64,000 bases of DNA from the IMG/VR virus record IMGVR_UViG_3300030376_006611, positions 549 through 64,548 of that record. The stretch is one strand, 5' to 3'. The stretch comes from a virus. Taxonomy: Duplodnaviria > Caudoviricetes. The notes beneath the pieces were generated by a model. That model did no database searches. It was not told the origin of the DNA and worked only from the letters and a program-made list of their open reading frames with translations. This document shows, in pieces, positions 1 to 64,000 of the stretch (the first letter of the stretch is position 1; every line of letters begins with the position of its first letter). Made by a program: the position numbers and the translations under genes.

Positions 1-2
1 AT

Positions 3-917
3 CCATCTGAGTTAAATGAGGTAACTAGGCAGTTTCCATTTACCACCGACGAGGCCTTCAGGGACAGTATCGAGGGAAGTGTATTTAACATCGGGAAGAT
101 TTACGAGCAGGTACAGTACAATGACGACCTCTTTCCAAATCCTGTTGTTCGTGGAAATTTCGTATGGAAGGACGGTGTTCAGGATGGCAGGGTTGTTTTT
201 TCTCCAGATGCCAAGGGTAGGTTTAGGGTTTCTTGGATGCCACCCAAAGACATGAGAAACGTATCTCTAACAGATCGAGGCAAGCGTATTCCACCTAATG
301 CAGAGCTGGGGGTAGGCGGGGTTGACTCCTACGACCTTGACGCCACCGTCGATGGACGGGGGTCGAAAGGAGCGCTACACCTGTACAACAAGTTTCACAT
401 GGAGCATCCATCGAACATGTTTGTACTGGAGTATGCGTCCCGTCCGCCTTTGGCTAAAATTTTTTACGAGGATTGCCTTATGGCCGCTTTTTTCTACGGT
501 TACCCACTGTTGATTGAGAACAACAAGTACGGTATTGCAAGATACTTTGAATCAAGGGGTTACGATGGTTATTTAATGGATAGACCATCCCATTTATCAT
601 CTGGGTCCTCTACCATAAAGGTCAAGACCAAGGGCATCCCATCAAACTCTCAGGATGTAATTCAGTCTCATGCTCATGCGATTGAAGGATATGTTCATGA
701 TCATGTTGGGATCAACAGAGAAACTGGCGACTACGGCAACATGTATTTTAACAGAACGCTAGAGGACTGGATTGGTTTTCAGATAGACAACAGAACCAAG
801 TTTGACCTTACAATCTCCTCTGGACTCGCTCTACTTGCTGCGCAAAAAGTCAAATCAAAGCCAAAGAAAGACTTCTCTGAAGCCAAATTCTTTAGGCGTT
901 ATAAGCCCATAGGATGA
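3..917 (+). CDS. terL: Terminase large subunit, C-terminal part (5'-truncated by window edge)
   Basis: Frame open from base 3 (PSELNEVTRQFPFTTDEAF...) into the tracked ORF at 237; nuclease-type motifs GVDSYD and FDLTISSG; lies directly upstream of the portal. Confidence 0.88.
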   Translation, partial: PSELNEVTRQFPFTTDEAFRDSIEGSVFNIGKIYEQVQYNDDLFPNPVVRGNFVWKDGVQDGRVVFSPDAKGRFRVSWMPPKDMRNVSLTDRGKRIPPNAELGVGGVDSYDLDATVDGRGSKGALHLYNKFHMEHPSNMFVLEYASRPPLAKIFYEDCLMAAFFYGYPLLIENNKYGIARYFESRGYDGYLMDRPSHLSSGSSTIKVKTKGIPSNSQDVIQSHAHAIEGYVHDHVGINRETGDYGNMYFNRTLEDWIGFQIDNRTKFDLTISSGLALLAAQKVKSKPKKDFSEAKFFRRYKPIG

Positions 918-922
918 TTTGT

Positions 923-931
923 TATATTTGC
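923..931 (+). promoter_or_regulatory. Bacteroidota-type -7 promoter element TATATTTGC (portal operon)
   Basis: Matches TAnnTTTG; the same 9-mer recurs before many late genes. Confidence 0.7.
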
Positions 932-947
932 ACTATAATCGGGATAA

Positions 948-3365
948 ATGTACAGCAACTCTAAGGCCAACAAATCTTTCCCTGATCCTCTACTTCCTGC
1001 TGAGAAAAAAGCGGATAAGAGGTATGGGATGAAATACGCTAAGGCTATCGAGGCCCAGTGGAGGGGTTCATCCGATAAGAACTCGCTCCAGAAGCGTAGA
1101 AGAAAGATATTTCAAAGAAACAGAAAGTACTCTCTCGGCATTCAGGACACCTCCATCTACAAGAGGCTGTTGAACAATGTCGACCCCAACTCAGGAGACG
1201 GCAGCTTGATGAATCTGGATTACACTCCAGTACCGATTCTGCCCAAGTTTGTTCGCATCGTAGTTAACAAGATTCTTTCTAAGAATCCATATCCCAACCT
1301 TGAGGCTATTGATCCGTTCTCTTCTTCGGAAAAAAACAACGAAAAGCGTAGGATCAAAAATCAGGTAGAGCTTAGAGATGAGCTTAAGAAGCTTAAGGAA
1401 GCCACAGGGGGTCTTATTTTGGGCGATGATCCAGACAAGCTTCCTGAGACTATGGAGGAGGCTGAAATCTACCTCGACAGCAACGTCAAGACTGACGGTG
1501 AAATCTCTGCTCAGATTGCAACGAATCTTACGCTTTCCTGGAACAACTTTAATGACGGCATATTCAGACGTTGCGTTAATGACATGGTTGCCCTTGGTAT
1601 GTCTGTTATTAAGAGATCTAACGATCCAAACATAGGTATTCGTGTTGAATATGTAGATCCAGAGAAGTTTGTGCATAGCTACACAGAGGATCCTTCGTTT
1701 GACGACCTTGTATACGCTGGCCATATTAAGACCATTACGATCTCTGAGCTTAAACGCATGGCTGGGGATCAGTTGTCTGAGGAGGATTACCAGAAGATTT
1801 CTCAGAAATCAAAGGGTACTGGAGTAAGCGGTAATGCTACGCAGTACGATGACCTTGGTGACAGAACAATGTACGAATACGATGAGTACACGATCGACAT
1901 CCTTGAGTTTGAGTTTCTGAGCGTTGATACCATGTTCTTCGAGGAGAAGGAGAACAAGTTTGGAAATAGTAACTTCTACTACCAGGGCTTCTCTCAAAAG
2001 GTCGGGAAGGACAGCGTGTTTGAGGCCTCCCCAGAGAAGCTTCAGATTGAGTGCATTTACGGTGGCATCTATATCATGGGGACTGATCACTTGATCAACT
2101 ATGGTAAGCAGTCCAATATGCCTAGAAACATTCACGATCTGTCTAGAGCAAAGCTTTCATATTCTGTGGTGTCTACGAACATCAACAGAATGATGCCTAA
2201 GTCGATGGTTGATAGCTGCGTTGGTTTTGCCGACATGCTCCAGCTTACACATCTTAAGATTCAGCAGGCTATCGCCAAGGCAAAGCCTGATGGACTTATC
2301 ATCGACATCGAGGGGTTGGAAAATGTGCAGCTCGGAAAGGGCGGAGAACTCCAGCCGCTGGACCTTCACGATATCTACGAGCAGACTGGTGTATTCTATT
2401 ACAGAAGTAAGAATCCAGATGGCACTGGTCAAGCACCTCCTATCAGAGAGATTGGTAATGCGATCAGGAACATCAACGAGCTTATCGCTCTTTACAACCA
2501 CTACCTGAGACTCATTAGAGATACTACGGGTATCAATGAGGCTATGGATGCGTCTTCACCGAAAGGTGATGCGCTGGTCGGTGTTAGACAGCAGGCTATC
2601 GCTGCAGGAAACAATGCCATATATGACATTACGAATGCGTCGATGATCCTTTACAAAAAGGTGTGCAGCGATATCGTTAAGTGCCTTCAGATTATCCCTG
2701 AGGGGTCTGTTATCTCTAAAGCCTATGAGAACGCTATTGGAAAGGAGAACATGACAGCCTTGACATCGTTCAAGGATCTGCCAATGTTCAACTTCGGTGT
2801 TCAGGTGGTAAAGGAGATGGAGACAGAGGATAAGCAGTACCTGGAGCAAAGCATTCAGGTTGCGCTCGGCCAGAAAGAGATTGACCTTGAGGACGCCCTG
2901 ATTGTGAGGAACATGAAGGATGTGAATCAGGCAGAAAGGCTTCTTATGGTAAAGCGCAAGAATCGACAGAAGCAGCAGGCTCAGGTCGCTCAGCAAAATT
3001 CTCAGCAACAGGCTCAGGTTGCCCAGCAAGCAGCTCAAGCTGCGGCACAGGCTAAGCAGCAGGAGCTTCAGACAGAGGCTCAGCTTGAGATGCAAAAGAT
3101 TCAGGCCAAGACTCAGTCGGAGATGGAGCTTGAGAAACTTAAGCATGAGCACAGAAGAGAGATTGAGATGATTAGGGCGCAGGCCACGCTTGGATTTAGA
3201 ACTGAGGATCAGGAGTTTAGAGAGAAGCTTGAGACCATGAAGGAGGAGGGTAAGGTATCCCGCGTTGATCAGCAGGCCTCTCTTACCAGCAAGCTCATCG
3301 CTCAGCGTCAAGGACAGGGTGGCCAGTTCGAAGAAATGGATGAAAACATTGAAAACAATCTGTAA
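948..3365 (+). CDS. Portal protein (crAss-like, ~800 aa, Q/A-rich coiled-coil C-terminus)
   Basis: Size, position after terL, motifs LDYTPVPILPKFV and DGLIIDIEGL, helical C-terminal region. Confidence 0.82.
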   Translation: MYSNSKANKSFPDPLLPAEKKADKRYGMKYAKAIEAQWRGSSDKNSLQKRRRKIFQRNRKYSLGIQDTSIYKRLLNNVDPNSGDGSLMNLDYTPVPILPKFVRIVVNKILSKNPYPNLEAIDPFSSSEKNNEKRRIKNQVELRDELKKLKEATGGLILGDDPDKLPETMEEAEIYLDSNVKTDGEISAQIATNLTLSWNNFNDGIFRRCVNDMVALGMSVIKRSNDPNIGIRVEYVDPEKFVHSYTEDPSFDDLVYAGHIKTITISELKRMAGDQLSEEDYQKISQKSKGTGVSGNATQYDDLGDRTMYEYDEYTIDILEFEFLSVDTMFFEEKENKFGNSNFYYQGFSQKVGKDSVFEASPEKLQIECIYGGIYIMGTDHLINYGKQSNMPRNIHDLSRAKLSYSVVSTNINRMMPKSMVDSCVGFADMLQLTHLKIQQAIAKAKPDGLIIDIEGLENVQLGKGGELQPLDLHDIYEQTGVFYYRSKNPDGTGQAPPIREIGNAIRNINELIALYNHYLRLIRDTTGINEAMDASSPKGDALVGVRQQAIAAGNNAIYDITNASMILYKKVCSDIVKCLQIIPEGSVISKAYENAIGKENMTALTSFKDLPMFNFGVQVVKEMETEDKQYLEQSIQVALGQKEIDLEDALIVRNMKDVNQAERLLMVKRKNRQKQQAQVAQQNSQQQAQVAQQAAQAAAQAKQQELQTEAQLEMQKIQAKTQSEMELEKLKHEHRREIEMIRAQATLGFRTEDQEFREKLETMKEEGKVSRVDQQASLTSKLIAQRQGQGGQFEEMDENIENNL

Positions 3366-3787
3366 TGAGCCAGGTGAATTTTGACGTAGCGCAGACCTTA
3401 GATATTATCTGCGTAAAAGGAGACACATTCTCTTTAGATCTAACCCTTAAGGATTCGTCTGGTACGGCGATCGACATTACCAACTACGTGTTCTACACGC
3501 AGGTCTTTGATGGATCAAAGCTTCTTATTTCTACGACGGACTCAAAGGACAGTGGGCTTCAAAGAGTTTCTGACGGGAACATCGTTGTGACCAAAAACGC
3601 TGATCAAACAACAAACACTGGGAAGTTCAACATCTCAATAACCTCCGCCGTAATGTCAAACATCTCTGCGGGTGGCTATATATATGAGATTCAAATGAGC
3701 ACCACTGGTGACGTCACTGGTGTGGACACTACAATTTTGAAGGGGGCGTTTGTAGTTAATCAAGACCTGGCACAACCGAGGAGGTAA
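3365..3787 (+). CDS. BppU-N-like beta-sandwich virion protein
   Basis: LDIICVKGDTFSLDLTLKD...IDITNY...GGYIYEIQ...LKGAFVV pattern; TAATG-coupled to the portal gene. Confidence 0.5.
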   Translation: MSQVNFDVAQTLDIICVKGDTFSLDLTLKDSSGTAIDITNYVFYTQVFDGSKLLISTTDSKDSGLQRVSDGNIVVTKNADQTTNTGKFNISITSAVMSNISAGGYIYEIQMSTTGDVTGVDTTILKGAFVVNQDLAQPRR

Positions 3788-3900
3788 TGTCTGTTGTTGA
3801 CGTCACAGCCCCTACGAGCTACCAAATTACCGTATCCGCACCTTCACTATATTTGTTGACGGAAACAAGTCCAACAACATACGTGATAACCAGGCCGTAA
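3787..3900 (+). CDS. 37-aa hypothetical protein (MSVVDVTAPTSYQITVSAPSLYLLTETSPTTYVITRP), not in ORF track
   Basis: Fills the gap exactly, with TAATG overlaps at both ends. Confidence 0.6.
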   Translation: MSVVDVTAPTSYQITVSAPSLYLLTETSPTTYVITRP

Positions 3901-4217
3901 TGCAGCTCGTCAAAGAAAACAAGAAGGGGAGAAAGGGAAAAATGCCCAAGAAGTTTTCTGTCAAGAGTGGGGACAAGTCTCCATCTGGCGGATTGACGGC
4001 AAAGGGAGTTAGAAGGTATAGGGCTGCAAACCCTGGCAGCAAGCTTAAAACTGCTGTCACTGGTAAGGTCAAAAAAGGTAGCAAGGCAGCCAAGAGACGC
4101 AAGTCTTTCTGCTCACGCATGTGCGGTATGAAGAAGAGGCTGACCAGCTCCAAGACCGCAAGAAACCCGAACTCGCGCATCAACAAGGCGTTGCGTAAAT
4201 GGAAATGTCGCTGCTAA
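3900..4217 (+). CDS. Small Lys/Arg-rich conserved phage protein (recalled as DUF6321-like)
   Basis: KSFCSRMCGMKKRLTSSKTARNPNSRINKALRKWKC motif. Confidence 0.6.
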   Translation: MQLVKENKKGRKGKMPKKFSVKSGDKSPSGGLTAKGVRRYRAANPGSKLKTAVTGKVKKGSKAAKRRKSFCSRMCGMKKRLTSSKTARNPNSRINKALRKWKCRC

Positions 4218-4227
4218 AAAAAAAATA

Positions 4228-4485
4228 ATGCCACAAGGAAAAGGTACATACGGAAATCAAGTAGGAAGACCCCCAAAAGCCAAAGATGGCATGAGGGTTC
4301 TTAAGAAAGGATCAAAAGCTCCAAAGCTTGACATTTTGAACAAATCAGTTATGGTAGATCCCCCAAAGGGATTTCACTGGATGGAAGAGAATGGCAGATA
4401 CTATCTTATGAAAGGTGATTACAAGCCACATCCAGGTGCAGTTAAACAGGCTAAGTTTAAGCAGGCTAATCACCCCAAATCGTGA
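4228..4485 (+). CDS. Small basic hypothetical protein
   Basis: MPQGKGTYGNQVGRPPK start; part of a cluster of basic ORFs. Confidence 0.7.
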   Translation: MPQGKGTYGNQVGRPPKAKDGMRVLKKGSKAPKLDILNKSVMVDPPKGFHWMEENGRYYLMKGDYKPHPGAVKQAKFKQANHPKS

Positions 4486-4655
4486 AGGTTTATAAGAAAG
4501 GCGGTAAGTCTAAGAAGAAGGGAAAGAGAGACGCCTGTTACCACAAGGTGAGATCTAGATATAGTGTGTGGCCATCGGCCTACGCTTCTGGCGCTCTTGT
4601 GCGCTGTAGAAAGGTGGGGGCTGCAAACTGGGGCAACAAGTCCAAGAAGAAGTAA
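4482..4655 (+). CDS. 57-aa basic protein (GTG start) with WPSAYASGALVRCRK motif, not in ORF track
   Basis: GTGA overlap with the upstream stop and TAATG overlap downstream; motif recalled from marine phage proteins. Confidence 0.7.
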   Translation: MKVYKKGGKSKKKGKRDACYHKVRSRYSVWPSAYASGALVRCRKVGAANWGNKSKKK

Positions 4656-4918
4656 TGGCTAAGGAGGGTCTCAGAAAATGGTTTGGCAGAAACCAGGGCA
4701 GGGGCTGGGCTGACTGCAAGGCGTCAAAGCGTGCAGGTAAGTTTGTGCCATGCGGAAGAAAGAAGGCCAGCAAAAGTAGAGGCACTGGATACCCTGCATG
4801 TAGACCCACTGTCGCTCAGTGCAATAGCGCTGCCTCAAAGAAGACAAGCTCTAAGCGCATCTCATGGAAGGGCAAGAAGAAGGCTACCCCAGGTATGCGA
4901 TTAGTGAAGTCCAAATAA
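4655..4918 (+). CDS. Small basic Cys-containing protein (GLRKWF...CGR...YPACRP family)
   Basis: Motif pattern; coupled to the previous ORF. Confidence 0.7.
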   Translation: MAKEGLRKWFGRNQGRGWADCKASKRAGKFVPCGRKKASKSRGTGYPACRPTVAQCNSAASKKTSSKRISWKGKKKATPGMRLVKSK

Positions 4919-4922
4919 TACC

Positions 4923-4931
4923 TATATTTGC
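4923..4931 (+). promoter_or_regulatory. -7 promoter element TATATTTGC (capsid operon)
   Basis: Exact copy of the recurring motif, upstream of the ATG at 4950. Confidence 0.7.
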
Positions 4932-4949
4932 ACAAACTAACAAATCAAA

Positions 4950-5351
4950 ATGGCTACAACTACTGTAACTCTTAGCATTTCCAGCGGTGATTTGACTGGC
5001 GACGCCCTTGCGCTCTCGTCTACGACCAATATCAACAAGGCTGGAACAACCACTGGTCTTGACCAAACGACTGGTGTCGCACGTAAATTCTTTGCATCTG
5101 CTCAGGCTAATACAACTCTGATCGCTGCTGCGGATTACACTGCGGGTAAGGCTCACAAGGTCTACATCAAGAACATTTCCACCAGCCCCTCTGAGTTCGT
5201 TAAGGTTGAACTCGGATCGAGCAACCTTTCTCTTGGTTTTCTCTACGGTGGAGACTTCATGTTTATCCCTTATGACGGCGAGAACGATATCGACATTGAT
5301 ACGTCTGCCGTTAACATGACCGTCGAGTACCTCGTTATCTACGAAGCGTAA
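4950..5351 (+). CDS. Putative virion beta-sandwich (decoration) protein, paralog 1
   Basis: Shares the VYIKN...GGDFMFIP pattern with the next ORF. Confidence 0.55.
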   Translation: MATTTVTLSISSGDLTGDALALSSTTNINKAGTTTGLDQTTGVARKFFASAQANTTLIAAADYTAGKAHKVYIKNISTSPSEFVKVELGSSNLSLGFLYGGDFMFIPYDGENDIDIDTSAVNMTVEYLVIYEA

Positions 5352-5758
5352 TGGCGCTGGTTAGAGTCAGCTTGGCTTTGTCCAGCTCGGACGTGCTTTC
5401 GTCTCCACTAAGTTTGGGGGTGGATGCAGGCCTTGTCGTTGACTCTGGTAACCTAATCAGAGCCAAGGTCAAGGGTACCGCAGCTGATACAAACGATTTG
5501 GCGATCTATATCGCAAATCAATGTACAGAAAGAGCTTACCTGTACATCAAAAACATGGAGCGTGAGCTTGAGAACTACATCTACATTCACAACGACACTG
5601 ACACTGGTCTCGTAGCCAAGATCGGTGGTGGTGAGTTTGCATTTATCCCAATATCGCCCGACAAGAAGTATGAGGTGTACGGTACAAAGGTGAACAGCTT
5701 GATTGAATACGGTGTGTTCGGTAACGATGATTCAGACAACCCATACGGAGGTTCATAA
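5351..5758 (+). CDS. Putative virion beta-sandwich protein, paralog 2
   Basis: LYIKN...GGEFAFIP; tandem paralog of 4950..5351. Confidence 0.55.
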   Translation: MALVRVSLALSSSDVLSSPLSLGVDAGLVVDSGNLIRAKVKGTAADTNDLAIYIANQCTERAYLYIKNMERELENYIYIHNDTDTGLVAKIGGGEFAFIPISPDKKYEVYGTKVNSLIEYGVFGNDDSDNPYGGS

Positions 5759-5768
5759 TAACTAAGAC

Positions 5769-6119
5769 ATGGCAACATTAGCAAATCAGGGGATGTCCTC
5801 TCAAATGGCCTTCGGTCAGCACGGAAGTGCATACATAGACACTGCTACGGCACTAACTCCTCCATCTGGAAAGGTGATTGTCGCAATCCAGTTTCTTGCC
5901 GATAACACCCCCACGGGGCTTGTTGCGGAGGACCCCAAGACGATATTTAATACTGCGGAGGCGGCTCATAACGAATCTACAGCAACTTCAGTAGAGGGCA
6001 CTGGGGGCCTTATTCTCGCTTCACAGGTCTTTCCAAAGGGATTGACAATCTACGGCAGATGGACATCATTTACTCCGTCCGCCGCTGGTTGCATCGTCTA
6101 CTTTGGTCCAGCCAAGTAA
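5769..6119 (+). CDS. Small putative virion protein (FPKGLTIYGRWT motif)
   Basis: Clean ORF in the capsid operon. Confidence 0.6.
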   Translation: MATLANQGMSSQMAFGQHGSAYIDTATALTPPSGKVIVAIQFLADNTPTGLVAEDPKTIFNTAEAAHNESTATSVEGTGGLILASQVFPKGLTIYGRWTSFTPSAAGCIVYFGPAK

Positions 6120-6141
6120 TTAATAAAAACAATTTAATACA

Positions 6142-7206
6142 ATGGAAGAGCAGGGAAACACAACTGCTGGCTTCGAGGTGTTTGACACACCAGAGGCCAT
6201 GATGGAGGCTGAGGCCCCACAACAACAAGAAGAACAATCATTTGACCAAGCACCAGCTCCAATGGAGGAGCCGCAAGGTCAAGAACAACCGCCTCAGGAA
6301 TCAGCATACGTTGACCCCGAGGCACCATCACAGCCTGAATTTACTGAGACTCAGTTGGATGATATGACCCTTATGTACCTGAGCGAAAAGCTCGGTAGAC
6401 AGGTGACGTCATTCGATGAGTTTAATCAGGTTCAGGAACAGCAGCAGGTTCTCGACGAAAGAGTCGATGCGATCTCTCGGTTTGTACAGGAGACAGGGCG
6501 TTCTCCTCAAGATTGGTTTGCGTATCAGTCGCTCGATCCACAGAATATGGACGACTCTACGGCTGTGCGCGTCAAGCTTGCTACCGACTACCCAGATCTC
6601 TCGTCTCAGGAGGTGAACATGCTGATGAAGAGCAAGTATGGTGTTGATAACGACCTCGCAACAGAGGAAGAGATCAATATCGCACGGCTCAATCTTAAAA
6701 TCGCGGCACAGGAGGCCCGTCAAGACATTGCCACCATCAGGGAGGAATACTTGGCACCCGATGTGTCTCAAGGTCAGGAGTCATTTGTCAATGACGATTG
6801 GATTAACAACATGTCCCAGGAGGTGGATGCACTGCAGGCTCTAGAGTTTGATGTCGCAGACGGCAAAACCTTCCAGTTCGCGTTGGATCAATCCTATCTG
6901 TCAGAGTTGAAGGACAAGCAGGCCAACCTCGATTCCTTTTTCGATCGCTTCGTTGATGACGATGGGAACTGGAATCACGATGAGCTTTCGTCAATGTTCG
7001 CTGTGCGTGACAACATTGATCGTATCGTGTCCTCGGCCTACCGCCAGGGCATGAGCGATGGTCAGCGCAACGTCGTGTCGCAAGCCGCAAACATTTCAAC
7101 CGCATCCCCTAATACACAGGGTATGCCACAACAAGAGAATCCTCTCGGCGCACAGGTCAAAAATATCCTGCGCGGTGGGGGCGGCTTCTCGTTTGGTAAC
7201 ATCTAA
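6142..7206 (+). CDS. Acidic scaffold-like protein preceding the major capsid protein
   Basis: E/Q/P-rich N-terminus, acidic helical body, position immediately before the capsid gene as in crAss-like phages. Confidence 0.6.
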   Translation: MEEQGNTTAGFEVFDTPEAMMEAEAPQQQEEQSFDQAPAPMEEPQGQEQPPQESAYVDPEAPSQPEFTETQLDDMTLMYLSEKLGRQVTSFDEFNQVQEQQQVLDERVDAISRFVQETGRSPQDWFAYQSLDPQNMDDSTAVRVKLATDYPDLSSQEVNMLMKSKYGVDNDLATEEEINIARLNLKIAAQEARQDIATIREEYLAPDVSQGQESFVNDDWINNMSQEVDALQALEFDVADGKTFQFALDQSYLSELKDKQANLDSFFDRFVDDDGNWNHDELSSMFAVRDNIDRIVSSAYRQGMSDGQRNVVSQAANISTASPNTQGMPQQENPLGAQVKNILRGGGGFSFGNI

Positions 7207-7218
7207 TACTAAGAAAAA

Positions 7219-8652
7219 ATGGCTGATCTCGGATCAACTCCCAGTACTTACAGCACTACCTCAGTGTCTGACAAGACTGTGAAAAATACTTTGCTGTCTA
7301 GAGGCTTTAAAATTACGCCCGACAGCTACACTACTATCGACGAGCTTATCAAGGCGACCCGCGAGGACGTCATGCCTGAGCTTATTCAAATCTATGGTGA
7401 CCAAGGCTTGACGGGCTTCTTGAAGCTCACTGGCGCTGTAAACAGCGGTGGCTCTTCTGACCAGATTGACTGGTGGGAAGCTGGCCGTCGTCACAGAGCA
7501 TACAGTGGCATTGCATTGGGTACCCCAGGCGGCGCTGCAAGCTTGACGGTTTCTGACGCTACATTTATTGCCGACGTTCAAAAGAACGACGTCGTGATGG
7601 ACGCGGAGACTGGTGTTCGTTTCATCGTTCAGGATGGTGGTGCTGGAGCAGGTACGCCTGCGACCAATGTCACGCTGGTGAAGATGGATAACACCGCCAT
7701 CGCGAATGCTGACGTTACTGCTTCTAACGCTACGCTGCTGGTTATCGGTAACATCTACGCACAGGGCACGAACCAGCCTACTGGTTTCACTGACCCAGGC
7801 ATGAAGCGTTACACCAACCCATACATGATCGTCAAGGATCGCTACGAGGTCAACGGATCTCAAGCTACCAATGTCGGTTACGTAAACTTGGGCGGTGGTG
7901 ACTACCGCTGGTTCATGTACGGTGAGAAAGAGGCTCGTGCGCGTTTCGAGGACAAGCGTGAATTGATGATGCTCTTCGGAGAAAAGAGATCTGGTTCCGC
8001 TGGTACAGCTTTGGACAACGCTATGGCTGGCTCTGAGGGTTACTTCTCAGCCATCGAGGACAGAGGTATCGTCGTTCAGAACGCATCTTCTAACCCACTC
8101 GACAGCTTCTCTGAGTTCGACGACATCATCTTGGAGTTGGATAAGCAGGGCGCTCCTTCTGAGTACGCAATGTACGTAAACAGAAAGCAGGACCTCGCTA
8201 TCGACGACATGTTGGCTGCAGGTATCGCTACTGGTGTGACTGCTGGTCTCCCAGGTCAGTTCGGTGCCTTCCAGAACAACGCAGATATGGCTGTCCAGCT
8301 CGGATTTAAGAGCTTTACTCGCGGTGGCTACACCTTCCACAAGCACGACTGGAGATTGTTGAACGATCCAACGATGTTGGGTGCTGCAACTAACAACTTC
8401 ATCCAGGGCGCTATGGTTCCATTGAGAACGGTCAATGACGCAAGAAGCGGTGCTTCTGTGCCAGCCCTCTCTATGTACTACAAGGAGGCTAATGGCTACT
8501 CTCGTGAGATGGAGCACTGGGTGTCTGGCGGTGGCGTGTTGGGTCACACCAACAACGGTGACGCTGGTACGGACCAGGCTGTATTCCACTACAGATCAGA
8601 AATTGCTCTCTGCGTTCGCGCTGCAAACCAGCACGTAATGATCAAGGGGTAA
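7219..8652 (+). CDS. Major capsid protein
   Basis: 477 aa, strongly biased codons, crAss-like motifs (NPYMIVKDRYEVNGS, GFKSFTRGGYTFHKHDW). Confidence 0.85.
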   Translation: MADLGSTPSTYSTTSVSDKTVKNTLLSRGFKITPDSYTTIDELIKATREDVMPELIQIYGDQGLTGFLKLTGAVNSGGSSDQIDWWEAGRRHRAYSGIALGTPGGAASLTVSDATFIADVQKNDVVMDAETGVRFIVQDGGAGAGTPATNVTLVKMDNTAIANADVTASNATLLVIGNIYAQGTNQPTGFTDPGMKRYTNPYMIVKDRYEVNGSQATNVGYVNLGGGDYRWFMYGEKEARARFEDKRELMMLFGEKRSGSAGTALDNAMAGSEGYFSAIEDRGIVVQNASSNPLDSFSEFDDIILELDKQGAPSEYAMYVNRKQDLAIDDMLAAGIATGVTAGLPGQFGAFQNNADMAVQLGFKSFTRGGYTFHKHDWRLLNDPTMLGAATNNFIQGAMVPLRTVNDARSGASVPALSMYYKEANGYSREMEHWVSGGGVLGHTNNGDAGTDQAVFHYRSEIALCVRAANQHVMIKG

Positions 8653-8687
8653 TAGTCCATTGTTTAACTATTAAAACCTAGATCATT

Positions 8688-9146
8688 ATGGCAAAGTACA
8701 GACACAAAGAATCTGGCTCTCTTGTTGTATCAAGAAAAGTCAGAATTTCTGAAGCATTCGCAAACGGCGAAACCACAAATTTTGAAATTGAACAACCAAA
8801 AGACACTGTTATTGACAGCGTTATTGTTCGAACGGTTGGAACTGTAACCATGGCAAGCGCCGTGGACATTACTTTTAGCCTTGGAACAAACTCTAACTTT
8901 GACGGCGAGGAGGTTGTTGCTGACGTTCTTTATCTTGATGGTTCCGATAACCAAAGCGTTTTGGCTGGAACAGCTCTAACTGCTACTATTGTAGACGGCG
9001 TTAATACAGACGCCTTTGGTACTTTTGGCAATCCAGCATCTATTGTAACTGACGAAAGAACTCTTTACGGCAAGTTTGTCGTTGGCGCTGCCAACGTAAG
9101 CGGAGGTAACGAGGTTGAAGTTCACGTTGCTTTTAGACACTTCTAA
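8688..9146 (+). CDS. Capsid auxiliary/decoration protein
   Basis: Beta-rich ORF directly after the capsid gene, inside the same terminator unit. Confidence 0.55.
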   Translation: MAKYRHKESGSLVVSRKVRISEAFANGETTNFEIEQPKDTVIDSVIVRTVGTVTMASAVDITFSLGTNSNFDGEEVVADVLYLDGSDNQSVLAGTALTATIVDGVNTDAFGTFGNPASIVTDERTLYGKFVVGAANVSGGNEVEVHVAFRHF

Positions 9147-9153
9147 TGCGAAT

Positions 9154-9185
9154 GGGGCTTCGGCCCCCTTTGCTTTCTCTTTTTT
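9154..9185 (+). terminator. Intrinsic terminator GGGGC-TTCG-GCCCC plus T-rich tail
   Basis: Hairpin with C(UUCG)G loop followed by a T-rich run. Confidence 0.75.
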
Positions 9186-9208
9186 AAAACACGAAAACAA
9201 AAATTATT

Positions 9209-9781
9209 ATGGGACATTTTGATAAGCTTCAGGCTACTACGCTCGAAGCTAATAAGGTTAAAGCCTTCGGCACTAATCACGCCCTTGGGTGTAAGAAGTT
9301 CGTTAGCTTTACTGGATCATTGGCTAACATCACTAATGCTGAAGCATACGCTGACGGTGATTGTTTGGTTGAGCTTGGACAGCTCGACATGAACATTCCT
9401 GGATCTCATGTTGCGGCATCTAAGTTTATTGTTGACAAGGCCATCATTAACGTAACCACTGCTGCTGGAACCACTTTGGTGGGCACATTGAACGTCAGCG
9501 CAACGTCAGGCACGGCGCCAAACGCCGCATTGACTTCTGGCACTGAAATTGTTGGTGCTGGAGTTACATACTACGATGGTCAAGTTGCTGCGGATCTTTC
9601 TGTTACTGAGGTGGATATTAACTTGAACTCTGCTGTTGTTCAGTTGCACACTCCATTTCAGGACTTTGATGCGTCTAAGGACTTTTTGTACTTGTGCACC
9701 ACAACTACTTTGAGTACTTCAAATGCCGCAACTGCACAGGCATGTAGATTTACTGTACACCTTGAGTACACCGTAATCTAA
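9209..9781 (+). CDS. Putative capsid/head fibre accessory protein
   Basis: Beta-rich 190-aa ORF between two terminators. Confidence 0.55.
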   Translation: MGHFDKLQATTLEANKVKAFGTNHALGCKKFVSFTGSLANITNAEAYADGDCLVELGQLDMNIPGSHVAASKFIVDKAIINVTTAAGTTLVGTLNVSATSGTAPNAALTSGTEIVGAGVTYYDGQVAADLSVTEVDINLNSAVVQLHTPFQDFDASKDFLYLCTTTTLSTSNAATAQACRFTVHLEYTVI

Positions 9782-9800
9782 GAGATTTTTAATGCACGAG

Positions 9801-9828
9801 AAAGGCCCTTCGGGGCCTTTTTCTTTTT
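9801..9828 (+). terminator. Intrinsic terminator AAAGGCCC-TTCG-GGGCCTTT plus T tract
   Basis: Perfect 8-bp stem, UUCG loop, T tract. Confidence 0.85.
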
Positions 9829-9831
9829 CCC

Positions 9832-9840
9832 TATATTTGC
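9832..9840 (+). promoter_or_regulatory. -7 promoter element TATATTTGC
   Basis: Directly after the terminator; supports a true start at 9855. Confidence 0.7.
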
Positions 9841-9854
9841 GGTACTTTAGTACA

Positions 9855-11141
9855 ATGAACAAGTATTTCATTTTCCGTAGAGAGGAGGTTACTGAGGCTA
9901 GTATCACATCCTCGGATACAGGTGTTGGGATGAGCGTCTTTGCTGTACCAGCAGAGAGCGTATCGTACATGTCTGCGGAGAAGGGGAAGGTGTTCATCGT
10001 ATTTAACAACGCCACCCTGTATCAGGAGGCGAATCTCCGAGACGGAGAGTCCATCAAGAAGTCAGCTGTAACGATTGGTTGTCCAGTGGGTGAGGAGACT
10101 CAATTCATTGAGGACATAGCTGCGTTTATCACTGGTGAGACACAGAGAAACATCATGAGATTTGATGTTCTGTCTAACAAGTCTACATTTAAGCTCGCCG
10201 ATACGAAGGATGCAGATAGCATCACGCCAGTTATTAGCACTCGACCCATAAACATGCAGACTGGCAATATTAGTGGCCATACAGTTAGGCAGACAGAAGG
10301 GAGTGACAGTGTAATTGCTGGAATTGACTTCGGGGCCAACCAGCCCATTGTTGACTACAATCACACAGGTCTATCATCGTACTCTGACGGAACTGAAATC
10401 GCACATTCTGGTAACGGGTGGGACAATGGCGGATCTGGAGGGGCTACGTATGACATTAGTACAAACGTAGGAGCCCCTGTCGTTAGAGACCCAGCGTCAA
10501 ATGATAGGGGTCTTTCCGAGAAAGGCATTCAGTTCAATCAAGGCGACCACCTTATTGTTCCGACTCTCTCTGTTGAGCGCGACTACACGTTGTATTTCGT
10601 GTTCAGCACACAGTACACCGCCTCTAACTATAACCGTAACTTTAGTGTCTTGTATGGCGATGCGGCGGGGGAGACCTTGGGCCCAGGCGGTAGATTTCCA
10701 GACAGTGGGCCAGCAGATAAGGTAGCGCTAGATACAAATAGATTTTCGTTTAGGCACTCTGGCCAGACTGGTACAGTCGCAGAGGCCTTTGGAGATGGTA
10801 GGATTCTTGATGATCACGAAACCAACCCTTCATTTAATCCATGTCATGTGTTTGTCATCAGAAGAGATGAGAATAACAACATAATCGTTCACAACAGAGA
10901 CGGTGATGTAGAGGTTGTAATTCCTGCTGTTTCTATATCAAATGAGTCGCCACTCCCTTCTTCTACATCGGGATCGACCTTGGGAAATCTCAAAATTGAA
11001 CGCCTTGGAACTACCGCTGACCTTCCAGCAAACCATTTCCATAAGTCCGTTCTTGCTAGGTTCGGCGTTATAACAGAAGACATTGGCACTAACGAGTCAG
11101 CCAAACTCGCTAAGGAGCTATTTTCATTATATAAATCTTAA
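9855..11141 (+). CDS. Fibre/receptor-binding-like protein with C-terminal LamG/ConA-like region (start revised from 9792)
   Basis: The tracked N-terminus translates the terminator and promoter; MNKYFIFRR at 9855; DYTLYFVF and CHVFVIRR strands are LamG-like. Confidence 0.55.
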   Translation: MNKYFIFRREEVTEASITSSDTGVGMSVFAVPAESVSYMSAEKGKVFIVFNNATLYQEANLRDGESIKKSAVTIGCPVGEETQFIEDIAAFITGETQRNIMRFDVLSNKSTFKLADTKDADSITPVISTRPINMQTGNISGHTVRQTEGSDSVIAGIDFGANQPIVDYNHTGLSSYSDGTEIAHSGNGWDNGGSGGATYDISTNVGAPVVRDPASNDRGLSEKGIQFNQGDHLIVPTLSVERDYTLYFVFSTQYTASNYNRNFSVLYGDAAGETLGPGGRFPDSGPADKVALDTNRFSFRHSGQTGTVAEAFGDGRILDDHETNPSFNPCHVFVIRRDENNNIIVHNRDGDVEVVIPAVSISNESPLPSSTSGSTLGNLKIERLGTTADLPANHFHKSVLARFGVITEDIGTNESAKLAKELFSLYKS

Positions 11142-11152
11142 TTCATTTTACA

Positions 11153-11992
11153 ATGGCACAACAAACTAGACGGTCTCCTGGAAGACCTAAAAAGGTCCAG
11201 GCAGAAGAGATTCAGACTGCAGTATCTGAGGCACCAAAGCCAAAGAAGAAGTCTGTAATTAAGCGTAAAGAAAATCTCAAAACCACTGTTGAGTACGAGA
11301 TTGCGCGTGGCGGTGGCGTAGCTTACATGCTGCCTCAAAAAGGCGTTACTGTATTTGATAAGGACAACAATACTGTTCGGGAGGTTAGATACTGCCCCAA
11401 CGAGCCATCTATCTACGTTGACGAACAGAGTGACAACGCAATCAAGGAGTCGGTGGTTTTTAGAGAGGGTAGATTGTTTGTGGCTGAGAATAAGCCCAAT
11501 CTTAAGGCGTTCCTCGATAATCACCCATTCAATGTAGAAAACGGTGGTCATATCTTCAAGCTCGTAGACAAGAAGCGTGATGCAGAGGTTGAGCTTATGA
11601 AGGAGTTCAAGGCATCCGAGGCTATCGGTATGGTCAGAGACAAGGACATCAATGAGCTTCTCCCCATTGCTCTTTACTTCAAGGTCAACATCAATACGCC
11701 TACGTCAGAGATTAGATACAATCTCCTGAACATCGCAAAGAAAAAGCCACAGGAGTTTATTGAATCGTTCGACTCACCACAGGTGCAGGCGAGATCTGTT
11801 ATTCAACAGGCAAAGGATTACCAAATCATTGGCCTCAAGGAAGACAGATGCTTCTGGTTTGACAGCAAGACAATGATAGTGAGCGTGCCAGCGGGTCAAA
11901 ACCCAATGGACGTCATGGTTCGGTATTGCCTGACAGAGAAAGGAGCTTCGGTTCTAGCTGAGCTAGAGCAGCAGCTTGAGAAGCTTGCGTGA
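11153..11992 (+). CDS. Conserved morphogenesis-module protein (crAss-like gene-75-type by synteny)
   Basis: VRYCPNEPSIYVDEQ motif; position between capsid and ring genes. Confidence 0.5.
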   Translation: MAQQTRRSPGRPKKVQAEEIQTAVSEAPKPKKKSVIKRKENLKTTVEYEIARGGGVAYMLPQKGVTVFDKDNNTVREVRYCPNEPSIYVDEQSDNAIKESVVFREGRLFVAENKPNLKAFLDNHPFNVENGGHIFKLVDKKRDAEVELMKEFKASEAIGMVRDKDINELLPIALYFKVNINTPTSEIRYNLLNIAKKKPQEFIESFDSPQVQARSVIQQAKDYQIIGLKEDRCFWFDSKTMIVSVPAGQNPMDVMVRYCLTEKGASVLAELEQQLEKLA

Positions 11993-11998
11993 CAGATG

Positions 11999-12027
11999 GC
12001 CGCCCTTCGGGGCGGCTTTTTGTTTTT
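11999..12027 (+). terminator. Intrinsic terminator GCCGCCC-TTCG-GGGCGGC plus T tract
   Basis: Perfect 7-bp GC stem, UUCG loop. Confidence 0.85.
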
Positions 12028-12029
12028 CG

Positions 12030-12038
12030 TATATTTGC
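12030..12038 (+). promoter_or_regulatory. -7 promoter element TATATTTGC
   Basis: Between the terminator and the ATG at 12042. Confidence 0.7.
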
Positions 12039-12041
12039 CTT

Positions 12042-12839
12042 ATGATAAGCGTTATTGACGTATACAGAACCCTCGTTGATTATTGCAACAAGGATCAGAA
12101 GGGTTTTGTCACACCCTCAGTGTTTAATTCATTTGCGTCACTTGCCCAGAAGAAGATCTACAATTCGTTCTTCTCAGCCGTTGCTACGGCTAAGGGTGTG
12201 CGCTTGAACCAAACAGACGGTAGTAGGGAGTTCTCTACAAACAAGTACATCAAGGAGGACCTGTCTAGATACATCAAGAAGGTTCGCCTAGAGTCATATT
12301 ACATTGGGAGTCAGTACGGATACGACAGCCCCGCCGATGGCCCAGCCCCAGGCAATGATAATTATCAGATCGAGAACTCCTCTAGATTCAAAAAGCCAAA
12401 AGATTTGGGCAGGGTTATATCTGTGTCGAATCAATACAAAAACCTAGCTGAGCTTGTGTACAATGATGATGACATCAACAGTATACTGCGAAGCAATTTG
12501 TCTAGACCTAGCCAAAACTTCCCCGTTGCGTTGATTGGAAATCAAATTGAGTTGTTTCCCAAGAATGCAACTAATAACAATTTTACGCCCGAGATTATTA
12601 CGCTGTCTTATTATAGGCAACCTCGTTCTTGCTATGTGGTTGGAGACGGCGTGTTTTTATCTGGCGATATAGATGATACCAGCGATCCAGGATACGTAGA
12701 GAACGGGACTGTTCCAGACCCTTTAAACTGTCGAGATTTTGATCTTCCCGAGCACTACAAGGATGAGCTTATTGAGACCATTGCCGCATACATCGGGATC
12801 AGACTGAGAGATCCAATCCTTCAGAATAAACCACAGTAA
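12042..12839 (+). CDS. Tail ring/adaptor protein (start revised from 11976)
   Basis: MISVIDVYRTL...NKDQKGFVTP..FN motif; FDLPEHYKDELI C-terminus. Confidence 0.6.
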   Translation: MISVIDVYRTLVDYCNKDQKGFVTPSVFNSFASLAQKKIYNSFFSAVATAKGVRLNQTDGSREFSTNKYIKEDLSRYIKKVRLESYYIGSQYGYDSPADGPAPGNDNYQIENSSRFKKPKDLGRVISVSNQYKNLAELVYNDDDINSILRSNLSRPSQNFPVALIGNQIELFPKNATNNNFTPEIITLSYYRQPRSCYVVGDGVFLSGDIDDTSDPGYVENGTVPDPLNCRDFDLPEHYKDELIETIAAYIGIRLRDPILQNKPQ

Positions 12840-13723
12840 TGGCTGTATCTAGAGAAAACCACAACCAGGGTCACAACTACGTTTCGTTGAGAGAGGTTAT
12901 TGTGGACTATATGCTTACGATGGATGAGGATGATTATGCCTCATCTGCTACTGAGTACGCCATAAGAAACATGGCGCTTAGAGGTATCAGAGAGTTTGGG
13001 TTTGATGTTCAGCCAAGGGTGAGGTCTTTGAAGATAACCCTGGAGTCCAACAACACAATCGTTCTGCCCGACGATTTTGTCGACGTCATTAAAATTGGTA
13101 CTGTAGATGAGAACGGCATTGTTCGAGCTTTCGCCGAGAACAAAAACCTAAACATCTCTCAGATATACAATGACGATTCGAGCATTGTTAATCAAAGCGG
13201 GTTAAGTGGGCTGGATGATTCTGGCCAAGCCCGCAACAGAAGGGTTATCGTCGATAACAAGATTGAGAATAGAAAGGATGATCTCACAGCCACCAACTCA
13301 GAGGCAAACAACGAGGACATCGACTGGTACATCTTTGAGAACTACCTGTATCAGGGTAGTCTTGGCAGAATGTACGGTCTAGGCGGTGGTAAGCTGCGGG
13401 GGACATACCGCATCAACTACGATCAGAACAGGATTGAGATTGACTCTGAGGCTGGCGTTACAGAGGTTGTCATAGAGTACATCTCTGACGCCGCAAGGTC
13501 GACAGACCCTGTGATTCACGTATATGCTGAAGAGGCGCTTAGGGCGTTTATATACTACAAGATTGTGGAGCGCAAGAGCTCCGTCCCAGCTGGGGAAAAA
13601 CAGCGGGCTAGGCAGGAGTATTACAATGAGCGAAGAAAGGCTCGCGCTAGGCTCAGCAACTTCTCCAAGACGGAGGCCTTGAATGTAATTAGAAGGAACT
13701 TTAAGCTAGTCCCCAAGTACTAA
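12839..13723 (+). CDS. Tail tubular/ring protein
   Basis: RGIREFGFDV, LPDDFVDVIKIG and VVIEYISD motifs; synteny. Confidence 0.6.
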   Translation: MAVSRENHNQGHNYVSLREVIVDYMLTMDEDDYASSATEYAIRNMALRGIREFGFDVQPRVRSLKITLESNNTIVLPDDFVDVIKIGTVDENGIVRAFAENKNLNISQIYNDDSSIVNQSGLSGLDDSGQARNRRVIVDNKIENRKDDLTATNSEANNEDIDWYIFENYLYQGSLGRMYGLGGGKLRGTYRINYDQNRIEIDSEAGVTEVVIEYISDAARSTDPVIHVYAEEALRAFIYYKIVERKSSVPAGEKQRARQEYYNERRKARARLSNFSKTEALNVIRRNFKLVPKY

Positions 13724-16700
13724 TGATTGAAAAGAAAAGACCCAGGAAGCTCAACTCTTCGAAAGACTCAAGGGTACGGGGCGCAGATGAGATGTACGAT
13801 GCACTGAACGTGCAGGTGTCTTCTGATTACGATGGCGATGGATCTGATGAAGATGGAAACCCTGGCGGCAATGTCGGTGTTTTGAAGCCAGCCTATGGTA
13901 ATTCAGTAAATCAATACTTTGAACAATTTGCTGGACAGGAGTGGGTAAACGAATTTACCCCGAGAGTGGTTGGGAATGTCGTTGATAATGAAAACGACGT
14001 TATCTATTACTTCGTTTGGTCATTTACTGCCAAAGAGCAGGGTATTTACGCATACGATCCAAAAGGATTTCTCCCCATTTCGTCTAATAATGATCAGGCC
14101 ATAAAGGCTGTATATAAGTCGCCTATTTTCAACTTTCCGTCTGACGGGTTTGTAAAGGGTGACGTTGTTGTACTGCAGGACGAAAGTCAAAGCATCTCCT
14201 CCCGCCCTATCATATACTTTACAGATGGAGTCAATGAGCCAAGAAGCATCAATGTGCTTTTGGCGTATGATAGACTCAGGTCTAAGGTTAAGGTGTCAGA
14301 TGGTGGGGCCTCTGAATTGGGGGCGATGGTTGCTGACGACTATTTCGACATACAGGACTTCATCCACACATGCCCTAAAACACCAGTCCACCCCCCGAAG
14401 GCGTTTTTCCAGAACGATCCAAACAGCAGGACATCTAATTTTGAGGGTATTTCTGGGTATCAATTTGCATACCAGTACATATATGAGGGTGGCGAGGAGT
14501 CAGCCCTATCTACGTACTCAGATATCATTATCCCGCCAGCTTATATTCAGCAGGGGGCAAAGCCGTCTGCCAATCTCTCTCAGACCAATGAGTGCATTGT
14601 AAAGATACCCAGGGGGGCAGTTAAAGACGAGGCCGATACTGGCGAAGATGGGTTCCTTTTAGATGCATCTATCACTGCTGCAACTAGCCCATCCGATCTT
14701 ATCAATAGGTACATTCCTAAGAATGTCAAAGAGATTAGGCTTCTTGTCAGAGAGGGCAATACGGGCACATTTAGCATTATTGATACCATTCCATCTGGAG
14801 TAAACAGCAGCGTTACAAGCGATGCTGGGGTATTGGACCCTCGCGGTCTGTACACCGATCTTGTCTATACGTTTAGAAATGACAGGGTCAAGACTGGATT
14901 CCCTAAGTCAGAGGTAGACAAGCCGTTTGACAATGTGCCTCAACGTGCTGGCGCTCAAACAGTTGCATCAAATAGATTGATGTACGGTGACTATGTTACT
15001 GGATATGATAACGTAGATGTGTCTGCCAAGGCCACAATAACGTACAACTCAAGGCCAGAGGATTTTAAAATCATAGATATTACGGTCCGCCCTACCATTG
15101 ATTTGCTCAATCAAGGACTTCCTGTAAACAACAGGAAGGTGGGGATCTACTTTGACGTAGAGAACTTCCCTGCAGATAACATTGGACTGTCTGACAACAC
15201 CACCATTGACTTTACCATTACCGTTAGGCCCAAAAGAAATTGGCATATATACAATTCTGAGGGCTCATTTCATGGGTCTCGGCACATTGGTAACCTGTCG
15301 CCCAACCCCATCGAAGAGAGCGAAACTGAGAGTCCAGGGAACCCAAATACAAAAGTGGAACCTTATGAGGTTTCCCCAAACCTAGCCAGTGACGGCATTG
15401 ACGGCGTAGGGGGTGTAAATGGCGAGCCAGGGGGAGATGGCCGTACTGCATCCAGAACGAACGAGTTTTCAAATAGGGGGCTGAACAGCATGTGGGGGGC
15501 CAACGATGGTGTAACGGTTGGCGGCGTCAAGCCTAAGTGGAAAACGGTGGCATCCCAGTATGATGTTGATGTGAATGACAACGGCACGGTAGGTACGTCC
15601 CCTATTATTTCTGGAGATGAGGCTGAGGTGCCAGCTAGATACGGTACGTCAGCGGCCAATCCATTTATCCTTCGGGGGAGACCGCTTCTTTTTAGCGTAA
15701 GCATAAAGGTTAAGACTGATCTTAGCGGATCCAATTACAAACAGATACTCAGGGACTTTATCTCAAGGGCTATTACGTGGGATCAAGACAACGTCTCGCT
15801 TGCCGACCAGTTTAATGACCCACAATTTTATTACATCAACAACTCCGACTTCCCTGATGGGACGTCTCCTTATTTGGAGATTCTTGACATCAAGAATGAA
15901 TACTCTTACACTATTGATGAGGGGCTCGATGGTGGTTCCGCAAACAGCAGTGTACAGGACGTCACTGGCGGAGCCAATAGAATCAATGTAACAACAAAGG
16001 GGGACGATAGAAAGCACCTCATCATAGCTGTCGGTAATGGCAATGTTGTAAAAAAGGGTGCTACCTATTCTAGTCTGGCATATCTGCCCCCATGTGGCTA
16101 CTTCATTGTCAATAAGGCGACCCCTACATTTAGGCTGAAGTCTAGGGATAACTTGCCCAATACCTCCCTGTATGGGGTTCTTCAGTTAGACCTCAGAAGT
16201 CTTACAGATGTAGAGACCCTTACCTGCGTTCCATTTATCGACTCCGACCTGTGGCTCGATAAGGCCATGAAGATTAGGAACGACGATTCGGACAATGCAT
16301 CAAATAATCCCAGAGGCCCAGAAGATACCGTCTATTGGTGGACTGCTGGACTTTTTGAGGGTGGTAGATTTAGCGACCCCGACAACTGGGGGCTAAGAAA
16401 TGCTACAATTTGGCAGTTCCAGACCATGGTTGTAGACTCGTGGTACTGCTTTTCTAAGGAGTATCTCGTAAGAAATACAATGCCTGAGTTTTTGTTTACG
16501 CCGTTGTTTTCAGACTACAATCAGGTTGCAAATGGGTTTACGCTTGCCAGTGCCGAGTTGGTGGCGGATTTGAACGCGGGGGTGGAAGAAGACGACGACA
16601 ACTTCATCGAGGTTGGTGATGCTGTCGGGGAGCCAGGTGAGCTCCTCCCAGAGGTTACAAATGGGGGTGTGCTCAAAAATGCAGCCGTTGTGAAGCAGGA

Positions 16701-19700
16701 GTTTATTACAGACCGTATCCACTATAACGCCCTGGGGCTGGGTGGCGACTCCGATAGTAGACAAGGCACCCTGCACTTTAGGCACAATATGAGGCTTAGG
16801 GTTGGCGGAGATGGGTTTTACCCAGGCATTCAGCACGACGTACTTGAGTTCGGAGGCGGTAATGGCTCAGCTTACAGTTTGAATCTAACCGAAAACTACG
16901 AAAAGGGCAGGGCTAGAATTATTGGCTGGATCGACAGCGGCCTTGGCTATCAGGGAGACGAGGCTGGGGTTATATACAATACAGGCGATGTGAACACGTC
17001 GCCAAATACAAATTTCCCGTCTACGCCATGGGAGGGTGGGTTTACTATTCTCGACGGCGCGGGCGGCATAGGGGCCAACCCCTCAGGTGGTGAGGCAACC
17101 CTAAGGTATGACAAGGGACTCTCGTGCGCTATGGGCACTGTAAATGGCATGATGATCTTTACTGGATACATTGGGCCAAGAGAGACTGTTCTCCCCAGTA
17201 AGATCAAGGATGGTGCAAAGCCACCCCTTGACCTAACGGCAGACAGCTGGCCGTGGGAGGCTAGGTATGAGAACTACTTCAATAAGTTCGGTCAGGATTG
17301 CATGATGCCGTTCCTTGGTCAGTTTAACTACATTAAGCTAAGCGATGGCGGAGGATATTTTTGGCGTCCCGACGCCTTGGAAAGTATCACCTCTTGGCCA
17401 GCGAATGATGTTAACGCTCTGTACTACACAACACCGCTTGACTTGCCTGCAAGTGATGGGGGTCAGGTTGTGCTCAGCGAAGAGGATGGTGGATTTGCCA
17501 ATCACGATTGGAGGGACGATTACTTAGATCAGTTCTCAAAGAATCAGCCTAGTGTAGAAATTCTTGATGTCGGCGGTGGGACGGTTCTCGCTGATGAGAT
17601 TAGATCTGGCGGCAGGTCGTTCAAGACGCGAGCAAATCACTCGTTTGGCATTGTGTTCTATGACGAAAGAGGCAGGGCTGGTAGAGTTAATCCAATTTAC
17701 TTTGACACTGGCAGCTCTCTGTACGTTCAGGGGTACGCCGAGAGAGGTGGCGAAGACTCTGCTGGGAGGGTTAAAATTCAAATCACCCTTGATGATGTGG
17801 TTAACAGAATACCAGATTGGGCACGCCACTACCAAATTGTGTATGCGGGCAACTCTACGTATTCGAACTTTGTTCAGTACTCTACGGGGGGAGCCTTTGT
17901 AGCAAGCTTCAACGAGGGCGAGGCAGAGCAGGATAGCCAGAACATATATGTCTCTCTAAACTACCTTCAGGGCAACAAGGATGTTTCATACACTGAAGCA
18001 TTTGGTGCTGTATCTCCATCTGGCACTAAGCAGATGTATGTGCATACACCAGGCGACAAGCTTCGTGTTATATCATACTTCGTTTCAAATCCTATAGACG
18101 ATGATGGTCAGATTACTGGTAGAGAGTTCCCAGTAGATTATGAGTTCGAAATTGTTGGGGTAGAGACCCTGTCTGGCAATCCAGAGTCAAACCCTCTTAG
18201 ACGAGCGTTCTCTAGCTCCGAGGACTCAGCTGTCATGTCTGACGCCAAGACGGGACAGTTCCTTGTTTTAAAAAACAATCCATTTGCTGCAGGCTTTTCT
18301 TACGATGATGTCAAAAATGGAGAAAACGACCCATCAAGCAACAAGCACTTCTGGAACAATGTATGTGTGGTGGAGATAAACTCCCCATCTAAAGAGGTTG
18401 CCGATGATGAGCAAAGGCTTTACTATGAGATGGGTCGAGTATATGACGTTGGTATTTCTGATGGCACGATTATAAGCCCGAATGAGGCCGCCCCCATGGA
18501 AGAGGGGAGGCCCTACTATAAGACCAACCCTATACTCCTTGAGAAGGGAGATGTATGGTTTAGGAGGGTGCCTTTGGCTGTGGCCAAATTTGATACAGAT
18601 CCAGAATCAGAGACATTTGGCAGGTTCAGAAACCTTATCACATACGACAAGGACAATGAGGTTGGGAGCACACCTAGATTCCAAAATTACTTCCTTGAGA
18701 CAAAGGCGTTTAACGACACCTTCTCTGGAAATGACGTTCTCTCTAAGGGGAAGCCAAATATTATTGACGATGAGTTTGGGCAGAGCAGAAACAAAAGCTC
18801 TATCACCTTTTCGGACAAGCACGTATACAACAAGTCTAAACTTAGATTCTCTTCATTTAAGGAGCAGAGCTTCAAAGACTTCCCAGCCGAGCATGGCCCT
18901 ATTAGGTACTTGATGGACAATTACGATTCTATCGTAATGATTCAGGAGAGAAAGACCAGCGCCATACCTGTTGAAAGATCTATTCTTAGCACTGCCGACG
19001 GGTCTAATAGCTTGGTACAAAACAAAGAGCCTCTAGGCATTCAAAGCTTCTACGCTGGCGATTATGGATGTGACAAAAATCCAGAGTCGGTAATTAGAGC
19101 GGGAGGGGTAATCTACTTTGCATCTCCAAAATCTGCTGAAGTATACCGCCTCAGCACAAGCGGGGGTATTGAGGTTATATCAAGCCTAGGTCTTAAGTCG
19201 GAGTTTTATAAGACGTTTAGATACGTAGAGTCTACTGCTGACATCATCAACAAGGTATACGTGCCTACTGGATACGATCCCATCAATGACGAGTTCTTGA
19301 TTACCATAAGAACAGAGTCCTTCATTCCCGTAGATGCCCCCGTTGAGACACAGGGTAAGATCGGACCTGTTGTGGAGGATACTGGCGAGGACATATTTGG
19401 AGTCAATGTGGAGGCGATAAGTGGATGCACCAATTCTGCCTCAACAAATTATGAGTTGTTTGCCCTTGAGGATGACGACTCTTGCTTTGTGCTGGGGTGC
19501 GATGATAACACTGCCGTAAACTATGTGGCCCCTCCAGCTGATAACGTTAGGGTTGAGCAATGCACCCCAGACTCATCTGAGACTGTCGTAGACGGAGATA
19601 CTTATGAGAATCCATTCGATTGTGCGTGTAGGTACTTCAACCCGTGTATTTTCGATGCGTTCTCGCTTATACCCGACGGAAAGGTCACCTACAGTGATGT

Positions 19701-21027
19701 GACTGAGTTCAATGACTTTATCGTCGATGGGGCGACGTTTGTTGTCCCTAACATCGAGGCTGAATACTACCCTACTCACAACGTAGAGCTGTTTACGGAG
19801 GGTGCCATCAATCAGCTTGGCCTAGATTTTGTTTGGGCCGCCAATTTGGGTACGCTCCCACCCGCATCTCTCGCCCCAGGCGGAGAAGGGTTCTCCCTTG
19901 ATGAGACTGACGAATTTAGCACCCACGCCTACTATTTTGCAGTTGCCGCATATACCGAGGGCCCTTCTGTTGAGGCGATGAATGCTTATGACACACTTGT
20001 TAATAACAACCCACAGGCGGTGACGGGTGACAGCATTGAAAAAAGTTGGTCTGAGTCTCAGGACGTTGAGCTTAACTACGATACAGGGGTTTGGACGGAC
20101 GTTGAGTCGGGCAACCCTATTTGGCAGACGGCATGGTCCCAAGCCCCTAGCAAAAACTCCATAGAAACCTTCAACGGATCTAGCGATGCGTGTGAATATG
20201 TGGGCTGCACCGACCCCGATGCAATAAATTACGATCCGAGTGCAGTGATCAGCTGCAACGACGACACACCACCCCCAGTCGACTTTAGGTTGCTTGACCC
20301 AGACGGCGGGGGAGGAACTGGAATTGGTTGTGGGCCAAATCTTAACTCATGCACGGGCACCATTAGCGGATGCAATGAGTGTGTAGCCAACACGAGCAGC
20401 GATTGTGTAAGCGCCTGTTGCCCAGAGCCTATTGTTACGCACAGATTCTACTGCTTAGAGAATCAGCTTGATGCTACTTATGGGTACACTAATATTGATT
20501 CCACCGACGACACTTACGGGTTCATAAGCTATCTTATAAATGGGGTGCCAGATATATGGGAAAATATGGAATTTGCTGAACAGGGGAATGCGGCTGGGGC
20601 ACCTGCTGGCAGTCTTTACTACCCCTCCGACCCTCCAGCCCTCAAAGATGAAGCGGCGTTTTACTTTGGCAATAAGGAAGTGGACCCCCCGTATTCGGCA
20701 TGCCCACCAATGTTTATAAACTATGTGGTCGACGTCGATTGCGAGAATGACGTCTTCAACCCTGAGCCAAACACAGACTACTACTACTATATTGGCTGCT
20801 GTCAATATTTGTGCTCGCCTGTTAATGGATACGCTGCAACGGCTGATGGTACAATAGACACAAGCGTCAATCCTAGCGATGAAGAGGCGGATCAATTTGA
20901 AGGGGACTTTGACCTTGTCGATGGTAGACCTCCGTGCCAGCAGGGTCTATATCCCTCGGATGAGTACGCCAACGCCCCAAACCCAGATTTTGACTACAAC
21001 CCTAACGTAAGCGGTAACCAACCATAA
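13723..21027 (+). CDS. Tail stabilization/muzzle-like protein (2434 aa) with C-terminal Cys-rich extension
   Basis: IYFTDGVNEPRSIN, YQFAYQYIY, GNRLMYGDY-like and YAGDYGCDKNPES beta-propeller motifs; GCxDxxAxNY repeats after ~19400. Confidence 0.7.
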   Translation: MIEKKRPRKLNSSKDSRVRGADEMYDALNVQVSSDYDGDGSDEDGNPGGNVGVLKPAYGNSVNQYFEQFAGQEWVNEFTPRVVGNVVDNENDVIYYFVWSFTAKEQGIYAYDPKGFLPISSNNDQAIKAVYKSPIFNFPSDGFVKGDVVVLQDESQSISSRPIIYFTDGVNEPRSINVLLAYDRLRSKVKVSDGGASELGAMVADDYFDIQDFIHTCPKTPVHPPKAFFQNDPNSRTSNFEGISGYQFAYQYIYEGGEESALSTYSDIIIPPAYIQQGAKPSANLSQTNECIVKIPRGAVKDEADTGEDGFLLDASITAATSPSDLINRYIPKNVKEIRLLVREGNTGTFSIIDTIPSGVNSSVTSDAGVLDPRGLYTDLVYTFRNDRVKTGFPKSEVDKPFDNVPQRAGAQTVASNRLMYGDYVTGYDNVDVSAKATITYNSRPEDFKIIDITVRPTIDLLNQGLPVNNRKVGIYFDVENFPADNIGLSDNTTIDFTITVRPKRNWHIYNSEGSFHGSRHIGNLSPNPIEESETESPGNPNTKVEPYEVSPNLASDGIDGVGGVNGEPGGDGRTASRTNEFSNRGLNSMWGANDGVTVGGVKPKWKTVASQYDVDVNDNGTVGTSPIISGDEAEVPARYGTSAANPFILRGRPLLFSVSIKVKTDLSGSNYKQILRDFISRAITWDQDNVSLADQFNDPQFYYINNSDFPDGTSPYLEILDIKNEYSYTIDEGLDGGSANSSVQDVTGGANRINVTTKGDDRKHLIIAVGNGNVVKKGATYSSLAYLPPCGYFIVNKATPTFRLKSRDNLPNTSLYGVLQLDLRSLTDVETLTCVPFIDSDLWLDKAMKIRNDDSDNASNNPRGPEDTVYWWTAGLFEGGRFSDPDNWGLRNATIWQFQTMVVDSWYCFSKEYLVRNTMPEFLFTPLFSDYNQVANGFTLASAELVADLNAGVEEDDDNFIEVGDAVGEPGELLPEVTNGGVLKNAAVVKQEFITDRIHYNALGLGGDSDSRQGTLHFRHNMRLRVGGDGFYPGIQHDVLEFGGGNGSAYSLNLTENYEKGRARIIGWIDSGLGYQGDEAGVIYNTGDVNTSPNTNFPSTPWEGGFTILDGAGGIGANPSGGEATLRYDKGLSCAMGTVNGMMIFTGYIGPRETVLPSKIKDGAKPPLDLTADSWPWEARYENYFNKFGQDCMMPFLGQFNYIKLSDGGGYFWRPDALESITSWPANDVNALYYTTPLDLPASDGGQVVLSEEDGGFANHDWRDDYLDQFSKNQPSVEILDVGGGTVLADEIRSGGRSFKTRANHSFGIVFYDERGRAGRVNPIYFDTGSSLYVQGYAERGGEDSAGRVKIQITLDDVVNRIPDWARHYQIVYAGNSTYSNFVQYSTGGAFVASFNEGEAEQDSQNIYVSLNYLQGNKDVSYTEAFGAVSPSGTKQMYVHTPGDKLRVISYFVSNPIDDDGQITGREFPVDYEFEIVGVETLSGNPESNPLRRAFSSSEDSAVMSDAKTGQFLVLKNNPFAAGFSYDDVKNGENDPSSNKHFWNNVCVVEINSPSKEVADDEQRLYYEMGRVYDVGISDGTIISPNEAAPMEEGRPYYKTNPILLEKGDVWFRRVPLAVAKFDTDPESETFGRFRNLITYDKDNEVGSTPRFQNYFLETKAFNDTFSGNDVLSKGKPNIIDDEFGQSRNKSSITFSDKHVYNKSKLRFSSFKEQSFKDFPAEHGPIRYLMDNYDSIVMIQERKTSAIPVERSILSTADGSNSLVQNKEPLGIQSFYAGDYGCDKNPESVIRAGGVIYFASPKSAEVYRLSTSGGIEVISSLGLKSEFYKTFRYVESTADIINKVYVPTGYDPINDEFLITIRTESFIPVDAPVETQGKIGPVVEDTGEDIFGVNVEAISGCTNSASTNYELFALEDDDSCFVLGCDDNTAVNYVAPPADNVRVEQCTPDSSETVVDGDTYENPFDCACRYFNPCIFDAFSLIPDGKVTYSDVTEFNDFIVDGATFVVPNIEAEYYPTHNVELFTEGAINQLGLDFVWAANLGTLPPASLAPGGEGFSLDETDEFSTHAYYFAVAAYTEGPSVEAMNAYDTLVNNNPQAVTGDSIEKSWSESQDVELNYDTGVWTDVESGNPIWQTAWSQAPSKNSIETFNGSSDACEYVGCTDPDAINYDPSAVISCNDDTPPPVDFRLLDPDGGGGTGIGCGPNLNSCTGTISGCNECVANTSSDCVSACCPEPIVTHRFYCLENQLDATYGYTNIDSTDDTYGFISYLINGVPDIWENMEFAEQGNAAGAPAGSLYYPSDPPALKDEAAFYFGNKEVDPPYSACPPMFINYVVDVDCENDVFNPEPNTDYYYYIGCCQYLCSPVNGYAATADGTIDTSVNPSDEEADQFEGDFDLVDGRPPCQQGLYPSDEYANAPNPDFDYNPNVSGNQP

Positions 21028-21045
21028 GGCGGATAACATACACAG

Positions 21046-22425
21046 ATGAAGACTTTTGCATTTAAGAACTCTCAGAAGTACTGGTCTACCCGATACTCTT
21101 TTATTCCTAGGAACTACTCTACCTTGGATAGGGACATGTTTACTTCTCACCCCACGGGGTCTACGGCTATGTATATCCATGGCCCAAAGGCGTCTGCTGA
21201 CAAGAATACATTTTACGGGACAAAGATTTCGTCGAAAATTAAGTTTACCTTCAATAACGACCCTAGTCAAAACAAGATCTACAAAAACATATCTCTTGAG
21301 GGGTCGTTTGGTGAGGATAAAACAAACATATCTGGCACCTTCAAGTCCAATGACAGTACCGACTCCACACAGGCAAGGCCATCCTCAATAAGGGGCTGGA
21401 AAGAGAAGGGTTCTCATCTGCACGCTAATGTTGCCAACTCATCCAAAAGCGGTAGGTCAAACATAGAGCCTGTCGGGGTGTTTCGTAGAGCGCATCAGAT
21501 TTTCTTTCCGCAGAATGTTGCGGGCCTCGAAAGCCTTTTCAACGAAGCGCCTTTAGATTACTCTACGCCTGTACAAGCAAGTGACGATACAGGCCCCTAT
21601 ATTTTTCCATTCGGGATTCGTAATGAATTAGGCGCCGATCCTTTGGCTGGCATTGAAATTATAGATCCTGAAGCCTTGAACTCTGATACGTCTAGATATC
21701 TGTTCTTTGAAATTGATTTTTTCCAAGGCTACAAGGACTCATCAAAGGAGGTAAAGTATATCATAGACACTTCGAGCGCTCCGTTTATTCAGTCTATTCA
21801 AGGCAAATCATTTAACGAGATTGAATCAGAACTTTTTAGCGCCAAAAAACTGTGCGACAAAGCAAAAAACAAAGGTGTTTTGGACTTTAGGGAGAAGGTC
21901 CTTAACGACGATAACGAATTTGATTTTGGCGAAGGGCTTTCTGTAGATGGAAACAAAAGCAGCAGCGGGATTCTTGTTTACACAACTGCAGATACTATTC
22001 AGGGTGAACCGCAAATAACCTTTTTTGACTACGACGAAGATGGATTTGTGAGCACATCTGACCTCCTCGTATTTTTGACAGCATTTGGAAGTCAGGTTGC
22101 AAATGACCCTGCTGCAGAAATTTTTGATGCAACCCAAGATGGCGCTATCTCGACCGCAGATCTTTTGAGTTTTTTGACGAAATTCGGCCAGGAGGCGGAC
22201 CAGGTAGAAGATTTTACGATTCCTCGTTACGTGGACGCGCTAAACAGTCTTCAGGGTGTTTTGAGCGAAGATCTTATCGTATATGCCGTCACCCCAACGA
22301 CACTTAATGGAGAGGCGGCAAGAGGCAATTATGCCGATGTAAGCCTTACATTTCCAGGGGCGGATTTTGAGTTAGACATCATAAACCTTGATTATGAACC
22401 GACTCAGCTCGATCATAGCAGATAA
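21046..22425 (+). CDS. Split-off C-terminal part of the muzzle protein with a dockerin/EF-hand-like pair
   Basis: TFAF...WSTRYSFIP...NTFYG...FNNDPS.NKIYKNISLEG; DYDEDGFVSTSDLL and DATQDGAISTADLL. Confidence 0.6.
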   Translation: MKTFAFKNSQKYWSTRYSFIPRNYSTLDRDMFTSHPTGSTAMYIHGPKASADKNTFYGTKISSKIKFTFNNDPSQNKIYKNISLEGSFGEDKTNISGTFKSNDSTDSTQARPSSIRGWKEKGSHLHANVANSSKSGRSNIEPVGVFRRAHQIFFPQNVAGLESLFNEAPLDYSTPVQASDDTGPYIFPFGIRNELGADPLAGIEIIDPEALNSDTSRYLFFEIDFFQGYKDSSKEVKYIIDTSSAPFIQSIQGKSFNEIESELFSAKKLCDKAKNKGVLDFREKVLNDDNEFDFGEGLSVDGNKSSSGILVYTTADTIQGEPQITFFDYDEDGFVSTSDLLVFLTAFGSQVANDPAAEIFDATQDGAISTADLLSFLTKFGQEADQVEDFTIPRYVDALNSLQGVLSEDLIVYAVTPTTLNGEAARGNYADVSLTFPGADFELDIINLDYEPTQLDHSR

Positions 22426-22430
22426 TTCAC

Positions 22431-22439
22431 TAATTTTGC
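22431..22439 (+). promoter_or_regulatory. -7 promoter element TAATTTTGC
   Basis: TAnnTTTG match just before the ATG at 22444. Confidence 0.6.
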
Positions 22440-22443
22440 AATC

Positions 22444-23319
22444 ATGAGGATAGCCAAGACATTTCAGGACGGTACTGGATTTTTAACAAACATGATCAAG
22501 CCTGGAGAGGGTAAGACTGGTTTGGCAGGATATGCCAGCAGTGCTCTTGGATTTATGGGGGAGAATAAGCTCAGGCAGATGCCAAAGCTACAGGCTCAGG
22601 CTCTTGACACTGATGTACAAAGCAAGCAGAGGCTACTTGAAAGGGCCGCCGTTATGCCAGAGGCAAGCAGGCTTGGGCTTGACGAAATGCAACGCAAGGT
22701 TGAGCAATCTGAGCAGGAGGATGCATCGACGCTTGCCACACTCATAGAGTCTGGTATGTCTCCTGCGGAGGCAAACAATGTCCTGTCTGAGAATAGAGAA
22801 AACAGAACAAGTGGATTGATTAGTCAGTTGGGACAGATGGATGCTTTGCAGAATCAGAGAGACATGATGCAGAAGCAGGCGACCGATGCTGCGTTTGCTA
22901 ACCTTGAGGACTCTAAGGTCGCAAAGGAGCAGTTCGACATTCTCGGTCAAGAAGAGGCGGATGCAGAGGCAATGTTTGCATTCGGAACACAACTCTCAAA
23001 CCTTGAGGGATTGATTAACCCACAGGCTGCTGCACTCACCGCCTCAGGGAATGCAAAGGTCAGCGAAAGAGGCTACAAGCACGGGGGAATCACCCCAGGC
23101 CCTCACGATCACGATGTGCTGAACCTTATCATCTCACACGAGGACGGGTCACCCGCTCTTGACAGTGACGGTGACGAGATGCATGTGACTGGTAGTGAGG
23201 CAATTATTCCAGACTACATCTTTGAGGAGCTCATGGCTGCTGCAAAGGCAGGAGATAAGAACGCTCTGTTTGAGATCTTCATGGATGAGATCGCCACAGA
23301 AGAAAGATTCCAAGTATAA
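22444..23319 (+). CDS. Internal virion (cargo/ejection) protein 1
   Basis: Helical Q/M/E-rich; C-terminal YKHGGITPGPHDH...VTGSEAII motif recalled from crAss-like cargo proteins. Confidence 0.55.
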   Translation: MRIAKTFQDGTGFLTNMIKPGEGKTGLAGYASSALGFMGENKLRQMPKLQAQALDTDVQSKQRLLERAAVMPEASRLGLDEMQRKVEQSEQEDASTLATLIESGMSPAEANNVLSENRENRTSGLISQLGQMDALQNQRDMMQKQATDAAFANLEDSKVAKEQFDILGQEEADAEAMFAFGTQLSNLEGLINPQAAALTASGNAKVSERGYKHGGITPGPHDHDVLNLIISHEDGSPALDSDGDEMHVTGSEAIIPDYIFEELMAAAKAGDKNALFEIFMDEIATEERFQV

Positions 23320-26300
23320 TGGCAAACGGATTTGACCCAAGGAGCCAGTTCTACAAAGCCCAGGCATCACAGGTAACGCAGAAAAGGCAGGCACTGACAT
23401 ACGCTAGGCAGCGTCAGGACGCCGAAGAAAGAACTAAGGTCCAGAACGTAAATACGCTATCTGGCTTTCAGGCGTCTCAAATACCTGAGGGTCCTATGCG
23501 CCAGATCTACGAGGACCGCATCAGAGACGCACAGTCGTATATGAACGGTGCTGGGTCATACGAGGGTCAAGAGTATAGCGCTCTTGAGGCTGCGAACAAG
23601 ATCTCTGGCCTCACCACGATGTTCAACAAGATGTCGGCCCACAATATGGGGGATGTAGCAGAGGCCCAGGCCGCCTACAAGAAGGGGGCGTTTGAGATTG
23701 CGGAGGACAGAGAGAGAATCAATCCATACGGAGACCCTAGCGGGGAGGCGGTATATGCCAACAACTCACCCGACGGGTACAGGTCCAGAGTGCAAAGACA
23801 CAACAACTACTTCCAGTGGACTGGTGATTACGACGCAAACGGAGATCCTCTTGGGTACATGATCGGCGATGACGGTCAGCCCACAGGCGAGCCCACAAGC
23901 ATCTTTAAGATGCAGGGGTATGCCAACCCATCGGCCTTTGAGAGTGACACCGTAACGGAGCCTATCCCAGCCCTTGTAGATGTGGTTTCAGACCCCAAGC
24001 TTCAGAGACGCATGAGCACGATTGCTGCGCTGCAATCCACCCAGGACATCCTCAAGGAGAAGAATATCGCAAACGACGCCGCCCTTAGCCATCAAGAGAT
24101 AGCGTCTATGGTTATCAGAGACTACATGGGCACCAGCAAGGAGGATATGGAGTTCAGAGAGTCTATTGTTAGGGAGATGCAGAATAGAGGCTTTGAGCTT
24201 AAGGATCATCAGATACAAGCGTTCATTAACAATCCAACATCAGCAGACCCCACAGCTCTTGGTGATATTCAGCAACACGCTGCTGAAATTTTGTCTGACC
24301 TTACGTACAACGCCCCTACTGTAGCTTCTAGTCCATTTGAGGGCAAGTTTGAGGTTCAGGGTCGTGGCGGATCTGTAGCTGATGCTACGTATATGGTGGA
24401 GGTTGATAGGCTTAGAGAGCCAGTTGAGATTTCTGGTGGTGAGAACCTTCCAGGCGCATCAAATAGCTACACAATTAACGGGGTGGGGTTTGACCAAACA
24501 AACGGAGATATTCTCATACCGATTACCTATACAGAGGAAGAAGACCTCGATGAAGAACAAAGAGGTCTTGATATTGAGGCTCGCACATTTACCACAAATA
24601 GAACACTTAGAATCCCAGCTGGCGAGCTGAATCAGGCCGACCCATTGGCTCTTGAGGCGTATAGAAACTTGCCTCCGATGGAGCAGGCCAGGATCAACAG
24701 TCAGATTGCTACGAGCAGAGTGATTAGCGATGAGGATATGGCCTCTGAGCTTTCTGGAGCGACGACCACGGCACAGACGCCTACACCACCCACAGAGCCA
24801 CAACCTCAACAGGAGGAGACTCTTGACATCGAGGATATTCCGCTAGAAGAGGAGAACCTTGATGAAAGCGTAGATGGCAGACCGCTTACACCTCTTGCAG
24901 CCCTCCCAGCGCAGACCTCTTCGCTTATTGATCAGGCCAACGAGGTTAATGAAAGATTCCCAGTCAGGGGAGCGTCTAGAACACCTGAGATTGCTGCAGC
25001 TACAGAAACATTAAGAGATCCTTCAGCCACAGATGGTGCAAGAGATCGTGCTGAATCTGTGCTTCAACAGGTGATTAGCGATGGTGAAAGAATGGAAGAG
25101 CTTAGCAGGGCAGAAGATATACCTGATAATGCAGCCGTATACAGGGGTAGCGTTTATGTGCCAGCCACTGAAAACACTCAAAACCCTGTCTCCGTTCCAG
25201 GCAGAGAAGGGAATTGGGAGTATGTAGGAGACCGCACCCCAACGCCTGATCCAGGACAACAAGTGTACAGACCTATGACCGCAGCTCAAAGAGAGATCGG
25301 AGAAGCTGGAATGGCGGGCGTATCTGTACCTACATTTAGTCAGGATGTTCGTCGGGCTGAATCTGCTGTTACTGAAGCTATAGGGAACGCTGCTAGAGAC
25401 TTAGGATTGGGAGCGCTTGATGATAGAGCTGACGAAATAGGTAGAAGCGTGGCTAACTCATTGTTCGGTCCAACGGAATTTAATAGGCAGGTCGGGGAAT
25501 CGGTAAGCGACGCTTCGTCTGCTGCCTCTAATTTGGCCAGAGACATTAGGGATAACTCTGGTTCTAACCTCAAAAGAGCTTACGATGCAGCGAGAGAGAC
25601 CCTTGGTGGCGCAGGAAGCGCTTTCCTCAACTTTATCACTGGAGCGACTAGCGGCATTGAGGAAGCTGGCGCGGAGGCACGGCCCCCTGCCCCACGCCCA
25701 TCTGGATCTACATTTGTTCCGCCATCTCCTGTCAATACGATAGCCACCCCAGAGACTGTCGCTAATCCGTCACTCGCACCTGAGTCCGCTGATGTTGTTG
25801 CTGAAAGAGAAAGGCTGCAGGATGTAGAGGGTCGCCTCGCGGAAGAGCAGGCTGCTAAGAGGGAAAGGCTTGAGACAATAGAGTCAGAGCAGATGCCAGA
25901 GTATCTAAATGAACTTGCGAGTTTAGTCCCAGAGATGAATCTTGTTTCTAAATTTGAAGGTTACGCATCTGAAGCTCCATCTGCTATTAGGGCTAATGTC
26001 CCTAAGGGTGATGATGGTAAGCCACATAATAATAGTGGATACACTATAGGTGGATTAGATATATCAGAGCACTCCCTTGATGATCTTCCCTTCTTAAATA
26101 CAATACTTATGAGGGATGATTTTGAAAAACTCAAACAGCTAGAGGGTCTTAAGGGTCAAGCAGCTCAGGATAAATTAAACGAACTATCTGAGGGTGGTTT
26201 TGATGCAAATCTATCTTATCTCAAGCCTAACGACATTCGATTTATAGAGGCAGAGACCTACAGAACTAAAATACTTCCAGATCTTCAGACTAATCTTGAA

Positions 26301-26621
26301 GAAAATGGTGCATCATTAAAAGACTTTAAAAATCTACCTCTTAGTGTAAGGGATGCAATGAACTCTGTATTCTTCTTGTCGCCAGCATCTGGGTCACCTA
26401 AGACAACAAAACTTCTTGCTAAAGCTATGAATAGCGGAGAAAAGAGCGACTGGGAGAAACTTGTAAAAGAGCTTGATAGGTTCTGGGATAGATCGGATAA
26501 AACTCAAGAGGAGAGAGTAAGGGATGAGGATGATGGCATATCTCGGGGTCATGTAAGAAGAATGCAGGCCAGCGCTGCTCAAGTAGCAAAGCAATACGAT
26601 ATACCGTATACTAAGAGCTAA
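23319..26621 (+). CDS. Internal virion protein 2 with C-terminal pesticin/lysozyme-like muramidase domain
   Basis: VSKFEG...VP...SGYTIGGLDIS from ~25935 resembles the pesticin C-terminal glycosidase signature. Confidence 0.6.
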   Translation: MANGFDPRSQFYKAQASQVTQKRQALTYARQRQDAEERTKVQNVNTLSGFQASQIPEGPMRQIYEDRIRDAQSYMNGAGSYEGQEYSALEAANKISGLTTMFNKMSAHNMGDVAEAQAAYKKGAFEIAEDRERINPYGDPSGEAVYANNSPDGYRSRVQRHNNYFQWTGDYDANGDPLGYMIGDDGQPTGEPTSIFKMQGYANPSAFESDTVTEPIPALVDVVSDPKLQRRMSTIAALQSTQDILKEKNIANDAALSHQEIASMVIRDYMGTSKEDMEFRESIVREMQNRGFELKDHQIQAFINNPTSADPTALGDIQQHAAEILSDLTYNAPTVASSPFEGKFEVQGRGGSVADATYMVEVDRLREPVEISGGENLPGASNSYTINGVGFDQTNGDILIPITYTEEEDLDEEQRGLDIEARTFTTNRTLRIPAGELNQADPLALEAYRNLPPMEQARINSQIATSRVISDEDMASELSGATTTAQTPTPPTEPQPQQEETLDIEDIPLEEENLDESVDGRPLTPLAALPAQTSSLIDQANEVNERFPVRGASRTPEIAAATETLRDPSATDGARDRAESVLQQVISDGERMEELSRAEDIPDNAAVYRGSVYVPATENTQNPVSVPGREGNWEYVGDRTPTPDPGQQVYRPMTAAQREIGEAGMAGVSVPTFSQDVRRAESAVTEAIGNAARDLGLGALDDRADEIGRSVANSLFGPTEFNRQVGESVSDASSAASNLARDIRDNSGSNLKRAYDAARETLGGAGSAFLNFITGATSGIEEAGAEARPPAPRPSGSTFVPPSPVNTIATPETVANPSLAPESADVVAERERLQDVEGRLAEEQAAKRERLETIESEQMPEYLNELASLVPEMNLVSKFEGYASEAPSAIRANVPKGDDGKPHNNSGYTIGGLDISEHSLDDLPFLNTILMRDDFEKLKQLEGLKGQAAQDKLNELSEGGFDANLSYLKPNDIRFIEAETYRTKILPDLQTNLEENGASLKDFKNLPLSVRDAMNSVFFLSPASGSPKTTKLLAKAMNSGEKSDWEKLVKELDRFWDRSDKTQEERVRDEDDGISRGHVRRMQASAAQVAKQYDIPYTKS

Positions 26622-26643
26622 GCCCTCTAATCCTATAATTAAG

Positions 26644-26652
26644 TATATTTGC
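26644..26652 (+). promoter_or_regulatory. -7 promoter element TATATTTGC
   Basis: Directly precedes the ATG at 26655; the tracked TTG start at 26649 lies inside the motif. Confidence 0.7.
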
Positions 26653-26654
26653 GT

Positions 26655-29600
26655 ATGGCAAATGAATTTGACAACACGGACCCACTGCAGTTGAGTGAAA
26701 CCCCACAGGCAGCGGTTCCAGAGCCCGTACAGCCACAAGCAGCAGTCCCAGAGCCCGTACAACCACAGCAACCTGTACAGCAACAGCCTACGCAGCGCGA
26801 GCTTACCAACGAGGACCGCATCAACTTCTACAGAGGCAAGGGGTACTCTGACGGTCAAATTATTGACATTCTTGACGCATCGGGAAAGGCCAGCAGAGAG
26901 CAGGCTCAGGGAATTATGCTTTCTCAATACGAGAACCAGAGAAGAGAGACTCTTGCGGAGAACGAAAGACGCAAGAAAGAGCAGGCCGATGCAGAGAGGC
27001 ACCTGATCGAAAGGCAGCAGGCCCTCGATGCACTCTTAAAAAAAAAAGATTCAGCATCGGATCCTTCCACTTTGCCTGGTGGCGCGGAGGTAAGGGCTGA
27101 CCTAGGCCTCCCAGCTGCAGAACCTAGAGACGTAGACGCTGAAGTTAACGAACTTGTCCAGCAGGAGGGGTTTGAGAGCTTGAGATACGAAAACTCTAGA
27201 CCAGAGGATTACGACACCCCAGAGCTTATGCGTATGTATCAGGCTAATGGTCAGCTTGCTGATCTTGCCGCGAGTATGTCTGCGTCTAACGCAGCAATAG
27301 AGGCTCTGAAGTCTGGTGACAATCAAGAACTTAGAGAGGCTGTGGAGGCCGCTGACAACGAGGCTGTCCAAGATCTTTTTCAGAACTACATCACGGCTGA
27401 CCCCAGATCTAGCGATTATGGAGAGCTTAAGCAGAAGCTTAGTCAGGGGCTTTTCGACCAGTATGAAGAATCTGATAGGCAGTCGTCACTGGCCATGCAG
27501 CAGCTTCAGTCTATCAACGAGGAGATTGGACTGCCATGGAACTATAAGAATGATAGTGAGATAGACAGGGCTCAGGCCATGATTGAGTCTATGAGAATCA
27601 GAGAGGACGGGGAGCGGACAACTCAAAGGTATCAGGACATGCTGTTTAGCCAGCGTATGGCTAGGGCTAGGTACGACGAGCTTGAGGACATGCTACCCGA
27701 CTGGCTTGTGGCCAGATCTGTTGCAGCGGGCAACTTTGCCAACAACATGATTTCTGTTATGCCAAACCAAATCGCTGGTCTAGCATTCGATCAGATCGGG
27801 GACAGAGATAAGGCGAATGAGTACTTTGAAAAAGCTCGTAGAGTCTCTGACTACAACCAACAGCTCACATCAGAAAGAAACAAAAGAAGCTACGAGTTTA
27901 CCGACGAGGAGCTAAACACGGGTATTTGGGAGAGCATTGTAGGGGCCTGGAACGGGGAGGAGGATAAAGGATGGGGTCTTGTCGCAAGAAAGGCTGCAGC
28001 CACTTTTGAGGACGTGTTTCCAGATGTCGCCTTTGCTGTCGTTACCATGGGTGAGGGCGCGGCCATGAAGAACCTCGCCAAGGAGGGTCTCAAAGAGGCT
28101 ACAGAGGAGGGCGTCAAGAGGCAGCTCAAGAGAAGGATTTTACTTGGAAATGGCATTAGCGCATCTACCGCCGCAACGTTTGGTGTCCGCTCTATGGGGG
28201 ATACATACGACTCGGTATTCGATGACCCTACAAGAACCTTGAATGAGAAGATGTTCTTGGCAACATCAGTCGGTGTCGCCGAGGCAACTATGCAGTTTAT
28301 CTTCAAGGGCGCTGAGGCTGGCTTGGCTAGGGGTGGAACGGCCCTTAGAAATTTTGCCTCTGGCGCCGCAGAGAAGAACTGGAAGCAGGCTATGAGGGAT
28401 GCCCTGAAGGGGGTTACAAAGAGGCAGATTGCTTTGAGAGGAGCTGGTCAAACTGCTGGAGAATTTTTTGAGGAGGCAATAATTGAGGGTATAGATCAGT
28501 CAGTTAGAATCGTTCAGGATAAGATGGCTGGGCGACCAACCAAGGGTTTTGACACGAATGCGATTATGGATGCTGGTCTCGCTGGTCTGTTGGGTACGGG
28601 GCCTATGACCACTTTGCAGGCTTCATCGGCTATGATGGCCAACCACAAGGTGAAGAAGAGTCGGTCATACGTTGTTGAGCAGCTTAGAAAGCTTGACAGG
28701 GACATGATGCTTACGACAGACGCTTCTATTCTTGGGGGCATGAAGGCTAAGCGTAGAGAGCTTGAGGGGTATCTCAATCAACTTGAGGGCATGTCTGAGG
28801 CTGAGTACCACAAGCTCACAGACAACGAAAAGAAGCAGATCAACGCGATCCACAGAGAGCTTGCTACTACCCGAGATCAAATCAAAAGAGAGAAGAATCC
28901 AGACACCAAGAGAAGACTGGAGGAGAGGTTTGAGGGGCTTTACAAGAGAAAGGTTGATATCGAAAAGGCAGCGGAGTCTAGAGCTTCCATGGCACCAGCA
29001 CCGCCTCTTCCAGACGCTGAGGGCAATGATGTTGCTTCAAACGAAAGAGATGTAGACGCGGCTACCGAACAGGAGCACGCCGCTATGCCAGAGGAGCAGG
29101 ATCAAGAGGCCCCAGATATCACAGAGGCGATTGATAAAAAAGTTGACGGCCATGTTGCGTCTCACAGACGTGCCGTGGAAAGGACTGCCTCAGATCCAGA
29201 GAACTCAACTAGACACGCTAGGACTGCCAAGTCAATGCGCACAAAGGCCAAGAAGCTTTTGATGGCTGAGGGCATGACAGAAGCGGAAGCAGAGGCAGAG
29301 GTCGATAGAAGAATCGGTACTGCTCAGGCGGACACAGAGACCAAGGGCGATAGACCAGCAAGGTCTGTTCGGATGGGCCTTGTTGGTGACACCGACGTAA
29401 ATGCTGACTGGATTGGAGATGGCCCAGGGCAAATACCGCTTCCTGTTGTGGCTCAGATGGACCGCATGAAGCGAGCGTTTGGTAAGCTTCTCGATTCTAT
29501 GGGGGTACACCTTCAGATCCATCTTGATGCAGAGTCATTCTCGGATGCTACGGGGACGGGTAAGAACACGAGAGGGGTATACGACCCGTCTACGAAAACA

Positions 29601-32600
29601 ATCCACCTGAACCCCAACAGCAACGTAAAGGATGTGATAGAGGAGTTCGGTCACGCCGCATTTAGATCTATACTCAAGTCTGACTCTAAGTTTGCGAAGA
29701 GGGTGTACGAAAACATCTTGTCCGAGGCGGGCTTAGGTCAGGGCGCGTTCGGTAGAATAGACCCTAAGACTGGTATGCTTGTTCTGCCTAAGAACTTTAG
29801 AGAGGACGCGAATCTCCAACAGCTTGCAAAGGAGAATCCATTTGCATTGGCAGTTCTTAAGACGGAGGATCTTTACCCAGACTACGACAATGCTCGTCGA
29901 AGGGAGGAGACAATACTTGAAGCACTCAGGGAATACGCCACCAACCCCAGCAAGTTCAACACTGCGTCTAGACGTGGCCGAGGTAGAACTAGGGTTGATC
30001 AGCTCAAGGCTATCGTAAACAGGGCCATGGTCAAGGCTGGATTCAGAGGCAACTTTATTTCCCCTGACTCTGGCGTAGACTTCTACAGCTTTGCAGAGAG
30101 GTTCAAGCTTGCCACTGAGGGCGTGGAGACTGACGTTACTATGGACGAGTCTGACTACACAGCTCAGACCAACATAGAGAACTCCACCCCTAGGAAGAAG
30201 AAGAACGCCAAGAAGAAGGCCAAAGAAAAGATTGTGGCTAGGACTGGTGAGTCACCAAAGGATGCTGTTAAGAGGCACAGGAGGGAGCAGGAGGCTAAGC
30301 GCAGAAGAGAAAGCGCTAGAGCGGTAGAGGATTTTGAAGGCACTCTTGGGAGATCAGAGCCACTTGAGTCAAGAGACGGTGGCGCCTTTGATTACTTGAG
30401 AGACACTGAGGTGTTCTACGATTCTGTGCCTCCACTGAGCGGCGGTGTGGTTAATCAGGTGCCTAGAAAGAAGTCACTCAAGGTGAAGGACTACTACCAC
30501 TTCAGGAACTGGTACAACTACATGACCAGAAACCAGACGGATAACAACATCAGGCGTATGTACTACGTCAAGGATGGGGTCAAGAAAATGATCAATCCGC
30601 CTAAGATTGCAATCGACAAAGAGACTGGAGAGCCTAAGTATATCTCGGGACCAGAGACTTGGGTGCAGCGTCAGGTTAGACTGAACACCGAGGCACTTGA
30701 AAGAAGGGCTCAAGCGAGAAAGCAGCAGCTCAGAAACCCCGATGACGTAGAGCCAGGGCAGTCTCTTGGAGACGGTAATGTTCAGCTTGAGTCCAGAGAG
30801 GGTAGCGTATTCTCTGCCGCAAATCAGCTTCAAGCTCACAACGAAAACCGTGGATCTACATTTACGTTTGACGGTGTAAATCAGGTGGGTAGGCCCATGT
30901 CTGCCGTGTCTATCTTCCCAGAGAGAAGCAGGATAATTACGGGTCAACTTACTGAGGATCAAATAAATAAGTACGTTCAAGACAACAAAGACTTTACGTC
31001 AGGCAACGAGGACGTTCTTGCTATTGGTACGTGGTACGAAGCACCAGAGAATCAGACATACCTTGACATATCTGCGGTGCTGCCTCATGAGCAGGCAAAT
31101 CAGCTCGGTAGAGATTACAACCAGAAAGCGGTATTTAACCTTGAGACACTAGAAGAGGTTGATACTGGAGGTACTGGTGAGGCTGTTCAGGGTCTTAAGC
31201 CTGAGTCAGAGAGAGTGGCCGATCTTAGAAGAATGGCTGGTGAAAAGCTTGAGGCTAGAGCAGGCGGTGTATTTGACACACTGGATATGGCTGAGGCCAA
31301 GAGAAAGGGTCTGCCGACAGATAACATCGAGTCAATTAGCGGGGCCCAGATACGATTCTTCGGATTCGACAGAACCATGCCTACGGTCATTGAGGATCTC
31401 AACCACCGCATCGCTTCAGGCGTACAGTACATCTTCAATAGGCGCGTCCCGTACAAGGAAGGGGATGCTAGGCTCATCACTGCCCATAGAAATGTGGAGA
31501 TGGCAAAGCAGGAGTACAACGGCCTGAAGAGGCTTGCTATGGCAGACTCAAAGTCCGCAAATCCTCTTGGATACATTGCCATTGGATTCAGCCTCAACGG
31601 TGAAGCATCTACCACTGGAAACCCAGACGTATACTCCTATCTAATTAAAAAATTTAGGCAGAAGTTTGACGGGGACGAACTTATCGGTAAGACAAACACT
31701 GCGGTAAACAGCATTACGAAAAAGTACAAGGCCCCCATGATCAATCGTATTCAGGAGAAGGCGATCGAGGAGGGGAGAAATGATGTGTCAAGCGCAATAG
31801 ACATTGAGTTCAACGATAAGGGGCAACCAGTTACCGCCTCTGCAAACATTACAACAGCAGAGCAGGCTGCTTTTGTCCTAGATATGCTTGAGGATGCATC
31901 GTCTCCATTCACATTTAACGAGCGCAACTTCTCATCTGGAAGGTTTACCCAGCGTATCACACCTATGAAGGAGGTGATGAATAAGGTTATTGACCCGCTG
32001 TTTAAGAACGCCGATCTCGGCACTGCGGTGGCGTTTGTGAAAGTCCCATACAGAATTGAGAACGGTGACGTTAAGGGCTTTGACATCGTTGAGGTACCAG
32101 GGGATCCATTCGCTGGCGCGATTGTGGTTGAGCCTGGATTTGACAATCAGTTTGAAGGTCACCGTCTTACTGAGAGACAGTACAGGCTTGAGGATATCAT
32201 GCCAGACTACTCTATGGCCATGGGTACGAAGGAGGTTATAGACCCAGAGACTGGTGAGAAGACTCGTGTGCCAGCACGCAGACGTCGCTTGAGCTCAGCT
32301 GTGGCTGCGGCTACAAGAGATGCCGAGGGGCCGATGAAGGACTTTGAGGCCAAGGTCAGGGAGAAGGTGTCCAATCAGGCCGCCAAGAATGTATTCAAGG
32401 GTGTCGTCAACATCAACTACGGGGACGTAGGGGCGATGGAGGAGGACATCTACATGGGTAGCAAGTCAGCAGTTCAGAGACCATCCGCCACCACGGACAT
32501 TGCCATGGATGCTATGGAGTCTAGAGAGGGCAGTGTCTTTGAGTCTAGGGCTGAGGATGCACCGACCCCAGGAAGACCTGACGGTCAGTTCCAACAGAGA

Positions 32601-35291
32601 GACCAAACTAGATTTGGTAGACTTAAGGCCAAGTGGATTCGCAGACTGCAAGACAAGTACAGCGATATCATGGCCCTGCAGGAGGATGTGGAGACATTCT
32701 TGGGCAGAGCCGTAAGAGAGGATGAGGACTTCAAGATGGCCGAGGAGCTCATGTACGGTAAGACAGCGAGCGACCTCAAGAAGCTTGATCAAAAGATCGA
32801 GAGGCTTACGGACAACATGAAGGCTAATGGGGTCAACGTGGGTGAGCTTACCGATTACCTCTACGCGCTCCACGCCAAGGAAAGAAATGACATCATATTT
32901 GCAAGGGAGATTAAGTCTCTTATGGAGAAGAATAAGAAGCTGACATTTGATCAAGCCGAGGCCCAAGCCAACAGAAGCGGTAGCGGTATGTCGAATGCAG
33001 AGGCATCGGCAATACTTGACGGAATCTCTGAGGGTAAGAGGGCTGCCCTGGACAGCGCCCTGAAGATCGTAAGAGAGATTCAGCAGGACACTAGAAGCAC
33101 GATGGTGGAGTTTGGTCTGGAGACAGCTGAGACTGTTGATGCGTGGGAGAGCCTGTTCGAGAACTACGTGCCGCTTTCGGGTATTGCTACTGACGAGTTC
33201 AGCAGTGATAAGACCGCCTATCCAACAGGCGGTGCTGGTATGCAGGTACGAGGTCCTATGACCAAGAGGGCAGAGGGTAGAAAGAGCAAGGCGGACAACC
33301 TTGTGGCTCAGATTATTGCGCAGAACTCTGCCGTAAAGATCCAGGCCAGAAAGAACGAGGCCCTTGGAACGCTCCACACCCTCATTACAAACAATCCAAA
33401 CCCAGCAATCTGGGAGATCGTTGACGACGCTAAGTTCGGGGACCCGTCGGTTGTGCCAGTGAGGATTGATGGCAAGCAGGAGTTTATTAAGTTCACTGAG
33501 CCTCAGCATGCTGAGACACTCAAGAATATGAACATCCCGAAGACGGTGTGGTTGGCAAAAGTTCTTTCGCCTCTCAACAACTGGCTAAGACGTTCATTTA
33601 CAACACTTAACCCTGAATTTGTAATCTCCAACTTCTCTCGTGACATAACGTCAGCACTTTTTAACGCAGCTGCTGAGTCAGAGATTGAAGGCGGTCAGAT
33701 ACTTGGGGAGCAGGTGATGGTCGACATGGCTCGGATGGTTGGGCCAGCGATGAAGGCCCTGTTCAAAGAGACTAACCCCAACTCGCTCGGCAAGCTGTTT
33801 AAGGAGAACCCAATCATTGGTAAGTACTACCAGGATTTTGTTGAGGATGGCGGCCAGACTGGATGGGGATATCAGAAGAACCTCCAGGATATCGCTGCAG
33901 ATTTAGAGAAATCCACGACAGATAAGTCTCGGGCGCAGGAGGTGCTTGGTGCTGTCAAAGAGAATACGGTTGATATGGTGGAAGGGGTCAACGATGCATT
34001 TGAGAATGCAATCAGACTCTCGTCATACATCGCTGCAAGAGAGAACGGAGTAAGCAGGGCCAAGGCCGCACAGTTTGCAAAGAACATCACGGTGAACTTT
34101 AACAAGCACGGTGAGTACGGGCAAGTTGCAAACCAGCTCTACCTCTTTTTCAACGCATCCGTTCAGGGTACCGCAAGACTTGGTAGATCTCTTGTCACAC
34201 TCAAGCCACCTAAGGCTCCTGACGGATCATCCCGCGAGTGGTATCAGAGAATCAACACCGCACAGAAGATGGCGGCTGGACTGACTGTGTTCTCAGCGAT
34301 GCTTGCTCAGGTGGGTAGGGCTATGTCTGACGAGGATGAGGACGGCACCTTGTACTGGGACAAGATTCCAGATTACGTCAAAGAGAGAAACCTCGTCGTC
34401 ATGTTTGACGGGAAGAACTACTTCAAGATACCGCTTCCTTACGGATTCAACATGTTCGCCAACTTGGGGACAGGTATGGTGGATCTCGCTGCAGGGGCTA
34501 AGTCTTGGGATGAGACAGGGTGGTTCTTGGCCAACTCGTTCCTCAGCTCGTTCTCCCCTATCAGCTACGGGCAGTCAAGAGACCTTTACACCTACGGGAC
34601 TAAGGCTATCGTGCCAACAGCGTTCAAGCCAGCCGTTGAGGTGGCTATGAATGAGTCGTACTTCGGTGGGCCAGTGTATGCCGAGCAGTTGCCATTCGGT
34701 GCTCCTAAGCCCGAGTCGCACATGTCCTTTAAGTCTCCCAAAATGGTACAGTCCTTTTTTGAACTTATGAACGACGCTACGGGAGGGTCTGCTCAAGTGC
34801 CAGGTGCTGTAGATATCAACCCTGACAAGTTCTGGCACATCTTCGACTACTTCGTCGGAGGGGCTGGACAGTTCGTGGGTAGGACTGTCTCTACAGCTAG
34901 AGAGGCGGTGGTCAAAGCTACCAACGACGAGCTTGAGGTCTCGTTTAACGATGTACCGCTTTTGCGTAAGATTTACGGTGAGCCCGCTAAGTACTACGAC
35001 ATGCAAAAGTTTAAGGACCGCGAGGTAGAGATCACCCAGCTCATGAGAGAGGCCAAAGATCCAGACGCAAGACGCATGGGTGAGGGCAGGTACAGGGGCG
35101 TTGGAACTCTAGATAAAGCTATGAAGGCGGTAAACAAGAGGCTGAAGCTTATCAGAAAAGCTAAGCGGGACGCTAAGGATATTAAAGATTACGCCGAAAG
35201 GCAAATAAGAATACAGGAGCTCATGGATATGGAGCGCAAGCTTGTCATGAAGTTCAACAAACTATACGACAATGTCAGAGAAGAAAACTAA
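26655..35291 (+). CDS. Large polyvalent internal virion protein (2878 aa) with LPD38-like C-terminus
   Basis: ITVNFNKHG...LYLFFNASVQG and WDKIPDYVKERNL...KIPLPYGF motifs; zincin-like EEFGH at 29640. Confidence 0.7.
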   Translation: MANEFDNTDPLQLSETPQAAVPEPVQPQAAVPEPVQPQQPVQQQPTQRELTNEDRINFYRGKGYSDGQIIDILDASGKASREQAQGIMLSQYENQRRETLAENERRKKEQADAERHLIERQQALDALLKKKDSASDPSTLPGGAEVRADLGLPAAEPRDVDAEVNELVQQEGFESLRYENSRPEDYDTPELMRMYQANGQLADLAASMSASNAAIEALKSGDNQELREAVEAADNEAVQDLFQNYITADPRSSDYGELKQKLSQGLFDQYEESDRQSSLAMQQLQSINEEIGLPWNYKNDSEIDRAQAMIESMRIREDGERTTQRYQDMLFSQRMARARYDELEDMLPDWLVARSVAAGNFANNMISVMPNQIAGLAFDQIGDRDKANEYFEKARRVSDYNQQLTSERNKRSYEFTDEELNTGIWESIVGAWNGEEDKGWGLVARKAAATFEDVFPDVAFAVVTMGEGAAMKNLAKEGLKEATEEGVKRQLKRRILLGNGISASTAATFGVRSMGDTYDSVFDDPTRTLNEKMFLATSVGVAEATMQFIFKGAEAGLARGGTALRNFASGAAEKNWKQAMRDALKGVTKRQIALRGAGQTAGEFFEEAIIEGIDQSVRIVQDKMAGRPTKGFDTNAIMDAGLAGLLGTGPMTTLQASSAMMANHKVKKSRSYVVEQLRKLDRDMMLTTDASILGGMKAKRRELEGYLNQLEGMSEAEYHKLTDNEKKQINAIHRELATTRDQIKREKNPDTKRRLEERFEGLYKRKVDIEKAAESRASMAPAPPLPDAEGNDVASNERDVDAATEQEHAAMPEEQDQEAPDITEAIDKKVDGHVASHRRAVERTASDPENSTRHARTAKSMRTKAKKLLMAEGMTEAEAEAEVDRRIGTAQADTETKGDRPARSVRMGLVGDTDVNADWIGDGPGQIPLPVVAQMDRMKRAFGKLLDSMGVHLQIHLDAESFSDATGTGKNTRGVYDPSTKTIHLNPNSNVKDVIEEFGHAAFRSILKSDSKFAKRVYENILSEAGLGQGAFGRIDPKTGMLVLPKNFREDANLQQLAKENPFALAVLKTEDLYPDYDNARRREETILEALREYATNPSKFNTASRRGRGRTRVDQLKAIVNRAMVKAGFRGNFISPDSGVDFYSFAERFKLATEGVETDVTMDESDYTAQTNIENSTPRKKKNAKKKAKEKIVARTGESPKDAVKRHRREQEAKRRRESARAVEDFEGTLGRSEPLESRDGGAFDYLRDTEVFYDSVPPLSGGVVNQVPRKKSLKVKDYYHFRNWYNYMTRNQTDNNIRRMYYVKDGVKKMINPPKIAIDKETGEPKYISGPETWVQRQVRLNTEALERRAQARKQQLRNPDDVEPGQSLGDGNVQLESREGSVFSAANQLQAHNENRGSTFTFDGVNQVGRPMSAVSIFPERSRIITGQLTEDQINKYVQDNKDFTSGNEDVLAIGTWYEAPENQTYLDISAVLPHEQANQLGRDYNQKAVFNLETLEEVDTGGTGEAVQGLKPESERVADLRRMAGEKLEARAGGVFDTLDMAEAKRKGLPTDNIESISGAQIRFFGFDRTMPTVIEDLNHRIASGVQYIFNRRVPYKEGDARLITAHRNVEMAKQEYNGLKRLAMADSKSANPLGYIAIGFSLNGEASTTGNPDVYSYLIKKFRQKFDGDELIGKTNTAVNSITKKYKAPMINRIQEKAIEEGRNDVSSAIDIEFNDKGQPVTASANITTAEQAAFVLDMLEDASSPFTFNERNFSSGRFTQRITPMKEVMNKVIDPLFKNADLGTAVAFVKVPYRIENGDVKGFDIVEVPGDPFAGAIVVEPGFDNQFEGHRLTERQYRLEDIMPDYSMAMGTKEVIDPETGEKTRVPARRRRLSSAVAAATRDAEGPMKDFEAKVREKVSNQAAKNVFKGVVNINYGDVGAMEEDIYMGSKSAVQRPSATTDIAMDAMESREGSVFESRAEDAPTPGRPDGQFQQRDQTRFGRLKAKWIRRLQDKYSDIMALQEDVETFLGRAVREDEDFKMAEELMYGKTASDLKKLDQKIERLTDNMKANGVNVGELTDYLYALHAKERNDIIFAREIKSLMEKNKKLTFDQAEAQANRSGSGMSNAEASAILDGISEGKRAALDSALKIVREIQQDTRSTMVEFGLETAETVDAWESLFENYVPLSGIATDEFSSDKTAYPTGGAGMQVRGPMTKRAEGRKSKADNLVAQIIAQNSAVKIQARKNEALGTLHTLITNNPNPAIWEIVDDAKFGDPSVVPVRIDGKQEFIKFTEPQHAETLKNMNIPKTVWLAKVLSPLNNWLRRSFTTLNPEFVISNFSRDITSALFNAAAESEIEGGQILGEQVMVDMARMVGPAMKALFKETNPNSLGKLFKENPIIGKYYQDFVEDGGQTGWGYQKNLQDIAADLEKSTTDKSRAQEVLGAVKENTVDMVEGVNDAFENAIRLSSYIAARENGVSRAKAAQFAKNITVNFNKHGEYGQVANQLYLFFNASVQGTARLGRSLVTLKPPKAPDGSSREWYQRINTAQKMAAGLTVFSAMLAQVGRAMSDEDEDGTLYWDKIPDYVKERNLVVMFDGKNYFKIPLPYGFNMFANLGTGMVDLAAGAKSWDETGWFLANSFLSSFSPISYGQSRDLYTYGTKAIVPTAFKPAVEVAMNESYFGGPVYAEQLPFGAPKPESHMSFKSPKMVQSFFELMNDATGGSAQVPGAVDINPDKFWHIFDYFVGGAGQFVGRTVSTAREAVVKATNDELEVSFNDVPLLRKIYGEPAKYYDMQKFKDREVEITQLMREAKDPDARRMGEGRYRGVGTLDKAMKAVNKRLKLIRKAKRDAKDIKDYAERQIRIQELMDMERKLVMKFNKLYDNVREEN
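26703..26762 (+). repeat. Two tandem 30-bp coding repeats (PQAAVPEPVQ x2)
   Basis: ccacaggcagcggttccagagcccgtacag / ccacaagcagcagtcccagagcccgtacaa. Confidence 0.9.
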
Positions 35292-35712
35292 AATCAGAGA
35301 CACCAAGCTCGGCGCTTGGCTTAAGTCAAAAGCACCTAACGTGCTCAATGTTGTAGGGGATCTGCTGCCTGATAGCGGAGGTCTCGGAGTTGTCAAAAAC
35401 CTAATCACTAACGATCCAGAGGTCGATACCGACGAGGGTATGGCTGCTGTCGAGGCAGAGATACAATTTCAGAACAATGTTACTGAGAGATGGAAGGCTG
35501 ATATGGGTAGTGATGTGAAGCTTGCAAAGCTTATCAGGCCCGTTACTTTGATCTGCCTCATGGTGATGTTTATGGCCACAATGGTGGCTGACAGCATGGA
35601 TGCTTGGCCATTTAACGTGAAAGATTCATACGTATCTTTGCTTGAGATTTTGATGCTCACCGCCTTCGGTGCATACTTCGCAGGAAGAACGATAGAGAAA
35701 TCTAGGAAATGA
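35272..35712 (+). CDS. Putative holin (GTA 3TM-holin-like)
   Basis: ERWKADMGSD.KLAKLIRP motif followed by two hydrophobic helices and YFAGRTIEK. Confidence 0.6.
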   Translation: MSEKKTKIRDTKLGAWLKSKAPNVLNVVGDLLPDSGGLGVVKNLITNDPEVDTDEGMAAVEAEIQFQNNVTERWKADMGSDVKLAKLIRPVTLICLMVMFMATMVADSMDAWPFNVKDSYVSLLEILMLTAFGAYFAGRTIEKSRK

Positions 35713-36422
35713 GACTTATAACAGACGATAAAAAGTTGCCGCGGCGCAGGAGGCGCAAAGCAGAATCGTCTGGTATGGCGCCTCAAAACAAAAGGGAGGA
35801 GGCAGAGCTTAGGCTTTCCATGGCGGCTGCTAATCAGCAGAACAGATTTATTGACCCAGCACTCGCTCAGGAGGGCTTGGTTGACCCTACGCTGATGGCT
35901 GAATCTGATCCTCAGGCTGCATCATTTATTGAAGAGGAGCTTTTCCCTGCTGTTGGATTTAATCCTGCGGGAGGGCAGGACGCATCTAAGTACGCATGGT
36001 CTGCAGCCACTGTGAGTGATCTCGCCTCAGCATTCGACCCATCCTTTCAGGGTAGCTCAAGGCATTCCGATTACATAAGAAGGGGATTCCAGGGTGAAGG
36101 AAACTACGAGGCAGATAAGGTATCCAAGAGAACTGACTTCAAACCAGGGGATATTCTTTTTCAGGGCAGAAAGGACAGCGCGGGAAATCCTCTCGGCCCC
36201 CAGTCATACAGGCAGTTTAAGAAAGACGCCAAAGGCAAGGGGGAGTTTGCAGAACAGGAAGGATATGGATCTCACTCTGACATCATTACTGGTTCTGGCG
36301 TAGACCAAAGCGGTAGAAGGTATTACGATGTTCAGGGTGGCAATGTAGGGGATAGGCTTAGCGTAAGAAGAATGTACGCTGATGAGCTTGCAAAACGATA
36401 CGAAGGAAGATTAACACAATGA
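35709..36422 (+). CDS. DUF2272-like (CHAP/NlpC-related) cell-wall hydrolase
   Basis: WSAA...HSDYI...KPGDILF..R...SHSDII...GGNVGD motif order; next to the holin. Confidence 0.55.
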   Translation: MRLITDDKKLPRRRRRKAESSGMAPQNKREEAELRLSMAAANQQNRFIDPALAQEGLVDPTLMAESDPQAASFIEEELFPAVGFNPAGGQDASKYAWSAATVSDLASAFDPSFQGSSRHSDYIRRGFQGEGNYEADKVSKRTDFKPGDILFQGRKDSAGNPLGPQSYRQFKKDAKGKGEFAEQEGYGSHSDIITGSGVDQSGRRYYDVQGGNVGDRLSVRRMYADELAKRYEGRLTQ

Positions 36423-38485
36423 TGAGAAACATATTTTTTCTTCTAACGATGATACCGACTCTGCTGTTTGCTCAGCCGAGCTGGGTTAAGGTAAAGTTTC
36501 AAAGCGACACTTACGGTCAAGAGAGCACCTGGGATATATACCCAGTGGGATCTGACGAATCTGTAGCTTCTGGCGGCCCATACGCCGACTCAACATATTT
36601 TCAGCAAACCATTCCGCTACCTTCTGGTGAGTACAACATGGTTGTAGACGACGCCTTTGGTGACGGGATATGCTGTCAGTTTGGTGAGGGGTGGTTTGGC
36701 TTGAGCAATGACTGCGGGCTTGATATATCTGTATTTGATTTTAACACAGAGCAGATAACAGTTCCTTTCATTCTTGATCCATGCGAACTGCCTATGCCTG
36801 GTTGCATGGACGAATCGTCTAACAACTACAACCCGTGGGCTACCGTGGACAATGGAACATGCAATGTCAGCGAATGCCCTGAGGGTCAGGCGTTTGTATC
36901 CATGGAGCTTACGCTAGACAATTGGCCCAACGAAACTGGATTCACACTGGTGGACCTGGATGTCGGTCAGTTCTACGAGCAGGTTCTTCCAGGAGGCTTT
37001 AACTTTGGAGACCAACTAGCCACTTACACTTACGACTTCTGCGTTGCGCTTGGCTTTGAGCTCATTCTGACAGACACATACGGAGACGGTCTCAATGGAT
37101 CTGCAAGCGGGGGTCAAGACGGTGGTGTGGTCATCACCGCATGCGACGAGGAGGTTGTCTGGGAGCTGGAGGATCTAGCCTACTCAGACAATGACGGAAA
37201 CGTTCACTACTCTGGCGCTGTGTTTGTAGAGCCGTGCGCCATTGAAGAGCCTGTAGTGGGATGCATGGACGACGATTACGTTGACTACAACCCAGAAGCT
37301 ACAGAAGCAGGGGACTGCCTCACCCTACACACCTGGGGGTGCATGGACCCAGATTCATTTAACTACGACTCCACCGCCACAATCTCAGACCTGAACAGTC
37401 CGTGCGTTACGACCATAAGAATCGGTGATGCAGCGGGAGACGGATGGGGAAACTCACACATAGGTGTAAAGCAGGGGGACCTGCAGTGGATCTTTACCAT
37501 GGGGCCTGGAGAGTTTTCTCAGTCGTGGGACCTTATCCTTGACTCGGACGAAAAGGTAGACGTGTACTACTTCGAGGTCGGTGGGCCACAGCAACCGCCT
37601 CAAGAGACTGAGTTCCAAACACTTCACAACTCCATCCTTGTCACAAACGAGCTTGGAGATACCCTGATGGTGGAGGGTCTTAACCCATTTTTTGACAATG
37701 GTCAGGGTGCGCTTCAACCTTTCAAGAACCCAGAGTGGAACGTATACAGCTTTATGCCTTACTGCGGGACAAGCTGCATTCCGTTTATGTACGGATGCAC
37801 TGACGATACCGCACAGAACTACGATGACGAAGCCAATACAGAGGATGGCAGCTGCTACTACAATGCTGGATGCACGCAGGCTGGATATGTCGAGTATTAC
37901 AATCAGGGGTACGAGGCCGACTATGACGACGGCAGCTGTGAGACGCTTGCTGTATTCGGATGCATGGACGCTGAGGCTCTCAACTACGATCCAGAAGCAA
38001 ACGTAGATACGGGAGATTGCATTGAAGTTGTGCTTGATTGCATGGACCCTAACGCATTTAATTACAATGAGTTAGCTAATGTGTCTGATGAGGAAGCGTG
38101 CTTGTATGATGCGGGCTGCATTACAGGTCCAGGCGAACCGTACTGGGCCAACGACTACTGCTACTCGTGGGTGATCGAAGTTGACCCATACTGCTGCGAA
38201 ACGGCTTGGGATGCGGTGTGTACAGAGATGTACGACTACTGTGGTGCTGGCGTGACGTCAGTAGAAGTGGCTGTAAGGTCATTGCTTCACTTCTTTCCAA
38301 ACCCAACAGCAGGGGTGGTAAACATTCAGGCACCCGTAGGCACCGTAATCACCTTGTTTGACGCAAGGGGTAGGGTTGTTGAAACAACCACAGGCAACAC
38401 AGTTGAACTGCCATCTGCAGGACCGTATGTAATCATGGCCAACTACAAGGGTAGAATCAAGAGAGAAACAATCGTAAGACAATGA
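36419..38485 (+). CDS. Secreted protein with signal peptide, DxxGDG domains, GCxD repeats and T9SS type-A C-terminal sorting domain
   Basis: MRNIFFLLTMIPTLLFA-Q; C-terminus FFPNPTAGVVNI...ITLFDARGRVV...GPYVI...ETIVRQ. Confidence 0.78.
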   Translation: MMRNIFFLLTMIPTLLFAQPSWVKVKFQSDTYGQESTWDIYPVGSDESVASGGPYADSTYFQQTIPLPSGEYNMVVDDAFGDGICCQFGEGWFGLSNDCGLDISVFDFNTEQITVPFILDPCELPMPGCMDESSNNYNPWATVDNGTCNVSECPEGQAFVSMELTLDNWPNETGFTLVDLDVGQFYEQVLPGGFNFGDQLATYTYDFCVALGFELILTDTYGDGLNGSASGGQDGGVVITACDEEVVWELEDLAYSDNDGNVHYSGAVFVEPCAIEEPVVGCMDDDYVDYNPEATEAGDCLTLHTWGCMDPDSFNYDSTATISDLNSPCVTTIRIGDAAGDGWGNSHIGVKQGDLQWIFTMGPGEFSQSWDLILDSDEKVDVYYFEVGGPQQPPQETEFQTLHNSILVTNELGDTLMVEGLNPFFDNGQGALQPFKNPEWNVYSFMPYCGTSCIPFMYGCTDDTAQNYDDEANTEDGSCYYNAGCTQAGYVEYYNQGYEADYDDGSCETLAVFGCMDAEALNYDPEANVDTGDCIEVVLDCMDPNAFNYNELANVSDEEACLYDAGCITGPGEPYWANDYCYSWVIEVDPYCCETAWDAVCTEMYDYCGAGVTSVEVAVRSLLHFFPNPTAGVVNIQAPVGTVITLFDARGRVVETTTGNTVELPSAGPYVIMANYKGRIKRETIVRQ

Positions 38486-39528
38486 AGAAACTTGTAGCCA
38501 TCGCCTTTATGCTTTTGCCCTTGCTTGCGCTTGGGCAAAGTGACTTCTACAAGAATGTGTTGAGAAGAGCTACGTTCTACGCAGCCGTAAACGGAGGAAA
38601 CTCCGTATCAGATCAGGACGTGTTCTCTGTAGCTGCGGGACCGCTTACGACAGACATTGTTGAGACGCCCTTTGACTACTCCATGACTCTTGGCGTGAGA
38701 AAGATCGCAAGGTTTGGATACGAGAACAGAGCCAATGTCTTTTATGACGGAACAGAGAAGACATACGGGGACGCAGCCACAGTAGGTAAGTACGATGGCT
38801 TTGAGTTTTTGGCTGAGGCTGACTGGAGAAGGCAGCAGGGCAAGAACTTCCTTGATCAGGACTACTTCGCTAGGTATGTGGCTGACACCTGGGTGGTGAA
38901 AGCAGAATACCTGCAGGACGGCTTTGCTGACGTTAGATATTTCGAGGCTTCAGAGCGAGGAAGATTGAAGATTGGCAAGAAGCTCTCCCTAAATGCAGGA
39001 ATTGTACAGAGAATATCTGAACCCTACGGGTACGATCCGCTCCAGGAATGGCTCCTGGACAACAATCAGATACACTACACCGCCTTGGCTCTGGAACAGG
39101 GATATAGCGTCGACGTAACCACGGGTGAGTTCTTCTCTCCAGACGGCGACATGGTTGCAAACGACCAGGCGGTATGGGAGCAGGTGGTCATCCCGCAGGT
39201 GCTTGACGAATACGTATCTCAAAAAAGATCAGAGCTTGAAAGCCAGTGGCTATACTCAGCCGTAATTGGCTTTGACTTTTATCACTACGAGAAAAACTTT
39301 TGGTTGCACTCATGGGGCAACGTGATGCCCTATCACCTCGACACAGGTGATGAGTACTCATATCACAACTTCGTGAACAGCAGCCAGTGGGTTGACCTGG
39401 GCTTTGGTCTGGTGTTCGGGACCAAGCTTACAAAAAGCCTCGGTGTGTTTGCCGAAGGTAAATACAACAGATACTGGAACAGGGAGTGGCACGACTTCTC
39501 TGTAGGACTCAACTACATACTACTGTAA
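38482..39528 (+). CDS. Putative outer-membrane beta-barrel protein
   Basis: Signal peptide ending LALG-Q, aromatic-rich alternating strands, terminal FSVGLNY. Confidence 0.62.
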   Translation: MKKLVAIAFMLLPLLALGQSDFYKNVLRRATFYAAVNGGNSVSDQDVFSVAAGPLTTDIVETPFDYSMTLGVRKIARFGYENRANVFYDGTEKTYGDAATVGKYDGFEFLAEADWRRQQGKNFLDQDYFARYVADTWVVKAEYLQDGFADVRYFEASERGRLKIGKKLSLNAGIVQRISEPYGYDPLQEWLLDNNQIHYTALALEQGYSVDVTTGEFFSPDGDMVANDQAVWEQVVIPQVLDEYVSQKRSELESQWLYSAVIGFDFYHYEKNFWLHSWGNVMPYHLDTGDEYSYHNFVNSSQWVDLGFGLVFGTKLTKSLGVFAEGKYNRYWNREWHDFSVGLNYILL

Positions 39529-39812
39529 TGGCAAAACAAATTGGAGAGGATACTAAGGTTACGCTAGATCTCAAGACTCTTGGGATGGTGGCAGCGGGGA
39601 TAGGCACAATCGTGGGCATGTGGTTCGCACTTCAGGCCGACATAGCCGAGGCAAAAGAATTACCGCTTCCTGCTGAGCCAGAGATTACGCGCATGGAATT
39701 TGACATGAAAGACCAGCTGGTGCGTCAAACGATTATGACTACTCAAGAAGATGTAACTGAAATCAAGGAAGATATCAAGCGCATTGAAGAGAAAATAGAT
39801 CAACTAAAATGA
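39528..39812 (+). CDS. Single-pass membrane protein with C-terminal coiled coil (start revised from 39486)
   Basis: TAATG coupling; hydrophobic LGMVAAGIGTIVGMWFAL; heptad tail IKEDIKRIEEKIDQLK. Confidence 0.65.
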   Translation: MAKQIGEDTKVTLDLKTLGMVAAGIGTIVGMWFALQADIAEAKELPLPAEPEITRMEFDMKDQLVRQTIMTTQEDVTEIKEDIKRIEEKIDQLK

Positions 39813-39815
39813 CAC

Positions 39816-40181
39816 ATGAAACTCATATCAACCCTATGTGTATCCTTTGTATTGTTACTGGCGGCAGCCTTTGTAACGCCTGTAGAGGATAAAGAAATAT
39901 GCGGATCAGGAATCTGCGTAGTAGAGTTCAACGCAAGCTTTAACGCACAGAACAGTGTTCCATGGATCGAGAACCTAGACGACTGCGAGACTGCCCGTGT
40001 GGACATCGCTACTGCTCCAGACCTTCAGAAGAAGCACAAGATTGTTGTCGTCCCGACGATTGTTGTTTTCAACGAGGGAGAGGAGCAGGAGAGGTTTCAA
40101 GCGAACATCATGATGACGATGGATGCCACGATTGATGAGGTTCAAGAGGCGGTAGACGACATCATGCTCAATGACTTTTAA
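39816..40181 (+). CDS. Exported thioredoxin-fold protein lacking CxxC
   Basis: Signal-like N-terminus; VVEFNASFN (WCxxC replaced), cis-Pro motif VVPTIVVFNEGEEQERF. Confidence 0.62.
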   Translation: MKLISTLCVSFVLLLAAAFVTPVEDKEICGSGICVVEFNASFNAQNSVPWIENLDDCETARVDIATAPDLQKKHKIVVVPTIVVFNEGEEQERFQANIMMTMDATIDEVQEAVDDIMLNDF

Positions 40182-40420
40182 ACCCAAGTCACTTTGATCG
40201 TAAGGGCTATGTCCTTGAGGTCGTAGAACTCCGATCTCACCATCTTCTCAATGATCGGGTAGAGGTAGCAGTGAGCTACTTCCTCCTCACTTGTTTCCGT
40301 AAAGATTCTTTGAAAGCCGTTCTCGTTAATGCCTGCGTCAACGTGAATAAACTTAAAGTCCTTGGACACCACCGCCTTTACAATCTGGTGGTACTGACCC
40401 TCTGGCTTGTAATCATTCAT
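40178..40420 (-). CDS. Hypothetical protein (last gene of the minus-strand arm)
   Basis: Tracked ORF, converges on the late arm with a 4-nt overlap. Confidence 0.6.
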   Translation of the reverse strand: MNDYKPEGQYHQIVKAVVSKDFKFIHVDAGINENGFQRIFTETSEEEVAHCYLYPIIEKMVRSEFYDLKDIALTIKVTWV

Positions 40421-40584
40421 TCTTTGGGGACTGGTGGCTGCTGAGACAGCATTTGCAAAAAGTCGTACATGCTGATGAATCCATCACCATTAAAGTCAAT
40501 GCATGCTGCATGAGAGTCGGGGCTAATCGACTGACCAAAGTTTGCAAGGAGAAGGAGCAAGTCCATTATGTAAGTTGACCACAT
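40417..40584 (-). CDS. 55-aa dockerin/EF-hand-like protein, not in ORF track
   Basis: MWSTYIMDLLLLLANFGQ...DFNGDGFISMYDFLQML; ATGA overlap with the downstream gene. Confidence 0.65.
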   Translation of the reverse strand: MWSTYIMDLLLLLANFGQSISPDSHAACIDFNGDGFISMYDFLQMLSQQPPVPKE

Positions 40585-40613
40585 ACCCTAGGTACGGTAT
40601 ATGTTAAAAAAAG

Positions 40614-40874
40614 TTACGGAGTAACAACCCTTACCTTCAAGGAAAACACATTGGGTGTGCCTGTTTCAACAAGGGTGTACTCCATTCCCCTGTAATCGTA
40701 GTAAGTCACGCCCACTACAATCTCGTGCTCGAAGTGTGACACTGGGTGAGTACCATCCCAGATGGTGGGGATGACTAGATCACAGCTGTACTTTTCTGGT
40801 TGAACGAGTACGTTCTTTGGGGTTGTCATGCATCCAGCTAGAAACAAAGCTGGTGCTATGTGCAATAGTTTCAT
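40614..40874 (-). CDS. Predicted lipoprotein
   Basis: MKLLHIAPALFLAG-C lipobox. Confidence 0.65.
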   Translation of the reverse strand: MKLLHIAPALFLAGCMTTPKNVLVQPEKYSCDLVIPTIWDGTHPVSHFEHEIVVGVTYYDYRGMEYTLVETGTPNVFSLKVRVVTP

Positions 40875-40930
40875 GTAGCGAAGCTACATCAGCAGAGCAT
40901 TAAAATCAACGAAGCAACGTATAATGATGA

Positions 40931-41140
40931 TTATGTATCACTTTGTTTTTTGATGATCGAAAACCACTCTGGATCAAGCTTCTCTATGGGATCTATGAAC
41001 TCTTTATTGCAGTGATCATTGATCTCTTTCTGTTGTTCTGGGGTGTTTGTAACACAAACATTTGCGGCTTGGTACTTGGCGTTCTTCTCTAGGAGGGAGT
41101 CGATTTTGCGCTTCAATTTTTTGTGGCTATTTGTTTTCAT
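40931..41140 (-). CDS. Hypothetical protein
   Basis: Tracked ORF; TATCTTTA promoter-like motif upstream (41148-41155). Confidence 0.6.
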   Translation of the reverse strand: MKTNSHKKLKRKIDSLLEKNAKYQAANVCVTNTPEQQKEINDHCNKEFIDPIEKLDPEWFSIIKKQSDT

Positions 41141-41156
41141 GGACCGATAAAGATAG

Positions 41157-41651
41157 TCAATATCTTTGATCGTAATCCCAGACTCGGTATGACATTAACG
41201 ACTTGATATCGTGCAACTTAAGCATCGTGATGACATCCTGCCTATCTCTTCGGGTGTATTTTTTTAAGTAGGCATACCTCTTGTCATCCACCTTTTCATT
41301 GCGTACATGCTTCTCACAAAAAAAGGCGAGCTCATCGCGATCAACGATAGAGAACCCGCCCTCTTCTGGCATATCAAAAGCAATAATCGTAGCACCCCCG
41401 TACAGCCACCCTGGGTCTCCATTCACATTCTTGAACTCCACCCATATCTCATCTGGCAGGTTGTTTCCCTTTACATCAACACCCCATCGCTTACCGTCTC
41501 TATTGATGGCGAGCCAGTAGTCTATGTGCTTGTGTATGTCATCCTCTTTCTTGGCATGACCAACGAGTAAGCCCTTGTTCCTAGCGGCACGGGCAAATCT
41601 AACCTCAGCCACTCGGCCAGTGGTATTGGAGTACCGCCTCCTCTTATTCAT
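41157..41651 (-). CDS. PD-(D/E)xK nuclease-like protein
   Basis: HIDYWL...GVDVKG...IWVEFKNV.G..GW motif. Confidence 0.6.
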   Translation of the reverse strand: MNKRRRYSNTTGRVAEVRFARAARNKGLLVGHAKKEDDIHKHIDYWLAINRDGKRWGVDVKGNNLPDEIWVEFKNVNGDPGWLYGGATIIAFDMPEEGGFSIVDRDELAFFCEKHVRNEKVDDKRYAYLKKYTRRDRQDVITMLKLHDIKSLMSYRVWDYDQRY

Positions 41652-41862
41652 CAAACTCCTCTCTGTACTCCGAGGCAGCCGTCCTGATCGTGTCGATCTC
41701 GTGATTCACCCACTCGCGAAAGTCCTTGATTAGACTCTCTATGTCTTCTTGACTATGAGTCGGTGATCCGTCATCATGGATGCTCTCGTAGAGGTAAGTA
41801 GCAGCTTGATGAATCCGATCACAAGAACCGTGTATCAATCTACTCAGCTCAAATATCTCCAT
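41644..41862 (-). CDS. Hypothetical protein
   Basis: Overlap-coupled ORF in the replication operon. Confidence 0.6.
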   Translation of the reverse strand: MEIFELSRLIHGSCDRIHQAATYLYESIHDDGSPTHSQEDIESLIKDFREWVNHEIDTIRTAASEYREEFDE

Positions 41863-42322
41863 CCTTAATAGATTTTAGGATTTCTTGTACAGCATGATCC
41901 ACTTGCCTGCTGTTCTTCGCTAAAAATACTATGTAATCTGACTGAATACCAACTAAATACCGTAAAAAAAGCTTCCACCGCATCGGAAAGTCATGGTGAG
42001 ACGGTAAATATCCCTTGGTTTCTATGATCCACTTGTGGTTCTTACCCACAAAATCAGGGGTATACGTAATGGGGAGGACGACAGATCCTGTTCTATCTGC
42101 CATGTCCTTCCCCTTTGACGTCATCTTGAAGTACTTGTTCGGGAACCTGAATCGGTCCATCAATTCGAACTTGTGTTCTTCATAATCAAAATCTAGCCCG
42201 TATTCACGTAACTGATCCGCGCAATACTTTTCAATAGAGCTCTTATACCGTCCGAGCTGTTTTTTTTTGCGTGTACGCTTACGAGGCGTTTTCGTTTGTC
42301 GCTTCACATTGGGAAGGTACAC
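41849..42322 (-). CDS. T7 endonuclease I-like Holliday junction resolvase
   Basis: YKSSIE...YE...YTPDF...IIETKG...KW/RW.LF pattern. Confidence 0.7.
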   Translation of the reverse strand: MYLPNVKRQTKTPRKRTRKKKQLGRYKSSIEKYCADQLREYGLDFDYEEHKFELMDRFRFPNKYFKMTSKGKDMADRTGSVVLPITYTPDFVGKNHKWIIETKGYLPSHHDFPMRWKLFLRYLVGIQSDYIVFLAKNSRQVDHAVQEILKSIKDGDI

Positions 42323-44143
42323 TTAATTTCCTGAAGAATCCACTCCTGTTGATAAGAAATCCGTAAATGCAGGCATCGTTCCCTTTTGCTCAAACTTAAT
42401 TGACTCAAACAGAGGTCGTTGTCTAGCCCACGAGAAAAAGCCTGTGTGGGAAAGATTCATTACAAGCTTGTATGGCTCGTCCAGCGGGGTAGGTCTACCG
42501 CCTGTCTCCGTCTCTCTGACCTTTCTGACGTGTAACTCGCTCAGCTTACGGATATTGTGGTCCGCCGATTGAACCTTTCGGTGAATCGTCATGAAGCAAT
42601 CCGCTCTGTTTACGAACTTTCCACCGCCCTCTGTATCCTCAGCATACGGAGCAACGGGCAATCCATCAGCCCCCTTGCGTCTCTGCGCCTCAGTAACGGC
42701 GTGCATGTTGAGCCACACGGCCACGTTGTTGGACTTGCTAAAAGTCAGGAACTCTGACGCCGCCTCGTAGTGGTAGTCATGCACACCGATGGAGGTATTG
42801 CGCATATCTAGCTTCAGGCTGTTGTAGGGGTCGATAAAGATTGCATCGACCTCTTGCTGTCGCATGATCTTCTCCATGAATACAATGATATCTGAGTAGG
42901 AGTACACGCTCTCGTTACTGATAACTACGAAGTGCTCCTGTACCCAGGCGTATGCCTTCTTGCGCTCGAAGTAGTTCATGTCTGCGACCTTCTTGTCCAT
43001 AGCGAACTGCATGAGCTGCATCTTGACGGATGCGGTCCTGTTCTCGCTGGAGTATATGATCCATTTCCACCCGTGTCTGATCGAGGCATTGGCGATAAGG
43101 TACAGGGCTGTAGTGGTCTTACCTACGTTGGAGTGCCCATTGATAATTACGAACTCCTTCTTGTATCGGAAGTACTCATCGAGGGCTGTGTCCCCTGTGT
43201 CAAGGCCAATTTCAATCTTGCCTTGAGAGTAGTCGTCAATCCATCTAAAGTCCTCGTCGTCGGACGACACGAAAGACATGTCCCCGTCGTTTATGAGCAT
43301 CTCGCGCTTAACGTTCTTCTCCTCGTCGATGAGGTCACGTATAGGCATGATCTTCCCGTTCTCAATGCCATCGCGGATCGTAAGCTTTGCCATCTCTGGC
43401 GAGTCGATATCTCTCTTGGAAATCTCCCTGAATAGGATACGTACCGCCTCGTCCTCCTCCATCTTCCCTGCACCGATGTATCCACCGCACAGTCTAGCCG
43501 CATCGAACAGCGTCCTGTGCTTGTCCCCGTCCTGTGCGTTGCGAATCATTCGCGCGGCCAGGTTGAGCTTCATGTAGTCAGTGTAGTCGTATGCCTCGTT
43601 GGTGGGGACCTGTGCCTCGGCACGCTCTGTAGTGAACGCCCCGAACTTCTTGCACTCGTCCTTGATGATGATATCTGGATCATGCGACTCCCAGCATGCG
43701 CGCGACTCGTTGATACCAGACTCGTCTAGCCCAAGCCCGTGTGTTCTTTCGAAGTACTTAATAAGGGCACGGAAGTGATCCCTGTGCCTCTCTGGGTTGG
43801 TGATCTGTACCAGCGCCTTGACGCCCTCTCCGCTAGGCGAAGTCCAGCATGAATGAATGAAATCATCCGTGGCAAGGGCCTTCTTGGTCGAGTCAACGTC
43901 AACGTGGTCAAAGTCCAGAACAATAAATCCCGAATGCTCGAAGAGCGCGTCATCGGCACGCGACGAAAACTCCCCGCTGAAACAAACAACGGGGAGCGCC
44001 TTTTTCTTCTCTTTGTTACCAGTTCTGACATCAGCTACTAGTGTACTCGATTTCCCATCTCGAATCCTCTCCAGAGCTAGCTGTAGTGGAATGTGATGCG
44101 GTGTTGTCTTGTCGAATACGTCTTTGAATATCGTTACTTGCAT
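42323..44143 (-). CDS. Primase-helicase (VirE-N/BT4734-like N-terminus plus DnaB-like SF4 helicase)
   Basis: SGFIVLDFDH, SPSGEGVKAL; Walker A GHSNVGKTT; FIDPYN; ATG at 44143 preferred over the tracked TTG at 44155. Confidence 0.78.
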   Translation of the reverse strand: MQVTIFKDVFDKTTPHHIPLQLALERIRDGKSSTLVADVRTGNKEKKKALPVVCFSGEFSSRADDALFEHSGFIVLDFDHVDVDSTKKALATDDFIHSCWTSPSGEGVKALVQITNPERHRDHFRALIKYFERTHGLGLDESGINESRACWESHDPDIIIKDECKKFGAFTTERAEAQVPTNEAYDYTDYMKLNLAARMIRNAQDGDKHRTLFDAARLCGGYIGAGKMEEDEAVRILFREISKRDIDSPEMAKLTIRDGIENGKIMPIRDLIDEEKNVKREMLINDGDMSFVSSDDEDFRWIDDYSQGKIEIGLDTGDTALDEYFRYKKEFVIINGHSNVGKTTTALYLIANASIRHGWKWIIYSSENRTASVKMQLMQFAMDKKVADMNYFERKKAYAWVQEHFVVISNESVYSYSDIIVFMEKIMRQQEVDAIFIDPYNSLKLDMRNTSIGVHDYHYEAASEFLTFSKSNNVAVWLNMHAVTEAQRRKGADGLPVAPYAEDTEGGGKFVNRADCFMTIHRKVQSADHNIRKLSELHVRKVRETETGGRPTPLDEPYKLVMNLSHTGFFSWARQRPLFESIKFEQKGTMPAFTDFLSTGVDSSGN

Positions 44144-44396
44144 TGTCTTGGGCAATCATTAAGAGAATCATGTATCCTGCCAGGTCCTGCAGGGTGTCTT
44201 CTGTGTCGTCGATTGGACCTGAGTTCTTGATGCGCTTTAGCTTGTCATCAATTCTTGCTTTAATGCTCGACACGGCATTTGCCTTCGAGAATATGTTGAG
44301 CGGATCCAAGGCCGCATCGCCATACCTCGCATTTTTTTGAAGCAGTAAGTCCTCTAACTTCTTGCACTTCGATTTAATTTTCTGTCTTGTGTTCAT
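44031..44396 (-). CDS. Nucleotide-modification-associated domain 1 (DUF1599-like) protein
   Basis: LLQKNARYG...RIDDKLKRI...DTLQDLAGY motif. Confidence 0.65.
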   Translation of the reverse strand: MNTRQKIKSKCKKLEDLLLQKNARYGDAALDPLNIFSKANAVSSIKARIDDKLKRIKNSGPIDDTEDTLQDLAGYMILLMIAQDNASNDIQRRIRQDNTASHSTTASSGEDSRWEIEYTSS

Positions 44397-44619
44397 CCAG
44401 GGTTAGGTTAGAGCGTGAAATGAATTTTTTTGTGAGTATCTGTCGTATGATAATATGCTTATCAGCCTTGGCGTTCTTCCCGTACAGCTCTTCCCCTAAC
44501 CTATACATGGTCTTGGTGTCGTGAGCGGCGATTTGGTGTGGGGTGTCGAACACAGATACTATCCATACGACACGCTCGGTGACCTTCTTTTTTTTCTTGA
44601 AGGCCACACGAGCGGTCAT
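44374..44619 (-). CDS. Hypothetical protein (start revised from 44790)
   Basis: MTARVAFKKKKK; the tracked upstream extension overlaps the SSB-like gene. Confidence 0.55.
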   Translation of the reverse strand: MTARVAFKKKKKVTERVVWIVSVFDTPHQIAAHDTKTMYRLGEELYGKNAKADKHIIIRQILTKKFISRSNLTLDEHKTEN

Positions 44620-44635
44620 ATAGTATATGGGAGCC

Positions 44636-44932
44636 TTAGAACGGCAGGTCACTTGTCTCAGCCTTCTGCTTGCGTTCTGCACGCTTCTGCTTGGCTGCCT
44701 CGCTGTTCGGATCGAACACGCTGCAGCATGGCTTACCATTCTTAGACATAAACAGCTTGAGGTATACGTTACCACCCTGCCCTTCGGCATTTTTGGTGGT
44801 TGTGTATTTCTCCAGCATTTCCTTGAGCTCCGTGTCTTTAAGCTTCACGGACCAGCTTGAGAGTTGTCCCTCGTACATGCGAGGCTCTTCGGTGTACCCT
44901 ACGAGTACGGAATCATAGCTTGTATCGCTCAT
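44636..44932 (-). CDS. Putative single-stranded DNA-binding protein
   Basis: Small beta protein ending in the SSB-type tail SDLPF, in the replication operon. Confidence 0.55.
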   Translation of the reverse strand: MSDTSYDSVLVGYTEEPRMYEGQLSSWSVKLKDTELKEMLEKYTTTKNAEGQGGNVYLKLFMSKNGKPCCSVFDPNSEAAKQKRAERKQKAETSDLPF

Positions 44933-45004
44933 GATGTAATAAAATTTAAAAAATTGATATGGAAAATGTAAAACACGATGGCCAATATAGACCATCTAAC
45001 TATT

Positions 45005-45766
45005 CTATACGGCAAACTCGGCAAAGAATCTTTCAGCGGGGTTGGGGTCATCTAAGTAATTTTTAATGTTTTCTAACGCTTCATGGAACTTCATCTCACC
45101 CTTGAACAGAGTCTCGTCAGAGCACTTGACGTCGGCAGGATAGAAGGGGTATGCCTTCTCCTGTACTACCCAGTAGTAATCCTTGAGATCAAATACCTTG
45201 CAGTAGATGTACGCCTGAATGTCGTAGCAGAAGCTGTTGACGTCATACCTGAACTTGTCGATTGAGCGTGAAGACTTGGAGTCCACGATGAATTGTCCGT
45301 CCTGTAGGCAGTCGAGGAATCCTTTAAGCGGTACCCCATCAATGTCTACGTTGAACTCTACCTGAAACTTACCGCCTGCAAAACGTTTGTCATACAGGCC
45401 GCAGTCCTTCAGGCGTTGAATCATTTCTTCTGCTTGCTTCCAGTCCTTCTGTCCGACGATGGTTTTACCCAAGTGCTTTTGCTCCTCTTCCTTCTTCCAT
45501 TCTCGATAGCGCTTAGTATTGCGGGGGAACTTACCACCAATACTACTGACGATATCCATATCGTCCAAAACATGGTATGTGTCATGTGCTTTCTCTGGTT
45601 CAAAGAGGAGCATATCGTACAGGCTCCCAAAGGTTAGTGCTTCTGATTCTTTCTTGAGCTGTCCCTTCATGTACATCTCCCAGAGACGCATGTCTCCGAG
45701 TGCATGCTTGAGCGATGAGTATGACAGGTGTGGCTTACCAGTTGCCTCTTTTAATTTATCTCTCAT
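45005..45766 (-). CDS. PD-(D/E)xK exonuclease (RecE/Exo VIII-like)
   Basis: HLSYSSL, FGSLYD, LKGFLD...IVDSK...Y.IQAYIY motifs. Confidence 0.75.
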   Translation of the reverse strand: MRDKLKEATGKPHLSYSSLKHALGDMRLWEMYMKGQLKKESEALTFGSLYDMLLFEPEKAHDTYHVLDDMDIVSSIGGKFPRNTKRYREWKKEEEQKHLGKTIVGQKDWKQAEEMIQRLKDCGLYDKRFAGGKFQVEFNVDIDGVPLKGFLDCLQDGQFIVDSKSSRSIDKFRYDVNSFCYDIQAYIYCKVFDLKDYYWVVQEKAYPFYPADVKCSDETLFKGEMKFHEALENIKNYLDDPNPAERFFAEFAV

Positions 45767-45974
45767 TGTTTAGGTCGTTCCAGTGTTTAGTAGCCTCCCA
45801 TATATTGTCGTAGACGTCCTGGTGAAACCAAGTAAAATGACTAGCGACAGCTTGACGAGCATCCTCGTTGCACATATACTTGGCTCTCTTGTAGTATGCA
45901 TACAAGATCTCACGCTCTGCATCTTGGCGCTTGTCTATCGCCTCGTTGAGCTGTTGCCTTATGGCTGGGGTCAT
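45756..45974 (-). CDS. Hypothetical protein
   Basis: Overlap-coupled ORF. Confidence 0.6.
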   Translation of the reverse strand: MTPAIRQQLNEAIDKRQDAEREILYAYYKRAKYMCNEDARQAVASHFTWFHQDVYDNIWEATKHWNDLNNER

Positions 45975-46117
45975 GATTTGTCAAGGAATGAATCAAGGCC
46001 AAGAATCGTAGGGCACCAAATTCCAACATAAAGTCCAGAGATTTGATTACCCGTAAACCAAAGCGTTAAGGACAATGTCATTGACACAAACGCTGCTGTT
46101 AAAAGTGTATTTCTCAT
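45971..46117 (-). CDS. 48-aa two-helix membrane protein (GLYVGIWCPTIL), not in ORF track
   Basis: ATGA overlaps at both ends; two hydrophobic segments. Confidence 0.7.
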   Translation of the reverse strand: MRNTLLTAAFVSMTLSLTLWFTGNQISGLYVGIWCPTILGLDSFLDKS

Positions 46118-46668
46118 CGTACGAATTTTTTGAGTCCAGCGACCTGCTTCTCAGTGAGCTGATCGCCATATTTTTTTGTGATGGCGGTGAAGGCTTTCTT
46201 CTTGTCGGTCTGCGACTTGATGTACCCTACCGCCTTGTCCATGATATTCTCTACTGGCGCATCGAGCGCCTTACTAAGCTTTTGAACGTGAGGGTTCTCA
46301 ATGACGGCTTGCTGTTTGGCAATGGCTTCTTCGACCTCATTAGCTGACGCAATAGACGTGTCGATTCCGATTCCAAGCATAGCGAGGGCTCGCCCCACGG
46401 CTGAAGTTTCACAATTTTCGACATAGGATGTTTTGTTGATGTTGGATGAGCTACGCTCCTCGTGAGCATGGCCCGTGGCTACCACACGCTGTGATTCGTC
46501 AGCGATGGTGCATTTGCATACACAGCTCTCTCCGTCGAGGACAGGGAAGTCTGTGGCAATGGTCCAGTTCATGTAGCGCTCCTCCTGACGGAAGAACTTG
46601 ATGCGCTCATTGACCTCAACGTACTGCTTGCCACGAATGTTCGTGGTCTTGAACTTGTAGTTAGACAT
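46114..46668 (-). CDS. Single-strand annealing recombinase (Sak/Rad52-like)
   Basis: GKQYVEVNERI...ATGHA.E...INKTSYVENCETSAVGRAL; adjacent to the exonuclease. Confidence 0.68.
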   Translation of the reverse strand: MSNYKFKTTNIRGKQYVEVNERIKFFRQEERYMNWTIATDFPVLDGESCVCKCTIADESQRVVATGHAHEERSSSNINKTSYVENCETSAVGRALAMLGIGIDTSIASANEVEEAIAKQQAVIENPHVQKLSKALDAPVENIMDKAVGYIKSQTDKKKAFTAITKKYGDQLTEKQVAGLKKFVR

Positions 46669-46698
46669 GATGATAGTGAATTGAATTGAGTGTGCAAA

Positions 46699-47133
46699 TT
46701 AAGAAGAAGGCATTTGGTATCCAAGCCCTTCTATAAGCTTTTCCTCCATTTCTGTTAACAATCTTATGCATTTCTGCACCTCGATCAGCCTGTCGTGGGA
46801 TGTCAGCTTTGTGGATATGGGGTTGATATTCATTTCTTCAGCTAAATCCATGACAATCTTAGTGGCAAGAGAATACTTGCGCAGATAGTCGGGGGAGTGT
46901 AGCATCAGGCCGTTGTGTTCCTTGCGATGATGCACGAACGTCGAGTGGTCTTTGTTGAACAACTTGCCTATCTGAACAAGCGTAGCGTATGGTCGCATGG
47001 CATTGCCAAGCGCGGCCCTGCTCTCTACGAAGTATCTCAGTCGAGAGTTGTCTTCGATGACCTCGCCTGTTTCGGACTCAAACCTGATTCGTACGCCGCG
47101 AAGCATTGTCTCAACCTTTTGTTTTTGACTCAT
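46699..47133 (-). CDS. DnaA domain IV (C-terminal helix-turn-helix)-like DNA-binding protein
   Basis: SRLRYFVESR...TLVQIGKLFNKDHSTFVH matches the DnaA signature R.R..V..R...SL.EIG..F..DHTTV.H. Confidence 0.68.
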   Translation of the reverse strand: MSQKQKVETMLRGVRIRFESETGEVIEDNSRLRYFVESRAALGNAMRPYATLVQIGKLFNKDHSTFVHHRKEHNGLMLHSPDYLRKYSLATKIVMDLAEEMNINPISTKLTSHDRLIEVQKCIRLLTEMEEKLIEGLGYQMPSS

Positions 47134-47138
47134 GTGTT

Positions 47139-47549
47139 TTATTTGATGGTTTCTTTGATGAAGTATTGTGCGGCGAAGTATTCGCTCAACACGTCGAACA
47201 GCTCAACCACGCGACCAGAGAAGTTTCGGAAGGTTGTTGCGTTATCGAGGCGGTTCTCTTGTTCGATGCCGAGGTTGTCAAGCATCTCCTCCTGCTCAAG
47301 CATGGCCTCGATGTCTGATACAATCTCGGAGTTGAGTTCTTCTACCGCCTCCTTGAAGTTGTCGACGATAACGTCGGGCCCCATGAATGCCCACTCTTCA
47401 AGGCCATACTCGCGTATGTCAACAAGAATAATCTTGCGGGCAACCATGGCAGGTCTAACGTTATCGGGTAGGTACTCCTTGAGAAAGGAGTCAACCTTGT
47501 CCTGTGTTAGTGGTTTGGTAAGGAATCGAAATCCTTCGTCGTTAGTCAT
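47139..47549 (-). CDS. Acidic hypothetical protein
   Basis: Tracked ORF. Confidence 0.6.
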   Translation of the reverse strand: MTNDEGFRFLTKPLTQDKVDSFLKEYLPDNVRPAMVARKIILVDIREYGLEEWAFMGPDVIVDNFKEAVEELNSEIVSDIEAMLEQEEMLDNLGIEQENRLDNATTFRNFSGRVVELFDVLSEYFAAQYFIKETIK

Positions 47550-47688
47550 TGGCTTGTGTGTTTTTTTGTTTCAACAATTTTTTAATTAGTCTCTGCATCT
47601 TGCGCCTTCGGTGGCGCGGGGATCGTAGCTCGTCGTTGCCGAGCACTGAAGACATCTGCTTCGTACCCTGTCTGGTTTTCTTACCCAT
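47542..47688 (-). CDS. 48-aa basic hypothetical protein, not in ORF track
   Basis: MGKKTRQG...QKNTQAND fills the gap with short overlaps at both ends. Confidence 0.5.
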   Translation of the reverse strand: MGKKTRQGTKQMSSVLGNDELRSPRHRRRKMQRLIKKLLKQKNTQAND

Positions 47689-48073
47689 ATATCTTTGCTT
47701 TGGATGTGGTTAGAATTAAGAATGTTTTGCCGTCCACGTTGAAGTCCGTGTCTGTGAACCAATGCGGATTCTTGCGTGGGTTGTACTTGTACTGCGTCAG
47801 CACCTTCTCATCTACCTCCTCGAACGTAGGACTCTTGCGGTATTCGATGTCGAGATTGTCGCAGTCCACCCATGCACATACCGTCTTGTTAGCCCCCTCG
47901 AATATCTTGCGGGCGGTGGACTCTTGGTTGCCCAGCTTGCAGTTGTACATCTTGATGTTGCATTTCTCGGGGTCGTAGTAGTCTCGGTAGTGGCCATTCC
48001 TCTTGTCCACCACCTGCCAGTGCATGTAGTTCTTGCCCTTGGCCAAATGGAATCGTACTCTAAATCTTTTCAT
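47681..48073 (-). CDS. Conserved phage hypothetical protein (RFHLAKGKNYMHWQV)
   Basis: Recognisable motif; clean ORF. Confidence 0.7.
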   Translation of the reverse strand: MKRFRVRFHLAKGKNYMHWQVVDKRNGHYRDYYDPEKCNIKMYNCKLGNQESTARKIFEGANKTVCAWVDCDNLDIEYRKSPTFEEVDEKVLTQYKYNPRKNPHWFTDTDFNVDGKTFLILTTSKAKIYG

Positions 48074-48224
48074 CTTGTATTCGTAGTCTTTGTTTTGCTT
48101 CGTAGTCTCTGACCATGCAGTCGAGAATCATGTGGTCTTGTGGGTTGCGGTAGAGCTCGTACCTCTGCATCATGTTGTCGATGCGACGCTCAAGCTCATG
48201 CATGTATTCGTCAGTTAGTAGCAT
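48060..48224 (-). CDS. Small hypothetical protein
   Basis: MLLTDEYMHEL; start revised from 48311. Confidence 0.5.
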   Translation of the reverse strand: MLLTDEYMHELERRIDNMMQRYELYRNPQDHMILDCMVRDYEAKQRLRIQDEKI

Positions 48225-48343
48225 TCGCATTCGCATGGTTTGTGTGGTGGCCTTCCGTTCTTTGGTGGTTCGTATTTGTCGTAGTCGGTGACGCCACCAC
48301 AACAGGGGCATCTACCGCGCTTGATGTATTCTTCAATCTTCAT
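48215..48343 (-). CDS. 42-aa Cys-rich, probably zinc-binding peptide
   Basis: CPCCGG...CECEC. Confidence 0.5.
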   Translation of the reverse strand: MKIEEYIKRGRCPCCGGVTDYDKYEPPKNGRPPHKPCECECY

Positions 48344-48929
48344 TCTTGTTTTCTTCTTGGTCGTCAACCCCGTGGATACGGCACTCGAAATCCTTGTCAG
48401 CACACAGGTTCTTGAGTGCGTCTACTACAAAGGACTCTTCGTACTGACCAACTTTGTCGCGCATCCAGTCGAGGTCAAGCTCAGCATCGAGATGGATGTC
48501 TCGTGCGAATGTCACCTCGAAGTCACCGCAGTATTCATTCTCGCATACGTTGATGGTCTGCCCTTCGAGCTCAGCAACAGCATCATTGATGCCTGACTGC
48601 ACACCTTCACGGAAGATGGCGATGGCTACCGCCTTGGGGATGACGGGCATAGTAGGGGTGTCTTCACGAAGGCGGTCAAGGGCTGCTGTCTCTATCTTAA
48701 GACACTCTTTAAGGTTAGCAACCTCACGTTCGAGCATGACGATGTCGTCGTACTGACCCTGCACCTTGGCTTCGAGCTCTTGCACCTGCTTGGTCAGCGC
48801 CTCCTCACGTCCTGTCTGCTCTTGGGATTTGGCGATGGACTCAATGGTTTGCTTTGCAGTAGAGATAGCGTCCTCTGCGTAGCGGATGCTTGCTTCAAGC
48901 TCCTGCTTGGATTTCTGTATTGGATTCAT
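48333..48929 (-). CDS. Coiled-coil plus acidic early protein (start revised from 49091)
   Basis: MNPIQKSKQELE; ATGA overlap with the upstream ORF. Confidence 0.65.
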   Translation of the reverse strand: MNPIQKSKQELEASIRYAEDAISTAKQTIESIAKSQEQTGREEALTKQVQELEAKVQGQYDDIVMLEREVANLKECLKIETAALDRLREDTPTMPVIPKAVAIAIFREGVQSGINDAVAELEGQTINVCENEYCGDFEVTFARDIHLDAELDLDWMRDKVGQYEESFVVDALKNLCADKDFECRIHGVDDQEENKNED

Positions 48930-49120
48930 GGGTTGATAGGTTTTTTGAGTTTGAGTTTGAGTTGTTCTGATGCGTAGTTGATGTGTTTCTGCGTTGTAAC
49001 TGACACGATTCCAGGTAGTTGCTGTAACCTGTTGCCTTGGATGCGAGCGACAGGTGTCCCGTAGCTGACAACGTAGCCGTTGGTCGTCCATAGGTTTTGT
49101 TTGAATCGTGGGAATCTCAT
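48926..49120 (-). CDS. Early hypothetical protein (SYGTPVA...SVTTQKHIN family)
   Basis: Overlap-coupled; recalled phage motif. Confidence 0.6.
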   Translation of the reverse strand: MRFPRFKQNLWTTNGYVVSYGTPVARIQGNRLQQLPGIVSVTTQKHINYASEQLKLKLKKPINP

Positions 49121-49344
49121 GCTATTCCGTTTAGTTCTGCCTTGTCGGTCATTGTTCCATCGCGCTCAATCCACCCGTCGTCGATCAGGGCTGATGCGGT
49201 GCGTCCGTAGTGTCCTTGGAGGCTCCAAGCCATGCCTGTCTTGAGTAGCTCAGAGAACAGGCGAAGGGTTTGCTTGTCGTTGAGATGCCCCATCTCGTAG
49301 TCGATGATTCGGTTGGTTACGTCGTATGCTTTAGTGTTCTTCAT
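49117..49344 (-). CDS. Conserved early phage protein (AWSLQGHYGRTA..LI..G)
   Basis: Recognisable motif; start revised from 49368. Confidence 0.65.
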   Translation of the reverse strand: MKNTKAYDVTNRIIDYEMGHLNDKQTLRLFSELLKTGMAWSLQGHYGRTASALIDDGWIERDGTMTDKAELNGIA

Positions 49345-49573
49345 TGTCTGTAAATTTTGGGGATTCATTCATGATAAACTTGGACACGAGGTCCTCGATT
49401 TCGCTGACAACCTCGTCCACGTCGCCGTGTGTGAGGTCGTACTCCTTAATCATGAGGCGGGCTAGTTGTTGGTAGCCGCTTACGTCGAGGGTCTGGCCGT
49501 CGAGATTGTAGCCACGGTGGTTGAAGCAGTCACTAACGTAGCACCGCAGGTCGTATAAGGTTTCGTCAATCAT
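49331..49573 (-). CDS. Acidic early hypothetical protein
   Basis: Tracked ORF. Confidence 0.6.
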   Translation of the reverse strand: MIDETLYDLRCYVSDCFNHRGYNLDGQTLDVSGYQQLARLMIKEYDLTHGDVDEVVSEIEDLVSKFIMNESPKFTDNEEH

Positions 49574-49731
49574 TGTATGTTGTCGTTGTAAAGGTTTGAA
49601 AGGTCTTCGTACAGCTCCATCAGGTGCTGTTGAACGTCGAAGTCAGGGGTGTCTTGTAGCTCCATGTACTCCTCCATCCTGTCCATGAACACTGAACCGA
49701 TGGAGGCCATTGTCGCTGTCATGTTACTCAT
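49570..49731 (-). CDS. Small acidic early protein
   Basis: MSNMTATMAS; start revised from 49800. Confidence 0.5.
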   Translation of the reverse strand: MSNMTATMASIGSVFMDRMEEYMELQDTPDFDVQQHLMELYEDLSNLYNDNIQ

Positions 49732-49891
49732 TGTCTTCAAAGTATTCGTTATACAATTCGTCAATCTGTTCGTCAGCGATATCCTTGAGGTCTTCCTCAA
49801 TGGATTCGTAGACGTAGTGGTACATGGTCTTCCAATCCATACCCTGCACTACGCTTTCGATGTAGCGGTCAATCTTTTCTTCACGAGTCAT
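49724..49891 (-). CDS. 55-aa highly acidic early protein, not in ORF track
   Basis: MTREEKIDRY...EEDLKDIADEQIDELYNEYFEDNE. Confidence 0.65.
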   Translation of the reverse strand: MTREEKIDRYIESVVQGMDWKTMYHYVYESIEEDLKDIADEQIDELYNEYFEDNE

Positions 49892-50465
49892 AGCTGTCAG
49901 AGTTTTTGGGTTTGGGGATACGGAAAGCGTGAATCACGTAGTCGTCAACGTCGATGAAGGCGTGTTTGCCCATGTACACTTGATGGATGAAGTCAGTCAG
50001 TTGCTCAAGGTTGTCGATGGCATCCGTGGTGGTGTCCATCACATCGGAGGACACACGAGCCACCAAGGACATGCACAAGGGGGTGTAGTCCCATGCAGGG
50101 GAGGCATCGAGTTGGTCCCACGTCAACCAACAGGACTCGGTGGAGTCACTGCGGTTGGACATATCAAGCTCGATGATGCGGAACACCTCGACACTCACGT
50201 CATCCATGTTCTCTGCAACGTAGTCGTCGTGCTCCATGTCAGAGGGGACGCAAGCGTGGTAGTTCTCGTGGTCACGAGTGAGGGTGACGTAGATGTCCTC
50301 CTCTCGGTGGTCGATGTTGACACACATCTCATCCTTGCGGTAGCCGTCAAGGAGTTGCTTGACGTGCTTGTCTGCAAGCCCCCTGTCGGGGAAGAACTCA
50401 CAGGTGGTGTCGGAGTACCCTTCGAAGAGTCCTGCGACAGCGTGGATTACTGCGTACTGCTTCAT
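49881..50465 (-). CDS. Acidic early protein
   Basis: D/E-rich 194-aa ORF. Confidence 0.7.
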   Translation of the reverse strand: MKQYAVIHAVAGLFEGYSDTTCEFFPDRGLADKHVKQLLDGYRKDEMCVNIDHREEDIYVTLTRDHENYHACVPSDMEHDDYVAENMDDVSVEVFRIIELDMSNRSDSTESCWLTWDQLDASPAWDYTPLCMSLVARVSSDVMDTTTDAIDNLEQLTDFIHQVYMGKHAFIDVDDYVIHAFRIPKPKNSDSYDS

Positions 50466-50689
50466 TACTTGTAGGTTTTTTCGATGATGAGGTCAGATGC
50501 CTCGTCGATGTTGGAGATGAGTGTGGCAAGAGGGGTCTTGCATGAGTGCTTACCCTCCAAGGCGGCACATGACATACTCATCAGTTGTGCCACATCTCGG
50601 TGGCGACTGAAGTTGAGGATGAGGGTGACCTTGCTCAGGTCCTCTTGGATAGCTTCGGCAAGTTGCCGTGTGTTCATGTCTTGTAGCAT
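50465..50689 (-). CDS. Early hypothetical protein
   Basis: Preceded by the CAAACTTCAA leader motif. Confidence 0.65.
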   Translation of the reverse strand: MLQDMNTRQLAEAIQEDLSKVTLILNFSRHRDVAQLMSMSCAALEGKHSCKTPLATLISNIDEASDLIIEKTYK

Positions 50690-50720
50690 GATGGATTAAA
50701 TTGAAGTTTGTAAAAATTAG

Positions 50721-50848
50721 TAGCAGAGGGTGGAGTCGAACCACCACACCCCTCATGTTCGTTGCCATAAGCCCGTGGTAACGGGTGAAAGGAACCTTGA
50801 TTGGGATGCACACACCTCCTACATCCTCATGTAGTAAGTGTCACTGCC
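50721..50848 (-). ncRNA. 128-nt tRNA-like structured RNA (U0)
   Basis: Acceptor GGCAGTG/CTCTGCT plus A; T-arm GGTGG-TTCGACT-CCACC; 12-bp hairpin and long irregular arm in between; directly downstream of promoter P4. Confidence 0.62.
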
Positions 50849-50868
50849 ATTGTGGAAAAGCCTCGACA

Positions 50869-50901
50869 CAAAGATACGGAATTGATGTGGACAATTCCAA
50901 A
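50869..50901 (-). promoter_or_regulatory. Early promoter P4 (TTTGG...TATCTTTG) with DnaA-box-like spacer
   Basis: -7 at 50869-50876, -33 at 50897-50901, TTGTCCACA at 50886-50894. Confidence 0.75.
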
Positions 50902-50936
50902 TTTGTGTTGAAAAGATTTGTTAAAGGCTTGGTTAG

Positions 50937-51016
50937 AAGGGAGGTTGGGAATTGAACACAACTGCCATCCTTGGCGCCGTGTAGCACCTTGATGTACGCA
51001 CCGACTGCGCTCCCTT
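50937..51016 (-). ncRNA. 80-nt tRNA-like cloverleaf (U1)
   Basis: 7-bp AAGGGAG/CTCCCTT stem, CGCA/TGCG hairpin, interrupted central arm, T-like loop TTCAATT. Confidence 0.52.
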
Positions 51017-51027
51017 GAAAATCAAAG

Positions 51028-51094
51028 GGGAAGAGGTAGTATCCTATCTACACGCCTACATCTGACGTCAGCCCTGTAATATGCTGCTCTTCCC
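51028..51094 (-). ncRNA. 67-nt spacerless four-way cloverleaf (U2)
   Basis: 8-bp GGGAAGAG/CTCTTCCC stem plus CAGC(10)GCTG, ACGTC(7)GGCGT and GTAG(8)CTAC arms with no junction nucleotides; a G-U pair favours the minus strand. Confidence 0.55.
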
Positions 51095-51104
51095 TGAAAA
51101 AGGT

Positions 51105-51162
51105 GGGGGGAGGGCGTGACGTTTCACGCTTGCCTTACGATTGCATCCCGAAAGGTCCCCCC
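51105..51162 (-). ncRNA. 58-nt mini-cloverleaf (U3)
   Basis: 7-bp GGGGGGA/TCCCCCC stem enclosing CC-TTTC-GG, TGC(9)GCA and GCGTGA-AACG-TCACGC; followed by ACC. Confidence 0.48.
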
Positions 51163-51178
51163 TTGGTCAAACTTCAAA

Positions 51179-51388
51179 CTAACCAATACCGCTTACGATG
51201 TCCATCGCTTTGGTCATCGCATAAGTTCGCTGTTGCATGCCCGTCCCTGCACGTTGTGGGGATGGCAAGTACACGAAGGTAGAGAATGTTTTGTCATTCT
51301 CCAAGCCCTCGATTGAATATCCTTTCTCACCTCGCATGATGGCGTCCGCCATGGCGTTAGTGTGGTAAATCTTTTCTTGAAGTGTCAT
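51179..51388 (-). CDS. Early hypothetical protein
   Basis: Tracked ORF with the leader motif upstream. Confidence 0.65.
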   Translation of the reverse strand: MTLQEKIYHTNAMADAIMRGEKGYSIEGLENDKTFSTFVYLPSPQRAGTGMQQRTYAMTKAMDIVSGIG

Positions 51389-51525
51389 GTCTTCTGTTGT
51401 TTTGAAGTTTGATATTCGTCGTGTGCTTTCTCGACCGCTCTGTTCAGCATCTCTGCCTCTGCTCGGTCGATCGACTGCCCCTGCATGCGGGCAAGTTGGA
51501 TGATTACGTCTACGATGTCAGTCAT
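51385..51525 (-). CDS. 46-aa early protein, not in ORF track
   Basis: MTDIVDVIIQLARMQG; ATGA overlap downstream. Confidence 0.55.
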   Translation of the reverse strand: MTDIVDVIIQLARMQGQSIDRAEAEMLNRAVEKAHDEYQTSKQQKT

Positions 51526-51700
51526 GGTTGTGTCTGCTTGTTGGTGTAATTTCCATGGTTACGTCCCATGTGGCTTGGCAGTCCTCGCATTCGAAGTCGT
51601 GGCACTGCTGTACCCAACCTCCTGCGCTGAATCCTGTTTCTTGTGAGCCGAGGAAGATTCCCTCGCCTCCGCACTTGTGGCATTTATTTTGTTGTGTCAT
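51518..51700 (-). CDS. Zinc-ribbon early protein (start revised from 51796)
   Basis: CHKCGG...CEDC. Confidence 0.6.
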   Translation of the reverse strand: MTQQNKCHKCGGEGIFLGSQETGFSAGGWVQQCHDFECEDCQATWDVTMEITPTSRHNHD

Positions 51701-51891
51701 TTGTCTGTTGTTTCTGCTCCCCACCACGCAATCTCTTCGTCGTGGATGCGGAACTCGTGGCATTCTTGCAGTTCGTTTTCCCATACCCCGACCCACACGC
51801 CGTGGTCGTCAGGTGCTCCCTGTATATGGGCGGCTTGGAATCCTTTTTTTTGCAGTGCTTTGACTGCACGTTCGCATTGTTCTTGTGTCAT
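51697..51891 (-). CDS. Early hypothetical protein
   Basis: ATGA overlaps on both sides. Confidence 0.6.
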   Translation of the reverse strand: MTQEQCERAVKALQKKGFQAAHIQGAPDDHGVWVGVWENELQECHEFRIHDEEIAWWGAETTDK

Positions 51892-52217
51892 AGGTCAATG
51901 ATTACGCCCTTGTCTTTGAGGGCATTGATGATGTAGTCAGGGAGTTCGAAGCATCCGTCGTAGCCAACGAGTCGTGCCGACTTGTTCCCACCTTGTGGGT
52001 CTTGGTCGAAGTCAACTTCGAGGCATCCTTCTGCATAGAAGCGGTCCCCTCCTGTTTCGAGGTCATAGGTTTCGTACCACCCGCCCATGCCGTGGTCGGG
52101 GTCAACCTCGATGGTGGTGTCCATCTCCACGTTAGTGGCTCGGTCGAGGTCAATGTCCATGGATGTGGTCATAGCTACATGTGGTAGCGTGTGTTTGAAG
52201 TCGTGCTTGAATTTCAT
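51888..52217 (-). CDS. Acidic early protein (G.WYE...FYAEG.L...GYDGCFELP family)
   Basis: Motif; overlap-coupled. Confidence 0.65.
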   Translation of the reverse strand: MKFKHDFKHTLPHVAMTTSMDIDLDRATNVEMDTTIEVDPDHGMGGWYETYDLETGGDRFYAEGCLEVDFDQDPQGGNKSARLVGYDGCFELPDYIINALKDKGVIIDL

Positions 52218-52444
52218 GCTTCGGGGGTTTCGATTTGGTCAGCGAGGAACACCAACTCGTCGATGATTGCGCCAACGTGTTCAGCGTCAGCGTCAGGCAT
52301 CATTGTGAGGAGGGAGGCAAAGCCCTTCACGTCCTTGGGTACGAGCCGAGCGCACCGATTCAGGTTGTTCAGCCGAGCGCCAAAGTGAAAGTCATTGAGG
52401 AAGAGGACTGCGCGTCCTACGGGTTGTTCAAAGAAGTTGTCCAT
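52214..52444 (-). CDS. Early hypothetical protein
   Basis: First gene after promoter P3. Confidence 0.65.
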   Translation of the reverse strand: MDNFFEQPVGRAVLFLNDFHFGARLNNLNRCARLVPKDVKGFASLLTMMPDADAEHVGAIIDELVFLADQIETPEA

Positions 52445-52468
52445 TGTATTGGGGTTTGAAGTTCGGTG

Positions 52469-52500
52469 TAAAGATACAGCAATTTGTGGATGAATCCAAA
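52469..52500 (-). promoter_or_regulatory. Early promoter P3 (TTTGG...TATCTTTA) with DnaA-box-like spacer
   Basis: Near-copy of P4 including upstream TTAACAAATCTTTTCAAC; TCATCCACA at 52485-52493. Confidence 0.72.
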
Positions 52501-52526
52501 TTCCTGTTGAAAAGATTTGTTAATGC

Positions 52527-52691
52527 TCAGTAGTCACGGGTTGTGATGCCGAACATCCGCAGGTCAATGTAGATGTCCTCGTCCCATGCGTCCTCGATGA
52601 GGCGCAACGCCTCCCTGTCGTCCGTGTATGTGAAGTTTTCGTACGCGAGGATTTTCTCCTCCGCGTTCAGTTCTCTGAATGGATTAAACAT
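52527..52691 (-). CDS. 54-aa acidic early protein (start revised from 52745)
   Basis: MFNPFRELNAEE with the leader motif upstream. Confidence 0.6.
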   Translation of the reverse strand: MFNPFRELNAEEKILAYENFTYTDDREALRLIEDAWDEDIYIDLRMFGITTRDY

Positions 52692-52725
52692 TTGCTTGAA
52701 GTTTGATGGTGTAACTATCTGATTG

Positions 52726-52872
52726 TCAGGCCTTCCACACCTCATCCAACATCCAACCTTTCGTGCGTTCGATGTGTGTGATGAAGTTTGCGATGTGCCT
52801 CCCGTCCTCGAAGTCTCGGGTCATTGACCATTTCTTACCGCAGGACATGATGAATTGAATTGTAGCTCTCAT
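52726..52872 (-). CDS. 48-aa early protein, not in ORF track
   Basis: MRATIQFIMSCGKKWSMTRDFEDGRHIANFI; ATGA overlap upstream. Confidence 0.6.
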   Translation of the reverse strand: MRATIQFIMSCGKKWSMTRDFEDGRHIANFITHIERTKGWMLDEVWKA

Positions 52873-52973
52873 TTGTCTAATTTATTGAGTGCATAGTCCA
52901 CGAGGACGACGAACAGCGCTCCGCTCACGAATACCACCGCGAACGATACGAGCAGGACTACCGCCTCGCTCAT
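52869..52973 (-). CDS. 34-aa single-helix membrane peptide
   Basis: MSEAVVLLVSFAVVFVSGALFVVLVDYALNKLDK. Confidence 0.6.
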   Translation of the reverse strand: MSEAVVLLVSFAVVFVSGALFVVLVDYALNKLDK

Positions 52974-53092
52974 GACTGCTTGCGCTTGGCGTTGGACATT
53001 GCATCCATAGCCATGCCCGTGAGCATGATGATGCCGACTACACCACACGCTCCTGCGAGCACGAGGTTGATGTTGAAAAGGACCTGAATCAT
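52970..53092 (-). CDS. 40-aa single-helix membrane peptide, not in ORF track
   Basis: MIQVLFNINLVLAGACGVVGIIMLTGMAMDAMSNAKRKQS; leader motif upstream, ATGA overlap downstream. Confidence 0.6.
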   Translation of the reverse strand: MIQVLFNINLVLAGACGVVGIIMLTGMAMDAMSNAKRKQS

Positions 53093-53152
53093 TGTGTATA
53101 GGTTTGAAGTTTGACACAGACGCCTCACGGCGTTTCGCGCAATCAGCGCTCG

Positions 53153-53323
53153 TCAGTGTGCCTGTGTGCCGATGAGGTCAGCCAAGGTCAGGTCATCGTC
53201 TCCGAATTTGGTGGCAACCTCGGTGAGCGTGTACTCTACAGGGAATCCGAAGTCAAGGAGTTGGGTCAAGGCTTTGACGCGCTCTTGTCGCGCCGTGGTG
53301 GGGGTTGATGCTTTGTTTGGCAT
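53153..53323 (-). CDS. 56-aa early protein (start revised from 53374)
   Basis: First gene after promoter P2. Confidence 0.6.
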   Translation of the reverse strand: MPNKASTPTTARQERVKALTQLLDFGFPVEYTLTEVATKFGDDDLTLADLIGTQAH

Positions 53324-53343
53324 GGTGTTGAAGTTTGATGGTT

Positions 53344-53375
53344 GCAAGATACAACCGAATTGTGGATAAACCAAA
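53344..53375 (-). promoter_or_regulatory. Early promoter P2 (TTTGG...TATCTTGC) containing a perfect DnaA box
   Basis: TTATCCACA at 53361-53369. Confidence 0.7.
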
Positions 53376-53406
53376 TGTTTTTGTTATGTCGCTGTCAGTC
53401 AGAGAG

Positions 53407-54123
53407 TTACAAGATGTCGTCGGCAGTCACGCCTCCGTCCATCATGTCCATGTTCACCGCACGCAACATGTCCATCACGTCCGTGTACCCCTGCTCGCGC
53501 AGTACGCTGATGGGCGTGGGTGGTGTGTAGTCGGCCGCGTGCTGTGGGCGTGCCTTGGGCGCAGGTGCGTCAACCTCCGTGCGTGTGCCGAATGGTGATG
53601 CCTTGGTGGGCTTGTTGTCGCACACGACATCGGTCTTGCGCACGTTACGCTTGGCGCTCGCGCGGTTGCTCAGGCGCTGTGCCTGTGCCTCCAACTTGTC
53701 GTTCTTGGTCTTGCGCTTGGTCGTGCGCTTGGCCTTCGTGCGCTTGGGTGCGGGAGGCGTGGTGTCCTCCTGCACGTCCACGGGTGTGTACGTGTTGGCC
53801 GTTTGGCAGGCGTCCATGATGTCGAACATCTGCTCCATCGTCAGCCCGTACTGCTTGCACAGCACGTCCGCACGGGACTGCTTCGCAGTCTTGGCTTTGG
53901 CTTTGGGCTTGGCCTTGCGCTTGCGCTTGAGCTGCTCGGGCGATGGCTCGCTCGTGATGCCCAGTTCCTCGAACAACTGCTTGCCCGTCTTGGGCTTCGC
54001 GCTCTTGCGCTTGGCCGCTTGCTCCTGTGCGAACTTGGCTTTGTTCGCGGCACGGCGCTCGGCACGGGTCAACTTGCGCCCCGTCTCGGGGCAGTGGGTG
54101 GGGGTGTACGTCTGTGCAGACAT
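53407..54123 (-). CDS. Lys/Ala/Arg-rich first early protein (start revised from 54189)
   Basis: MSAQTYTPTHCPETGRK; very GC-rich codons; leader motif and promoter P1 upstream. Confidence 0.7.
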   Translation of the reverse strand: MSAQTYTPTHCPETGRKLTRAERRAANKAKFAQEQAAKRKSAKPKTGKQLFEELGITSEPSPEQLKRKRKAKPKAKAKTAKQSRADVLCKQYGLTMEQMFDIMDACQTANTYTPVDVQEDTTPPAPKRTKAKRTTKRKTKNDKLEAQAQRLSNRASAKRNVRKTDVVCDNKPTKASPFGTRTEVDAPAPKARPQHAADYTPPTPISVLREQGYTDVMDMLRAVNMDMMDGGVTADDIL

Positions 54124-54171
54124 GGGTAAAAAGTTTGAAGTTTGTTCGATTCGACCGCCGAACCGATGACC

Positions 54172-54203
54172 CAAAGATAGGGAAATCAAACCCTGATGTC
54201 AAG
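54172..54203 (-). promoter_or_regulatory. Early promoter P1 (TTG...TATCTTTG)
   Basis: CAAAGATA on the plus strand at 54172-54179 with TTG about 20 nt upstream. Confidence 0.65.
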
Positions 54204-54464
54204 CCAACGGATGTTAACGTCAGCAATGACGGGGGATGCAGAGCCAAAGTTATACGAGGTTATGTTCATTGTGTGTACCCATGAGCGGGGATGCATGGTT
54301 GCAGTAAAGGTAGAGGTGAGGTATTGTCCCACCTTCGGGTAGAGCTACATGTCTGCGGTCACCTGATGCGATGATGGAAGTAACGATGCGTAAGTCACTG
54401 GGAGACAAGCGATTGCAATCTCAGAAGTAAATCTCCGTAGTATGGCAGAATCAAGGGAGGGGGG

Positions 54465-54485
54465 TTTGGAAATGTAATTTCCAAA
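54465..54485. repeat. Perfect 9-bp inverted repeat TTTGGAAAT-GTA-ATTTCCAAA
   Basis: Seen directly; lies in the non-coding divergence region. Confidence 0.85.
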
Positions 54486-54682
54486 AGATTTGCGTCTGTA
54501 CATACATACATATAATCCCCCCTATGCTTAGTTCTGATCGTTTTTTTCGACCCAAAACCGAAAAAACAGCCGATATCTGCAGAAATTTTCACGCGGTATT
54601 TTTTGATTGACTCCACTCAACCCCTCATAACTGTCTGATTTAGAGGTAAAAGCGGTATTTAACCTCTAGTAGAGCTTGAATC

Positions 54683-54714
54683 TTGACATTTAAAGATTTC
54701 TGTTATAACTTTGC
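54683..54714 (+). promoter_or_regulatory. Plus-strand promoter (TTGACA...TAACTTTGC) starting the late arm
   Basis: TAnnTTTG at 54706-54713, TTG upstream. Confidence 0.6.
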
Positions 54715-54813
54715 TATCCAATCAAGTGCAAAACAGTCGAAATAGTAGGGTGTGTGTATACACATTACACCATCCGATCTAGATTTAACTGTTAAATACG
54801 GGATAGCTGTACA

Positions 54814-55107
54814 ATGAGACTAAGTAAGCGCAAGAAACCACACTCTGCACCGCGTCAAGGGACTAGAAAGAACCCAGATGGGTCTGAGTCTACGCATTTG
54901 TATGCGACAGAGACCTTAGACGGTAAGAATTGGGTTAGCTTCCCCACTCTATTTCAGAATCAGGACGGATCGTGGCTAGATATGTCTCAGGGCAACTGGG
55001 AGGATGCCTATAGAGAAGCAGAAAAAAGAGGGGAGGTGATTGACTTCGGCAGAAGAAAGAATAAAGCACTAGCTTTTGGTGAGGGTAGCTGGAAGGGGGA
55101 TCAATAA
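54814..55107 (+). CDS. Conserved phage hypothetical protein (STHL...FPTLF...GE.I.F...A.AF..GSWK)
   Basis: Motif; first gene of the plus arm. Confidence 0.65.
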   Translation: MRLSKRKKPHSAPRQGTRKNPDGSESTHLYATETLDGKNWVSFPTLFQNQDGSWLDMSQGNWEDAYREAEKRGEVIDFGRRKNKALAFGEGSWKGDQ

Positions 55108-55112
55108 CCTCG

Positions 55113-55121
55113 TATATTTGC
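55113..55121 (+). promoter_or_regulatory. -7 promoter element TATATTTGC
   Basis: Just before the ATG at 55125. Confidence 0.7.
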
Positions 55122-55124
55122 CTC

Positions 55125-55415
55125 ATGCTACTGATAAAGATCTCCGAGAGCGGTTATCGCAGAGACAGTGAGGACCAGCACAACGACCACAATGTGATTA
55201 TGACGGGCTGCATCTCTATGGATGCGGTAGATTACCCCGTTGTAGGTATGGATGAGCTCGGGAACATCAAGATCATGATGCCTGGGTCCAAGCACAACTT
55301 CGAAGGTGAGAGGGTACTTGAGGTACCGCTTAAGCATGACGAGTACAATCACATGAGTCAGGACGATATCTATGATCTCGTTCGTATTAAGGCTGCAGAA
55401 ACGGGTTTCTGTTAA
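55125..55415 (+). CDS. crAss-like small virion-associated domain protein
   Basis: GYRRDS...ISM..V.YPV.G.D..GN...M.PG....F.G..V.E.P pattern. Confidence 0.55.
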   Translation: MLLIKISESGYRRDSEDQHNDHNVIMTGCISMDAVDYPVVGMDELGNIKIMMPGSKHNFEGERVLEVPLKHDEYNHMSQDDIYDLVRIKAAETGFC

Positions 55416-55420
55416 TCCCG

Positions 55421-55429
55421 TATATTTGC
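55421..55429 (+). promoter_or_regulatory. -7 promoter element TATATTTGC
   Basis: Just before the ATG at 55434. Confidence 0.7.
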
Positions 55430-55433
55430 AGCA

Positions 55434-56183
55434 ATGGATCTAATCAAGGATATCGGTAAATCTCTGAAATTCAAGGAGCGCTATGACGACCTTGAGCGTA
55501 CAGGGATGGAGGAGTACGATAGAAAGGAGTGTAAGGAGCTACGTGAGCTAAGCAAGAGCGGGGCACCGCTTTCAGAGTCGCAGAAAGAGACCCTTCACTA
55601 CTGTGATACTATCAAAGGAGAGCGCACTAGGGCCGCCATGAACCTAGGAACCTCAGCCCTAAAGATCGGGGTGGGTGCCGCGACGGGCAATGTTGGACTA
55701 ATTACTCAAGGGGTCGGTGATGCTGGTGGATATGTCATGTCTGAGGCCCAGGAGGTAGACGGCCCTAACGACGGGGTTGGACAGAAGATCGGTAAGGAGG
55801 ACTACATGAAGCTCGGCACGGATATCGTAAGCGGTGTCGGTGCATACGCTATGGGTGGTCAAGGGGCAGAAGGTGTTGGCGGGACAGGAACTGGCGGTGG
55901 CGACGGGACAGGAACTGGGACTGGAGGTGCTGGAGGTGCTGGAGGTGCTGGAGGTGCTGGGAACACATTCAACATGATGCAGACCCTTATGCAGAACCCT
56001 CAGTTTATGCAGATGATGATGCAGCAGATGCAGGGTCAGCAGGGCGCTCAGGATGCATTTCAGACGGGTGGCGCGACAGGAACATTAGACTTCTTGGCAA
56101 AGCAAAACGATCAAGGATCAAAACTAAAGCGGTCAACACGACAGCACGACTATATTAAAGGAAACACTAGAGGCTATAGATAA
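55434..56183 (+). CDS. Gly-rich putative cargo/pilot protein
   Basis: Glycine-zipper-like segments, GGA repeats, M/Q-rich tail. Confidence 0.55.
   Translation: MDLIKDIGKSLKFKERYDDLERTGMEEYDRKECKELRELSKSGAPLSESQKETLHYCDTIKGERTRAAMNLGTSALKIGVGAATGNVGLITQGVGDAGGYVMSEAQEVDGPNDGVGQKIGKEDYMKLGTDIVSGVGAYAMGGQGAEGVGGTGTGGGDGTGTGTGGAGGAGGAGGAGNTFNMMQTLMQNPQFMQMMMQQMQGQQGAQDAFQTGGATGTLDFLAKQNDQGSKLKRSTRQHDYIKGNTRGYR
55923..55958 (+). repeat. (GGAGGTGCT)4 coding tandem repeat
   Basis: Four exact 9-bp copies encoding GGA x4. Confidence 0.95.
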
Positions 56184-56653
56184 TGGCTACACTTACAACA
56201 ACTATTACAGAGCAGCTCACGCTCAACGGCATCGAAAGGGGGTCGACAAACAACCTGTCTATTACAGGTGTCAATGAGGTGATGCAGCGCATGGTGACGT
56301 GCCCAGCAAACAATGACACTACTATCGCCTCATTTAAGGCAGCCGTTAACACTTCGGACGGAGCCCTAGAACTCTCTAGCGTCAAGTACATCAGAGTTAC
56401 AAATCTTGACAGCTCTAACGAGGTCATACTGTCGCTTCAGATCTCTGCCGCAGAGAACGGAACAGCGGATGCATCTACAAGCATTTTGCTCGCCGCAGGC
56501 AGAAGTTACATTATGGGGGTGCCTCATGACGGTATTGCTACTGACGACGATGGCACCACCGTTATTACTGACAGCAACCTTAACGATCTCGAATCATTGA
56601 TCGTAGACCCGAAGTCCAGCAACGTAACAGTAGAGCTATTTATCGCAAGCTAA
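56183..56653 (+). CDS. Putative virion beta-sandwich protein (distant paralog of 4950/5351)
   Basis: MATLTTTITEQLTLNG...KYIRVTNLD. Confidence 0.55.
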   Translation: MATLTTTITEQLTLNGIERGSTNNLSITGVNEVMQRMVTCPANNDTTIASFKAAVNTSDGALELSSVKYIRVTNLDSSNEVILSLQISAAENGTADASTSILLAAGRSYIMGVPHDGIATDDDGTTVITDSNLNDLESLIVDPKSSNVTVELFIAS

Positions 56654-56660
56654 TACCGCT

Positions 56661-56669
56661 TATATTTGC
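56661..56669 (+). promoter_or_regulatory. -7 promoter element TATATTTGC
   Basis: Just before the ATG at 56673. Confidence 0.7.
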
Positions 56670-56672
56670 AAC

Positions 56673-57740
56673 ATGCCAGGATATCACAAATCATACCAAC
56701 GGGGCACAGGTAAATCCAAGAAGCCCTCAACGTATCTAGACACTGCTCTGACTAGAGAACAGATGGAGGATAGGAAGAGAATGCAGCAAAAAGGTAAGAG
56801 CGCCTTTTTTCAGGCGTTACCAGAAAATACTCCAGAAGAGGCTAGAGTCGCAAGAAAAAACCCATCGCTGGATCTCGCATACGATGATGACGCCCCAGCC
56901 ACTATGAGAATGGTTAAGAAAAACAACAATGGATCACAAATGAATGTATCAAAGCAATATCAAAAAGGAACTGGTAATACCAAAGGGCTAATGGCCCTTG
57001 GCCGATCTGGAGCCAAAGGTAGAGAGGCATACAAAAACATCACTGGTAAAGAGTTCAAAGAAGCCAAGGAAGCAGGCATGGGTATGAAGTACCGCATGGG
57101 CACGGGTATGGCTGATCAGAATATGATGGATTATGGCAGGATGTTGATGGAGCGCGGCCAAAAGATTATGGCCATGGGCGCTAATATGGGACAATCATCA
57201 GATCCAGAGCGAGGTGTGAATGAGATGACCATGGGGGAGAAAATATATCAGGATGGTACAGGGCAAATGACCGACGCTGAAATTATGCGTCAGGAGATGC
57301 TGGCTCAAAGAAGGGCAGAGAGAGGTATGTCGCCTGGTCAAAGATCAAGAATGAAGACGCTTGAATCTCAGGAAGAGATGGGTTATACACCACCTAGTGG
57401 AGGAGAGTATAAGGGTGCTCTTTATAAAATGCCAGAGATTAAGGAGATTGTAAGAAGCGGTAGTATGGAAGGTATTGATTTAGAGAGACTAGCTGCCACT
57501 GCATCCAGAGGCAGTCTTCCTGCAAATCTCAGAGGTATGATTATGCAGTATCTAGAAGAAGGACCAGGTGCTAAAGCTCAGGAAATAAACCAGCCCGTTG
57601 AAAGATCTGTAACACAGACGCCAACTCAGTTTGCATTTCAAGAGGGACCTGGTGGAGAGGGCGGTAGCCTTACCATTACAGGCAGACAAAGCGACATCAA
57701 GAAGAGAACCATGGGTGGTCGCAATATGTATGTGAGATAA
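56673..57740 (+). CDS. Met/Gly/Lys-rich putative cargo protein with four Y-x-x-G-T-G motifs
   Basis: YQRGTG, YQKGTG, YRMGTG, YQDGTG. Confidence 0.6.
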   Translation: MPGYHKSYQRGTGKSKKPSTYLDTALTREQMEDRKRMQQKGKSAFFQALPENTPEEARVARKNPSLDLAYDDDAPATMRMVKKNNNGSQMNVSKQYQKGTGNTKGLMALGRSGAKGREAYKNITGKEFKEAKEAGMGMKYRMGTGMADQNMMDYGRMLMERGQKIMAMGANMGQSSDPERGVNEMTMGEKIYQDGTGQMTDAEIMRQEMLAQRRAERGMSPGQRSRMKTLESQEEMGYTPPSGGEYKGALYKMPEIKEIVRSGSMEGIDLERLAATASRGSLPANLRGMIMQYLEEGPGAKAQEINQPVERSVTQTPTQFAFQEGPGGEGGSLTITGRQSDIKKRTMGGRNMYVR

Positions 57741-57759
57741 TATTCCAGTTTTACTGGAT

Positions 57760-57788
57760 AAAAAAAAAGGGCCCGCGAGGGCCCTTTT
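57760..57788. terminator. Bidirectional terminator A9-GGGCCC-GCGA-GGGCCC-TTTT
   Basis: GNRA-capped stem with A and T tracts between convergent genes. Confidence 0.85.
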
Positions 57789-57799
57789 CTATTTAAAAC

Positions 57800-58249
57800 T
57801 TATTCTCTCCACAGCGCCTGACACAGCACAGGCTTCTCCATGCTACCGATTGGGTGGGGTTGAGCGCTAATTACCTTCTCTTCAGTGACAGTGGCAGATG
57901 CCTGTCCCGAAACGAAGAAGTCGATGTAGTCTTCGTTCATCACAATGTGAGTTCCGAAAGACATTGCAGTGTCTGCGCTGAATGGAAGTACGAGGTACAG
58001 ACCAGGCTTAGTAAATGTAAAGGCGCTGTCGCTTTTGATGACACCTGCGATTGAGTGATTGGAGTAGAAGACGCCGTCGTCTAGATCTTGCTTGACCCCG
58101 TTCGGAACCTTGATGTCTTCAACAAGAAAGATGACAAACTCCTCAGCTTCACCTGCTCTGGCAACAAAGTCTTGAGTGAATGTCCGCGAGAGCTGGGCTG
58201 AGGCGATATTTGCGACCAGGATGGTCAGGGCTGTAATTAAGATACGCAT
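57800..58249 (-). CDS. Secreted protein with signal peptide (start revised from 58276)
   Basis: MRILITALTILVANIASA-Q. Confidence 0.65.
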   Translation of the reverse strand: MRILITALTILVANIASAQLSRTFTQDFVARAGEAEEFVIFLVEDIKVPNGVKQDLDDGVFYSNHSIAGVIKSDSAFTFTKPGLYLVLPFSADTAMSFGTHIVMNEDYIDFFVSGQASATVTEEKVISAQPHPIGSMEKPVLCQALWRE

Positions 58250-58498
58250 GTTATTTAATTTGTGGGTTATGAACAAAGGATGTAGATGATTGAAATGATG
58301 GCTGCTAATACTGTATACTTCATGGTTGGATTGAATTTTGTAACTTTGTCTAAATCGCTGATCTCAGTATATGCAGAACTTTCGGTATTCACAAATTTGG
58401 CTTGCAAAAAAACCTTAACGACTTGAGAAAGCCGTACTTTAACGCCAAGAAAAAACGAAAGGACTCCTCTGTGGAGAACGAAAAAAGAAGACTTCACA

Positions 58499-58978
58499 AT
58501 GAAGCTATCAGAAAATCTATCACTCGCCGAATGCCTCAAGAGCAAAACAGCCACGAGACTCGGGATAAATAATGAACCTCATGATGAATGGGTTGTCGAA
58601 AACCTTAAGTCGCTTGCAGAGCATGTATTTCAGCCTTGTCGCGACCATTTCGGGTGTGCTATATACGTGTCGAGCGGCTATCGTTCGCCTGATCTCAACC
58701 GTGCTATCGGTGGGTCAAAGCGCAGTCAGCACATGGAAGGAAGAGCACTCGACCTCGATTGCGATGTATACGGAGTTATCACAAATGCTGAGCTCTTCAA
58801 CTACATTAGAGAGAATTTGGACTTCGATCAGATGGTGTGGGAGTTTGGTGATGAAGACAATCCTGATTGGGTACACGTCTCTTATGTTCATGGCGGGACT
58901 AATCGTAAGAGGTGTCTACGCGCTCGCAGAGATGATAACGGAAAGGTTTACTACGAAGTAATGTACAAATCACTATAA
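58499..58978 (+). CDS. Endolysin, peptidase M15 family
   Basis: SSGYRS..LN.AIGG...SQH..G.A.D and WVHVSY zinc-peptidase motifs. Confidence 0.85.
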   Translation: MKLSENLSLAECLKSKTATRLGINNEPHDEWVVENLKSLAEHVFQPCRDHFGCAIYVSSGYRSPDLNRAIGGSKRSQHMEGRALDLDCDVYGVITNAELFNYIRENLDFDQMVWEFGDEDNPDWVHVSYVHGGTNRKRCLRARRDDNGKVYYEVMYKSL

Positions 58979-58983
58979 TTGTA

Positions 58984-59217
58984 ATGGCTGACTATTCTAA
59001 CAGAAGGTGGGTGATCCTACCATTTGAGGACGTCACGGATCAAATAATATCTGACGTCATTCAAAACAGCGCAAGCGATTTGAGAAGAACTGTTTCTGGT
59101 GATGACCTCGCATTTGTAAAGTACGATGGACCTCAGCCCTCAAGCCTGTCTGGACTCACAGAGTATACTCACAGTGAGATCCTGGCTATTCTAAACGATG
59201 AAAACGGAAATTGGTAA
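58984..59217 (+). CDS. Small conserved protein usually next to LamG fibre genes
   Basis: VKYDG.QP...YTHSEIL.IL motif. Confidence 0.6.
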   Translation: MADYSNRRWVILPFEDVTDQIISDVIQNSASDLRRTVSGDDLAFVKYDGPQPSSLSGLTEYTHSEILAILNDENGNW

Positions 59218-60026
59218 TGTTAGGATTAGGATCAGAGATGTACAGGGGTGGTGTGGTGTCAGAAGACCCATACCAGAGCTTGCGTGCTTTGTCTTTTGAC
59301 GGCACAGACGACGTGGTGTTTTATGCAGACGACGATGATTGGCACGGCGGAAGTAACAATGGATTTACCATAAGCTTCTGGATCAAGGAGGGTACATTCC
59401 AGAAGAAGACCGTACTTTCGAAGTGGCAGGACAACAATAATTATTGGAGGATTTTCTTTTCTCGTAACGCCGCCTCTATGAACTTTGAAATGAAAGTAGG
59501 GGGAACCACCCACGCCGAGATGATAACAGACGACGCCGTAACTTCTTACCAGGGGGCATACACTCACTTTGTGGTCTCTGTAAGAACAGACGGCTTAAGT
59601 GCGTTTGAAAATGGAAGCTATATTATGATTAACGGAACATCTGTAGATGTCACAAATAGCACTGATTCAAATTTCGCTCAGTCAGACTTTAACAACACAG
59701 GCGCTCCTATGTGGGCTAGATTCTCAGGCAGCATGTTTGAGCTCGACCAACTAGACGAGTTTGCAGCATGGGATAACTATCTTGCGCCTCAATCGGGTAT
59801 TGCGATGTACAACGGAGGCTCCCCCATAGACCTTTCAAAGTCTTCAGGAAGTTATTCAGGTGCTAACGGACCAGACTCTTTGCACGCATGGGTCAGGGGT
59901 GAGAAAAACTTCAACGGTCTCGATACCGTGGCTAATGGATCAGGTTCAGTTGATAGCCTGGGCACGGATGACGCAGGAAAGAACGTGTTCTCAATAGGCG
60001 TTCCTATAGTCGTAAATGCTGGGTAA
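59217..60026 (+). CDS. LamG/concanavalin-A-like fibre protein
   Basis: MLGLG start, ALSFDGTDD, FTISFWIK, LDEFAAW, MYNGG.P.DL. Confidence 0.72.
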   Translation: MLGLGSEMYRGGVVSEDPYQSLRALSFDGTDDVVFYADDDDWHGGSNNGFTISFWIKEGTFQKKTVLSKWQDNNNYWRIFFSRNAASMNFEMKVGGTTHAEMITDDAVTSYQGAYTHFVVSVRTDGLSAFENGSYIMINGTSVDVTNSTDSNFAQSDFNNTGAPMWARFSGSMFELDQLDEFAAWDNYLAPQSGIAMYNGGSPIDLSKSSGSYSGANGPDSLHAWVRGEKNFNGLDTVANGSGSVDSLGTDDAGKNVFSIGVPIVVNAG

Positions 60027-60443
60027 TCACTCTAGCTCTCTGTAAAACCTTTGAACCAGTAACCTACCCTTCTGGGTCATACCGTATCTCACTCTGTAAT
60101 TGAATTTAGTTTCATCTCGGAAGAGGTGATCTTCGTATGTGTCAGACGGTGTGAGTTTGTCAAAGTATTTGTATACATAACTACCTCTAACTAGCTCGTA
60201 TACAATACGTTCTCCTATTTTTTTTGCTGAGTAACCGTAATCTTTGGCTGCGTATGACAGAGTCCAGAACTCAAGGTCATAGGCCCAGAGCATAAACATA
60301 AGCTCCCTCTCGAATATGTCATTCTTGAGGCAAAACTCTTTTACGCTCTTTCTCAGATACTTAAGGTGATTGTTTTTTGTGTACCTTTGATTGAGCTTAG
60401 AAAACTCTCGGAACATCTTTCCCTTAGACTTCTTTGCTGGCAT
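60027..60443 (-). CDS. Putative winged-helix DNA-binding protein (isolated antisense gene)
   Basis: ELMFMLWAYD...IVYELVRGSYV...YGMTQKGRLLV resembles a winged HTH; TATCTTCG promoter-like motif at 60461-60468. Confidence 0.5.
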   Translation of the reverse strand: MPAKKSKGKMFREFSKLNQRYTKNNHLKYLRKSVKEFCLKNDIFERELMFMLWAYDLEFWTLSYAAKDYGYSAKKIGERIVYELVRGSYVYKYFDKLTPSDTYEDHLFRDETKFNYRVRYGMTQKGRLLVQRFYRELE

Positions 60444-60467
60444 TGAAATCAATTATACCGCGAAGAT

Positions 60468-60755
60468 ATGGAAGATGAGGAGTTTTTGTACAGAATCAGG
60501 GAGTTGGCGGTGGAGATGGACGACATCGTAGATGAGTTCGGGGTAAGAGATCGACTGATGTCAATCATGATCATTGGCGTTACCGAGCAGAACGAACTTG
60601 GTGACACCAACATGAAGGCTGTGTACAGCTACAACCTTCACAACAAGGAGGAAATGAATGAGCTAATTGAATTTATGCAAGACACATACGTTGAGAAAAA
60701 AGATGATCCAGATCTGGATGACCTACTCAACGGTCTTGGAATATCATTAAACTAA
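60468..60755 (+). CDS. Acidic hypothetical protein
   Basis: Tracked ORF. Confidence 0.65.
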   Translation: MEDEEFLYRIRELAVEMDDIVDEFGVRDRLMSIMIIGVTEQNELGDTNMKAVYSYNLHNKEEMNELIEFMQDTYVEKKDDPDLDDLLNGLGISLN

Positions 60756-60756
60756 T

Positions 60757-60996
60757 ATGGAAGGACTTATTAGAAAGATTGTTGTGGGTAGAGACCCCAA
60801 GGATGCCATGGCCTACTATGTAGGTATGAGGGCTGGAAAGGGCAACGTTAGTGCCATCGTTTTGGACCATGAGCATTTGCACAGGCACGGATCAAAGAGA
60901 TATCTTGTATATTTGCAAGAGGAGGATGATTCGCAGGTACTATGGAAGTCTATAGACAACATGCCCTGCATGGTGGAGTTTGACTTAAATTTCTGA
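60757..60996 (+). CDS. Conserved hypothetical protein (IRKIVVGRDPKDAMAYYVG)
   Basis: Motif; clean ORF. Confidence 0.65.
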   Translation: MEGLIRKIVVGRDPKDAMAYYVGMRAGKGNVSAIVLDHEHLHRHGSKRYLVYLQEEDDSQVLWKSIDNMPCMVEFDLNF

Positions 60997-60998
60997 TA

Positions 60999-61247
60999 AT
61001 GTCACACAAGAGCTATCCTAACGGGGAATCAATCCCACATTCGCTTCCAGATGCTTACAGACTGGCCAACACAAATTCAAAGTGCTCTAATTGTGGCTTC
61101 TTTGTAAGTAATCAGTCGTACTGCACAAAATGGTCGGCCCCAGTAAGGGCCAACTATGTATGTGCTTCGTGGAAGCCTAGACAGGCACCACCATCAAGAA
61201 TGAGTTCAAATACATCAAATAGATCTAGAAATGTCGGAGGATACTAA
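60999..61247 (+). CDS. Four-Cys metal-binding small protein
   Basis: CSNCGFF...YCTKW...YVCASW. Confidence 0.6.
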   Translation: MSHKSYPNGESIPHSLPDAYRLANTNSKCSNCGFFVSNQSYCTKWSAPVRANYVCASWKPRQAPPSRMSSNTSNRSRNVGGY

Positions 61248-61407
61248 GAAGAAGCCAGAGGGTCTCGGGGATACTATCGCAGAGATCACTAGGGCCACGA
61301 GAATTAAGAATATTGTTGATCATATCAGCAATAAGACGGGTAAGGACTGTGGATGCGCCAAGAGGCAAAAGGCGCTCAATAAGATGTTCCCATACGGTAA
61401 GAAGTGA
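61231..61407 (+). CDS. 58-aa conserved protein (GLGDTI...CGC..R...LN..FP), not in ORF track
   Basis: Recognisable motif; GTGA overlap downstream. Confidence 0.7.
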   Translation: MSEDTKKKPEGLGDTIAEITRATRIKNIVDHISNKTGKDCGCAKRQKALNKMFPYGKK

Positions 61408-62009
61408 AGACATTTGACTTGTTTATCGTTGAACTGGAAAAAACGGTCAACGATACAATTACTACCGACTCAGGCTTTGAGCTTTATATCGAGACAAAGT
61501 TTGAGAACGGTGAGTTCGATCACAGAGTCACTCAGGGGCCAGTTGTGGCTGTGCCTTTTAAATATGACACTGGGGTCAGCATCGGGGATATTCTATACTT
61601 TCACCACCTTGTCGTCATGCAGGAGGGGCAAGTACTTACTGGTGTCGACAATCACTACTTTGTCAAATACGGCACTCAGGCTATTGGTAATCAAGCTATT
61701 GCGTATAAAAACAAAGATACTGGCGAGATAAAATGTCTTGGTGGTTGGTCACTGCTTGAGCCTATCGAGGAGGAGACCAAAGACTCTAGTGTTATTGAGA
61801 TCGTTGATCTTAAAGAAAAGCTCCCTACAAAGGGCCGTGTTGTTTACACATGCGGAGACGGTACAGCTGATGACGTGGACATCAAGCCAGGGGATGTGGT
61901 TGGGTTCAAAGAGAACCGAGACTATAGAATCAAAATTGATGGCGTGGAGATGTACAGAACCCGCGCTGAAGATCTTCTCTATGTCGAAGAAGAAGTTCAC
62001 GACGATTGA
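61404..62009 (+). CDS. Tandem GroES-like co-chaperonin
   Basis: Two GroES-like halves: G.VVAVP...SIGDILYF and KGRVV...IKPGDVVGF...IDGVEMYR...DLL. Confidence 0.62.
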   Translation: MKTFDLFIVELEKTVNDTITTDSGFELYIETKFENGEFDHRVTQGPVVAVPFKYDTGVSIGDILYFHHLVVMQEGQVLTGVDNHYFVKYGTQAIGNQAIAYKNKDTGEIKCLGGWSLLEPIEEETKDSSVIEIVDLKEKLPTKGRVVYTCGDGTADDVDIKPGDVVGFKENRDYRIKIDGVEMYRTRAEDLLYVEEEVHDD

Positions 62010-62271
62010 GGCTGCCCAGCGACTCATGTACAGCATGGAGGTCGCCATCAACAATATGATTGATGAGGTAAAGAAGCCTGTCGATCCAGAAGCGGGTGGA
62101 GCTGCTAGAAAGGCCGAGCTCCAGTCGATTAAGCAAACGGCCACGGACTGTAAAGAGCTGCTGGTCGAGCGACAGCGTCTTGAGCAGATGATTAAAGATT
62201 TAAGGGACAATGGACAAATTGAACAAGCCAAAGACTACTCTGGAGGTTTTGCTGAAAGATTCTCTAAATGA
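61981..62271 (+). CDS. Helical protein, possible terminase small subunit (start revised from 61738)
   Basis: MSKKKFTT...GGFAERFSK; lies upstream of terL. Confidence 0.45.
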   Translation: MSKKKFTTIEAAQRLMYSMEVAINNMIDEVKKPVDPEAGGAARKAELQSIKQTATDCKELLVERQRLEQMIKDLRDNGQIEQAKDYSGGFAERFSK

Positions 62272-62352
62272 TTGGAAGAAGATAGTCTGGCAGTACAACA
62301 GGATTGATTATAAATTCTGGGAAGAATCTTGGAACGAAGAGTTTGAGGACTG

Positions 62353-62709
62353 ATGCCTATCAAAGATCTAGATGCTAGAAAGGCCTACAACAAGGCGTAT
62401 CAAAAAGAGCACTACAGGAACAACAAGGAGTACTACAAGTCAAAAGCCAAAGCCTCAAAACTCAAACAAAGGGTGTGGAATAGGGCTTTTGTTGACAGGG
62501 TCAAGAGGCTTCTTGGATGTGTTGACTGTGGCGAGTCCAACCCTGTAGTCCTAGAGTTTGACCACGTAAGAGGTGAAAAGGCTGGAAACATAGCCGACAT
62601 GGTACACAGACCGCTTTGTGTCGATGCAATCAAAGAAGAGATTCGTAAGTGCGAAGTGCGTTGTGCTAATTGCCACAGAAAAAAGACCTTTGAAAGAAGG
62701 AACGCATAA
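62353..62709 (+). CDS. HNH endonuclease
   Basis: CVDCG...LEFDHV...C...CANCH. Confidence 0.8.
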   Translation: MPIKDLDARKAYNKAYQKEHYRNNKEYYKSKAKASKLKQRVWNRAFVDRVKRLLGCVDCGESNPVVLEFDHVRGEKAGNIADMVHRPLCVDAIKEEIRKCEVRCANCHRKKTFERRNA

Positions 62710-62786
62710 CCGCAAGTATCCCCTCAAGCTTATACCTTGTAGAAAGGGTAACTGGTCACATGTGGGTTCAAGTCCCACCTTGCGGA
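62710..62786 (+). ncRNA. tRNA-like RNA, anticodon UAU (Ile-like), with anticodon arm and D-loop in swapped order
   Basis: Acceptor CCGCAAG/CTTGCGG plus A; CAAG-CTTATAC-CTTG comes first, then AACTGGTC D-loop-like segment, then GTGGG-TTCAAGT-CCCAC. Confidence 0.7.
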
Positions 62787-62802
62787 CAAAGTAAACGTGT
62801 CG

Positions 62803-62810
62803 TATATTTG
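62803..62810 (+). promoter_or_regulatory. -7 promoter element TATATTTG
   Basis: Just before the ATG at 62815. Confidence 0.65.
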
Positions 62811-62814
62811 AGCC

Positions 62815-63069
62815 ATGCGCGTCAAGAAAAAACGCAACTACAAGAGAGAGTATCGCCTCTTCCACAAAAACAAGAAGGCTAAGAAGGCACGCGCTGGAAG
62901 AAACTTCCGACGCAGGAGGGCCGAAAGAGATGGTAGGGTCTCTAAGGGAGACGGAAAAGACCTGCATCACTACACGGTCGGAGGGAAAACCATGACAAGG
63001 ATTGAGTCAGCCTCAGTAAACAGGGGCAGGTCTGAGGCCTCCAGGAGGCCAGGTAGTAGCAGAAAATAA
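62815..63069 (+). CDS. Small basic HNH-like protein
   Basis: RN..RR....G.V.KGDGKDLHH...S.NRG motif. Confidence 0.55.
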   Translation: MRVKKKRNYKREYRLFHKNKKAKKARAGRNFRRRRAERDGRVSKGDGKDLHHYTVGGKTMTRIESASVNRGRSEASRRPGSSRK

Positions 63070-63075
63070 ACTAAT

Positions 63076-63149
63076 GCACCTGTAGCTCAACTGGATAGAG
63101 CAGCGCACTTCTAATGCGCAGGTTTCAGGTTCGAGTCCTGACAGGTGTA
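63076..63149 (+). tRNA. tRNA-Arg(UCU)
   Basis: Canonical cloverleaf GCACCTG/CAGGTGT, GCTC/GAGC D-arm, GCGCA-CTTCTAA-TGCGC, TCAGG-TTCGAGT-CCTGA; CCA not encoded (ACAA follows). Confidence 0.95.
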
Positions 63150-63162
63150 CAAATTAAATACA

Positions 63163-63294
63163 ATGGCAAAGGTTCAAGTATCCACCTACAAGTCTAAGAG
63201 AGTGAGACGCAAAGGCGTTCACGCAAAGACAAAATCATCAAAGAACAAGTCATCAAAGAACTACACTAAGCGCTATGCTGGTCAAGGTCGATGA
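63163..63294 (+). CDS. 43-aa basic peptide (GVHAKTK...KNY.K.Y.GQGR), not in ORF track
   Basis: A-rich leader; recognisable motif. Confidence 0.7.
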   Translation: MAKVQVSTYKSKRVRRKGVHAKTKSSKNKSSKNYTKRYAGQGR

Positions 63295-64000
63295 CTATGA
63301 TGAGGACGTTATCTCAATTTGCCCCAAGGCTACAACGGGAGAGGTTGTTTCAATCGGTGATCTATACATTGCACTTCCCGCTCAGCCTCCCAAAGAGGAA
63401 ATTGAAGGATATGGACGTCCAGACAACCTGCAGCTGTGGGAGAGGTCTCCTATGCCATCAGAGCTGTCTCGGATTAAGACTATGGACGAGTGGAGTGAGA
63501 TGCCGCGAGAGTTCAGACAAAAATTTTCTCCGTATATCGAAGAGGAATTTCGCCGTAGGCGTGAGGGCTTTTGGTTTTTCAATAACGGCAAGCCTACATA
63601 TATTACGGGCAGGCACTACATGATGCTGCAGTGGACCAAGATAGATATAGGATTTCCTAACTATCTTGCATTCCAGCGCGAAATTTTTCTACACATGGCC
63701 GCGTGTGAGGCAGACCCGAGATGTATCGGGCAGCTCTATACGAAGTGCAGACGTAGCGGGTACACTAATATCTGCTCGTCTGTGCTCTTGGACGAAGCCA
63801 CGCAGGTTAAGGATAAGCTTCTCGGGATTCAGTCGAAGACTGGTAAGGACGCGCAAGAGAATATCTTCATGAAGAAGGTGGTTCAAATGTTTCGTCACTA
63901 CCCCTTCTTCTTTAAACCAATTCAAGATGGTACCACGAATCCACGCATGGAGCTGGCTTTTCGCGAGCCGAGTAAGAGAATCACGAAGAAGAATAAGAGG
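63275..64000 (+). CDS. terL: Terminase large subunit, N-terminal part (3'-truncated by window edge)
   Basis: Open frame from the ATG at 63275 (MLVKVDDYDE) to the window end; YITGRHYM.LQW and Walker-A-like KCRRSGYT. Confidence 0.88.
   Translation, partial: MLVKVDDYDEDVISICPKATTGEVVSIGDLYIALPAQPPKEEIEGYGRPDNLQLWERSPMPSELSRIKTMDEWSEMPREFRQKFSPYIEEEFRRRREGFWFFNNGKPTYITGRHYMMLQWTKIDIGFPNYLAFQREIFLHMAACEADPRCIGQLYTKCRRSGYTNICSSVLLDEATQVKDKLLGIQSKTGKDAQENIFMKKVVQMFRHYPFFFKPIQDGTTNPRMELAFREPSKRITKKNKR

What the first reader, a model, noticed from the sequence alone, without database searches (positions are those of the whole stretch)
46699..53375. DnaA-box-like 9-mers inside early promoters plus a phage-encoded DnaA domain-IV protein
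Seen: P2, P3 and P4 each carry a 9-mer at the same position between the -33 and -7 elements: TTATCCACA (53361-53369, perfect), TCATCCACA (52485-52493) and TTGTCCACA (50886-50894). A further TTTTCCACA (50851-50859) fits TTWTNCACA just downstream of P4. ORF 46699-47133 keeps the DnaA recognition-helix signature (IGKLFNKDHSTFVH) but has no AAA+ domain. Known: DnaA domain IV binds TTWTNCACA and represses promoters that contain boxes. Inference: a circuit in which host DnaA and/or the phage mini-DnaA times early transcription, or the promoters titrate host DnaA to block host replication.
Basis: partly seen in the sequence, partly recalled or inferred. Interest (0 to 1): 0.76.

Follow-up and report, generated by a model that had tools for sequence, protein, structure and literature searches.

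The report
Phage mini-DnaA and DnaA-box-like promoters
A marine Bacteroidota phage encodes a small protein made only of the DNA-reading domain of the replication initiator DnaA, and three of its four early promoters carry a conserved DnaA-box-like element. Nothing here shows that the protein binds those elements, and related phages keep the gene without them.

Summary

The ORF 46699-47133(-) is a true stand-alone DnaA domain-IV protein:
- The model has pLDDT 93, and its four best PDB matches are all DnaA domain IV (Z 10.5-8.1).
- The DnaA base-contact residues are kept.
- There is no AAA+ domain.

DnaA boxes are not enriched in the genome (3 found, 5.2 expected). The core TnnTCCACA is nevertheless invariant in every P2-P4 copy seen (window, two related viral genomes, marine metagenome contigs; 6, 8 and 9 distinct variants), while the flanks vary. 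It is absent from P1 and from the late promoters, so it is not a general spacer feature. The extra TTTTCCACA downstream of P4 is not conserved.

More than 20 syntenic relatives keep the gene, with the same recognition residues, but have hairpins or ribozymes where P2-P4 lie and no excess of boxes.

Most likely (about 0.35), the protein binds DnaA-box DNA, with host boxes as its general target, and in this sub-lineage it also shuts off the early promoters. Binding is untested.

This is a new variant of a known kind, of moderate interest.

The parts
46699..47133 (-). mini-DnaA gene (P0001, 144 aa), a stand-alone DnaA domain-IV protein
   Evidence: Translation. Pfam Bac_DnaA_C scores 21.2 bits, below the 31.5 cut-off. 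Of 40 family members, 22 hit Bac_DnaA_C, best E 4e-13. The family profile hits PDB DnaA-IV chains 3pvp (1.2e-5) and 1j1v (1.1e-4).
46837..47109 (-). residues 9-99: DnaA domain-IV fold
   Evidence: AF2 mean pLDDT 93.4. VIA-align: 3pvp Z 10.5 (rmsd 2.4, 91 aa), 1j1v Z 10.1, 1l8q Z 8.9, 8btg Z 8.1; the next unrelated chain scores 6.2.
46927..46953 (-). recognition-helix signature K61-D-H-S-T-F-V-H-H69, aligned to E. coli DnaA R432-D433-H434-T435-T436-V437-L438-H439-A440
   Evidence: HMMER alignment to 1j1v. Conservation in the family: D62 31/40, H63 35/40, T65 31/40, H68 31/40. R31 (36/40) aligns to R399 and R39 (39/40) to R407.
46723..46800 (-). extra C-terminal helix (residues 112-137) with no counterpart in DnaA; possible oligomerisation helix (inference)
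   Evidence: Secondary structure of the model. This region is variable in the family alignment.
53344..53375 (-). early promoter P2 (TTTG, 20-nt spacer, TATCTTGC) with the box TTATCCACA at 53361-53369
   Evidence: In relatives the box reads TTATCCACA or TTTTCCACA.
52469..52500 (-). early promoter P3 (TTTG, 20-nt spacer, TATCTTTA) with TCATCCACA at 52485-52493
   Evidence: The stretch from -33 to the box is invariant in 8 distinct variants.
50869..50901 (-). early promoter P4 (TTTG, 21-nt spacer, TATCTTTG) with TTGTCCACA at 50886-50894; the box lies in the loop of a 7-bp inverted repeat GGAATTG/CAATTCC
   Evidence: Invariant in 9 distinct variants.
52505..52521 (-). upstream element AACAAATCTTTTCAACA, shared by P3 and P4
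   Evidence: 2 copies, 0.29 expected. The second copy is at 50906-50922.
50906..50922 (-). second copy of the upstream element (P4)
   Evidence: repeat family D13.
50851..50859 (-). TTTTCCACA downstream of P4; not conserved, probably incidental
   Evidence: It lies at the left junction of a roughly 150-nt insertion that is absent from L017 and L030. Other variants read TTTCAGCAA or TTTTACAAA at this place.
54174..54202 (-). early promoter P1 (TTGACA, 17 nt, TATCTT) without a box; serves as an internal control
47139..47549 (-). upstream neighbour gene (136 aa, all-helical). Together with mini-DnaA it forms a fast-evolving two-gene patch.
   Evidence: 24-35% identity in relatives whose flanking genes are 72-88% identical. 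The fold search gave no informative match.

Best explanation
ORF 46699-47133 encodes a 'mini-DnaA'. It consists of the DNA-binding domain IV of DnaA plus one extra C-terminal helix, and has no ATPase or helicase-recruiting domains. It keeps the arginines and the D-H-S/T-T-x-x-H helix with which DnaA reads its 9-bp box, so it most likely binds DnaA-box-like DNA but cannot build an initiation complex (inferred).

In this phage sub-lineage, three of the four host-type early promoters carry a constrained TnnTCCACA element at about -28 to -20, inside the spacer. A protein bound there would block RNA polymerase (inferred).

The gene lies about 3.7 kb downstream of P4 on the same strand, with no other recognisable promoter in between. 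The most likely circuit is therefore negative feedback. Early transcription makes mini-DnaA, which occupies the boxes, alone or in competition with host DnaA, and shuts P2-P4 down.

More than 20 syntenic relatives keep the gene and its recognition residues but have no boxes on their genomes. The general target of the family must therefore lie elsewhere. The simplest candidate is the host's own DnaA boxes (oriC and the DnaA regulon), where the protein would act as a competitor of host DnaA. On this reading, promoter control is a later addition in this lineage.

Shown here: the fold, the conserved contact residues, and the position and conservation of the promoter element. Inferred: all DNA binding, the sign of regulation and the host target.
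For: - Fold: pLDDT 93.4. The four best PDB matches are all DnaA-IV, Z 10.5-8.1, then a drop to 6.2.
- Family-level sequence support.
- Contact residues are aligned to DnaA and conserved.
- TnnTCCACA is invariant in 9 copies from 3 genomes and in 6, 8 and 9 distinct metagenome variants of P2, P3 and P4, while the flanks vary. The only change inside a box is A/T at position 3 of P2, which is the degenerate W of TTWTNCACA.
- The element is absent from P1 and from the late promoters.
- The gene is on the same strand, downstream of P4.
- A 7-position conserved motif matching the DnaA box, in a phage that also encodes a DnaA-IV protein, is unlikely by chance (about 1e-4 per motif and register; my estimate).
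Against: - No binding data exist.
- Relatives have the same recognition residues but no box-bearing promoters. Five complete related genomes have only 1-3 consensus boxes each, and there is no excess in 30 loci.
- P3 and P4 are paralogous copies, and all P-type genomes are one close lineage, so gene-box co-occurrence amounts to a single evolutionary event.
- P3 and P4 each miss the strict consensus by one base.
- No enrichment of boxes in the genome.
- Unrelated viral contigs have TCCACA-bearing promoters of the same layout without any DnaA_C protein.
- P0001 alone is below the Pfam cut-off.
Confidence: 0.35

Rival explanations
1. The TnnTCCACA element is a functional promoter element read by something else. 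Candidates are another phage factor (for example the basic, lineage-specific product of the box-less P1 transcript acting as activator of P2-P4), a host factor, or RNA polymerase itself. On this reading the likeness to a DnaA box is coincidence, and mini-DnaA acts elsewhere.
For: - The core is only 6-7 fixed bases.
- It is as invariant as the -7 element and sits at a fixed distance from it, as an activator site or polymerase contact would.
- P1 lacks it, which fits a two-step early cascade.
- Relatives with the same mini-DnaA recognition residues lack it.
- Similar promoters occur in unrelated viruses that have no DnaA_C protein.
Against: - All seven invariant positions match the DnaA-box consensus. 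The only variation seen inside a box is at the consensus's own degenerate position.
- The same genome encodes a DnaA-IV protein.
- No other DNA-binding regulator was recognised among 20 early-region proteins.
Confidence: 0.3
2. Host DnaA, not the phage protein, is the relevant binder. The early promoters read the host's DnaA level or nucleotide state and so couple early transcription to the host's replication status. Mini-DnaA has a separate, host-directed role, for example blocking oriC or lifting DnaA repression.
For: - Host DnaA is present at the moment of infection, whereas P0001 is not.
- P2 carries a perfect consensus box.
- DnaA is an established transcription factor at box-containing promoters (general knowledge; restated in PMC11870628).
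- Box-in-spacer promoters exist in viruses without a DnaA_C gene.
Against: - Repression of its own early promoters by an abundant host protein would handicap the phage.
- Related phages do without boxes.
- Neither the host nor its box consensus is known here.
Confidence: 0.2
3. Mini-DnaA is the origin-binding subunit of the phage's own replication system. It would recruit the PrimPol-DnaB-type helicase encoded 2.5 kb downstream, and the boxes would mark origin(s) activated by transcription.
For: - The gene sits at the head of a conserved replication and recombination module: a phrog_11717 protein, a PD-(D/E)XK exonuclease and a PrimPol-DnaB fusion.
- It has the DnaA-IV fold.
Against: - There is no cluster of boxes or iterons anywhere in the window.
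- Relatives with the same recognition residues have 1-3 scattered boxes.
- The protein evolves much faster (32-49% identity) than the replication genes next to it (72-88%), which is unusual for an origin-initiator pair unless the origin co-varies.
Confidence: 0.1
4. The promoters act as a sink that titrates host DnaA and blocks host replication.
For: Boxes multiply as the phage genome replicates, and datA-type titration is known in E. coli (general knowledge).
Against: - There are only three constrained boxes per genome, and two of them are imperfect.
- There is no enrichment, and relatives lack the boxes altogether.
Confidence: 0.03

Closest known systems
DnaA domain IV (Pfam PF08299 Bac_DnaA_C; PDB 1J1V E. 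coli, 3PVP M. tuberculosis)
   Same: Same fold over residues 9-99 (Z 10.1-10.5, rmsd 2.3-2.4 A). Equivalents of R399, R407, D433, H434, T436 and H439 are kept.
   Different: - It stands alone: no domains I-III and only 144 aa.
- It has an extra C-terminal helix.
- T435 is Ser and P423 is Val.
- There are family-specific invariant residues H73 and Y83.
- Identity to DnaA is 14-17%, and P0001 alone is below the Pfam cut-off.
DnaA as autoregulator and transcription factor at box-containing promoters (dnaA promoter of E. coli and B. subtilis; lambda pR)
   Same: A DnaA-type box is placed in or next to a promoter, and the regulator gene lies in the unit it would control.
   Different: Here the candidate regulator has no ATP switch, the promoters are of Bacteroidota -33/-7 type, and no binding has been shown.
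Cro-type early shut-off repressors of phages (lambda Cro, Mu Ner)
   Same: A small helix-turn-helix protein encoded in the early operon, with presumed sites overlapping the early promoters. The logic is negative feedback.
   Different: Unrelated fold. The sites are single, non-palindromic 9-mers rather than dyad operators. The function is inferred only.
Bac_DnaA_C-like C-terminal domains of TnpA(REP)/RAYT-related Y1 HUH proteins (PMC6006769)
   Same: DnaA-IV-like domains used outside the initiator as a DNA-targeting module.
   Different: Those are fused to a nuclease and are cellular. This one is a free-standing viral protein.

Membership tests
DnaA domain IV superfamily (PF08299) | Helical fold of domain IV with the helix-turn-helix and basic loop | tested here: met
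   The four best PDB matches are all DnaA-IV: 3pvp Z 10.5 (91 aa, 2.4 A), 1j1v Z 10.1, 1l8q Z 8.9 and 8btg Z 8.1. The next chain scores 6.2. Model pLDDT is 93.4.
DnaA domain IV superfamily (PF08299) | Significant sequence or profile match | tested here: inconclusive
   P0001 alone scores 21.2 bits against a 31.5-bit cut-off, E 3e-4. Of 40 homologues, 22 match, best E 4e-13. The family profile matches PDB DnaA-IV at 1.2e-5.
DnaA domain IV superfamily (PF08299) | Box-contacting residues (E. coli R399, R407, D433, H434, T435, H439) | tested here: met
   R31, R39, D62, H63, S64 and H68 align to them. They are among the most conserved columns and are kept in all syntenic alleles. T435 is Ser, Ala or Thr.
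DnaA replication initiator (TIGR00362) | AAA+ ATPase domain III and N-terminal domain I | tested here: not met
   The protein is 144 aa and has no AAA+ or NCBIfam DnaA hit. All 84 homologue clusters are 74-243 aa.
DnaA box (TTWTNCACA) | Match to the 9-bp consensus | tested here: inconclusive
   P2 (53361) and the 50851 site match. P3 and P4 each have one mismatch.
DnaA box (TTWTNCACA) | Bound by a DnaA-IV domain | not testable with these tools
   This needs EMSA, footprinting or ChIP.
DnaA box (TTWTNCACA) | Clustering or enrichment as at oriC, datA or DARS | tested here: not met
   3 found against 5.2 expected, and 13 against 14.3. There is no cluster.
Bacteroidota sigma-A promoter (-33 TTTG / -7 TAnnTTTG) | Both elements present with a 19-21 nt spacer, upstream of a gene | tested here: met
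   P4 is perfect. P3 has TATCTTTA and P2 has TATCTTGC. Spacers are 20, 20 and 21 nt.
Bacteroidota sigma-A promoter (-33 TTTG / -7 TAnnTTTG) | Mapped transcription start | not testable with these tools
   No RNA data are available.
Regulator-operator pair (co-variation across genomes) | Gene and sites occur together in independent lineages | tested here: not met
   The gene is present in at least 20 syntenic relatives that have no box promoters. The sites occur only in one close lineage.

The most novel reading that the evidence does not exclude
Marine Bacteroidota phages carry a previously undescribed, fast-evolving family of truncated initiators consisting of DnaA domain IV only. These would mimic the host initiator at its own boxes. 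They would block host oriC and the DnaA regulon as a take-over device, and in at least one lineage they would have been wired into the phage's early promoters as a timer.
Probability: 0.25. Interest if true: 0.75.

Novelty: new variant of a known kind. Interest (0 to 1): 0.55.

Why it matters
DnaA is the universal bacterial initiator. Phages are known to interfere with it through partner proteins, but I found no described phage protein that copies only its DNA-reading domain.

A free domain IV would be a simple competitive inhibitor of initiation and a ready-made transcription factor.

The family appears to be viral only. It was not found in PHROGs, GenBank phages or the GTDB genomes scanned. 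It also evolves much faster than its neighbours, as host-interaction proteins often do.

If the promoter link holds, it would be a compact example of a phage re-using the host initiator's recognition code to time its own early genes, in a phylum whose phage regulation is almost unknown.

Tried and rejected
- **Genome-wide enrichment or clustering of DnaA boxes.** None found.
- **Iterons or an origin-like repeat cluster** in the large intergenic regions 54150-54850 and 40150-41200, and tandem repeats. Nothing box-like.
- **Depletion of TCCACA as a sign of avoidance.** Not significant: z -1.7 in the window and -0.4 in relatives.
- **Co-occurrence in relatives.** Negative.
- **Collection scan for the promoter pattern** (TTTG, box, GTATCTT). 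38 stretches, about the chance level by my estimate. Only the two close relatives are kin. Five unrelated hit records have no DnaA_C protein.
- **Single-sequence searches.** phmmer of P0001 against PDB found nothing. Foldseek E-values were weak, though DnaA-IV chains were the only low-rmsd rows. No hit in PHROGs, NCBIfam, tblastn against GenBank phages or the GTDB genome scan with one peptide pattern (a weak negative).
- **Neighbour gene 47139-47549.** Folded (pLDDT 85) and searched. Only generic helical-bundle matches with Z up to 6.6, so there is no evidence that it is a DnaA domain I or helicase-loader analogue.
- **Rfam on 50400-51500 and 53000-53300.** No match.
- **Literature.** No paper found on a phage-encoded stand-alone DnaA domain IV.


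Full report
**Setting**

The window is nearly all of a 64.5-kb IMG/VR virus record that CheckV rates as complete. It has 48% G+C and no close relative among GenBank phages.

Genes from about 41.1 to 54.2 kb run on the minus strand. They form an early and replication block that ends in a PD-(D/E)XK exonuclease, a PrimPol-DnaB-type helicase and an endonuclease. The promoter type (TTTG at -33, TAnnTTTG at -7) points to a Bacteroidota host. Related copies come largely from marine metagenomes, including TARA samples.

**The observation**

P2, P3 and P4 read TTTG, a 20-, 20- or 21-nt spacer, then TATCTT[GC/TA/TG]. The 9-mer begins 2-3 nt after TTTG, and TCCACA ends 8-9 nt before TATCTT. The element therefore occupies roughly -28 to -20.

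Only P2 and the 50851 site fit TTWTNCACA strictly. P3 and P4 are one mismatch away.

Counted over the whole window the motif is not enriched:
- TTWTNCACA: 3 found, 5.2 expected.
- TTATCCACA with up to 1 mismatch: 13 found, 14.3 expected.
- TCCACA: 26 found, 39.5 expected.
- No 1-kb cluster stands out.

The signal is positional, not numerical.

**Constraint on the element**

Two related viral genomes (mini-DnaA 88% identical) keep P2, P3 and P4. In the 9-copy alignment the only invariant blocks are T(T)G of -33, TnnTCCACA and TATCTT.

I then scanned metagenomes with the upstream 19-mer, which does not include the box. Together with the window and the related viral loci, this gave 6, 8 and 9 distinct variants of P2, P3 and P4. 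The six P2 variants include one that the classifying script listed apart, because it carries a 1-nt insertion between the box and -7.
- Substitutions fall just upstream of -33, and between the box and -7.
- None falls in TCCACA or in the T three bases before it.
- The single change inside a box is A/T at position 3 of P2, which is the degenerate W of the DnaA consensus.

P3 and P4 are paralogues and also share AACAAATCTTTTCAACA upstream. P2 shares only the three blocks.

The element is not a general promoter feature. P1 (TTGACA, 17 nt, TATCTT; 54174-54202) and about a dozen late TATATTTG promoters lack it.

The fourth site, TTTTCCACA at 50851, lies at the junction of a roughly 150-nt tRNA-like insertion that two relatives lack. 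In other variants it reads TTTCAGCAA or TTTTACAAA. I treat it as incidental.

**The protein**

P0001 (144 aa) alone scores 21.2 bits on Bac_DnaA_C, below the 31.5-bit cut-off. The supporting evidence comes from its family and its predicted fold:
- An exhaustive HMMER search found 84 clusters of homologues, all 74-243 aa.
- Of the 40 aligned members, 22 hit Bac_DnaA_C, best E 4e-13.
- Their profile hits the DnaA domain-IV chains 3pvp, 1j1v, 2hcb and 1l8q at E 1e-5 to 2e-4.
- The AlphaFold model is confident (pLDDT 93.4).
- An all-against-representatives structure search puts four DnaA-IV entries on top (Z 10.5, 10.1, 8.9 and 8.1; rmsd 2.3-3.9 A over 88-97 residues). The next, unrelated chain scores 6.2.

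Foldseek E-values were weak, but the DnaA chains were the only low-rmsd rows.

In the HMMER alignment, R31 and R39 fall on E. coli R399 and R407, and D62-H63-S64-T65 and H68 fall on D433-H434-T435-T436 and H439. I derived the E. coli numbering from the chain sequence and recall the role of these residues from the 1J1V literature. These are among the most conserved columns of the family.

Residues 112-137 form an extra helix, and there is no AAA+ domain.

The family looks viral. I did not find it in PHROGs, NCBIfam, GenBank phages or one pattern scan of GTDB genomes.

**The co-occurrence test**

A profile-guided scan of viral contigs returned 25 further loci. About twenty of them (L036-L055) belong to the same phage group:
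- Gene order is identical.
- The neighbours are 72-88% identical (helicase, exonuclease, phrog_11717 protein).
- Mini-DnaA is only 32-49% identical, and the gene just upstream only 24-35%.

The gene thus sits in a fast-evolving two-gene patch inside a conserved module.

All alleles keep the recognition residues. Yet these relatives have no P-type promoters. At the positions of P3 and P4 they carry long hairpins with the loop CTGAACGTAGTGAAG, or hammerhead-like ribozymes, followed by the shared leader CAAACTTCAA. Their loci show no excess of DnaA boxes. Five complete genomes have 1-3 consensus boxes each, about the same as a reversed-pattern control.

Gene and boxes therefore go together only in the window's own close lineage, which counts as one evolutionary event. 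Conversely, unrelated viral contigs with a box-in-spacer promoter of the same layout encode no DnaA_C protein.

**Interpretation**

Three statements are solid:
1. The phage encodes a stand-alone DnaA-IV protein with an intact box-reading surface.
2. Three of the four early promoters carry a constrained element whose seven fixed positions all agree with the DnaA box.
3. The gene family does not need such promoters.

A seven-position conserved motif would match the DnaA box by chance at about 1e-4 per register. I therefore think recognition by a DnaA-type domain, whether the phage's, the host's or both, is more likely than not. It is not shown.

The best single model is this:
- The family binds DnaA-box DNA.
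- Its general target is on the host (oriC and the DnaA regulon), where a domain IV without the ATPase would act as a competitor.
- In this lineage, boxes in the promoter spacers let the protein close P2-P4, the promoters that drive its own expression.

I give the whole model 0.35. The rivals are:
- Another factor or the polymerase reads the element, and the likeness to a DnaA box is coincidence (0.3).
- Host DnaA is the relevant binder (0.2).
- The protein is the phage's origin-binding protein (0.1).
- The promoters titrate host DnaA (0.03).

**Comparison with known systems**

By fold and contact residues the protein belongs to the DnaA-IV superfamily. It is not a DnaA, because the defining ATPase domain and domain I are absent.

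Functionally the nearest analogues are DnaA autoregulation at box-containing promoters and Cro-type early shut-off repressors.

DnaA-IV-like domains outside DnaA are known as fusions in Y1 HUH proteins (PMC6006769). I found no paper on a free-standing phage version.

**Verdict**

This is a new variant of a known kind, with interest 0.55. One bench experiment, a footprint of P0001 on P2-P4, would settle the central question.

Noticed in passing
window 53114-53162 (-); also L048 3249-3318, L038 3171-3240, L053 1836-1907 and 2445-2514: A type-I hammerhead-like ribozyme lies between the first and second genes after P2. It has stem I GGCACA/UGUGUC, the core CUGACGA, a 4-bp stem II, GAAA, a 5-bp stem III and then GUC. 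Five copies from four phages fold to the same three-way junction, with compensatory changes in 5 of 15 pairs. The predicted cut leaves a 5' end 5 nt before the early-gene leader CAAACTTCAA. Rfam scores only the L048 copy (23.4 bits, gathering cut-off 34).
   Followed up: partly
L048 ~3000-3080, 4000-4078, 4970-5050, 6215-6295; L039 1495-1545; L052 190-240: In related phages, the positions that P3 and P4 occupy in the window hold long, nearly perfect hairpins with the conserved loop CTGAACGTAGTGAAG, followed by the leader CAAACTTCAA. Promoter, ribozyme and hairpin may be three ways of placing an RNA 5' end just before the leader. Their nature (processing site, promoter for another polymerase, or operator) is unknown.
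   Followed up: no
window 50700-50860 (-): The 128-nt tRNA-like RNA downstream of P4 is an insertion. Two close relatives join P4 directly to the leader, and metagenome variants show at least three different inserts at this spot. L053 and L039 carry similar T-arm-bearing units upstream of the same gene. ARAGORN and Rfam find nothing here.
   Followed up: partly
window 46699-47549 (-) compared with L036-L055: Mini-DnaA and the gene upstream of it are 24-49% identical between phages whose flanking replication genes are 72-88% identical. This is a hypervariable patch, as seen for specificity or host-interaction modules.
   Followed up: partly
whole window: The palindromes ATCGAT, CTCGAG, CATATG and GAATTC are completely absent (13-31 copies expected; z -4.5 to -7.5). 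Several other 6-bp palindromes are strongly depleted, which suggests restriction-site avoidance.
   Followed up: no
window 42323-44155 (-): A 610-aa fusion of a BT4734-like/PrimPol-type N-terminal domain with a DnaB-like helicase C-terminal domain. It is probably the phage's primase-helicase.
   Followed up: no
window 54465-54485: A perfect 9-bp palindrome, TTTGGAAAT-TAC-ATTTCCAAA, lies in the large intergenic region upstream of P1. It is preceded by AAATCTTTT, which echoes the AAATCTTTTCAACA...TTTGGAA layout of P3 and P4.
   Followed up: no
L083, L085, L087, L090, L094 (metagenome 3300045988): Unrelated AT-rich viral contigs carry an intergenic promoter-like site, TTTGAATTTATCCACAAAAAAGTGTATCTT, with a perfect TTATCCACA in the spacer. 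One such record, 98% complete, has no DnaA_C protein.
   Followed up: partly

Follow-up and report, generated by a model that had tools for sequence, protein, structure and literature searches.

The window analysed here, a stretch of 64,000 nucleotides that makes up nearly the whole of a 64.5-kb IMG/VR virus record, carries on its minus strand a block of small early ORFs that runs from about position 54125 down past 50465. Pfam and PHROGs gave no family for the nine early ORFs tested and only weak matches for the downstream ORF at 48333-49091, and a blastn search of positions 50400-54400 against 50,697 cultured phage records returned no match. The closest cultured phages are the Flavobacterium 'elemo' and the Cellulophaga phi38:1-like phages, at 26-32% protein identity, and the portal and structural proteins are distantly related to those of podoviruses of Flavobacterium, Cellulophaga, Maribacter and Tenacibaculum. 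The promoters of the region are of the Bacteroidota TTG/TAnnTTTG type, and the phage is apparently lytic.

Seven of the minus-strand early genes are preceded by a leader box, which reads CAAACTTCAA or, in one case, CGAACTTCAA. Starting from the first early gene, the boxes lie at 54135-54144 (11 nt 5' of the ATG at 54123), 53328-53337 (4 nt 5' of the ATG at 53323 and directly downstream of a TATCTTGC -7-type promoter box), 53104-53113 (11 nt 5' of the ATG at 53093), 52696-52705 (4 nt 5' of the ATG at 52691), 52456-52465 (the CGAACTTCAA variant, 11 nt 5' of the ATG of ORF 52214-52444), 51402-51411 (13 nt 5' of the ATG of ORF 51179-51388) and 50701-50710 (11 nt 5' of the ATG of ORF 50465-50689, the first gene past an array of structured RNAs). 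Boxes are found only at genes with an intergenic spacer and are missing from overlap-coupled genes; the boxed genes are those that need independent initiation. Among 140 distinct leaders, the box ends 10-12 nt 5' of the ATG in 105, where it abuts a conserved proximal leader. Two further elements were seen near start codons. A small ACGCC-GUGA-GGCGU hairpin with a GNRA-type loop (53115-53135, minus strand) lies directly upstream of the 53104 box and recurs in the related genome G001 beside a decayed box (L034, 7085-7105). A second box variant, CAAAATTCAA, is present at 58331-58340 (minus strand), 7 nt 5' of an ATG outside the early cluster. It is also found before one gene of L027 and, in L037, before the homologue of a 194-aa gene; no inverted partner for it was seen.

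A single inverted copy of the box, here called the anti-leader (TTGAAGTTTG, 51168-51177, minus strand), lies on the sense strand of the early genes and is the complement of their leader boxes. It starts 1 nt past the TAG stop codon (51179-51181) of ORF 51179-51388, a 69-aa early ORF without Pfam or PHROG family that has its own box, and it ends 5 nt before a G-run at 51162, the start of a GC-rich stem-closed hairpin. The original prediction had described seven boxed early genes with one inverted copy, and a pattern search found them again at the same positions; it had also held that no plausible plus-strand ORF follows the inverted copy, and indeed the sole plus-strand ATG past it opens 8 codons. 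The pattern TTGAAGTTYG has eight matches in the window, seven on the plus strand and the one at 51168-51177 on the minus strand, compared with 0.40 expected, and eight matches were attained in 0 of 100 shuffles. No further exact copy in either orientation was found in the whole 64.5-kb record.

The perfect complementarity between the anti-leader and the leaders extends over 14 nt at 53104 (the longest), 13 nt at 54135, 12 nt at 51402, 11 nt at 52696 and 53328, and 10 nt at 50701 and 52456; the lengths first reported were correct on recomputation. In the variant box at 52456-52465, the G could wobble-pair with a U of the anti-leader. No general enrichment for wobble pairs was found among leaders with one mismatch, in which G-U-compatible changes made up 17 of 42, no different from expectation. 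The duplexes between the anti-leader and the early leaders have predicted energies of -16 to -23 kcal/mol, compared with a median of -10.4 kcal/mol over all candidate start regions.

Could the inverted copy be simply the -7 box of a promoter? Its sequence, read as a TAnnTTTG-like GAAGTTTG, would then drive the array, and the sense copies would be antisense promoters. The motif does end in TTTG, as does the Bacteroidota -7 box, and the first structured unit begins 5-10 nt past the inverted copy. However, its first position is G and not T, clear TATCTTTG promoters were recognized elsewhere in the region, a simple scan found nothing here, and the co-varying substitutions described below are located at or outside the 'nn' positions, at which no co-ordinated change is demanded of a promoter. 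A Bacteroidota sigma-A promoter, with a T-A start of the -7 box and a -33 TTG about 19 nt upstream, does not fit GAAGTTTG; a conserved -33 element is lacking because the sequence upstream is variable coding DNA. We regard a promoter as hardly credible.

The anti-leader lies in a hairpin (51163-51186, minus strand), which we delineated by folding, alignment and pair counts. Its stem is formed by UUGGUUAG and UUGACCAA and closes the loop UUUGAAGU. In the window the stem has 8 bp and the loop 8 nt, while 7 bp are conserved and most relatives carry the 7-nt loop UUGAAGU, so that the general fold reads UGGUURR-[UUGAAGU]-UUGACCA with 2-3 of the 7 stem pairs being G-U. The last three bases at the 3' end of the 10-mer core are part of the stem. 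Across 46 distinct sequences, 90.5% of the cells of the stem are paired, as opposed to 12-60% in controls with slid partners, and two core pairs show compensatory changes, UA to AU in one and UA to CG via UG in the other. RNAalifold, applied to a MAFFT alignment of this hairpin together with the GC-rich hairpin, gave the GC-rich hairpin only, since the alignment shifts and the stem is weak; for this reason an explicit structure was applied to a short alignment. Because of its G-U pairs, the hairpin is restricted to the sense strand of the early genes. The loop UUGAAGU, with its UUGA, conforms to the YUNR U-turn motif of 5-8-nt stem-closed loops, and the variant loop GUGAAGU retains UNR only.

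The TAG stop codon of the last ORF before the array (51179-51181) is located within the 5' arm of this hairpin, and the stop variants UGA, UAG and UAA in the 5' arm of relatives each pair with UU in the 3' arm. The block carries stop codons in all three frames (TGA in every frame of TTGGTTGATTGAAGTTTGACC). Of 46 distinct relatives, 45 have an upstream ORF that terminates within the stem or loop of the hairpin, whatever the ORF family. The ORFs entering the block come from several families unrelated to one another, and the early region as a whole is mosaic. These observations would suit a block that serves mainly as a translation barrier, shielding the array by three-frame stops and a hairpin, with the leader match as a by-product of cassette recombination. 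Yet a barrier has no need for a match to the leaders, it would not keep step with the leaders through a loop substitution or a 1-nt deletion, and it would not vanish along with the box, as we describe below. We therefore give this explanation little weight.

The anti-leader hairpin is always followed directly by the GC-rich hairpin, which in the window is the stem-closed unit U3 (51105-51162, minus strand), topped by a GUGAAACGUCAC hairpin and carrying an ACC-UUUUU tail on its 3' side. In relatives the apical TGAAACGTCA is invariant, the flanking pairs covary (CG, GC, GU, AU), and 41 of 47 unique modules have a U/C-rich tail (at least 4 U in the next 9 nt) past the hairpin. The U-tract is broken by ACC and lacking in some modules, and a simple terminator scan made no call. 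With a tail that is for the most part ACC and a run of U/C, the element resembles a leaky terminator or else a minihelix whose end is near-CCA. It carries an optional inserted hairpin. The anti-leader hairpin and the GC-rich hairpin constitute one module and are present or absent together. In G001, the module is found about 2.4 kb further downstream, past other genes, where it still matches the leaders and has the tRNA-like unit directly after it; its role is thus independent of any one neighbouring ORF. In the lineage of this genome the module lies ahead of a 155-aa gene (MNIFYLHEDPHVAA..., L034 10498-10965, plus strand) instead of the 194-aa gene, and so has moved as a unit.

The tRNA-like unit of the window (50937-51016, minus strand) combines an acceptor, a D and a T arm with a replacement for the anticodon arm. 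The three arms are conserved in more than 150 marine contigs (L010, L034, L075 and others), in which a hypervariable hairpin or insert, about 12 to over 100 nt long, stands in for the anticodon arm. ARAGORN found no tRNA at 50700-51200 of the window, nor in the arrays of 25 related loci. A cmscan of 49500-55500 against all 4227 Rfam families, with E-values up to 1, gave only a chance miRNA match elsewhere, and the tRNA and C4 models matched neither the array nor the anti-leader. A reading of the region as integron attC-like was dropped, as there was no core-site match and no integrase.

The original prediction had assigned to the tRNA-like folds the processing and stability of a multi-target antisense guide. 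The companion of the anti-leader turned out to be the GC-rich hairpin, and not the tRNA-like folds: the tRNA-like unit persists in relatives without the anti-leader, and in L029 and L036 a different structured RNA follows the two hairpins. In addition, the anti-leader hairpin lies 5' of the first stem-closed unit, so that an RNase P-type cut there would detach it from the tRNA-like RNAs. Of the proposed guide, the comparisons support a selected, co-varying element presented in a hairpin loop; membership of a processed and stable array RNA, action in trans and a shut-down of translation are its hypothetical parts.

Is this arrangement a common feature of related phages? Using the downstream 194-aa gene as a query, we obtained 34 related viral contigs with 49-88% protein identity, 33 of which were examined. 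Exactly one inverted copy was present in 26 of the 33, and 25 of these had sense boxes too; the remaining one, L019, is cut off upstream of the hairpin, with the sense boxes outside reach. The inverted copy lies 150-860 nt upstream of the 194-aa gene and always in the block TTGGTTRR-TTGAAGTTTG-ACCA, a flank that is absent from the sense copies. We also scanned metagenomes with an anchor placed solely on the RNA downstream of the hairpin, which makes the scan blind to the anti-leader sequence, and found the anti-leader hairpin in 117 of the 125 matches listed, from at least 120 loci. Among the 114 classified matches listed, the loop was UUGAAGU in 105, UUGAUGU in 4 and GUGAAGU in 3. In all 40 distinct contigs of the main type that extend at least 2.5 kb upstream, the upstream sequence contains 1-6 cognate boxes. 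Apart from the one in the hairpin, inverted copies amount to just two chance matches in coding regions and one palindromic assembly; the latter (L066/L139, a 9750-nt contig with the module at both ends, inverted) is probably an assembly artefact and was excluded from the counts. Overall, more than 150 contigs were found, and the same layout of several sense boxes with a single inverted copy is seen in more than 100 related marine viral or metagenomic contigs. The phages carrying the anti-leader are a widespread uncultured marine group, abundant in marine metagenomes.

Two other elements were observed in the wider group. In L008, L012, L013, L020, L024 and L026, a near-perfect palindrome of 30-40 nt (tatacactctcttcatttatgaagagtgtata and variants), often followed by the half-box ACTTCAA, separates the last structured RNA from the next gene's leader box. 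The Cellulophaga phage phi38:1 (L225) has a box of its own, AACACTATCAAA, 1-27 nt 5' of about 12 genes on the minus strand between 11 and 32 kb, as well as real tRNA arrays among tiny ORFs; a search of this phage for the same design gave no clear single inverted partner.

Box and anti-leader change together. In G001, L035 and L133, three to four boxes read CAAACATCAA and the one inverted copy reads TTGATGTTTG. The same pair occurs in G009 (three boxes, one inverted copy) on a module background unlike that of G001: the stem and the GC-rich hairpin are of the main type, and a quick tree of the 194-aa protein, a few rows of which are not true homologues, places the neighbouring gene among those of main-type phages. 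Background and tree position suggest a second, independent switch, and the placing of the two TTGATG lineages apart in this quick tree likewise hints at independent changes. In G006, G007, G008 and L186, three to four boxes read CAAACTTCAC and the single inverted copy GTGAAGTTTG. In L107, L109 and L124, the inverted copy has lost one U (TTGAAGTTG), and in L109 three of the five leaders lack the matching A (CAACTTCAA) and the other two are still of the old type, which looks like a change under way. Main-type leaders were not found in variant-type genomes. Box and anti-leader thus co-vary in at least three, and probably four or five, lineages.

Box and anti-leader are also gained and lost together. 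Three relatives, G010 (complete, 60.5 kb), G003 and G014, have neither box nor anti-leader hairpin nor GC-rich hairpin, and all three retain the tRNA-like unit as well as the A/U-rich proximal leader (AAUUCAAU...AUG), which indicates that the box is dispensable for translation as such. A possible counter-example to the co-occurrence is given by L119 and L184, whose hairpin loop reads UCGAAGU and in which no matching box (CAAACTTCGA) was found within 8.7 kb (4.7 kb upstream and 4 kb downstream); no longer contig of this lineage was present among the viral contigs searched. The expectation that relatives would keep the inverted copy and co-vary it with the box is thus borne out in at least three lineages, with a single copy in every relative that carries boxes, and loss of the inverted copy with retention of the box was not seen. 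Taken together, the comparisons support the view that the inverted copy is a selected element which co-evolves with the leader boxes.

A co-ordinated change of all copies in a genome would also be expected if all eight were sites of one phage or host protein, reading double-stranded DNA or RNA, that had changed its specificity, with the inverted copy acting, for example, as an operator or boundary. The early region is rich in proteins of no known family, which offer candidate factors. However, the sense copies have one orientation and a near-fixed distance to the start codons, also inside promoterless operons, and such a layout fits recognition of RNA rather than DNA. A protein that binds RNA, in turn, would not see the inverted copy. 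Nor would a protein reader explain why the inverted copy is part of a hairpin whose G-U pairs are strand-specific and whose stem shows compensatory changes, or why the conserved TTGGTTRR...ACCA flank is unique to it. We consider a common protein reader improbable.

We propose instead that the inverted copy acts as an antisense element encoded on the same strand as its targets, pairing with the leaders of early mRNAs and most likely repressing their translation, a reading to which we assign a probability of about 0.55. The anti-leader would be part of the early transcript from the minus strand, where the last ORF ahead of the structured-RNA array ends. Pairing with the box CAAACUUCAA would be nucleated by the loop UUGAAGU, with its U-turn-type UUGA start. 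In every early gene that is initiated independently, this box directly abuts the 5' side of the A/U-rich initiation region. Pairing could extend to 10-14 bp by opening of the weak, G-U-containing stem. The resulting duplex would cover mRNA positions of about -21 to -12 and most likely block loading of the 30S subunit or expose the leader to nucleases, so that one RNA may switch off or limit translation of the whole early gene set. The GC-rich hairpin with its U/C-rich tail could provide a stable 3' end, like a terminator or that of a 3'-UTR-derived sRNA. Ribosomes that reach the end of the upstream ORF would stop within the hairpin and so occlude it, which suggests that translation and the availability of the anti-leader compete. 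With one anti-leader for 5-9 targets on the same transcripts, a stable RNA in excess or a catalytic or cis action would be needed. The matched variation supports pairing between leader and anti-leader, and we infer that it would occur in vivo with a repressive effect, exerted in trans, from the 3' end of an mRNA or in cis.

In public seawater and sediment metatranscriptomes, contigs of 85-99%-similar relatives occur in small shares, and some contigs from RNA libraries, which may contain DNA, bridge the ORF, the hairpin, the GC-rich hairpin and the tRNA-like unit; such contigs show no ends, strand or level and are silent on processing either way. This bridging agrees, as a weak indication from contigs only, with a cis-structural role, in which the anti-leader pairs within the same polycistronic RNA and thereby affects its folding, processing or decay, for instance by defining where it is cleaved or by protecting its ends, or activates, with no separate RNA for a timed shut-off. 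Anti-leader and leaders share a strand and can be reached by the same promoters, there is one anti-leader to many leaders, and the hairpin with its internal ORF stop sits at the boundary between mRNA and array. Yet only one leader could be paired at a time in cis, whereas all leaders of a genome stay matched; the leaders are spread over several promoter units, and the module of G001 is kilobases away from them. A purely structural role in cis is, in our view, unlikely.

Repression and activation would both be compatible with the present results. The anti-leader RNA might be an activator, a virus-supplied surrogate of the SD/anti-SD interaction that preferentially recruits ribosomes to early mRNAs of the phage. 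Its loop, with the geometry of a 7-nt U-turn anticodon loop, would be joined to an acceptor/T-arm-like minihelix or to tRNA-like units, dock on the ribosome in trans and form base pairs with the box, which lies a short way 5' of the start region. We consider this very unlikely. A resemblance of the motif to what we take to be the 5' end of 16S rRNA (GAAGAGUUUGAUC) was dropped, because it needs a 2-nt gap and this region is buried in the ribosome. To our knowledge, translation in Flavobacteriia and other Bacteroidota is initiated without Shine-Dalgarno pairing, and we know of no Hfq and of hardly any studied RNA regulators in Bacteroidota.

If the proposed antisense pairing is functional, one short phage RNA would govern a set of early genes via a shared leader tag. 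Phage counterparts of such control are known only where proteins exert it (T4 RegA/RegB) or where a single operon is the target (P1 C4). At least three natural orthogonal pairs of tag and loop provide a ready specificity test and, possibly, a toolkit for orthogonal translational control in Flavobacteriia. The anti-leader of these Bacteroidota phages would be best grouped with the antisense controls that phages encode on the strand of the target, here with a regulon of several genes.

In T4-type phages, promoter-early stem-loop cassettes flank shuffled early genes and are thought to mediate recombination. The leader boxes resemble these cassettes in that a short conserved sequence is repeated before many small, mosaic early genes; the cassettes, as units of promoter and stem-loop, differ in having no single complementary partner that co-varies with them. 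T4 RegA, a translational repressor, and RegB, an endoribonuclease that cleaves GGAG there, shut off early mRNAs at their initiation regions (PMC3014915). Here, too, a short element is shared by the initiation regions of many early mRNAs and may have a similar function, but the proposed recogniser is an RNA loop acting by Watson-Crick pairing rather than a protein, and Pfam and PHROGs revealed no RegA or RegB homologue among the neighbouring ORFs. YUNR U-turn loops are known to accelerate antisense pairing (PMC4485353), and the 7-nt loop of the anti-leader begins with UUGA in the same manner; unlike in those antisense RNAs, the target here is linear and not a loop, and the GTGAAG variant lacks the Y. 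The order of a seed hairpin followed by a GC-rich hairpin and a U-rich tail at the 3' end of a coding operon is shared with 3'-UTR-derived sRNAs. A further comparison is with the C4 RNA of phages P1 and P7, which is released by processing of the transcript that also carries its target, uses its loops to mask a ribosome-binding site, shifts its specificity by matched substitutions in loop and target, and is embedded in structured RNA handled by tRNA-processing enzymes (PMC5320573). The anti-leader differs from C4 in matching no Rfam family, in having one recognition loop instead of two, in addressing 5-9 leaders on many early genes instead of one immunity operon, in its Bacteroidota host, and in that an RNase P cut at the stem-closed unit would detach and not release it. 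As with C4, anti-leader and leaders all lie on one strand, here the minus strand, in one gene cluster with no opposing genes between them, which points to co-transcription; the loop UUGAAGU and stem bases complement boxes 4-13 nt 5' of the start codons; and variation is matched, with three substitution or deletion variants accompanied by matching leaders.

Follow-up and report, generated by a model that had tools for sequence, protein, structure and literature searches.

In the tRNA cloverleaf, the strand at positions 10–13 leads directly into the D-loop, and the strand at positions 22–25 reaches the anticodon stem by way of position 26. Permuted and split tRNA genes, in which the 3′ half lies upstream of the 5′ half, occur in some algae and archaea and are mended at the RNA level. 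According to a paper from 2024, all known bacterial tRNAs are cloverleaves (PMC11551756). The D-arm-less mitochondrial tRNAs, such as mammalian mt-tRNA-Ser(AGY) and nematode mt-tRNA-Ser, lack the D hairpin; nucleotides on the 3′ side of the anticodon stem pair with the connector that follows position 9, which lengthens the anticodon helix, and these short, flexible molecules have lost the D-loop and the contacts of G18 G19 with the T-loop (PMC7609411). A non-cloverleaf tRNA has also been engineered for bacterial translation in E. coli: with the artificial D-arm-less “mini HisT,” which has no D-loop contacts, the synthetase, EF-Tu, and the ribosome tolerated the missing D hairpin, a pnp mutation was needed in vivo, and E. 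coli aminoacylation, EF-Tu, and ribosomes accepted a fully D-arm-less tRNA in vitro (PMC11551756). Natural non-standard architectures are represented by the allo-tRNAs and tRNA-Sec, which were mined from metagenomes and have acceptor/T-stem lengths of 8/4, 9/3, or 8/5; these keep the cloverleaf order, and only their stem lengths are altered (PMC5389517).

The window analyzed here is the whole 64,000-nucleotide stretch of phage DNA, taken from a virus record that is complete at 64,548 bp and whose only tRNA genes are the element described below and a canonical tRNA-Arg(UCU). The element, at positions 62710–62786 on the plus strand, reads as a 77-nt, tRNA-like phage gene with the anticodon UAU (Table 1). 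Its chain runs in the order acceptor, U8 A9 U10, CCC, anticodon arm, AAA bulge, GGG-U, D-loop-like strand, CAU, T-arm, and acceptor. The first-pass annotation had described a perfect 7-bp acceptor stem and a perfect T-arm, an anticodon arm CAAG-CTTATAC-CTTG following U8-A9, a start immediately after the stop codon of an HNH gene, and a 3′ end shared with the neighboring tRNA-Arg. Direct reading of the sequence confirmed all of these points: both helices are perfect, TAT occupies 62731–62733, the TAA of the open reading frame at 62353–62709 abuts the element, and CAA follows both tRNA genes. In both cases this CAA stands in place of CCA (62786–62789 and 63150–63153).

Table 1. Parts of the tRNA-like element and its neighboring genes, with positions in the window.
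Feature	Positions	Strand	Remarks
HNH endonuclease gene	62353..62709	+	phrog_2255, E 2.7e-26; stop codon abuts the tRNA
Acceptor stem, 5′ strand CCGCAAG	62710..62716	+	7/7 pairs with CTTGCGG (62779–62785)
U8 A9 U10 connector	62717..62719	+	U8 and A9 invariant in 93/93 distinct model hits
CCC, 5′ strand of rewired D-stem	62720..62722	+	Pairs with GGG (62746–62748)
C14 and U15, junction layers between D-like helix and anticodon stem	62723..62724	+	
Anticodon arm CAAG / CUUAUAC / CUUG	62725..62739	+	Anticodon UAU at 62731–62733
U-A-G-AAA: U31, bulged N32, G33 (pairs with C14), invariant AAA bulge	62740..62745	+	
GGG-U, 3′ strand of rewired D-stem	62746..62749	+	Covaries with 62720–62722; D-loop-like strand directly 3′
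D-loop equivalent AACUGGUCA	62750..62758	+	Candidate A14 A15 C16 U17 G18 G19 U20 C20a A21
CAU linker	62759..62761	+	C50 and A51 invariant; U52 at least 90% conserved
T-arm GUGGG / UUCAAGU / CCCAC	62762..62778	+	Canonical T54 T55 C56 R57 A58 loop
Acceptor stem, 3′ strand CUUGCGG, and discriminator A73 (62786)	62779..62786	+	CCA not encoded; CAA comes next
Canonical tRNA-Arg(UCU)	63076..63150	+	ARAGORN; Rfam tRNA 69 bits

Like canonical class I tRNA-Ile (anticodons GAU, lysidine-CAU, and, rarely, UAU; RF00005), the element has a 7-bp acceptor stem with A73, a 5-bp T-stem with a TTCRA loop, a 7-nt anticodon loop with U33 and A37 (here together with C32 and C38), U8 and A9, the bases A14, R15, G18, G19, and A21, and a total length of 77 nt. 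Unlike canonical tRNA-Ile, it has no D hairpin at positions 10–25, just 8 nt separating the acceptor from the anticodon stem; the D-stem strands flank the anticodon arm with the D-loop behind it, an invariant AAA bulge is added, and the 5-nt variable loop is cut to CAU. By most criteria that can be read from the sequence, the element is a class I tRNA-Ile, and what it fails is the defining D hairpin of the cloverleaf. It shares the missing D hairpin and the lengthened anticodon helix with the D-arm-less mitochondrial tRNAs, but the phage family to which it belongs keeps a D-loop-like strand and the 77-nt length, and presumably works with ordinary bacterial translation factors. In contrast to “mini HisT,” this family is natural and conserved and retains the elbow elements. 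Whereas the allo-tRNAs and tRNA-Sec alter the stem lengths, the stems of the element are a standard 7/5 and it is the order of the arms that is altered; and the gene is neither permuted nor split, its two acceptor strands lying at the ends and pairing with each other directly.

An identical copy of the element and more than 100 close relatives occur in viral contigs, and its occurrence is far beyond chance. After filtering several hundred loci from a pattern scan of IMG/VR, we retained 186 distinct members of 75–79 nt from viral contigs, in which the segment lengths are the same except for 1–3 nt around the GG. The carriers are diverse and include crAss-like, Streptomyces, Microbacterium, and marine phages as well as jumbo-sized contigs, and between unrelated phages the core sequence (UAU, GAAA, UAA..GG..ACAU, and often the entire T-arm) varies unusually little. 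By blastn, matches of 64 nt at approximately 80% identity occur in cultured phages of two kinds; in the crAss-like Kehishuvirus “tikkala,” the match lies inside a tRNA array in an unannotated gap, and in about 90 Streptomyces BE-cluster phages it is unannotated, with the exception of EGole. In EGole (L002:1495–1571), the GenBank label on the element is tRNA-Leu(UUA), and in Streptomyces phage Coruscant (MT711976.1, 73030–73090) the element lies beneath a CDS annotated as an FtsK-like translocase. When the 1-kb neighborhood in the window was compared with phages by blastn, the sole match was to the ordinary tRNA-Arg. The pattern matched 20 times in the genomes of 185,579 bacterial and archaeal species, almost always on a MAG contig, and one of the matched contigs is as long (362,763 bp) as a viral record in IMG/VR. 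This distribution is essentially that of a viral family, with no sign of a cellular home. A search of public RNA runs gave small shares (0.05–0.19) and contigs of relatives from marine RNA libraries; these contigs lack ends, strand, and CCA, and DNA carry-over is possible. Full-text literature searches, which included the sequence motifs, found no description of this layout.

For standard gene finders, the element is marginal. ARAGORN made no call on the element, and an Rfam tRNA search of the whole 64-kb window at the gathering cut-off missed it. When only a small region or a single genome was searched, the Rfam tRNA model (RF00005) gave 31 bits against a cut-off of 29, with an alignment in which 15 D-arm positions were deleted and 18 nt were inserted in the variable region. 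The first-pass annotation had named a convincing cloverleaf alignment as the observation that would speak against its reading; with ARAGORN and the Rfam tRNA model, no canonical cloverleaf alignment of the element exists. It had also proposed a search with a family-specific covariance model. Such a model, R1, was built from the family and separates it from ordinary tRNAs: the element scores 93 bits, members score at least 69 bits, divergent members 38–51 bits, and ordinary tRNAs at most 30 bits. The top 126 hits of R1 in 897 kb of tRNA-rich phage DNA were all Ile or Arg. By comparison, ARAGORN detected 3 of 303 family copies (approximately 1%). Gene finders miss this family, which is large and consists of phage Ile and Arg tRNAs that mostly carry no annotation. 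Single-sequence folding was also tried and was rejected as a guide to the middle of the molecule: the minimum-free-energy structure keeps the acceptor stem and T-arm and pairs the middle differently, its z-score of −1.9 is not significant, and the relatives give it no support.

The feature that distinguishes the family is a 3-bp helix between nt 11–13 and nt 37–39, built around the anticodon arm (62720:62748, 62721:62747, and 62722:62746). In an alignment of 145 sequences it is 100% paired, and its three pairs covary, with two-sided changes in 48, 48, and 17 sequences, respectively; the variants are CCC/GGG, CUC/GAG, ACC/GGU, CGG/CCG, CCG/CGG, UCC/GGA, and CCA/UGG. As the family members had been filtered on this helix, it was re-checked in two sets collected without that filter. 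In a set defined by the 3′ pattern only, 75 of 76 sequences were fully paired, the exception being a truncated remnant; in a set defined by the 5′ pattern and kept for the T-arm and anticodon stem, 142 of 143 were fully paired. Chance matches to the 5′ pattern had zero, one, two, and three pairs in 22, 38, 27, and 4 cases, which are random frequencies, and a shift of the partners by one column lowered pairing from 94% to 44–46%. The remaining helices are maintained in the same manner. Among the 145 relatives, all seven acceptor pairs show two-sided changes (97% paired), the four anticodon-stem pairs covary (98% paired), and four of the five T-stem pairs covary (98% paired). The tertiary partners 8:41, 42:52, 10:40, and 14:33 are almost invariant, and covariation is therefore uninformative about these pairs.

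These data refine the pairing scheme of the first-pass annotation. It had taken GGGT/ACAT as the D stem, for which no compensatory change was found; the GGG pairs instead with the CCC at 62720–62722. Its alternative helix, CCCT/AGGG, correctly extends the anticodon arm, but its register is off by one: the variants ACC/GGT, CTC/GAG, and CGG/CCG fit only 11:39, 12:38, and 13:37, and the CCCT/AGGG register was rejected. A competing hairpin, GUAA-YYGG-UYAC, was likewise rejected, since it is 70% paired, shows zero two-sided changes, and breaks wherever nt 39 varies. The annotation had further described the anticodon arm and D-arm as swapped. The order is indeed not that of a cloverleaf, but the D-stem is retained and encloses the anticodon arm; the D-loop alone has been shifted to the far side of that arm. 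Because the rewired helix covaries, selection acts on the chain order as it is encoded.

The strand that follows the rewired helix resembles a D-loop. At 62750–62758, 3′ of the anticodon arm, the DNA reads AACTGGTCA, and the consensus of the family is A14 A15 Y Y G18 G19 N20 Y A21; the stretch after the second helix strand, U-A-A-Y-Y-G-G-N-Y-A, matches the D-loop pattern A14 R15 Y16 Y17 G18 G19 N20 (20a) A21. The D-loop of the canonical tRNA-Arg in the window is AACTGGATA (given also as AACUGGAUA), compared with AACUGGUCA in the element. In the family alignment, insertions and deletions in this strand are confined to positions next to the GG, as they are in D-loops. In the element, GGG-U leads into the D-loop-like strand, and U-CCC leads via C14 into the anticodon stem. 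Compared with the cloverleaf, GGG-U would take the place of canonical positions 10–13 and CCC that of positions 23–25, so the D-stem appears to be retained while the block consisting of positions 10–13 plus the D-loop seems to have shifted from before the anticodon arm to behind it.

Helix layers can be counted on this scheme. U10 lies opposite U40 and is U.U in 88 of 93 distinct model hits and A:U in 2, which are divergent members; C14:G33 (G33 is 62742) is C:G in 145 of 145 sequences; and U15 opposite U31 (62740) is mostly U.U and sometimes U:A, U:G, or C:G. Four layers (U10.U40 and the three pairs), one layer (C14:G33), and five layers (U.U and four pairs) would together give 10, equal to the stack formed by the D-stem, the 26:44 pair, and the anticodon stem of a normal tRNA. 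G18 G19 would still contact the T-loop, and the L-shape would be kept with a different threading. Because U8, A9, candidates for A15 and U48, G18 G19, and the T-loop are all present and the layers number 10, an L-shape with normal elbow contacts is plausible, as judged from helix-layer counts and conserved bases. U52 of the CAU linker is a candidate for the position-48 partner of A15 and could form an A15:U48 Levitt pair. G33, A34, A35, and A36 are invariant in the 145-sequence alignment (A1) and near-invariant in the model hits; the AAA bulge may form groove triples that replace the groove contacts of the variable-loop bases.

The anticodons of the 186 members fall into two amino-acid classes: Ile, with UAU in 99 and GAU in 38 members, and Arg, with ACG in 27, UCU in 14, CCU in 5, and UCG in 3. 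As a negative control, the same frame was scanned for NAV anticodons; of the 70 pattern hits, none had the helices or the T-arm, and in a scan for middle bases other than A, only Arg was found among the matches listed. The bacterial Arg identity set consists of A20, C35, and A/G73, with A20 as the main ArgRS determinant, and the Ile determinants include A73, the anticodon, A37, and D20, the E. coli D-loop set being G16, D20, and D21 (PMC9976931). The base after the GG is U in 137 of 137 Ile members and A in 49 of 49 Arg members. Likewise, A73 is present in all 137 Ile-class members, and among the Arg members C35 occurs in all 49, the discriminator is G or A in 45, and CCA is encoded in 29. The Arg members therefore carry the Arg set (A20, C35, A/G73), and the element itself reads UAU, A37, and A73 of the Ile set. 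As for the Ile D-loop set, the U after G18 G19 would fit D20 in 137/137 members if the positions are equivalent, and position 16 of the element is C, not G.

The anticodon loop of the UAU members has a further peculiarity at position 38. The first-pass annotation had staked its reading on conservation of the UAU loop and of the AACTGG segment in homologs. The loop CTTATAC is present in 78 of 99 UAU members, and the GG-containing D-loop-like strand is conserved in the family. Position 38 is accordingly C in 78/99 rewired UAU members; it is a pyrimidine in 12 of 25 canonical phage tRNA-Ile(UAU) and A in 38 of 38 rewired GAU members. This bias may be linked with the UAU anticodon, as a feature of decoding or modification, and not with the fold. 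In E. coli, t6A37 is a reported IleRS determinant. One paper reports a strict 36-UAA-38 requirement for bacterial t6A37 (PMC13276492). Because the element has C38 and not A38, its charging by IleRS could be weak, and its decoding might be affected as well. An unmodified U34 could also read AUG.

The genomic settings of the family are those of tRNA genes. Of the 303 copies, 285 are in loci with canonical tRNAs, 153 of these at most 100 nt from one, and only 11 of the 303 share their anticodon with a canonical tRNA that is also present. Common pairings in one array are a rewired GAU gene with a canonical UAU gene, or the reverse. In the 52 long open reading frames of the present phage, AGA is the commonest Arg codon (41%), AGG accounts for 24% of Arg codons, and AUA for 19% of Ile codons. 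Phage tRNAs usually serve as a codon supplement, and tRNAs for AGA and AUA fit this role, given a presumed mismatch with host codon usage. Elsewhere in this part of the window, a GroES-like co-chaperonin of 201 aa (61404–62009, plus strand; phrog_13932, E 4e-40) lies two genes upstream of the tRNA, an endolysin is at 58499–58978, and the terminase large subunit begins at 63275.

Judged by sequence comparison, the element is probably an elongator tRNA-Ile that functions in reading AUA with its UAU anticodon, and its chain order is rewired and not that of a cloverleaf. Host RNase P and 3′ processing would excise the RNA, the CCA-adding enzyme would complete its 3′ end, and host IleRS would charge it through the anticodon, A73, A37, and U20. 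Decoding of AUA would then be supplied to a phage that uses AUA often, and the neighboring tRNA-Arg(UCU) would do the same for AGA. A topologically rearranged functional tRNA-Ile was one of two interpretations offered by the first-pass annotation, and it is favored by the covarying helices, by identity positions that change with the anticodon, and by the tRNA arrays, although the arms are not simply swapped. The annotation had added that such a tRNA bypasses TilS. This holds for any tRNA-Ile with a UAU anticodon, but it does not account for the fold, since GAU (Ile) and four Arg anticodons occur on that fold too.

The other interpretation, a decoy for anticodon nucleases, belongs to a broader alternative in which the RNA is a non-decoding tRNA mimic: a decoy or sponge for a tRNA-targeting nuclease, for a tRNA-binding defence protein or a modification protein, or a regulatory tRNA-like RNA, retaining the acceptor/T-arm and the Ile anticodon loop only for recognition. 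We consider this quite improbable. The fold is not a cloverleaf and the family is limited to two amino-acid classes, both of which suit a mimic, and the constancy of the core across unrelated phages would suit one specific recognition partner; tRNA-targeting immunity is reported to be widespread (PMC12851939). However, the synthetase positions far from the anticodon loop (U20/A20 and A73 or G/A73) track the anticodon class without exception, and many Arg members encode CCA; a decoy would need neither, and the anticodon-nuclease decoy is disfavored for this reason. Moreover, the members fill anticodon slots that are empty among the canonical tRNAs of the same array and do not duplicate them, and the two tRNA genes in the window fit two codons that the phage uses heavily. 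A tRNA-Ile that does decode could be combined with a protective role of the fold. The family could be a topological isomer of tRNA with the same L-shape and contacts, in which the rewiring was selected because it conceals tRNA-Ile and tRNA-Arg from some factor, perhaps a nuclease, that recognizes the normal D-arm, with charging and decoding left intact; the host might deploy such a factor in defence, or it might be the enzyme with which the phage itself degrades host tRNAs. We offer this extension tentatively and regard it as unlikely.

That the element is a functionless, decayed tRNA pseudogene or fragment, formed for example by a D-arm deletion and a variable-region insertion, is highly improbable, even though it is marginal to gene finders (the missing ARAGORN call and the 31-bit Rfam score with the D-arm deleted), false tRNA calls are known to arise from tRNA fragments (PMC9897764), and one truncated remnant (L089) exists. 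Neutral decay would preserve neither the uniform segment lengths of 186 distinct sequences, nor the compensatory changes in four helices, nor the invariant bases at tertiary positions, nor the spread over very different phages, and recent copies of one mobile fragment are excluded by the divergent acceptor and anticodon stems. We give equally little credence to the idea that the RNA is cut and rejoined into an ordinary cloverleaf, in the style of the permuted and split genes of algae and archaea, or that the order is an assembly artefact. The known processing of permuted genes is inapplicable because both acceptor strands are already terminal, and neither a bulge-helix-bulge nor an intron-like signal was seen in the element. 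The same order recurs in the genomes of isolated phages and across hundreds of sequences assembled independently, and the covariation of the rewired helix speaks against both versions.

If the element is a functional tRNA-Ile with a rewired chain, its large and conserved phage family, with the tRNA chain strung in another order, would stand as a natural counter-example to the cloverleaf as the universal bacterial form. It would mean that another threading can also produce the L-shape, and would provide a test case for the core contacts that synthetases, RNase P, EF-Tu, and the ribosome need. Because ARAGORN finds 1% of the copies, phage tRNA inventories are undercounted, which affects analyses of codon usage and host prediction. 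The scaffold may also be orthogonal to enzymes that read the D-arm. A question that arises is why only Ile and Arg tRNAs use the rewired fold. The fold may have arisen once, with the anticodon then switching between two synthetases whose recognition depends mainly on the anticodon and on positions 20 and 73; UCU and UAU differ by a single base change. Alternatively, selection may have acted against a nuclease that reads the D-arm.

Several members depart from the common form or occur in combination. In four divergent members with R1 scores of 38–51 bits (L323:14212–14288, L225:8491–8565, L206:38–118, and L151:1377–1456), the rewired order and the Ile/Arg anticodons are kept, the internal-loop sequences differ, and the strands after the GG are longer; the family is therefore wider than the search patterns captured. 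The truncated remnant (L089:3935–4013, plus strand) has an intact 3′ half from GAAAGGGTAA onward and an unrelated 5′ half. A 68-nt Ile(GAU) tRNA-like gene without a D-arm (L229:3069–3136, plus strand; R1 30 bits) has a CTC-GCAA-GAG hairpin just before the T-arm, a non-canonical layout that is distinct from the rewired family. Tandem pairs of rewired tRNA-Ile(GAU) genes about 10 nt apart are found on jumbo-sized contigs (L137, L138, L141, L151, and L168), rewired GAU and rewired UAU genes lie approximately 1.1–1.4 kb apart in L131, L133, L135, and L157, and L266 carries rewired Arg genes with the anticodons UCU and ACG. Across the family, the base 3′ of the discriminator is almost always C (CAA, CTA, CTT, or CCA), which suggests a shared context for 3′ processing.
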